DNA from: Gemmatimonadota bacterium
GTDB lineage: Bacteria > Gemmatimonadota > Gemmatimonadetes > Longimicrobiales > Gaopeijiaceae
Length of the DNA stretch: 24,747 nucleotides
NCBI GenBank assembly: GCA_039589315.1
Contig: JBDHHQ010000091.1
Span: 1 to 24,747 of the forward strand
Reading direction: 5' to 3'
Part shown: positions 1-24,747 of the stretch, piece by piece
Layout of the letters: every line of letters starts with the position of its first letter
Position numbering within the stretch: position 1 is the stretch's first letter
Program-made: the position numbers and the translations under genes
Notes under the pieces: generated by a model
What the model was told of the DNA's origin: nothing
Databases searched by the model: none
The model's input: only the letters and a program-made list of their open reading frames with translations

Positions 1-834
1 CTGTCCATCTTCGTTCGCATACCGACCGGTCAGATCAGCGGGACCGTGACATTCGCCGGATCCCCGCTGCCCGGCACCCAGGTCTTCCTGTCGGGTGCGT
101 TCTCTGGCGCGACCCTCACCAACGCGGCGGGTCAATACACGTTCGGCACACTGCCCGAGGGCAACTACACGGTAGACATCGTGCCCGATTTCCCCCCATC
201 GACGTTCGGCCCCGTCAAGAAGAGCATCTTCCTCCCGGACGGCGCCAAAGTGGTGGTGGACTTCGGAGGTGACGGTCCGCCGGATCTGGCCGTCACGAGC
301 GGCATCAGCCTCAGCACGCCGACACCCTACTTCGTGGGCCAGTCGGTGACCATGAATCAGTGGACCGTACGAAATCAGGGCAACGGACCGTCGGGCACGT
401 TTACCAATCGCGTGTACCTGTCGACCAACTCCATCATCTCGACCGGTGACGTGTTGGTGCGTTCGATCAGCAACTTCTCCCTGAACCCGGGAGCCGGAGT
501 GACGTGGACGGCCGTGTCGTTCACGATTCCGACCACGCTGGCGCCCGGGTCCTACTACGTCGGTGTGATCGTCGACGCCACCAACGTCGTGCCCGAGTCC
601 AACGAGGGGAACAACACCAGAGCCTCGGCGTCCTCGATATTCATCTTTGTCCCACCGGGCGCTCCGGAAGGAGACGGCGGACCAGCCGAAGAGGACGACG
701 GACCAGCCGAAGAAGACGAGCCGCCAGCCGAAGGAGCCGGCGAACCAGCCGTAGGAGACGGCGCGCCAGTCGAAGGAGACGGCGCGCCAGTCGAAGGAGA
801 CGGGCCGCCGGCCGAAGGAGACGGGTCTCGGTAG
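1..834 (+). CDS. 5'-truncated surface/secreted-type protein: prealbumin-like (carboxypeptidase-regulatory/SdrD-B-like) beta domain + CARDB domain + acidic Gly/Pro tail
   Basis: Frame 1 is open from base 1 (LSIFVRIPTGQISGTVTF...). 'TNAAGQYTFGTLPEGNYTV' is typical of prealbumin-like folds; 'PDLAV...TVRNQGNG...PGSYYVGVIVDATNVVPESNEGNN' is a CARDB signature. Confidence 0.8.
   Translation: MSIFVRIPTGQISGTVTFAGSPLPGTQVFLSGAFSGATLTNAAGQYTFGTLPEGNYTVDIVPDFPPSTFGPVKKSIFLPDGAKVVVDFGGDGPPDLAVTSGISLSTPTPYFVGQSVTMNQWTVRNQGNGPSGTFTNRVYLSTNSIISTGDVLVRSISNFSLNPGAGVTWTAVSFTIPTTLAPGSYYVGVIVDATNVVPESNEGNNTRASASSIFIFVPPGAPEGDGGPAEEDDGPAEEDEPPAEGAGEPAVGDGAPVEGDGAPVEGDGPPAEGDGSR
667..831 (+). repeat. Coding 21-bp tandem repeat, about 8 copies (7-aa unit EGDGxPA)
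   Basis: Translated units EGDGGPA/EEDDGPA/EEDEPPA/EGAGEPA/VGDGAPV/EGDGAPV/EGDGPPA/EGDGSR. Confidence 0.9.
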
Positions 835-962
835 GCAGAGGACCGTGCGTCGGGACGGGCCGCTCCGACGGACGTCGGTACGCGTGGCGGCCTCTGAGGA
901 TGTCGGAGACCAGGCATGCTGGTCGGCGCGGCGGCAATCGGACGTCGCTCGAGCTGCCAGCG

Positions 963-1000
963 TGAGGCGATCGACGCGCTGCCTCCGCTTGATGGGTGAA
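963..1000 (+). promoter_or_regulatory. Candidate ECF-type promoter, copy 1 (TGAGG-N16-TCCGCT-N6-GTGAA)
   Basis: TGAGG 963-967, TCCGCT 984-989, GTGAA 996-1000; same elements and spacing as the copy at 1601-1638; 36 nt before ATG 1037. Confidence 0.6.
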
Positions 1001-1036
1001 CCGAGGGACTTCACCCCCAACGGAAGGCAGAGACCC

Positions 1037-1237
1037 ATGTTCCGGCCCCTCTCACCCGAGCTCTTCGCGGACGGCCGTCCCCAAGCATGCGCCCGGAAGA
1101 GGCGCGACTTGTCGCACCTGCGGGTTGTGCAGACGGCAAGGCGGCAGGTCGCGTTGGAGCTGACCGCCATCGTGAGGGATCCCGAGCTGCGCGTCCGCCT
1201 TCCCATGGTCAGCCCGGTCTACACCGCAAGGGCCTGA
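1037..1237 (+). CDS. Small hypothetical protein, 66 aa (MFRPLSPELFADG...VYTARA)
   Basis: ATG at 1037 inside ORF 845..1237, purine-rich GGAAGGCAGAG upstream, preceded by the shared promoter-like motif; no recognisable domain. Confidence 0.45.
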   Translation: MFRPLSPELFADGRPQACARKRRDLSHLRVVQTARRQVALELTAIVRDPELRVRLPMVSPVYTARA

Positions 1238-1267
1238 GCCGCCTCGCCCGTCGTTCACGCGCAGCCG

Positions 1268-1520
1268 ATCCCCCCGGGCGTCGAGTCCGGATGGGTTTCT
1301 TCGGACGCCAACGGTTGCCTGCACCGACTCGGACCTCGGGTCCGGGTGGGCTTCTTGTGACGCCAACGGTTGCCCTGCGCCCACTCGGACCTCGAGTCCC
1401 GGTGGGCTCCCTCTGATCGCAACGAGTCGCTCGCTCCAACGCGGACCTCGAATCGTGGGCCCTCTCCCGACTCAGCGAGTCGCCAGTGCCCTGGCAGTCT
1501 CAGCGGCGTCCGGGTGGGGC
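1268..1520. repeat. Degenerate tandem array, period 55-56 bp, about 5 units, each with a GC-rich hairpin (REP-like)
   Basis: Units start at 1281, 1336, 1392 and 1448, with a further arm (GTCCGGGTGGGGC) at 1508. Shared blocks are CGGACCTCGRGTCC.GGTGGGC and GACGCCAACGGTTGCC. Example hairpin: GCCCACTCGGAC-CTCGA-GTCCCGGTGGGC at 1379-1407. Confidence 0.8.
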
Positions 1521-1600
1521 TCGTCTGGGCGCTCGTTCGCCCCTGTCGGGACGTCAACAGAGGAATCCTGCGGCCTGGTCCGGGAGGTCCCGACTGGCGA

Positions 1601-1638
1601 TGAGGTAGATCGATCGTCTTTTCCGCTCTCCAAGTGAA
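1601..1638 (+). promoter_or_regulatory. Candidate ECF-type promoter of hcp, copy 2 (TGAGG-N16-TCCGCT-N6-GTGAA)
   Basis: TGAGG 1601-1605, TCCGCT 1622-1627, GTGAA 1634-1638; 41 nt before the hcp ATG. Confidence 0.6.
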
Positions 1639-1679
1639 GGCGATGGCCAACCAAGACCAAACGACATAGGGAGACAACG

Positions 1680-2162
1680 ATGTTCGACGCGTTTCTGGAG
1701 CTCGAGGGAGTCGACGGCGAGTCCACCCGCAAGGGCTTCGAAGGGATGATCGAGCTGGACAGCTTCGATCTGGGAGCGCTGAACCCGAGCACGATCGGCT
1801 CCGGCGGTGGCGGCGGCGCGGGTAAGGTCACGCTCCGGCCGATCTCGATCACCAAGCGAACCGACGCGGCCAGCCCGGTGATGTTCCAGGCCTGCTGCAC
1901 CGGAAAGCACTTCCCCACGGCGAGGATCACGCTGCACAAGGCCGGCGGCGACGAGGCCGTGGACTACCTGATCTTCGAGTTCGAGAAGGTCTACGTGGAG
2001 TCCATCGACTGGGCCGGATCCTCGGGCGGCAACGACCAGGCCCTGGAACGGGCGACGCTGAAGTTCGGCAAGATCACCGCGACCTACACGCCGCAGTCCG
2101 AGACGGGCGCGAAGGGATCGCCCGTGGTGGCCAGCTGGGACGTCATGGCCGTTTCGACCTGA
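1680..2162 (+). CDS. hcp: Type VI secretion tube protein Hcp (TssD)
   Basis: 160 aa; 'DAFLELEGVDGES...IELDSF...GGGGAGKV...ITKRTDAASPVMFQACCTGKHF...ERATLKFGKI...SWDV' matches the Hcp family; RBS AGGGAG upstream. Confidence 0.97.
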   Translation: MFDAFLELEGVDGESTRKGFEGMIELDSFDLGALNPSTIGSGGGGGAGKVTLRPISITKRTDAASPVMFQACCTGKHFPTARITLHKAGGDEAVDYLIFEFEKVYVESIDWAGSSGGNDQALERATLKFGKITATYTPQSETGAKGSPVVASWDVMAVST

Positions 2163-2169
2163 CGGGTAC

Positions 2170-2216
2170 GGCCTCGGGCGTTCGAACTTGTGCGCCCGGA
2201 AACCGACGCTGAGGCC
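2170..2216. terminator. Weak hairpin between the convergent hcp and TIGR02270-like genes
   Basis: CGGGCG (2175-2180) pairs with CGCCCG (2193-2198), flanked by GGCCTC/GAGGCC; no U-tract. Confidence 0.25.
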
Positions 2217-2220
2217 CAAT

Positions 2221-3507
2221 CTAGGCCTGGGCTCCGGCGGACCGAACACGAGGATCGGTCGGCCCACCTCGCCAGGCGCCGCTGTACCGGCCTCGTAGGT
2301 ACGACTGGTTGCGGGACAGGAGGTCCAGCTTGTCGAAGCCGTCACTCCCCGGAGGGAGGCTGGCGTCTTGACCCTGAGCGATCCGCGAAAACCCCACACA
2401 CACATCGCGGTGCTGCTCCCAGAGGCGCCACGCCAACCCCGGATCAGGCAGAACCACTTCATCCTCGAAGTCGGCGTCAACGGGGTCCCCTGCCGCTGCG
2501 CCACCGGAATCACCCTCAGGGGAGGGTCCGGCCGGCTCTGCGGACTCCCGCCCTTCTCGAGGCGGCACCGCGGCCCGTTCGCCAAAACTCACATCCAGCC
2601 CCGTCATTCTTTCGAACGCCGCACCGGCGGCAGCCGCCGTCCGAGCATCCGGGTGTTCCATGCACTCGAGCACCGACTCCACCACCCGCGGATGTCCGTA
2701 GCTTGCAAGTACGTTGAGCCGCTCTGGCCCGAGCGCATCGTTTGCACACACTGCGTGGAATGTGTGGAGGTCCTCGTGTGAGCCCAGCACGGCCAGAAGC
2801 TCCAGGACCTCCAGCCCGGACGCTGGCCCCTGCGTCGCCAGAGTCCGGCACGTCGGAAGAACGCCCTGGTTGCCGAGCCAGGCCGCGGTCTCGAGGGCGG
2901 CCCGGCGAACGCCAGGATGATCCGACCGGACGCCATCGGCGAACGTGCCCGCGTCGACTTCGAGCGCCAGGCAAGCCACGACGTGCCACCCCGCGATCTG
3001 GCGACTTGGGTCGGGGTTGGCGATTAGAGCAGCGGCCCAGTCCGCCGCTGCCCGGTCGCCATGCCGAGCAAGAGCTTCCGCTGCGACCGCTCCCGCGGGC
3101 GTCTCTACTCCGGCCGCGGCCCGTAGCTGATCGGCGATCACCTCGATCGGGCCCAGGCAGAGCCCCCCACGAATCCCCTCGAGGACGTCCCCCTCCGCTG
3201 CCTCCAACGCGGCCACGACGGCCTGGTGGCCTCCTGGCGACCCGATCTCGAGGAGCGTCACCGTGGCCGCAAGGGCCGTTCCCTCGTCCTCAGCCAAGAC
3301 CGACACCATGAGCGGTTCTGCATTCTCGCCGGCGAGCACCAGCGCGTCCGTGTGCGCTGCGATCCGGCGCTCGATTCGGCCGAGTGTCGTCAGGGTATCC
3401 TCGGGAGAACGGAGCGCAGCCTGCCGCGCCGGCCACAGCCACGTGAGCTCTTCCACATGCTCTTCCAGGATGTCCGGCATCCATTGGCCCAGCTCGATCA
3501 GCATCAA
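2221..3507 (-). CDS. TIGR02270-family HEAT-repeat-like protein (accessory gene of DUF2169/DUF4150 clusters)
   Basis: N-terminal 'ILEEHVEELTWLW..RQAALRSP.....L..IERRIAAHTDAL.LAG' and C-terminal 'AAGAAFERMTGLD...LPDP...W' fit the family; RBS GGGAGGG upstream; start may be TTG 3507 or ATG 3504. Confidence 0.85.
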   Translation of the reverse strand: MMLIELGQWMPDILEEHVEELTWLWPARQAALRSPEDTLTTLGRIERRIAAHTDALVLAGENAEPLMVSVLAEDEGTALAATVTLLEIGSPGGHQAVVAALEAAEGDVLEGIRGGLCLGPIEVIADQLRAAAGVETPAGAVAAEALARHGDRAAADWAAALIANPDPSRQIAGWHVVACLALEVDAGTFADGVRSDHPGVRRAALETAAWLGNQGVLPTCRTLATQGPASGLEVLELLAVLGSHEDLHTFHAVCANDALGPERLNVLASYGHPRVVESVLECMEHPDARTAAAAGAAFERMTGLDVSFGERAAVPPREGRESAEPAGPSPEGDSGGAAAGDPVDADFEDEVVLPDPGLAWRLWEQHRDVCVGFSRIAQGQDASLPPGSDGFDKLDLLSRNQSYLRGRYSGAWRGGPTDPRVRSAGAQA

Positions 3508-3536
3508 CTGAGGCGTCCCTCCCGTGAACGATCGGC

Positions 3537-3983
3537 CTAGTTGATCTCGACCGAGCCACCCTTGATGCGCTGGCGGCGACGGGCCAGCGAAGCGATGTCG
3601 GTTGCCCGTGTGAGCACCTTGCCGTCATGGCGCAGTGTCAACCTGGCTTTGCCGCACCGGAGGGTGAGCTCTTTGTCGGCTTCGATGGTGACTCGCTCGG
3701 TCTCCGGAGCTCGATAGGGTCCAATCCGTCCGAGGACGCAACCTCTGCCGTCCGGGGCGTTTGGAAGCAGCACGAGCACCTGGTCCCCCGGCTCCAGGGA
3801 GAGTGCCGGCGCGTCGCTCGTCTGCAGGACGTCGCAGAGGATGCCGGCGGTCGCGTCGTCGGGGCGGACCCCCACGTCTCCGGACTCGAAGAGGTCCTCA
3901 ACGGTGCCCCACCTCACCCGGTCGGAGGATCGGGCGATCAACGAGATGTCCGGGACCGAAGGGGAGGCGTCGTACTCACTCAT
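3537..3983 (-). CDS. DUF6484-type protein (mini gp5/VgrG-like OB-fold + beta tail)
   Basis: C-terminus 'TIEADKELTLRCGKARLTLRHDGKVLTRA....S.A....RIKGGSVEIN' is characteristic; context next to a TIGR02270-like gene. Confidence 0.85.
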   Translation of the reverse strand: MSEYDASPSVPDISLIARSSDRVRWGTVEDLFESGDVGVRPDDATAGILCDVLQTSDAPALSLEPGDQVLVLLPNAPDGRGCVLGRIGPYRAPETERVTIEADKELTLRCGKARLTLRHDGKVLTRATDIASLARRRQRIKGGSVEIN

Positions 3984-4046
3984 TGGCTCTCTGATCCTGT
4001 TCTGTCGCGTGAGAGTTTGTGGGTCGGGACGGTGGTCGCGGCACGG

Positions 4047-4907
4047 TCATGATCCGGTATTCTGCATGCTACCGCCGAAGCGGAACGTCCCAGCGCTCAC
4101 CCGTAGATCCCCGAGGACCGAGCGTTGGACGTCCGGGCGTTCGATGAAGCTGCGGTACAGCACGTACGCGTCGTACCTGCCCAATGACATCAGGACGGGT
4201 TTTCTCATTCTGAGCTGGAGAATCTCGCCGGGCTCGAGCTCGATCTCAGAACGCTGATCGGCAGGCGGAGTGGCACCGTCCTGGTCGACGCGCGCGACCT
4301 CGTCGCGGCCGAATCGGAGGAGTGCGCCAGGCCCTCGCAGCCCCTCGGAGCTCAGTGCATTCACGCCTAGCTGCAGACCCACCTCGGCCGCCGAGCGGGC
4401 TCCGGCCGGATTCCTCAAGACCAGGGGAGCAACACCGATGTTCTCCAGCGTCAAGTCGACCGCCAGGTCCTGGCCCGGGGTGAAGACCGGCGCGATGGGC
4501 CCGGCCACGCCCCGGATCGCTCGATAGGGGTGCTCCAACAGCTCCTGGGCCAGGCCGTGGACCGCGTCCAGCACGGGAACGAGGGGGTCAGGCACCGCGT
4601 CGACGGGGAACGCCCTTCGCTCGGCGGGCGGCGACCCGACCTGGCCCTCTCCGACGAAGACGAAGGGCGTAGTCGGCAGCGACGGCTCGGGGTCGGGAAG
4701 ACTGGAAACGTCCGCCGCCGTGAGGATCGCTCGGAGCTCCTTCCCGCGTTCCTGGGGGACCTCGACCCGGTAGTGCCCCATCTCCTCGCGGCCTCCGAAG
4801 TTCACCGTCGTGAGGAGCATGCTGGGACCCGTGGGCACGACCGTCAGTGTGACGAATCCCGGTGTCACGTTCGTGGAGAAGACGATGTACCAGTCGTGGT
4901 TCGTCAT
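4047..4907 (-). CDS. Hypothetical protein, candidate immunity protein for the upstream metallopeptidase effector
   Basis: 286-aa ORF with GC-rich third codon positions starting 43 bp after the effector stop; the immunity role is positional inference only. Confidence 0.65.
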   Translation of the reverse strand: MTNHDWYIVFSTNVTPGFVTLTVVPTGPSMLLTTVNFGGREEMGHYRVEVPQERGKELRAILTAADVSSLPDPEPSLPTTPFVFVGEGQVGSPPAERRAFPVDAVPDPLVPVLDAVHGLAQELLEHPYRAIRGVAGPIAPVFTPGQDLAVDLTLENIGVAPLVLRNPAGARSAAEVGLQLGVNALSSEGLRGPGALLRFGRDEVARVDQDGATPPADQRSEIELEPGEILQLRMRKPVLMSLGRYDAYVLYRSFIERPDVQRSVLGDLRVSAGTFRFGGSMQNTGS

Positions 4908-4950
4908 TGTTCTGCAGTCAATCTTGGACTGACTGGCTCCATTAGATCGT

Positions 4951-6480
4951 CTAGGTCATGGGTAGGAGCTTGGTTTGGCCGATCACCGAGGACGCGTGGG
5001 AGTCGAACCAGTCCTTGAACTCCTTCATGTGCCGCTTCTTCACTTCGTCTCCTGAGTCCATGATGCTCAGCGCGTCTCCCCCGGAGATCACCGTGCTGGG
5101 GTCGGATTCACGAGACACGGGCACGGCACCGGTTTCCCACCGATCCGTCTTGGTATTGAAGCAGACGTACTCGTCATACAGCCCGATCAGGTGCCCGAAC
5201 TCATGGGGACGGACGTATGGGTATGTGTCGCCCAACTGCCGGTACCACGTGTGGGAATTCCACCTCTCGAGATGCCGATTCCCGTCATTGTCCACGACCC
5301 ATGGGGTGGCCTTGTTGTGGACCACAACGGGGGTTCCGTGGCCCTGTCCAAACGGAACGAACTCACACACAATGTTGATGGGGAACTTGCAGCCGCCGCA
5401 GTCCGTGCAGTCGCAGTCGTCGCCCCGCAAGCAGTCTACGCGATGAAGCATCCACTGTTCGCTCCATACCGCCTCGATCTCCCGTTTCCACGCCGCGAAC
5501 TCGCTGTCGGGGATGCCTTGCTGACCGAACACAACGGCCTGTCCGGGTTGTACTTGGGTCCGCAGCCTCGTCTCCACCTTCTTCGTGATGATCAGTTCAC
5601 CGTCCCGGATCTCCCGATCGTAGGTGACGTCCCAACCGAACATCCCGAAGGCCACGTCCCGGACGAACGTCGGGTCCCACCCGCCTCCTGGCAGCTGAGC
5701 CGGCAGCATGAGGATTGCCTGCCGCGTCTCCGAGGGGAATGGCTCGTTGGCCTCGACCGTCTTCACCAGCAGCTGGTTGGCGGAATCGCGGGGCCCACCC
5801 AATCCCCGCGCCCGTGCCCATAGCTTCACCTCGGGCACGTACAAACCCCGCCGCACGCACCAGTTCGGGTAGGCCGCCGATCCGCTCGAGAACTGCACGT
5901 CGAACTGGTCGACCTGATGAAAGAGCGGATCGAGGCGCGCGGGCGCGACGACGGTCGACTCGTTCTCCATGATCACGCCTTCGAGGGTCAGCGATACCTC
6001 GTCTCCACAGCAGGCCTCCGGCTGATCCCACTCGATCTTGGTGATCTTCTGCTCGTCCGGGTCCTGACTAGGAGCAACCACAGCAGGGGTCTGGATCGTG
6101 GACGCGGGCCCCGTGTTGGTCTTGGAGCCGCCGTTCTGCAGTGTGAGATCCAGCTGCCGGAACACGTTCTCACCGTCCACCTTCACATCGAAGGAGTACA
6201 TGGTGGGATGGGCTTTTCCCTTGATCCGGTTCGAGACGACCCCGAGCAGTGTTCCTGCCTCGTCGCCCGTGCTCATGGAGTAATTCGACGACTTCAGCAT
6301 GATGGGGTTGCCGTCCATCTTGACGGTGCTGGACCCATCCGCCGTGTGGGCCGACATGGCCACGTTGGGATAGGGAATCGGGACGGGTCCGCCCGGCGAG
6401 GGCGTCTTGCAGACGTCTGGAACCGCGATGGAGACACCGCCGCTGGTCTTGTGGACCACCGTCATGTTGTTCACGATCAC
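4951..6480 (-). CDS. DUF4150 (PAAR-like, PIPY motif) spike-tip protein with C-terminal zinc metallopeptidase effector domain
   Basis: 'VVHKTSGG...PDVCKTPSPGGPVPIPYPNVAMS...STGDEAGT..GVVS...YSFDVKVDGENV.R' is DUF4150; C-terminal HEFGHLIGLYDEY followed by 'SIMDSG' (Met-turn). Confidence 0.92.
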   Translation of the reverse strand: MIVNNMTVVHKTSGGVSIAVPDVCKTPSPGGPVPIPYPNVAMSAHTADGSSTVKMDGNPIMLKSSNYSMSTGDEAGTLLGVVSNRIKGKAHPTMYSFDVKVDGENVFRQLDLTLQNGGSKTNTGPASTIQTPAVVAPSQDPDEQKITKIEWDQPEACCGDEVSLTLEGVIMENESTVVAPARLDPLFHQVDQFDVQFSSGSAAYPNWCVRRGLYVPEVKLWARARGLGGPRDSANQLLVKTVEANEPFPSETRQAILMLPAQLPGGGWDPTFVRDVAFGMFGWDVTYDREIRDGELIITKKVETRLRTQVQPGQAVVFGQQGIPDSEFAAWKREIEAVWSEQWMLHRVDCLRGDDCDCTDCGGCKFPINIVCEFVPFGQGHGTPVVVHNKATPWVVDNDGNRHLERWNSHTWYRQLGDTYPYVRPHEFGHLIGLYDEYVCFNTKTDRWETGAVPVSRESDPSTVISGGDALSIMDSGDEVKKRHMKEFKDWFDSHASSVIGQTKLLPMT

Positions 6481-7570
6481 TTGGGCGGTGTGGCCGCACC
6501 AGGATTGCGGCCCGGTCGCCCTGATCCGACGCGGCGCAGATCAGCATCTCGCCCTCTCCAGCGTAGCCCCTCTCGAGAGCCCGGGTCGCCATACCGACGG
6601 CCAGGGGCAGGAACGCCGCCCCCACGTCCCCGACGCAGTCCATGGGATGCCAAAGCTCCGAGTCGTTCGGCAGCTCTGCGAGGCACCGGGTGTCGACGAG
6701 CCCCCATTCCCGGAAGCGCCAGCGCTCGCCATTCAAGTCGACGATCACACGGTCGAGGGCCGAAGCGCCTCCCGAGGCGGCGAGGACTCTCTGTACCACG
6801 CGAGCCATCGTGTCGGAGTGCTCCAGCCGCTTGGGATCCCGTTTCGACGGCTCCTGGCCCTCGAGGGCCCTGGGCCCTATCCGAATGCGAGGACGAAGGC
6901 CACGTCGGCGCGCATCGTCCGCCCGCTCCAGCACGAGGAAGGCGGCGGCTTCTCCCGGGATCAGACCCACCGGTGTCGCTGGCGTCTTCAGCCGCCCCGC
7001 GTCGTGCAGTGACCTCAGGAAGACCGGGTGCAGGAGCGAGTCCACGCCGCCCACGATCGCCACGTCGACCCGCGCCTCCTCCAGATCGCCCACCGCTTCG
7101 GCCAGGGCCAACGCGCCCCCGACCTGATCCAAGGCGAATAGATCGATCCGGTGCGGGCTGAACGCAGCGAAGATCTCCGTGCCAACCTCGTCCGCGAAGC
7201 GCTCCAGGCCACCCGTGGGCGTTCCCGGACGATCGGGCCGCGGCACGCCGAGGTATACGCCGGCCCGGTACCCTCCCATCTGCCGTTGTACGTGCTCGAA
7301 GTCGAAGAGTCCGGCGTCCACCACCGCTTCGTACAACGGCGCCGTGAGCAGTGTGCGGGCCTTCCCGACCCAGGACCCCTTCCCGAGATCCGGCTGCACC
7401 GCGCTCACGATCAAGGCCGTTCCGTCTTCGTCGAACGACGCCCCGAAGTGGGGCCACTCGGCGAAGCGGTTGACGCCCGCACGGACGGACGCGCAGCTCT
7501 GGATGGCGTGCTCGCCAACGGCCGTCTTCATGCCGACTCCGGTGATGACGATCTCCTTGGCCTCAGACAT
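6170..7570 (-). CDS. Beta-ketoacyl-synthase-like (PRK06147-type) T6SS accessory protein; native stop missing, so the ORF runs 311 bp out of frame into the DUF4150 gene
   Basis: 'ITGVGMKTAVG....SCASVRAG', 'AIVGGVDSL', 'GLIPGEAAAFLVLE', 'DLNGERWR..EW', 'HPMDCVGDVGAA', 'SDQGDRAAILV'; family-like sequence ends near 6495; no catalytic Cys at the expected site (DQVGGALAL). Confidence 0.88.
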   Translation of the reverse strand: MSEAKEIVITGVGMKTAVGEHAIQSCASVRAGVNRFAEWPHFGASFDEDGTALIVSAVQPDLGKGSWVGKARTLLTAPLYEAVVDAGLFDFEHVQRQMGGYRAGVYLGVPRPDRPGTPTGGLERFADEVGTEIFAAFSPHRIDLFALDQVGGALALAEAVGDLEEARVDVAIVGGVDSLLHPVFLRSLHDAGRLKTPATPVGLIPGEAAAFLVLERADDARRRGLRPRIRIGPRALEGQEPSKRDPKRLEHSDTMARVVQRVLAASGGASALDRVIVDLNGERWRFREWGLVDTRCLAELPNDSELWHPMDCVGDVGAAFLPLAVGMATRALERGYAGEGEMLICAASDQGDRAAILVRPHRPSDREQHDGGPQDQRRCLHRGSRRLQDALAGRTRPDSLSQRGHVGPHGGWVQHRQDGRQPHHAEVVELLHEHGRRGRNTARGRLEPDQGKSPSHHVLLRCEGGR

Positions 7571-8576
7571 CGTCCCGCTCCGTGCCTGCTACCCGGATCC
7601 ACTGGACGTCGTACACGCGATCCGCAACCGGGAAGCGGGCCCTGGCAACCCAGATCAGCCGTTCTCCGTCACCGTCCAGAATCACGGTGTCACGGCGGAC
7701 CTCCAGCTCGTTGCGGGCTTCAGACGTTCTGACTGCGACCTCGATGCCGGGCCTGGGCAGCAGAAACGCGAGCCGGCCGGATGGCGACAGGTTGTCCAAC
7801 TCGACGGACGTCCCGGGAGGGATCTCCCCCGACCAGAGCTGGTCCGGCGGTGCGGCCTGATGGAAACGTGAATCGAAGTCGTCCGGAAGCAGTGGCGCGC
7901 GGTCGTTTTGCCACGCGTCGTCGTAGGTACCGGCGTACTGGGCCCGCGACGCCCAGTTTGGTGATACGAACGAGAGGCCCCACGGCGCGGACCGGTCTCC
8001 GGGACCCGTGATCAGGTCGTCCGGACTCTCCACGTTGGGGAGCGGGGTGCCGTCGAGTGTCATGCGGGACTCCTCTCCGCGAAAACCCACTCCCACGGGA
8101 TTGGACGGCTCCCATTCGGGACCCTCCGAGCCCGTCTCGTCCCATCCCCCGAAGGCCCGGTCCCAGACGACGGGCATCCGTTGGAACGGCACAGGTGCGG
8201 TTGCCGAGAGGAAGCCGGCAGTCCTTCGCCAAAAGCGGTCACCGAAGACCCGCAGGCGTTTGTCCAGCGGTCCCACGCGCAACCGTGCGTCCACATACTC
8301 CCGGCCCCCGGAGGGGGCGTACGCGCTCCCCACGAAGATGACGTCGGTCAAAGGCTTTTCCGCAGCTACGTCTGTGCCGTGCCGGAGGCTGGATCGCCCC
8401 GGCTCTCCGTGGTACTCGTCGACTAGCCAAACCGGCTCCTGCTCTTCGTGGAGCGTCGGGGTTTGGCTCCGGACGTCGTAAGTCGCCTTGACCAGAACCA
8501 GGAGCTCCTCCTGCCCGAAGCGGTCAGGGACGACGACGGCGCGCGCACTAAACGGACTCAGGTTCCTCAGGTCCAT
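7563..8576 (-). CDS. DUF2169-family T6SS adaptor/chaperone
   Basis: 'LLVLVKATY...DEYHGEPGRSSLR..D....KPLTDV..VGSAYAP...VFGDRFW...PF..MPV.W.RAFGG...NPVGVGF...R..YAGTYDDAW...RAPLLPDDFD.RF.Q.AP.DQ'; RBS GAGGA. Confidence 0.95.
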   Translation of the reverse strand: MDLRNLSPFSARAVVVPDRFGQEELLVLVKATYDVRSQTPTLHEEQEPVWLVDEYHGEPGRSSLRHGTDVAAEKPLTDVIFVGSAYAPSGGREYVDARLRVGPLDKRLRVFGDRFWRRTAGFLSATAPVPFQRMPVVWDRAFGGWDETGSEGPEWEPSNPVGVGFRGEESRMTLDGTPLPNVESPDDLITGPGDRSAPWGLSFVSPNWASRAQYAGTYDDAWQNDRAPLLPDDFDSRFHQAAPPDQLWSGEIPPGTSVELDNLSPSGRLAFLLPRPGIEVAVRTSEARNELEVRRDTVILDGDGERLIWVARARFPVADRVYDVQWIRVAGTERDDV

Positions 8577-8583
8577 GGAGTCC

Positions 8584-10648
8584 TCAGTTCTGCTTGATCT
8601 TCGAGCCCTTCAGCGTGATGGTCGACTTGGCCTTCACGTTGATCTTGCCGGATCCGTTGACGACGATGTCCTTCCCCTTGAGCGTGATCGTCCCGTCCTT
8701 CTTCAGGATGATGGAGGCCTTCCCAGGCCTTCCCGGTCTGTATCGTGATCTCGTCGCCCGCAGTGAGTGTCAACTCCTTGCCCGCATCCAGCATCATGTG
8801 CTCGCCCGCCAGCGCCGATCGGTTTCCGCCCACCGAGATCTTCTCGTCCTTGCCGACGGTCAGGCTGCGCTCACCGCCGACCTCGATCTTCACGTCGTCA
8901 CCGACTTGCACGGACCGGCGGCTCGTGACGGAGATGGACTCGTGCCTCCCGATCATCGTCTTGTGGCTTCCCCCGATGGTCCGTACCTCGCCCAAGGCGA
9001 CCACCGTGCTGCGGGCGCCGCCCACGTTGTTGCTCTCGCTGCCGCCCACCGCGGCGACACGGTTACCGCCGACGGTCCGACTCTGGTTGCCGCCCACGGT
9101 GATACCTTGGTTGTTGTCCACTCCCACGCTCTGGTCATGCTCGACGGTCGTGGCCATGTCGTACTGAGCGTGGATCTTGACCTCCTCCTGACCCTTCGTG
9201 TCGGTCATTGAGATCTCGTTGGCACCGCCGCCGCCGGGTGAGCTCCGAGTCTTCATGCCCATCGTTATGCCAGCTCCAGGCAGGTCGAACGGAGGCACGT
9301 CTTCGTCGTTGTAGACGCTACCGATCACCAGGGGTCGGTCGGGGTCACCCTCGAGGAACTCCACGACCACCTCGTTGCCAATGCGCGGAACCGAAAGGGC
9401 CCCGTAGCCCTTGCCACCCCATGGTGTGGCGACCCGCACCCAGCAGGAGCTGTTCTCGTCGGCAGCTCCGCGCCTGTCCCAGTGGAACTGGACCTTGATG
9501 CGACCGTGCCCGTCGGTCCACACCTCTTCACCGGCCTTCCCCACTACCACGGCCGTCTGGGAGCCATGTATCCTGGGCTTCGGTGTCCGCGTTGGCGGGC
9601 GGTAGGGGGTATCGTCCGGAGACGCGACGAAGCGGTTTCTGTAGTCGAATGCCTCCTGATCGCCACTCCGGTAGCTGTCGGCTCGGGCCTCGTGAGCCAC
9701 TTCCTGCAGGAGGTAGCCCCGGTTCGCCTCCCGTTGATAGTGGTGGTCGAGCTCGAACGTACACCCCACCTGGAAGGCCCGGCACGTACCCTCACCCCGG
9801 ACGACGCTGCGCAACGCCTCCTCACGCTCCAGCGCGATACGCGCGTACCGCTCCCCGTCCTGCCTGCTCGAGTAGCCACCGGGGTAATCGTAGATCTCCT
9901 CGGAGCCACTGCCCTCCAAGGAGCAGGAGAGGCTCATCTTGGGCTGGAGGTAATCGTAGTCCATGAGTGTCAGGCTTCCGGCATGGACGGTGTGGTCGCG
10001 TCGTAGCGCCAGGACCACGTCCTCGTCCGGAACTGCCTCTGGTGCCAATCGCACCTCGCCCCCACCCGGGCAGGCCTCGGCTGTGTCCACACGATCCGCG
10101 ATTACGAGCTCGTGTCCCGCGTCCGAGTGACGGAAGAAGTAGAAGAGCCCCTCCTCCTCGAGGAGCCGTGACACGAAGTCGAGATGCGACTCCCTGTACT
10201 GCACGCAATACTCTCGCTGCGGGTAGCTGCGAAGCGTGCTGAACCGGAACGCGGACCACCCGAGCTCCTTGAAGACGCTCTCGACGACCTCGAGAACGCT
10301 CATGTGCTGGAAGACGCGGCAGTCCCTCGAGAGCGAGAGAAACCACAGCCAGGGGACGATCTCGGCGGTGTAAGCGGTCAACTGGGCAGCGCGATCGAGT
10401 TGCACGAACCGCCGCACCAGCCCGTGGATCAGCCGTGTGTCGCCGTTGGGCAGGAGCATCGAAAGGACCATCGGTGTGCGCAGGACCTCGTTCGGCTCGA
10501 TGTCGTCGCGCTCCGAGTACATCTCGATGTTGAACAGGTAGGGCTCCGAGATCCGCTCGACGCCCGTGAAGCCGGCCACCAGCAGGACATCTTCGCCGAG
10601 GTCTGTTTGCAGCCGCAGCTGCCGGTTCGCCTGTGCGTAAGCGCCCAT
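8584..10648 (-). pseudogene. vgrG: VgrG (TssI) spike protein 1, frameshifted 43 codons before its natural end by a 10-bp duplication (as read, the ORF is 8567..10648)
   Basis: 'YCVQYRESHLDFVSRLLEEEG', 'GSQTAVVVG..GEEVWTD.HGRIKVQFHWDR', 'SSCWVRV...WGG.GYG...PRIGNEVVVEFLEGDPDRPLVIGSVYN', 8-aa gp5-like repeats; RBS GGAGG. Removing one AGGCCTTCCC copy restores a 684-aa protein ending ...KGSKIKQN-stop at 8584. Confidence 0.93.
8715..8734. repeat. Perfect 10-bp tandem duplication AGGCCTTCCC x2 inside vgrG1
   Basis: 8715-8724 and 8725-8734 are identical and coincide exactly with the loss of VgrG-like sequence in the reading frame. Confidence 0.95.
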
Positions 10649-10690
10649 GGGCGGTGTGCCTCCGTTGGAGCGTTGCTCGGTAGCGATCCC

Positions 10691-10719
10691 AAAAAGGCTC
10701 GACGAAGGGATTCGTCGAG
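10691..10719 (-). terminator. Intrinsic terminator-like hairpin in the vgrG1 5' leader
   Basis: Minus strand reads CTCGACGAA-TCCC-TTCGTCGAG-CC-TTTTT: a perfect 9-bp stem, 4-nt loop and U5 tract, ending 42 nt before the vgrG1 ATG. Confidence 0.55.
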
Positions 10720-11106
10720 ACGGACGAGCGGCACCCCCAGGTAGAACGGCAACGCGGGCGATGCTCCGCCAATCTCTCGATCATCGCTGGTAACGACAAC
10801 CGCCTTCGGTTGGAACGGACCCGTTGGCCTTGAAACGGTCCTCAGAGGGGCGCTACGGTTCCCAGCGGCACAACCAACCGGGGCGGCCAGCCTGATCCAC
10901 ACGACCGACGCACCTGAGGTGCCGCAGACTCCGGTAGCTGCCTTGGCCGCTGTCAGGCCCCCACCCTATACTGAGCTTCGCTGGCAACGCTCTCCTTGCG
11001 CCGATCCGCCAGCCCCCGAGGCCGAGCCGCCAGGGACGCGCCGGCCACGTCGACGGGCAAGGCATGTCCAAGGTCAGTGACCGAATGAACCGAACACTGA
11101 AGTCGC

Positions 11107-11964
11107 ATGATCGACGTCCGATTCGATGACCGGGGCCCCTTCGTTGCCGCTCTCCAGGTTCTTCTGAACAGGTGGCTCCGGGCAACGCGCCTCACCATCG
11201 ACGGGATCTGGGGCTCGGATACCCGGACGGTGATGGGCGAGGTAAACCGCCGGATCGGTGCCTCCGGCGGTGGCGAGCGGGCCGACGGAGCAACGTGGGC
11301 TGCCCTGATCGACCGGACCCGCGTCAGCATCATCAGCGCCAACGACATCTACGACCCCAGACACGACGACTTCACGCCGCCGGAGCTGCGGGGACCGGGG
11401 TGGATCGCCACCAGCGGCATGAGCGGGGGAGTGGGCCAGGTGGTCCGCGACATCCAGCGCAGGGCAAGGGTCCTGGGCCCCATCGCGCTTCTTCGCTTTT
11501 ACGGGCACGGGGCTCCGGGCCTGATGGGGGTCACCGGTGGCACCGGGACCATGCGGGGCAGTGGCGGCGAGACGATCTACCGCGACGCGTCGGGCCGTGA
11601 GCTGGAGCGGGACCAGCGCCCGCATGACCGATGGGGTCAGGCGATCCGGGGAGACCACGTCCGGGACCAGACGACCATCAGCAACGAGACGTTCCGTCTA
11701 ATCGAGCCCCAGCTGGCCAGGCTGCGTCCACACTTCGCGCCTTATGGCTCCGTGCAGCTGCACGGTTGTCGTGTCGGGCTGGGGAGCTCCGGCCGTCGGT
11801 TGCTCCGCTCACTGGCCGACACGCTCGGTGTCCCGGCCGCCGCCGGACGGGGATCGCAGTCGTTCGGTCAAACGACGAGCCTACGCTTCGAGGGGTCGGT
11901 CCGGACGGAGTTTCCGGAGGGCGGAACACTCAGGTCCTGGACGAGCGGTCTGGAGGCTCGGTGA
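11107..11964 (+). CDS. Peptidoglycan-binding domain + DUF4347-like (caspase/clan CD-type His-Cys) domain protein
   Basis: 'DRGPFVAALQVLLN......IDGIWGSDT' resembles PG_binding_1; 'LRFYGHGAPG...VQLHGCRVG....GRRLL..LA..LGVPAAAG' resembles DUF4347. Confidence 0.75.
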   Translation: MIDVRFDDRGPFVAALQVLLNRWLRATRLTIDGIWGSDTRTVMGEVNRRIGASGGGERADGATWAALIDRTRVSIISANDIYDPRHDDFTPPELRGPGWIATSGMSGGVGQVVRDIQRRARVLGPIALLRFYGHGAPGLMGVTGGTGTMRGSGGETIYRDASGRELERDQRPHDRWGQAIRGDHVRDQTTISNETFRLIEPQLARLRPHFAPYGSVQLHGCRVGLGSSGRRLLRSLADTLGVPAAAGRGSQSFGQTTSLRFEGSVRTEFPEGGTLRSWTSGLEAR

Positions 11965-11998
11965 AGCGCCAAGCCCTTCTCACCCCTGGACGCACCTG

Positions 11999-12568
11999 AT
12001 GAGCTCATCGCAGCCTGTCACCCGACTGCTCCTCGATTGGCGAGGCGGCAACGACGAGGCCCTGGACCTGCTGATGCCCATCGTTTACGACGAGCTGCGG
12101 TCCCTGGCCGCAAGCTACCTCAGCCGCGAGCGGGCCGGACACACACTCCAGCCCACGGCTCTGGTCCACGAGGCCTACGTCCGGATGATGGACATGGACG
12201 TGGCGTGGCAGGATCGGGCTCACTTCTTCGCTCTCTCGGCCCGAATGATGCGCCGGATCCTCGTCGATCACGCCCGCTCTCGCTCGAGTCAAAAGCGGGG
12301 AGGCGGAGTGCGACCGGTCACCCTGGAAGAGGGCCTGGCCGCCGCGGCCGATCAGCCGGAGGAGCTGATCGCGCTCGACGACGCCCTCACCCGCCTCGCG
12401 GAGCTCGACGAACGCAAGGCGAGGGTGGTGGAGCTCCACTACTTCGGTGGTCTGAGCTACGATGAGACCGCTGAAGTCGTAGGGATATCGGCGGCCACCG
12501 TCGACCGGGATCTGCGCTTCGCCAAGAGCTGGCTGCTCAACGAGCTGAGCGAAGGGTCCGGGGGCTGA
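11999..12568 (+). CDS. ECF sigma-70 factor, TIGR02999/ECF43 (Ser/Thr-kinase-associated) type, 189 aa
   Basis: 'VTRLL..W..G...ALD.LMP.VYDELR.LA..YL..ER.GHTLQPTALVHEAY...AHFFA..AR.MRRILVDHAR.R...KRGG...VVEL.YFGGL...ETAE...TV.RD..FAK.WL'; start reassigned from 11744 to ATG 11999. Confidence 0.95.
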   Translation: MSSSQPVTRLLLDWRGGNDEALDLLMPIVYDELRSLAASYLSRERAGHTLQPTALVHEAYVRMMDMDVAWQDRAHFFALSARMMRRILVDHARSRSSQKRGGGVRPVTLEEGLAAAADQPEELIALDDALTRLAELDERKARVVELHYFGGLSYDETAEVVGISAATVDRDLRFAKSWLLNELSEGSGG

Positions 12569-12585
12569 GCTCCGCTCCGGCACGC

Positions 12586-13653
12586 ATGGGAGACTCGGCC
12601 GACCGTTGGCAACGACTACAGAGACTCTTCGAGGCGGCTTCGCAAGAGACCGGCGACGCGCGGAGCGCGCTACTGGGCCGTGAGTGCGCCGATGACCCTG
12701 CCCTCCGGGCCGAGGTCGAGTCGCTGCTCAGGGCCTCGGAACGGGCGGACGATCACCTGAGCCGTGTGGTGGGGCAGGCGGCGGCCGAAGTGGAGGCAGC
12801 CAGCCGTCTCGGCGCGGGTCAGGTGCTGGGTGCCTACCGCGTCGAGCGGGAGCTGGGTCGTGGGGGGATGGGTGCCGTCTACCTGGCCGCACCCGTGGAC
12901 GGCGGCGAGCCCGTGGCCATCAAGGTCCTGTGGGCTGGCCGCTGGAGCCCCGAACTGGCTCGTCACTTCCGTAGGGAGCGGCGGATCCTCGCCAGCCTGG
13001 ACCATCCCTACGTGACCCGAGTCCTGGGCTCCGGGAGCACGGACGACGGTATCCCGTACGAAGTGATGGAATACGTCGACGGCGAGCCGCTCGATACCTT
13101 TTGCGACCGGCGCATGTTGGACCTGACCGACCGCGTCGACCTCTTCCGCCGCGTATGCGACGCCGTCGAGCACGCGCACCTCCGGGGCATCGTGCACCGC
13201 GACCTCAAGCCGGCCAACGTGCTCGTGAAGGCAGACGGCACCCCGAAGCTGCTCGACTTTGGCATCGCCAAGCCTCTGCATGACGCCGCCCTGACCGGTA
13301 CCGTCTTTACGACCCGGACCGGCGTTCGGCTGATGACACCGACCTACGCGAGCCCCGAGCAGGTGAGAGGCGAGCCACTCACGGCGGCGTCCGACGTGTA
13401 TTCGCTGGGCGTGGTCTTGTATGAGCTGGTGACTGGCAGACTGCCATATGACCTGGTGAGAGGGCATCCCGGCGAAGTGCTTCTGGCGATCGTGGACCAA
13501 CAGCCGAAGGCGCCCAGCCAATGGATGGCCAGTGGCACCAACGTGCTCGACCCGCCGGTGCTACGCGCCCTCGAGAAAGACCCGGACCGCCGGTTCCGCT
13601 CGGTGAGTGCGCTGTCGAGCGCGGTACAGGCGGCAGCCACCGAGCTCTCGTAG
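12586..13653 (+). CDS. Hanks-type Ser/Thr protein kinase, 355 aa, no transmembrane or sensor domain
   Basis: GRGGMGAVY, VAIK, HRDLKPANV, DFG, TPTYASPEQ, DVYSLG and a terminal DPDRR; N-terminal 'RW.RL..LF..A....R...L...C..D..LR.EVESLL' is typical of ECF-linked kinases. Confidence 0.95.
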   Translation: MGDSADRWQRLQRLFEAASQETGDARSALLGRECADDPALRAEVESLLRASERADDHLSRVVGQAAAEVEAASRLGAGQVLGAYRVERELGRGGMGAVYLAAPVDGGEPVAIKVLWAGRWSPELARHFRRERRILASLDHPYVTRVLGSGSTDDGIPYEVMEYVDGEPLDTFCDRRMLDLTDRVDLFRRVCDAVEHAHLRGIVHRDLKPANVLVKADGTPKLLDFGIAKPLHDAALTGTVFTTRTGVRLMTPTYASPEQVRGEPLTAASDVYSLGVVLYELVTGRLPYDLVRGHPGEVLLAIVDQQPKAPSQWMASGTNVLDPPVLRALEKDPDRRFRSVSALSSAVQAAATELS

Positions 13654-13828
13654 ACGATTCGCGACAATAGATTCAACGCCGCGCGTCTGAAACGCCAGCG
13701 CAACACATGCACCGACACATACGCAACTCTTGCCCCCACGCCATCTGCGAACGAAGCTGTTCGGAGAGATCCGATACCCAACGCCCAGACGATACCAGAG
13801 TGCCGCAGAACCGGCGGACTGCTGCTGC

Positions 13829-13947
13829 GAAGGGAAAGCCGGCGTGAGGGGGCTGTCTCTTAGGGAGTGGTGTGGGTGCTGCGGAACCCAGCCGCGGGCA
13901 TGTTGCCCGATGGCTGAGTGTTGGCCCTGCTGCTGCGCGTGGTTCGC
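13829..13947 (+). pseudogene. Degenerate copy of the small membrane-protein ORF at 14694..14933
   Basis: 13829-13947 aligns with 14711-14830 (GAAGGG.A.GCC.....GAGGGGGCTGTCTCT...AGCCGCGGGC...GTGTTGGCC...CGCGTGGTTCGC); this copy has indels and TGA where the paralog has TGG (Trp). Confidence 0.65.
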
Positions 13948-14301
13948 CGCGGAGGCGCGCGAGTCCGAGCTTTCGCGATGCTTGCCGATCCACACCGAGC
14001 CAGTCGAGATCCTCTACACCGGGTGGGTCCAGGACAACACGGCCGGCCTGATCCCCAGCCCCTCCGACTGGGATCTGGGGCTGGATCCGTGTAGCGCCCA
14101 AGGTCGTCATCGCAACCTGGCACGACGATGAGGACCTCTCCTGACTCGCGATGCCTGGGCGCGATACCCAGTGTCATCGCACGCAGCCCTTGGGGCGCTG
14201 CCCCCCTACAGGCGCTCCGGGTCCGACAGGAACCGGGGCACAGCGACATCAGACACCCGCTATGGTTCCAACAGCCGTTCGCCAGAAGAGACAGAACCCC
14301 C

Positions 14302-14490
14302 CTATCCCTGGGTCGTGGGGCCAAAGACCCAGAGCACCAGGATGACCAATAGGGCGAGTATGTCCAGGGTGATCCGCAGCCTCCGTGATAGCCTCAGGAC
14401 GTAGGGCTGCTGAAAGCCGTTGGGGGCCCCGCAATGCTCGTCGTTGGAGGGCGGCCGATCGACCGACCGTCGGATCTGAGTCGTGACCAT
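14302..14490 (-). CDS. Small protein (62 aa) with a C-terminal transmembrane helix
   Basis: Hydrophobic ITLDILALLVILVLWVFG preceded by basic RLSRRLR; GAGG RBS upstream of the ATG; preceded by copy 3 of the promoter-like motif. Confidence 0.45.
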   Translation of the reverse strand: MVTTQIRRSVDRPPSNDEHCGAPNGFQQPYVLRLSRRLRITLDILALLVILVLWVFGPTTQG

Positions 14491-14541
14491 GATGACGCCT
14501 CATTCGTCGCTGATGGGAACTGGCGCACCGCGAGAAGTCCG

Positions 14542-14579
14542 TCTGCCTTCCAAGCGTGATCCACGGCAATCGACCCTCA
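14542..14579 (-). promoter_or_regulatory. Candidate ECF-type promoter, copy 3 (TGAGG-N16-CACGCT-N6-GCAGA)
   Basis: Same TGAGG-N18-CGCT-N6-G spacing as copies 1 and 2; 51 nt upstream of ATG 14490. Confidence 0.45.
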
Positions 14580-14693
14580 CCCGACTGCCAATGAGGGCAG
14601 ATTCGACTCAGAAGCATCGGCAACCGAGTAGGCGACAGTGGGGAGCGCTCCGATGGCGATGCCCCGGAGGCGAGCCTCATCCCATCCGCCTGG

Positions 14694-14933
14694 TTGCGGG
14701 CAAGAGCGGTGAAGGGCAGGCCATCACGAGGGGGCTGTCTCTACGCGGCAATGTGGATGCTGGGCAATCTAGCCGCGGGCGTTTTCCTCAAGAGGTGGGT
14801 GTTGGCCTTGGTGCTCGCCGCGTGGTTCGCGGTGTTCGCTTGGATCGTCGCCGCTGGAAATGGCAGAGCAGTAGAGGAGGCCGCCGCCGTGACGACTCCT
14901 GGGACTTGTCCACGACTTCGATTGACGGGCTGA
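14694..14933 (+). CDS. Small putative membrane protein (up to 79 aa, two hydrophobic segments) or gene fragment
   Basis: GGCLYAAMWMLGNLAAGVFL and WVLALVLAAWFAVFAWIVAA; the diverged paralog at 13829 supports coding ancestry; start uncertain (TTG). Confidence 0.4.
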   Translation: MRARAVKGRPSRGGCLYAAMWMLGNLAAGVFLKRWVLALVLAAWFAVFAWIVAAGNGRAVEEAAAVTTPGTCPRLRLTG

Positions 14934-15118
14934 GTTAGCCAGGGCAACGGGAAAACACCTCACAGCGCCGCGCGCCGATTCTGTTCCTCGCCGGCTGAGT
15001 ACCACCTGCCCACGCCCGGCTCGACCGTACGCTCTTCACGGTTGGCGCTTCGAGGATCCGGCGTAGCGGCGAGCACGGATCGCAACCGTGGATGCGCCAG
15101 AGCCTGAGGACGATCACC

Positions 15119-15547
15119 TCATCGCTCGCCCGTCGCCGTCATTTCGAAGATGTATATCCTGGACCACAAAGGCGGTAATCCTCGTCTCTGGTACCGAATC
15201 TGCACGCGGTCACCCTCTCGGAAGCCCTCACTCGCCTTTGTATTCAGAGCGTGTCGGACCAGCGAGTCCCAGCCCTCCACTGTGACCTCGAATACGTAGG
15301 CCTCTGCCAGGGTGATGGCGTTGGGTGTGCGGAAACCACGATTGGCTCCAGAGTGGAACTGCCAATATGTGGCCTCGGGCTGAAATGTCTTGCGGACAAT
15401 GGTACCGACCGCCGATCGGGTAGGGATGGGACGCAGAAAAGCGAACCAGACGACTCCGGTGGCTAGTCCGAAGACAATGGCGGCAGCAAGCTGAAAGCGG
15501 GCCAAGTCGCTTGTTCCTAGTCTCGCAGGGCGTCTAGGGCCACCCAT
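15119..15547 (-). CDS. Single-pass membrane protein with a beta-rich (DUF3592/DUF2500-like) domain, 142 aa
   Basis: ATG 15547 lies 34 bp after the immunity-candidate stop; TM 'LAAAIVFGLATGVVWFAFL', then 'AVGTIVRK...YVFEV...GDRVQIRY'. Confidence 0.65.
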   Translation of the reverse strand: MGGPRRPARLGTSDLARFQLAAAIVFGLATGVVWFAFLRPIPTRSAVGTIVRKTFQPEATYWQFHSGANRGFRTPNAITLAEAYVFEVTVEGWDSLVRHALNTKASEGFREGDRVQIRYQRRGLPPLWSRIYIFEMTATGER

Positions 15548-15581
15548 GAAAAAGGCCGCTGCCTTCGACAGATGCTCAGGT

Positions 15582-16232
15582 TCATTGCTTCGCGCCGGAG
15601 CTGCGGCCGGCCTCCGATTCGAGCCGACGCTCGAGTACTGCAGCGACCGTGCCCCAGACGCTCCGGCCGCCGCTCCGCATGTCGAAGTCGCGGTACCGGG
15701 TGAGCGCCGCCGCCACGTCAGAGCTCTCATACGCGTACGCGATCTTCCAGGGGACTGTCTCGGCCAGTTCATGCGTGATCCCGGGACCGGAGAGCAGACG
15801 CTCCCAGCGGTCGATGGCTGCTGGTGGGTCGTCCTCCACCTGCACCGAGGCGATCGCGTCCTGAACCTCAAGGTTCGGGTCCGAGTCGAAAGCACGAAGA
15901 AGCTGATCCCGCTCCGCCGGGTAGCGCCGAAGGAGATACCTTATGGCGGCGCCGCGCCACCCCATGTCTGGTCTTTCCAGCATGAAGTGGGCAAGCGTGT
16001 GCAGCCGGGCGTACGCCGGTGCGTGCTCGAGGAGAGCCCACAGGCGATCATACGTCTGGCCATCGAAGATTTCACGGCGCGCTTCAGCGACCTGAGCGTC
16101 GTATAGCGCAGTCGCCTCAGCCGACGATATCAGATGCTCCCCGCGACGAACTGCACGGATTAGACGGCTCAGCTGATCACACCTTGTCTCCCTGTCAGGC
16201 TCCGCGAGCGCATCTAGGACCGATGTCGTCAT
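15582..16232 (-). CDS. Putative immunity protein for the Rhs toxin (alpha-helical, HEAT-like), 216 aa
   Basis: ATGA overlap with the rhs stop (translational coupling); helical-repeat-like sequence ('FDSDPNLEVQDAIA'). Confidence 0.75.
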   Translation of the reverse strand: MTTSVLDALAEPDRETRCDQLSRLIRAVRRGEHLISSAEATALYDAQVAEARREIFDGQTYDRLWALLEHAPAYARLHTLAHFMLERPDMGWRGAAIRYLLRRYPAERDQLLRAFDSDPNLEVQDAIASVQVEDDPPAAIDRWERLLSGPGITHELAETVPWKIAYAYESSDVAAALTRYRDFDMRSGGRSVWGTVAAVLERRLESEAGRSSGAKQ

Positions 16233-19200
16233 CCTGGTCCCTCGATCGTTGTGTGGTTTGCTGGAAAGTCGGTGTTCGCGGTCTGGTCTCCATTGTCACC
16301 GTACGTATCGTAGACACCCGGGGTGAATTGCTCGTTATAGGAATCCGCCGCGTCACCCTCCGAGCTACCAGGTGGAAGCACAGGATCACCGTCTCGGGTT
16401 GTGGCCCCGTCTCGGCGCTCCTGATCATTTGGCAGATGCTCGCGGTGCACGTGCGCCGGCTCGCCATGAAAATCCTCTCCGGGCGGAATGAAGTCAGGAC
16501 GCTCGTGTCCGTGCTGGTCCATGCGCACAGCCTCATAGTTGCCGTTCTCATCCCTGCGCATCCAGATCTCGCTGCCGCCTCTTGGGTCCGTGGCAGTTCG
16601 CGTACCGACCGGGTTGCCGTCGTCATCGAAGACAGGGAGCTCCACAGTTCGCTCGTGCTGTGTCTGAGAGAACCCTGCGTCTTCGAGGATTCTGCGTATC
16701 TCCGAGGCGCTCATATTCTCAAATGAGGGTAGGTCGGAGAACGGCGGCGTATCACCTCGAACAACGGGCTCAAGCTCACTTGGTCGGGGCAAGTCCTCGT
16801 GCTCCAGGCCCTCTTCCTCAGCGCGCCTTGTTCCCGCCTCACAAGCCGGACAGGGATCCAGGCCCCGGAGGTCCACGTTCGCGAGCGGGCTCGCCGTATA
16901 GGCATACAGATTGAACCCACCCATGAGCCCTGCGGGGTCCGGCTGCAAGTAGCGGCCCAGCTCGGGGCTGTAGTACCGGAACCGGTTGTAATGGAGTTGA
17001 GTTTCCGTATCGAAATAGTGTCCCGGGAATCGGAGGTTCAGCGAGACGGAGCTCTCTGCGTCGACCTCGGTCGCTCCGTAGGAGGACATCCGCGCAGACC
17101 ACACGACGGAACCGCTTTCGTCCTCGACCAACCGAGGTGCGCCAATCTGGTCGGTAAAGAGGAAATGGATCCGCCCCGACTCCGGCTCAGCATCCAGGGC
17201 CGCGAACTCCACGAAGAAGAGGGGGACCATGGCCAGCGGAGCCGCGTACACGTAGATGCGGACGGTACCGTCCGCTGCGACCTCTGCGGCGAGCCGGTCA
17301 GCGTCCCAGTAGAACTCTGTGCAAGCGCCACGGAACGTCTTGGTAGCGCGACGGCCGAGAGGATCGTAGGTGGCTTCCCAAGCTTCGCCCCGAATGTCAC
17401 ACCGGATCAGCATGTCCTTCGAATCGTACCAGTATCGCGTCTCCCCTCCTGCCCCCGCTCGAGTGCTCATGTTGTTGCGGTCGTCGTACGCGAACCGATC
17501 TCCGTTAACCTTCTCGAGACGGTTCCCCTGCAGGAGGACGACCTCCTCTAGCCCAGGAGCCCGGATGAGGTTATCGCCGTCGTCGTACGCGTAGGTAGCT
17601 TCGCTGCCGTCGGACGACGACACCGAGACGAGGCGGTGCGCGAAGTCGTAGCCGTACTTGGTGGCACCCCGCTCGCTGTCCCTGGCCTCTAGCAAGTCTC
17701 CTTCACCCGAGTAGGCGAACGTCCGCTTCCAGAGGTCGCGAGAAAGGTTGCGGCTCGAAGCCTTCAGGAGGCCACGTCCCTCGTGATCATACTGAGACAG
17801 CTCAGATGTCCCGTTCGAGAAGCGCCGAAGAAAGACCCCGCCGCCAAGCGGTCTAATCGAGTGGTCCCCGCCCATAGGGTCGGTGATCCCGACCCTCCCC
17901 CCAGGGCCATATGTGTAGCGGACATCAAAGCGGCCCAGGTACGTGGTGCCAACGAGTCGCCCGACGTTGTCGAACCGGTGCTCGACGCCCTTACCGTTCC
18001 TTTTGTCTTCGACACGGTTGCCCCATTCGTCGTATGCGAACCCAACCGCGAGATCATCCGTGGAGACCGACCGGAAGCGACCGTGCTCGTCGTACTCGAA
18101 GAAGTGATTCTCCCCCGACCGCAGATGCCGAGCTGCCTTCCGGTTGCCTGAACCGATCTCGTACGAGACCACAGACTCGCCCAGACCGTTGAGCTTCTCC
18201 ACGAGCTGGTCTGCGTCGTCGTAGCGGTATCGCTCCTTCACGACGCCGTGGCGGCGGACCTCGACAAGGCGGTCCCGCAAGTCGTATGCATACTCGCTCG
18301 TGGACCCTCCGCGATCCGTGATGGCCGAGATCCGCTCCGTGGACGTGTACTGGTACCTCACCGATCGCTGCAAGGCGTCGGTGCAACTTGACATCTGGTT
18401 CCAGCCCCGGAAGCGGAAGATCCGCTCCGAGCCGTCGAAGTCCGTGAAGCGATGGAGGTTGCCGTTGGGGTCGTACACATATCGTCGCGCACGACCGGCC
18501 GGGGTCTCCTCTCTGATGAGGTTCCCGAAGTCGTCATAGACCTTGCGCGTCGCACCGAGCCAGACCCCGCCGGCAGCCGGTGGCCGGGGAACACCCCGGA
18601 ACTGAGGCGGTAGGTGCTCCAACGAGGGCTCACGAGCCCTCCGACCGAACCGAAGCGAGAGGTCTCCGTACTCCCACTCCAGGGCGCTCCTCGGAATGCG
18701 GTGCTCCCACCGGTCTTGGCGGTGAGGGGGCTCGGGCACTGGTGTGAATCGCTCGATGGGGCTTATCCGTCCGGCGAGGCCGCCGGCCGAATCGTAGACG
18801 AGCGTCGTGGCGTTACCGTTCGCATCCACCTCGAGATCCGTACGCCCAGTCCCGTCCGGTATGAAGGTGAGCACGCCGCCGTACGGATCGATAATCTTCG
18901 TGAGGTTGCCAGTCTCGTAGAGATAGGTCCACTCGCCCTCGTCGGCCCGGGTTACGACGGTAGCACCTTCGGCAGTGAGAAAGCGCAGCCGAGTGTCGTG
19001 CAGGCCGTCTTCACCAGCTGTTCGGACGCACCTCCCGTGTTTGTCGTAGAAGAACCGGAATGAATAACCGAGTCGGTCGCTCCGACGGTCAACACGGTTC
19101 AGAGCGTCGTAATCGAAGCTGAAGACGCTTCCGTACGGATCCGTCCCTCGCACAAGGTTCCCGGCGTCGTCGTACTCGTACGTTAGGAGGATTCGGTCCG

Positions 19201-19768
19201 GCCTGTCCCGTCCTCCGGGAATCCAGAGACGAACGAGGAGCCCTCGTTCATCTGATTCGACCCGGATGGTGCGACCACTGGAATCGAGAATGCTACGAAG
19301 GCGAGCCCCTTCATCGTACACGAACTCGATGGTAGCCTCACCCTTGCGAAGTCGGGTCAGCGGAACCGGTCTGGCGAAGTCTCGCACCTCGAACTGGCCG
19401 ACGGGCTGTCTCCCCTGCGCGACCTCGTAGAGCGTCGGGGCGATCCTGCGCAGCCTCAGTCCTGCGCGTGCGACTTGCTCACCGTCTGCCAGCAGCGGGG
19501 GGAAGCCGACCGCGCGTTCGAGCGGTCCAACGTGCCGAACTCCATCGGCGTCGAAGATCAGCGTTCGATCGAAAGCGTGCGAGTGTCCCCAGCCCAGGGA
19601 GAAACGTCGATGGCAGAGGGAGCTGTCGTAGTGTCGCTCCCAATCCAGAACCAGAGGCCCGGTGAGCCTGAAATCACGAGTCACCTCGGTGTTCGCGCCA
19701 GTGATGACGCTCACCGGATCGCCGACGAACTCCCAGTCCTTACCGCACGACACGCTGAGGGCCCTCAC
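16229..19768 (-). CDS. rhs: Rhs/YD-repeat toxin (DUF6531 + Rhs core + 209-aa C-terminal toxin domain)
   Basis: 'GDPVSVITG....DF.L.GPL.L.WER.Y.S....LGWG.SH' (DUF6531), many YD repeats, core end 'LRFPGHYFDTETQLHYNRFRYYSPELGRYLQPDPAGL.GG.NLYAY...P...VDLRGL'. Confidence 0.96.
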   Translation of the reverse strand: MRALSVSCGKDWEFVGDPVSVITGANTEVTRDFRLTGPLVLDWERHYDSSLCHRRFSLGWGHSHAFDRTLIFDADGVRHVGPLERAVGFPPLLADGEQVARAGLRLRRIAPTLYEVAQGRQPVGQFEVRDFARPVPLTRLRKGEATIEFVYDEGARLRSILDSSGRTIRVESDERGLLVRLWIPGGRDRPDRILLTYEYDDAGNLVRGTDPYGSVFSFDYDALNRVDRRSDRLGYSFRFFYDKHGRCVRTAGEDGLHDTRLRFLTAEGATVVTRADEGEWTYLYETGNLTKIIDPYGGVLTFIPDGTGRTDLEVDANGNATTLVYDSAGGLAGRISPIERFTPVPEPPHRQDRWEHRIPRSALEWEYGDLSLRFGRRAREPSLEHLPPQFRGVPRPPAAGGVWLGATRKVYDDFGNLIREETPAGRARRYVYDPNGNLHRFTDFDGSERIFRFRGWNQMSSCTDALQRSVRYQYTSTERISAITDRGGSTSEYAYDLRDRLVEVRRHGVVKERYRYDDADQLVEKLNGLGESVVSYEIGSGNRKAARHLRSGENHFFEYDEHGRFRSVSTDDLAVGFAYDEWGNRVEDKRNGKGVEHRFDNVGRLVGTTYLGRFDVRYTYGPGGRVGITDPMGGDHSIRPLGGGVFLRRFSNGTSELSQYDHEGRGLLKASSRNLSRDLWKRTFAYSGEGDLLEARDSERGATKYGYDFAHRLVSVSSSDGSEATYAYDDGDNLIRAPGLEEVVLLQGNRLEKVNGDRFAYDDRNNMSTRAGAGGETRYWYDSKDMLIRCDIRGEAWEATYDPLGRRATKTFRGACTEFYWDADRLAAEVAADGTVRIYVYAAPLAMVPLFFVEFAALDAEPESGRIHFLFTDQIGAPRLVEDESGSVVWSARMSSYGATEVDAESSVSLNLRFPGHYFDTETQLHYNRFRYYSPELGRYLQPDPAGLMGGFNLYAYTASPLANVDLRGLDPCPACEAGTRRAEEEGLEHEDLPRPSELEPVVRGDTPPFSDLPSFENMSASEIRRILEDAGFSQTQHERTVELPVFDDDGNPVGTRTATDPRGGSEIWMRRDENGNYEAVRMDQHGHERPDFIPPGEDFHGEPAHVHREHLPNDQERRDGATTRDGDPVLPPGSSEGDAADSYNEQFTPGVYDTYGDNGDQTANTDFPANHTTIEGPG

Positions 19769-20841
19769 TTCCCGCAGTTGTTGGGCTGGGTCGACCCGGC
19801 ATCGTCGTCGATGGCCGGTGGCCGCGGAGCGAATCGCTTGAGCTTGTCCAGCAGATAATCCACCGGGTTGGGAATGTTGACCATCGGAAAGCCGCCGATG
19901 AGCACGTTCGGATGCCCCAGGATCAATGCGCCCATGGCACCAGGCGGGATCCCAGGGTCTTTCCCCATCGCCTTCGTCATTGCCTTCGCCGCGGCATCTG
20001 CCGCCATTTGGGCGGACGTCATCGCGGCCGATAGCGCTTTGGCTGACGCCATTGCAGCGTCGTCCTCCACCGCCGCCTCCGCGACGTCGGCCGCGATGGA
20101 TGCGGCTCCGGCTACGACCCCCGCGACCTCAATAGCCGTTGACGCGACTTCCGCCGCCTTTCCTACGGCTTGCATGAATTTGCCGGCCTCCACCTTGCGA
20201 TCGTCGGCCTGGGAGCACGCAGTGCACACGTCCAGGAACCTTGCAGCCCGGTTGCCCCCTATGAACGTGTTCGAGGAGCCCGTCTTCACCTGAAAGAACG
20301 GGACAATACCGCCGCACGTGGGAGCAACCCCGATGTCACCACAGCGGGCGGCCGGCATGTTGTTGATCAGAACGCGAACGCACGTACCCAGTGTGATAGG
20401 CCCCAAGCTGGGCAATGGAACCGGCGGCGCCGGCGGTACGAGACTAGGGGGATGGCTGTGAGCATGTGGTGGACCCAGGTAACTCATTCCGATCGTCGCC
20501 GCAGGAAGCGAGGGGAAGACGGCGGCGATGGGAGCCGTGAGATTCGCGAAGCCGACATTCAGCATGTCCTGACCAAGCCCGATCAGGCCCGTGACTCCGC
20601 CGATGATCTGCTGCACCTGGCGGACCCGCTGTGCGACGCGCTCCCCAGTCGATAGATTGGCGCCGGGAGGATTCTGTGGCCCTTCGAGAGCTTTGCCGAA
20701 CGAGTCGTACCAGTTCGTAGCGACTCCTCCCATAGCGGACACCGTGTTGCCAGCCTGCTCCAAAGCGGCGTCCGATCGTTCGGGAGTATTGGAGACCCTT
20801 TCATGGAAGGTGTCTCGGTAGACCTCCCAGGCGCTCGGCAT
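19765..20841 (-). CDS. PAAR-domain protein with N-terminal extension and Ala-rich insert, 358 aa
   Basis: 'LPAATIG...HAHSHPP', 'VLINNMPAARCGD...PTC', 'TGSSNTFIGGNRAARFLD..C', 'GHPNVLIGG'. Confidence 0.9.
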   Translation of the reverse strand: MPSAWEVYRDTFHERVSNTPERSDAALEQAGNTVSAMGGVATNWYDSFGKALEGPQNPPGANLSTGERVAQRVRQVQQIIGGVTGLIGLGQDMLNVGFANLTAPIAAVFPSLPAATIGMSYLGPPHAHSHPPSLVPPAPPVPLPSLGPITLGTCVRVLINNMPAARCGDIGVAPTCGGIVPFFQVKTGSSNTFIGGNRAARFLDVCTACSQADDRKVEAGKFMQAVGKAAEVASTAIEVAGVVAGAASIAADVAEAAVEDDAAMASAKALSAAMTSAQMAADAAAKAMTKAMGKDPGIPPGAMGALILGHPNVLIGGFPMVNIPNPVDYLLDKLKRFAPRPPAIDDDAGSTQPNNCGK

Positions 20842-20844
20842 TCC

Positions 20845-22104
20845 TTACTCCGCCGGATCCGAGGACGGGGCCGACGGCGTTGCCGCCAGCTCTCGTTCCA
20901 GTTGTCGCAGCGGCTCTTGGTCCGAGGTAGCGGCGCAATGATCGCGTAGCCGGCTGAGCAATCTCTCGAAGAGATCGTGCTCTTCCACCGTCTTGGCGAC
21001 CCGAGCCCCCTCGATCCAACTCTCCAGGGCCTCCGGCACCTTGTTCTGCTCATATTGAGCGAACCCCTGGTTCTCAAGAGCCTGCACAAGAACCCTCGGC
21101 AACATCTGTGCAGTCGCCATTTGTCCGGCGCCGTCGTAATAGGTTTCTGCCTCAGTCCACCTCTCCTGTGACAAGGTCAGGTTTCCGAGATTCAGGAATA
21201 TATTCAGTAGAATCGGAATTGGCGGCGCCTTCAAGTCCACCACAGGCTCGCAAGCATATTCGAAGTACGCTTCCGCCTGCGTGGGATCCCCAAGTTGGCT
21301 GTGGCATTCGCCAATGGCATTAAGAACAAACGCTGCCATAGGAGCATTCTGGATCTTTGCAAAGAAGGGCAGCACTGCATGGTATTTGTCCAGAGCGTCG
21401 GCGTAGCGTTTGTGTGACGAGTCCGTTGCTGCCATAACAAGCACATCTTGAGCCTGCCGGTCGATCGGCACCTCCTCGTCAACCAGCTCTTCTTCAAGGC
21501 TCCTTTGAATTGCCTCCTGACTCACATCGGGTTCATAGACCCGGACGCCAAGATGCGTTCGTAGCAGCCAAGAAGTCTCAGGCGCCTCCTTGTCCTCGCG
21601 GATGATCATTCGAATATGATGACACCATGGGAAGGGTCGCTCATGGTGCGTGACTTCGGCCATCAGCCGGGCGTAGGACGCCGCATCTGCAATCTCGAGG
21701 GGGAAGAAGCTCCACACCAGTAGTCCCCCCTCTTGGGTGGGGAGCAACGACCGTGCAAAGCTCATAAGGTGACGGATGCGTTCGCTGGCGGGCACGTCTT
21801 GGTCACGGAGGTGAGGCGGCAACGCAGGCCAAGGGTCCATTCCCGCTTCCTTCATTGCCAGTCTAACGCCGTCGTGCCGGGCCGAGTAGGCCTCGAGCAG
21901 CGTCGCAGCGTAGCCGGCCGGAGAGTCGTAGTCCTCGGTGAACGTCCAAAAAAGTGCCCACGACGTGGCATCGTCCAGTCCCTCGAGAGTTTTGAGCACC
22001 GATATGGCCTCACTCTCCCTAGTGGACACGACGAGGACTGCGTCATCCCTTTGATCGAGGAACGCCTGTAACTCGTTGTTAATCCTCTCGAAAAGTCTCA
22101 GCAC
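20845..22104 (-). CDS. TPR-containing hypothetical protein, candidate adaptor/chaperone between VgrG2 and PAAR/Rhs
   Basis: C-terminal TPR-like helices ('VLNAIGECHSQLGDPTQAEAYFEYA', 'FLNLGNLTLSQERWTEAETYYDGA', 'ALENQGFAQYEQNKVPEALESW'); GTG start with AGGGAG upstream; ends 3 bp before the PAAR gene. Confidence 0.8.
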   Translation of the reverse strand: MLRLFERINNELQAFLDQRDDAVLVVSTRESEAISVLKTLEGLDDATSWALFWTFTEDYDSPAGYAATLLEAYSARHDGVRLAMKEAGMDPWPALPPHLRDQDVPASERIRHLMSFARSLLPTQEGGLLVWSFFPLEIADAASYARLMAEVTHHERPFPWCHHIRMIIREDKEAPETSWLLRTHLGVRVYEPDVSQEAIQRSLEEELVDEEVPIDRQAQDVLVMAATDSSHKRYADALDKYHAVLPFFAKIQNAPMAAFVLNAIGECHSQLGDPTQAEAYFEYACEPVVDLKAPPIPILLNIFLNLGNLTLSQERWTEAETYYDGAGQMATAQMLPRVLVQALENQGFAQYEQNKVPEALESWIEGARVAKTVEEHDLFERLLSRLRDHCAATSDQEPLRQLERELAATPSAPSSDPAE

Positions 22105-22165
22105 GAATGACGCTTCTCCCTATCCGTGAACATGCGCGGCGTTCTATTCGGCAGTCGGGTTCCGG

Positions 22166-24127
22166 TCAGTTTATCTTCACCAGGGCACCCGCGATTTCGT
22201 GCATGCCGACGGCGGATGAGTTGATCGCGGCTCCAGCCACACCGACTTTCTGCTTGTCGCAGGTGACATTCTGATTCCCCACTCCCATCTTCGCTTCGTC
22301 CCCGCCCGTGATCTGTACCTTTTTGCCCGAAATCGTGATCGTGCCATCCGATTTGAGCTGCACGAGGCTGTCACCGGTCGACAGCTTGATCTCGCTTGCT
22401 GCCATGATGTGCACTTCAGCGCCGGACGAATTGATCGTGATTCGGCCAGTGGCCGTCGTCGTCTGAGTGGCGCTGTAGTCTTCCGTCAGGGCGCCCTGAA
22501 CGTGGTAGGTCGCGGTGCCCGTCTGGACATCGTGCGACAATGTGCCTTCGCTTACCGTAATCGTCGTATTCCCCTTGATCGTCTCGGTGAGCTTACCGTC
22601 CACCGTCACGGAGCGGTCGTTCGTGACGGTGGCGGACTGATCGTGGCCTACGGAGGTGTTCATGTCGTACTGCGCGGTCACCGTCATCATCTCCTCACCG
22701 GCGGTGTCGCGCATGCTGATCTGGTTGGCGCCGCCGCCGCCGGGTGAGCTCCGGGACTTCATCCCCATCTCGATCCCGGCGCCGGGCAGCTCGAGCGGCG
22801 GCATCTGGTTGGCGTTGTAGACGCTCCCCACGATGAGCGGCCGGTCCGGATCCCCCTCCAGGAAGTCGACGATGACCTCATTGCCGATCCGGGGAATGGA
22901 TACGGCGCCGTAGCCACCGCCACCCCAGGGGGTGCCCACGCGGATCCAGCACGAGCTGTTCTCGTCGCGAGACCCGAGACGGTCCCAATAGAACTGGACC
23001 TTCACGCGGCCGTAGGAATCCGTGTAGATCTCTTCGCCTGACGGCCCGACCACGATGGCGGTCTGGGATCCGTGGACCGTCGGCTTACGGTGCAGAGGCT
23101 GCGGCCGATACGGCACGTCGTGAGGCAAGGTCAGGAAGCTGTTGTGGTAATCCCCTTCGGTGCCACCACCGGAGCGGTAGTCACCGGCACTCCCCGAGTG
23201 GGATATCTGAGCCAGGGTGTAGACCTGATTCAGCTCGGGCGAGGAGTGGTCCTCGAGCGCGAATCGATATCCGCTCGTGAACGCGCGGCAATTGCTCTCG
23301 CCGTATACAATCTGGCGCCCCGCTTCTAGCGCTTCCAGCGCCAAGCGGGCGTAGCGCTCGCCCTCTTCCAGCTCCGTGTACCGGCGCGGGTGATAGTCGT
23401 AGATCTCCTGCTCCTCCTCTCCAGCGATGCTGGAAAGCAGGTCCATGGTAGGCTGCTCGAAGTCGTAGTCCTGGAGCGTCACCGTGCCCACGTGCACCGA
23501 CTTCTCGCTCCTCAAGGCGGTGACCACGTCCTCTTCGGGAACCGGGTCCGACCGCCACGCAGCCGCCGGCTTGTGCTCGAGCTCCTCGATCGACGAGTTG
23601 TCGTCCGCGATGACCAGGACGTGCCCGTTCTCCGTGTGCTCGAAGAAGTAGAGGATCCCCTCCTCTTCCATGAGCCGGCTCACGAAGTTCAGGTGCGACT
23701 CGCGGTATTGGACGCAGTACGTCCGCTGCGGATAGCTCCCCGTGCATCGTACGTCGAAATCGGAGAACCCCAGTCCGGTGAAGACCTCTTCCACGATTTC
23801 CAGGACCGTCTTCTCCTGGAAGATCTTGCAGTCCCTGGACAACGACAGGAACCAGAGCCAGGGCACGATCTCGGCTTCGTAGGCCCTCAGATCCTCTTCC
23901 TGGTCACCCGCCACGAACCGGTTGATGAGGCCGTGGATGTAGCGGGTCTCACCGTTTTCCAGCTCGATCGACAGGTAGGCCGGAGTCCTGAGAAGGTCGT
24001 CGGCAGACACCGAGTCGTTCTCGGAGAGCAGTCTGAGTCGGTATGAGAAGGGTGTCGAGATACCCTCCACGCCCGTGAACGAGTGGAGTAGCAGCTCGTC
24101 CTCCTCCAGAACCGTGTCGACCCGCAT
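22166..24127 (-). CDS. vgrG: VgrG (TssI) spike protein 2; VgrG-like coding extends upstream of the first ATG, with the frame open to 24169
   Basis: Same gp27/gp5 motifs as vgrG1 with an intact tip ('GALVKIN'); the in-frame codons upstream of the ATG read GNYTQEGRS, matching vgrG1 'GAYAQANRQ', but contain no start codon. Confidence 0.95.
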   Translation of the reverse strand: MRVDTVLEEDELLLHSFTGVEGISTPFSYRLRLLSENDSVSADDLLRTPAYLSIELENGETRYIHGLINRFVAGDQEEDLRAYEAEIVPWLWFLSLSRDCKIFQEKTVLEIVEEVFTGLGFSDFDVRCTGSYPQRTYCVQYRESHLNFVSRLMEEEGILYFFEHTENGHVLVIADDNSSIEELEHKPAAAWRSDPVPEEDVVTALRSEKSVHVGTVTLQDYDFEQPTMDLLSSIAGEEEQEIYDYHPRRYTELEEGERYARLALEALEAGRQIVYGESNCRAFTSGYRFALEDHSSPELNQVYTLAQISHSGSAGDYRSGGGTEGDYHNSFLTLPHDVPYRPQPLHRKPTVHGSQTAIVVGPSGEEIYTDSYGRVKVQFYWDRLGSRDENSSCWIRVGTPWGGGGYGAVSIPRIGNEVIVDFLEGDPDRPLIVGSVYNANQMPPLELPGAGIEMGMKSRSSPGGGGANQISMRDTAGEEMMTVTAQYDMNTSVGHDQSATVTNDRSVTVDGKLTETIKGNTTITVSEGTLSHDVQTGTATYHVQGALTEDYSATQTTTATGRITINSSGAEVHIMAASEIKLSTGDSLVQLKSDGTITISGKKVQITGGDEAKMGVGNQNVTCDKQKVGVAGAAINSSAVGMHEIAGALVKIN

Positions 24128-24624
24128 CGACCGGCCCTCTTGCGTGTAGTTGCCGGCCGCGGTGCAGCGCTACGAGCCGCAGCCGAGGTGGAGTGGGCGA
24201 CCGGTGCCGCGGCTTGGGCAAGCTGTGTCATGAGGCCGGCAGCGGCCGGGAGCTCCGGAGCGAGCTCCATGGCCCGGCCCGCCAGGGACTCGGCTGCCGC
24301 CAGATCCGATGGATTGCCCCACTCCTGGAACCGGTTCGCGTGGGCCGTTGCAGCCTCCGTGAGAAGGGCTGGGTCCGTTGGTTGGAGCGGCACGGCCTGA
24401 GCGAACTCCTTGATGGCACCGTCGAGGTCGCCCTGCTGCATCATGGCGTTGGCTTGCTCACGGCCGGCCTGGGCCATCTGCTGGACCTGCGCCATGTCGC
24501 TGTCGGAGAGCCCCGCCTCCTGGGCGGCCGCCTGCATCTCTTCCGCGCTCGGCCACGCCCCGCCTTCGTGCATGGCCTGAGCCGTCTCGGCGTATTGCTG
24601 GATGCGTTCTTGTTCGGCGCTCAT
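23887..24624 (-). CDS. TPR-like helical domain (about 155 aa, 24624 to about 24160); probably the N-terminal part of vgrG2 separated by a one-base frameshift
   Basis: 'GREQANAMMQQGDLDGAIKEFAQAVPLQPTDPALL...AESLAGRAMELAPE' is TPR-like and is followed by an Ala/Pro linker; the rest of the ORF is out-of-frame vgrG2 sequence (241-bp overlap); RBS AAGGA. Confidence 0.7.
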   Translation of the reverse strand: MSAEQERIQQYAETAQAMHEGGAWPSAEEMQAAAQEAGLSDSDMAQVQQMAQAGREQANAMMQQGDLDGAIKEFAQAVPLQPTDPALLTEAATAHANRFQEWGNPSDLAAAESLAGRAMELAPELPAAAGLMTQLAQAAAPVAHSTSAAARSAAPRPATTRKRAGRCGSTRFWRRTSCYSTRSRAWRVSRHPSHTDSDCSPRTTRCLPTTFSGLRPTCRSSWKTVRPATSTASSTGSWRVTRKRI

Positions 24625-24711
24625 CGGAATCCAGTCCTTTGAGGTCCCTGGGGGCCCTCAACCGTTGAAGTCCAGGCCATCGCCGACTCTGCCGGTCGAC
24701 GTGCTCGTCCC

Positions 24712-24747
24712 CTATTGCGTCGAGTACTCGAAATCGCCGCCCTCGCT
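24712..24747 (-). CDS. Last 11 codons of an upstream gene (SEGGDFEYSTQ-stop), possibly ClpV/TssH
   Basis: Open from the window edge to TAG at 24712-24714; the 'G.F.Y' ending recalls ClpV C-termini and fits the T6SS context, but it is too short to assign. Confidence 0.3.
   Translation of the reverse strand, partial: SEGGDFEYSTQ

Follow-up and report, generated by a model that had tools for sequence, protein, structure and literature searches.

A bipartite motif, TGAGG-N18-CGCT, stands ahead of hcp and of two small open reading frames (ORFs) in a 24,747-nt stretch of DNA of an uncultured Gemmatimonadota bacterium (here called the window); the stretch also encodes an ECF43-type sigma factor followed by a Hanks-type kinase. 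This raises the question of whether the motif is a promoter and, if so, which sigma factor reads it. We conclude that the motif before the T6SS genes is very probably the promoter of the neighboring phosphorylation-activated sigma factor, its mode of activation being taken by analogy. The whole reading, to which we assign a probability of about 0.78, is that this is an ECF43 subclade promoter, read mainly by the sigma factor at 11999, which would be activated by its kinase and would boost the T6SS.

Motif copies and genes of the window

The features on which the analysis draws are as follows.

963..1000, plus strand: candidate promoter copy 1; -35 TGAGGC (963-968), -10 CGCT (986-989)
1037..1237, plus strand: 66-aa ORF with no assigned function and a good RBS; probable target
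1601..1638, plus strand: candidate promoter copy 2, ahead of hcp; -35 TGAGGT, -10 CGCT (1624-1627)
1680..2162, plus strand: hcp, T6SS tube protein (PF05638); second copy in the genome
2221..10648, minus strand: effector cassette vgrG1, DUF2169, ketoacyl-synthase-like and PAAR-like genes, without a motif copy
10943..10972, plus strand: sigma70-like promoter candidate TTGGCC-N18-TATACT for the 11107-ECF-kinase operon (consensus match only)
11107..11964, plus strand: 285-aa gene heading the ECF operon, with weak DUF4347 similarity (PF14252 below cut-off)
11999..12568, plus strand: ECF43-type sigma factor, the proposed reader (PF07638 and TIGR02999 above cut-off)
12586..13653, plus strand: Hanks-type Ser/Thr kinase, 355 aa (PF00069), catalytic motifs intact
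14302..14490, minus strand: 62-aa ORF with a C-terminal hydrophobic stretch; possible target, the least secure
14542..14579, minus strand: candidate promoter copy 3; -35 TGAGGG, -10 CGCT (14556-14553)
15582..24624, minus strand: TPR, vgrG2, TPR, PAAR, Rhs and putative immunity genes, the distal part of the run after clpV

The first-pass annotation had placed the copies at 963, 1601 and, on the minus strand, 14579, each 36 to 51 nt upstream of an ATG. All three coordinates were confirmed, as were the distances (36, 41 and 51 nt to the ATGs at 1037, 1680 and 14490). The 16 bases it found identical in copies 1 and 2 are, together with two more in the spacer, the 18 matching positions of 38, and the flanks are as unrelated as it had said (7/40 and 4/36 positions identical). 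Its two negative claims also stood up to a matrix scan: the best score near vgrG1 was 7.8, compared with 13.7 to 28.8 for the three copies, and no copy that could serve autoregulation was found upstream of the ECF operon.

The motif is non-palindromic and strand-specific, with a fixed, ECF-like geometry. The predicted +1 is the second G of GTGAA, at G998 in copy 1 and G1636 in copy 2, and A14544 in copy 3; the TG step at motif positions 36-37 is conserved in the matrix built from other genomes' sites. Assembled RNA contigs, which are small shares of RNA runs and cannot show starts, extend upstream of the motif. No sigma70 match of the form TTGACA-N16-18-TATAAT was found between window positions 800 and 2400, and Rfam returned no match. 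While the motif and its spacing are established, the window's three matches against 0.37 expected were equaled or exceeded in 1 of 100 shuffles with a pattern defined post hoc, and the three copies by themselves only marginally exceed chance on window evidence.

The 66-aa ORF at 1037 has no Pfam match but three homologs at 86 to 91% identity, every one 66 aa long; relative to G001, a genome of the same genus, its codon changes are 9 synonymous and 6 non-synonymous. The 62-aa ORF at 14490 has no Pfam match either, and a homolog search returned only an identical sequence. The hcp gene is one of two in the genome. In G001, the gene immediately after hcp is the counterpart of the 11107 gene (its ortholog), without the 2221..10648 cassette between them, and the equivalent of the promoter candidate at 10943 has identical hexamers at N17. 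Across 401 genomes from the order, the 11107 gene was found in 5. The right end of the window overlaps contig C175 (tssF-tssG-clpV) by exactly 114 nt, and C175 overlaps C105 likewise.

Association of the motif with one ECF43 subclade

The window alone gives no support for linking the motif to the local ECF, because the genome contains 11 ECF43-type matches, 10 of them full-length. The sigma factor at 11999 scored 197.6 bits against PF07638 and 224.7 bits against TIGR02999, both above cut-offs. Its sigma2.2 region carries QPTA, an uncharged motif replacing DAED, with a conserved Thr (T53) that is nearly invariant across 49 sequences; its sigma4 helix reads ATVDRDLR; and the Ser/Thr kinase gene (12586-13653) lies at +1. 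By tree and RDL helix signature, it is the only one of the 10 full-length ECF43 paralogs to fall in the ATV[D/H/Q]RDL subclade. A structure model (pLDDT 72) matched ECF sigmas weakly and never at E<=0.001, and the structure search turned up no structure from the ECF43 group.

We examined the motif in 40 loci (621 kb) picked solely by protein similarity to the local sigma. TGAGG-N18-CGC[TA] matched 40 times there, with 17 matches intergenic and 13 promoter-positioned, while spacings of 14-17 and 20-22 gave 8-17 matches (0-3 intergenic, 0-2 promoter-positioned) and N19 a minor peak (13, 6 and 4). A different ECF43 clade, sampled at 20 loci (315 kb), gave 8 N18 matches, none of them intergenic or promoter-positioned. 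With the loci of other genomes regrouped by tree and counted one by one, an intergenic TGAGG-N18-CGCT occurred at 13 of 37 subclade loci, spanning 9 genera and 2 families, compared with 0 of 23 other ECF43 loci (Fisher p=0.0009, overstated by kinship); other spacings were found at 0-3 of the 37. The remaining 24 had no intergenic copy in the retrieved DNA. These data establish the association of the motif with the subclade and support its connection to the sigma at 11999, the only subclade member in this genome, as the first-pass annotation had proposed; we infer direct recognition.

The copies mostly do not precede the sigma genes themselves. A minority of relatives, G058, G315 and G003 among them, have an autoregulatory copy; most regions upstream of ECF43 genes have no motif in common, and the TGAGGG/CGCT pattern comes from neighboring genes. 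When words were sought de novo in the DNA preceding ECF43 and csgG-like genes, only sigma70-like or kin-shared ones emerged, and six plasmid-borne ECF43 loci from outside this order had no clear promoter-positioned copy.

The -35 box varies with the recognition helix. It was TGAGGG 15 times and TGAATG once at D/H-RDL loci, TGATCG at five of five Q-RDL loci, and TGGCGG or TGATGG at sites near this genome's other paralogs; across these sister branches (TGATCG, TGGCGG, TGATGG), the -10 CGCT is unchanged. In an alignment with SigL and SigW, the variable position of the RDL helix falls on the K of TVKS/TVKT.

Putative targets within and beyond the window

The genome scan that the first-pass annotation had suggested showed no global enrichment: TGAGG-N18-CGCT occurs 93 times, which falls inside the 49-101 of spacings 12-25, and G001 has 53 pattern matches against 56 for a reversed control. 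Restricting the count to copies 15-150 nt upstream of genes called by an in-house gene caller gave 12 at N18 versus 3-8 at other spacings. With a scoring matrix trained on 17 sites from other genomes, the window copies ranked 2, 7 and 9 of 92 core matches at non-core positions (p=7e-4; copy 1 was 7th and copy 3 was 9th), and copy 2 ranked third genome-wide. Five of the 36 sites scoring >13.5 sit in the T6SS region, which is 0.83% of the genome, and shifting the matrix halves reduced the sites scoring >18 from 9 to 1-5. An earlier matrix, built from 8 T6SS-associated sites, was circular and did not place C167 in its top 60; it was replaced.

The matrix located two further sites in the contiguous T6SS cluster, one before a csgG-like/FHA/PP2C operon and, less securely, one before clpV, where the copy sits within the last codons of tssG and reads CGAGG in G001. 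These scans support a predicted regulon that reaches past the window onto contigs C167, C175 and C33.

Conservation in G001 follows the boxes. Copy 1 has two substitutions there, both in the spacer, and the sequence further upstream diverges; at copy 2, the two boxes and the 5' leader are retained, but the spacer differs at 8 of its 18 bases. G001 also has a copy ahead of a small, unrelated ORF that adjoins a vgrG cassette (C180:151). In two genomes of another family, the motif lies upstream of hcp at -78 (G046) and at -109 with CGCA (G143), and no other spacing was seen in 45 hcp regions. A metagenome scan for hcp yielded three short and distant loci.

An order-wide T6SS box was ruled out: the motif was present at 2 of 41 hcp regions outside the genus, and of 60 csgG-like regions outside the genus, one had an exact match, 325 nt off across a divergent start codon, and three had no upstream DNA. 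Twelve of the 13 motif-bearing subclade loci are in genomes without an Hcp match, and the usual predicted targets in other genomes are secreted lipoproteins. Thus, the T6SS regulon first proposed keeps hcp as a putative target, but its motif is very probably a general ECF43 subclade promoter rather than a T6SS box, and T6SS control by this motif looks lineage-specific.

The proposed circuit, its alternatives and known systems

The proposed promoter would consist of a -35 TGAGG(G), a 17-nt spacer with a T-rich 3' end, and a -10 CGCT, with transcription starting about 9 nt further on at the TG step. In this genome, the sigma at 11999 would be the main reader. A housekeeping-type promoter would drive the sigma-kinase operon itself, which would not be autoregulated; the co-encoded soluble kinase would phosphorylate T53 in sigma2.2, a step taken from the family, allowing the sigma to bind core polymerase. 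The holoenzyme would then transcribe the second hcp, both small ORFs and, at the far edge of the T6SS cluster, the csgG-like/FHA/PP2C operon, together with a gene on C33 for a secreted protein and perhaps clpV with the genes after it. Such a circuit would form a booster layer over a T6SS in which the tssB-tssC-hcp operon is preceded by a promoter of the TTGACA type.

Could another ECF43 paralog, or several, be the main reader? This could be so if all share the CGCT -10 and discriminate weakly at the -35, and there are 10 full-length paralogs to choose from. An exact copy lies upstream of a non-subclade, C53-type ECF43 gene in G001 (C208), with TGATG at its counterpart here, so cross-reading is possible; in G254, one locus outside the subclade carries TGAGC-N18 and TGAGG-N19 sites. 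Both G001 (best match 55%) and the 99%-complete G046 yielded no local-sigma ortholog, and G046 has the hcp copy but only a basal sigma relative with helix ATAERDAR. However, the G001 contig ends inside the gene just upstream of the expected sigma gene, so that the assembly breaks exactly where the operon should be; the intergenic motif is absent from all 23 non-subclade loci; the other paralogs have their own -35 variants nearby; and the motif precedes 0 of 28 other C53-like genes, a count that also ruled out autoregulation of the C53 paralog through it. We regard this alternative as unlikely. Quite unlikely, too, is a reading in which the promoters are genuine but the circuit no longer answers a signal, loss of the kinase's sensor having left the local module in effect either silent or permanently on. 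The kinase is 355 aa long, with no transmembrane (TM) helix (hydropathy maximum 1.19 versus 1.65-2.52 in 24 relatives) and no TPR match in a domain search, whereas beside 24 of 24 subclade relatives the kinase measures 559-986 aa and includes a hydrophobic segment. In the available part of the Xanthomonas citri report, truncated soluble PknS(1-364) autophosphorylated without a cue yet did not complement (PMC13147305). Against this, the short form is common to three homologs (75-82% identity, same end column), and the GRGG, HRDLKPAN, DFG and YASPE motifs are invariant in five sequences; there is also an N-terminal extension of about 80 aa. With no decayed TM/TPR remnant downstream, a fresh pseudogene was ruled out, and the absence of a membrane sensor is, as judged from these sequences, a conserved feature; the promoter boxes, moreover, are conserved in G001.

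Two broader alternatives fare worse. A transcription-factor operator, or an unrelated sigma's promoter placed near these genes by coincidence, would have 29 other sigma2-bearing genes to draw on, but we consider it very unlikely given the motif's strand-specific, non-palindromic, fixed ECF-like form, the lack of an exact copy within 500 nt upstream of any of the genome's 39 sigma genes, and the way in which the motif tracks the ECF43 subclade and varies with its helix. Chance matches in a 67.5% GC genome, with 93 core matches, no spacing peak and no excess over the reversed control in G001, may account for single copies (14579, clpV). As a class, chance is extremely improbable, being largely refuted by spacing-specific enrichment in independent genomes, the G001 footprint, the concentration of sites in the T6SS region, the matrix ranks and the helix/-35 covariation.

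Beyond the subclade-promoter reading, we tentatively offer a wider one, itself rather doubtful, in which a helix-set code TG(A/G)NNG-N17-CGCT would operate across the order's ECF43 sigmas: D/H-RDL would specify TGAGGG and Q-RDL TGATCG, while TGGCGG or TGATGG would go with other paralogs. One module of this genus would have lost its membrane sensor and been wired to the T6SS, including the FHA/PP2C operon. Since the module lacks that sensor, the input to the soluble kinase may be intracellular, e.g., from the T6SS kinase PpkA, and T6SS firing would then be joined to T6SS transcription in a feedback loop. If true, some 10 paralogs per cell could run insulated regulons, and targets would be predictable for the whole ECF43 family.

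The model case of sigma factors activated directly by phosphorylation is the ECF43 group, whose members abound in uncultured phyla. The promoters of SigW (TGAAAC-N16-CGTA) and sigmaE (GGAACTT-N16-GTCAAA), two canonical ECF examples, share with the local motif about 23 nt from -35 start to -10 start, a TGA-type -35 and a CG-type -10, but differ in having AA/AC rather than GG in the -35 core and CGT(A/C) rather than CGCT. The local recognition helix, TVDRDL in place of TVKSRL/TVKTRI, is unusual in a way that matches the box change. A literature search found no printed promoter consensus matching the motif and no validated ECF43 target promoter. As far as the available text of Casas-Pastor et al. 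2021 goes, its ECF43 prediction, derived from Proteobacteria ECF upstream regions with autoregulation assumed, concerns the same sigma group and a bipartite promoter, but its GTC (-35) and CAG (-10) are not the TGAGG(G) and CGCT seen here (PMC7826278). A concrete consensus with natural helix/-35 covariation gives a widespread sigma family a testable target sequence and reduces regulon prediction and specificity to reporter tests.

The closest parallel is EcfK/PknS of X. citri, in which, in the accessible parts of the reports, an ECF43 sigma and a Hanks kinase control a T6SS (PMC13147305, PMC6653060, PMC8999054); no EcfK promoter consensus was found in those parts of PMC13147305 and PMC6653060. 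Both systems have an ECF43-type sigma with the conserved sigma2.2 Thr, then a Hanks kinase with an N-terminal extension, in a T6SS region. EcfP/PknT of Vibrio parahaemolyticus, described in the portions available as controlling polymyxin resistance (PMC8999054, PMC8103513), shares the motif change in which an activating Thr phosphorylation, predicted for the local sigma, takes over from the DAED charge (STTA in EcfP, QPTA here). PknS/PknT-type receptor kinases have one TM helix and an extracytoplasmic TPR sensor; the local kinase has no membrane or periplasmic part. The local system also belongs to a different phylum, and its subclade in this order usually lies beside lipoprotein genes, without a T6SS, so the T6SS link looks separately acquired. 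Collectively, these comparisons suggest that, in a phylum distant from Xanthomonas, a kinase-sigma switch has been recruited to control the T6SS and that its kinase lacks an outside sensor.

Motif copies in the window and the source genome

The motif TGAGG-N18-CGCT, with its boxes read as -35 and -10 elements, occurs three times in the window at the positions recorded in the first-pass annotation, respectively 36, 41 and 51 nt upstream of ATG codons.

963 (+): copy before a 66-aa ORF
1601 (+): copy before hcp
14579 (-): copy before a 62-aa ORF starting at 14490
11107-11964: first gene of the sigma operon
11999-12568 (+): ECF43-type sigma factor
12586-13653 (+): Ser/Thr kinase

Three copies were observed where 0.37 were expected, and at least three arose in 1 of 100 shuffles; as a count for a pattern defined after the copies were seen, this is thin evidence. 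Across the 6.67-Mb source genome (GC 67.5%), the core occurs 93 times at N18 versus 49-101 times at other spacings, and promoter-positioned copies, relative to genes from a dicodon gene caller, number 12 at N18 and 3-8 at other spacings.

A matrix was trained on 17 intergenic sites taken from other genomes. Since the same 9-base core had served to select them, a fair test is confined to the non-core positions. On those positions the window copies rank 2, 7 and 9 of 92 (p=7e-4), with copies at clpV and on contig C167 third and fifth. Genome-wide, the matrix places C33:44549 first, followed by C39:33120, hcp, C53:10744, clpV, one coding site and C167; the copies at 963 and 14579 come 25th and 35th.

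C33:44549: top matrix site, before a secreted-protein gene
C39:33120: matrix site with TGATG, flanked by two other ECF43 paralogs

Of the 36 sites scoring >13.5, 5 fall within the T6SS contigs, which make up 0.83% of the genome. The training sites have a TG step at motif positions 36-37, and by analogy transcription starts would be predicted near 998, 1636 and 14544.

The 66-aa ORF looks genuine by its three 66-aa homologs and by 9 synonymous versus 6 non-synonymous changes; a homolog search with the 62-aa ORF gave no independent homolog. A ~120-nt element (74% identity; 13829-13947 and ~14710-14830) flanks the latter ORF and its motif on both sides, one copy starting a short hydrophobic frame and the other having an in-frame stop, with no further copy in the genome. 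Three degenerate direct repeats of 55-56 nt (1263-1429) separate the 66-aa ORF from the hcp promoter, in an intergenic region that is shorter in the same-genus genome G001. A 21-nt tandem repeat (648-845) encodes the acidic Pro/Ala/Glu/Gly tail of a CARDB-domain protein.

Association with a subclade of ECF43 sigma factors

The first-pass annotation proposed that the sigma factor at 11999 reads the motif. As the source genome has 11 strong-scoring matches to PF07638 (10 full-length), proximity is weak proof of this. We searched up to 20 kb around the best 40 of 57 non-genus matches to the local sigma (39 regions) and around one locus of G143, another genome of the order; 20 of 46 non-genus matches to an ECF43 paralog on contig C53, chosen for longer contigs, served as control. 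In the test set (621 kb), N18 gave 40 matches (17 intergenic, 13 promoter-positioned), N19 gave 13 (6 and 4) and the remaining spacings 8-17 (0-3 and 0-2). In the control set (315 kb), N18 gave 8 matches, none intergenic or promoter-positioned. With three loci reassigned according to the tree, an intergenic N18 copy is present at 13 of 37 loci of one subclade versus 0 of 23 others (Fisher p=0.0009, a value inflated by kinship). Members of this subclade share the sigma4 helix ATV[D/H/Q]RDL, and the source genome encodes only one of them, the sigma of the window.

The 13 loci span nine genera. The genes downstream of their motifs are mostly secreted lipoproteins, or the sigma or kinase, and 12 of the 13 loci belong to genomes lacking an Hcp match (assuming the same 400-genome draw, given identical tallies). 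At seven loci a second copy lies within the sigma gene, likely as an internal kinase promoter.

L314, L330, L335, L339, L341, L343, L344: sigma-internal copy, 131-149 nt before the kinase start, AT-rich codons kept

With CGCT held fixed, the D/H-RDL loci (34 sigma genes) carry TGAGGG 15 times and TGAATG once, and the Q-RDL loci carry TGATCG in five of five; the latter form one branch of three genera, so this is probably a single event. Near other paralogs of the source genome we found TGGCGG (C173, C22) and TGATGG (C39, C53). In an alignment with SigL and SigW, the varying helix residue, D169, falls on the K of TVKS/TVKT; the equivalent position in sigmaE contacts -35 bases.

Some observations run the other way. 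No ortholog of the local sigma was found in G001 though the motif is present, the contig stopping just upstream of the expected place, and G046, another genome of the order, has an hcp copy yet only a basal relative of the sigma. G001 also has an exact copy ahead of a non-subclade ECF43 paralog. This copy (C208:4263 (-)), like its counterpart in the source genome (C53:10744 (-)), lies before a kinase-less paralog and overlaps a divergent adenylate-cyclase-like gene at its start, and could reflect a sigma cascade or chance. Six plasmid ECF43 loci from outside the order have no clear copy, so the consensus may be limited in reach.

Together, the enrichment beside subclade loci supports reading of the motif by the local ECF, as first proposed, with a wider regulon than was then envisaged. 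Judged from sequence comparison, the motif is probably the promoter consensus of an ECF43 subclade, its -35 box varying from paralog to paralog, and would have been put to use for a T6SS in this genus. PMC7826278 gives GTC/CAG as the predicted ECF43 promoter. A TGAGG/CGCT consensus did not turn up in our literature search, nor did a study on how the T6SS is regulated in Gemmatimonadota; the primary EcfK and EcfP papers, beyond that search, may each give a promoter consensus.

The T6SS cluster and conservation of the copies

Encoded in the window are a second hcp, two vgrG cassettes, one ECF sigma and one Ser/Thr kinase. On the right it shares an exact 114-nt overlap with contig C175 (tssF-tssG-clpV), which is linked in the same manner to C105 (tssB-tssC-hcp and others). 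C167 carries a csgG-like/FHA-like/PP2C operon (FHA-like by our reading of a protein without a Pfam match), whose G001 ortholog converges on a ppkA-type kinase of the same cluster. The overlaps and this arrangement make the window the final stretch of the core T6SS cluster. For the tssB operon we found a TTGACA-type site and no motif. The vgrG1/DUF2169/PAAR cassette (2221-10648) also has no copy, in line with the first-pass annotation for vgrG1; here it separates hcp from the 11107 gene, as it does not in G001, and so was inserted here or lost there.

In G001, the hcp copy retains both boxes and the entire leader; the spacer differs at 8 of its 18 bases, and the DNA upstream has diverged. The 963 and C167 copies are likewise preserved; the clpV copy, within the final codons of tssG, is less conserved, reading CGAGG in G001. 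We surveyed 45 hcp upstream regions, four from this genus (a subset of 62 Hcp-positive genomes plus named records). Outside the genus, the motif precedes hcp in 2 of 41 regions, both from another family (none of the 45 has a copy at the other spacings from 16 to 20), and csgG-like genes gave one doubtful exact match among 60 regions. With such scarcity, the motif is not a T6SS box of the whole order.

Sigma factor and kinase compared with known pairs

EcfK of Xanthomonas citri reportedly acts partly via a downstream regulator, a report that our literature search did not bring up. The local sigma has QPTA, including T53, where DAED is expected, and PMC13147305 and PMC8999054 describe phosphorylation of EcfK and EcfP at the equivalent position; EcfK/PknS is also treated in PMC6653060, and EcfP/PknT in the review PMC8103513. 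The sigma operon has a candidate sigma70-like promoter, also found in G001, and, as annotated at first pass, no motif copy. Such a promoter fits post-translational control and explains the missing autoregulatory copy. The 11107-11964 product is rare (5 of 401 genomes), with weak DUF4347 similarity and, by our reading, a peptidoglycan-binding-like start; it has a 68% ortholog in G143, which also has an hcp motif.

The local kinase is unusual in having 355 aa and no TM or TPR part; all 24 kinases encoded next to relatives in the subclade have 559-986 aa. Three homologs share the short form (75-82% identity, catalytic motifs invariant), and no TM/TPR remnant was found downstream of the short kinase gene. 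Elsewhere in the genome, a single contig (C42:20000-67000) groups at least eight genes for long Ser/Thr kinases near one ECF43 gene. In X. citri, according to PMC13147305, a soluble PknS fragment was phosphorylated without a cue yet did not complement, and the local module may thus be permanently on, silent or controlled from within the cytoplasm. We tentatively prefer the last reading, in which a sensor-less module may answer to a cytoplasmic input.
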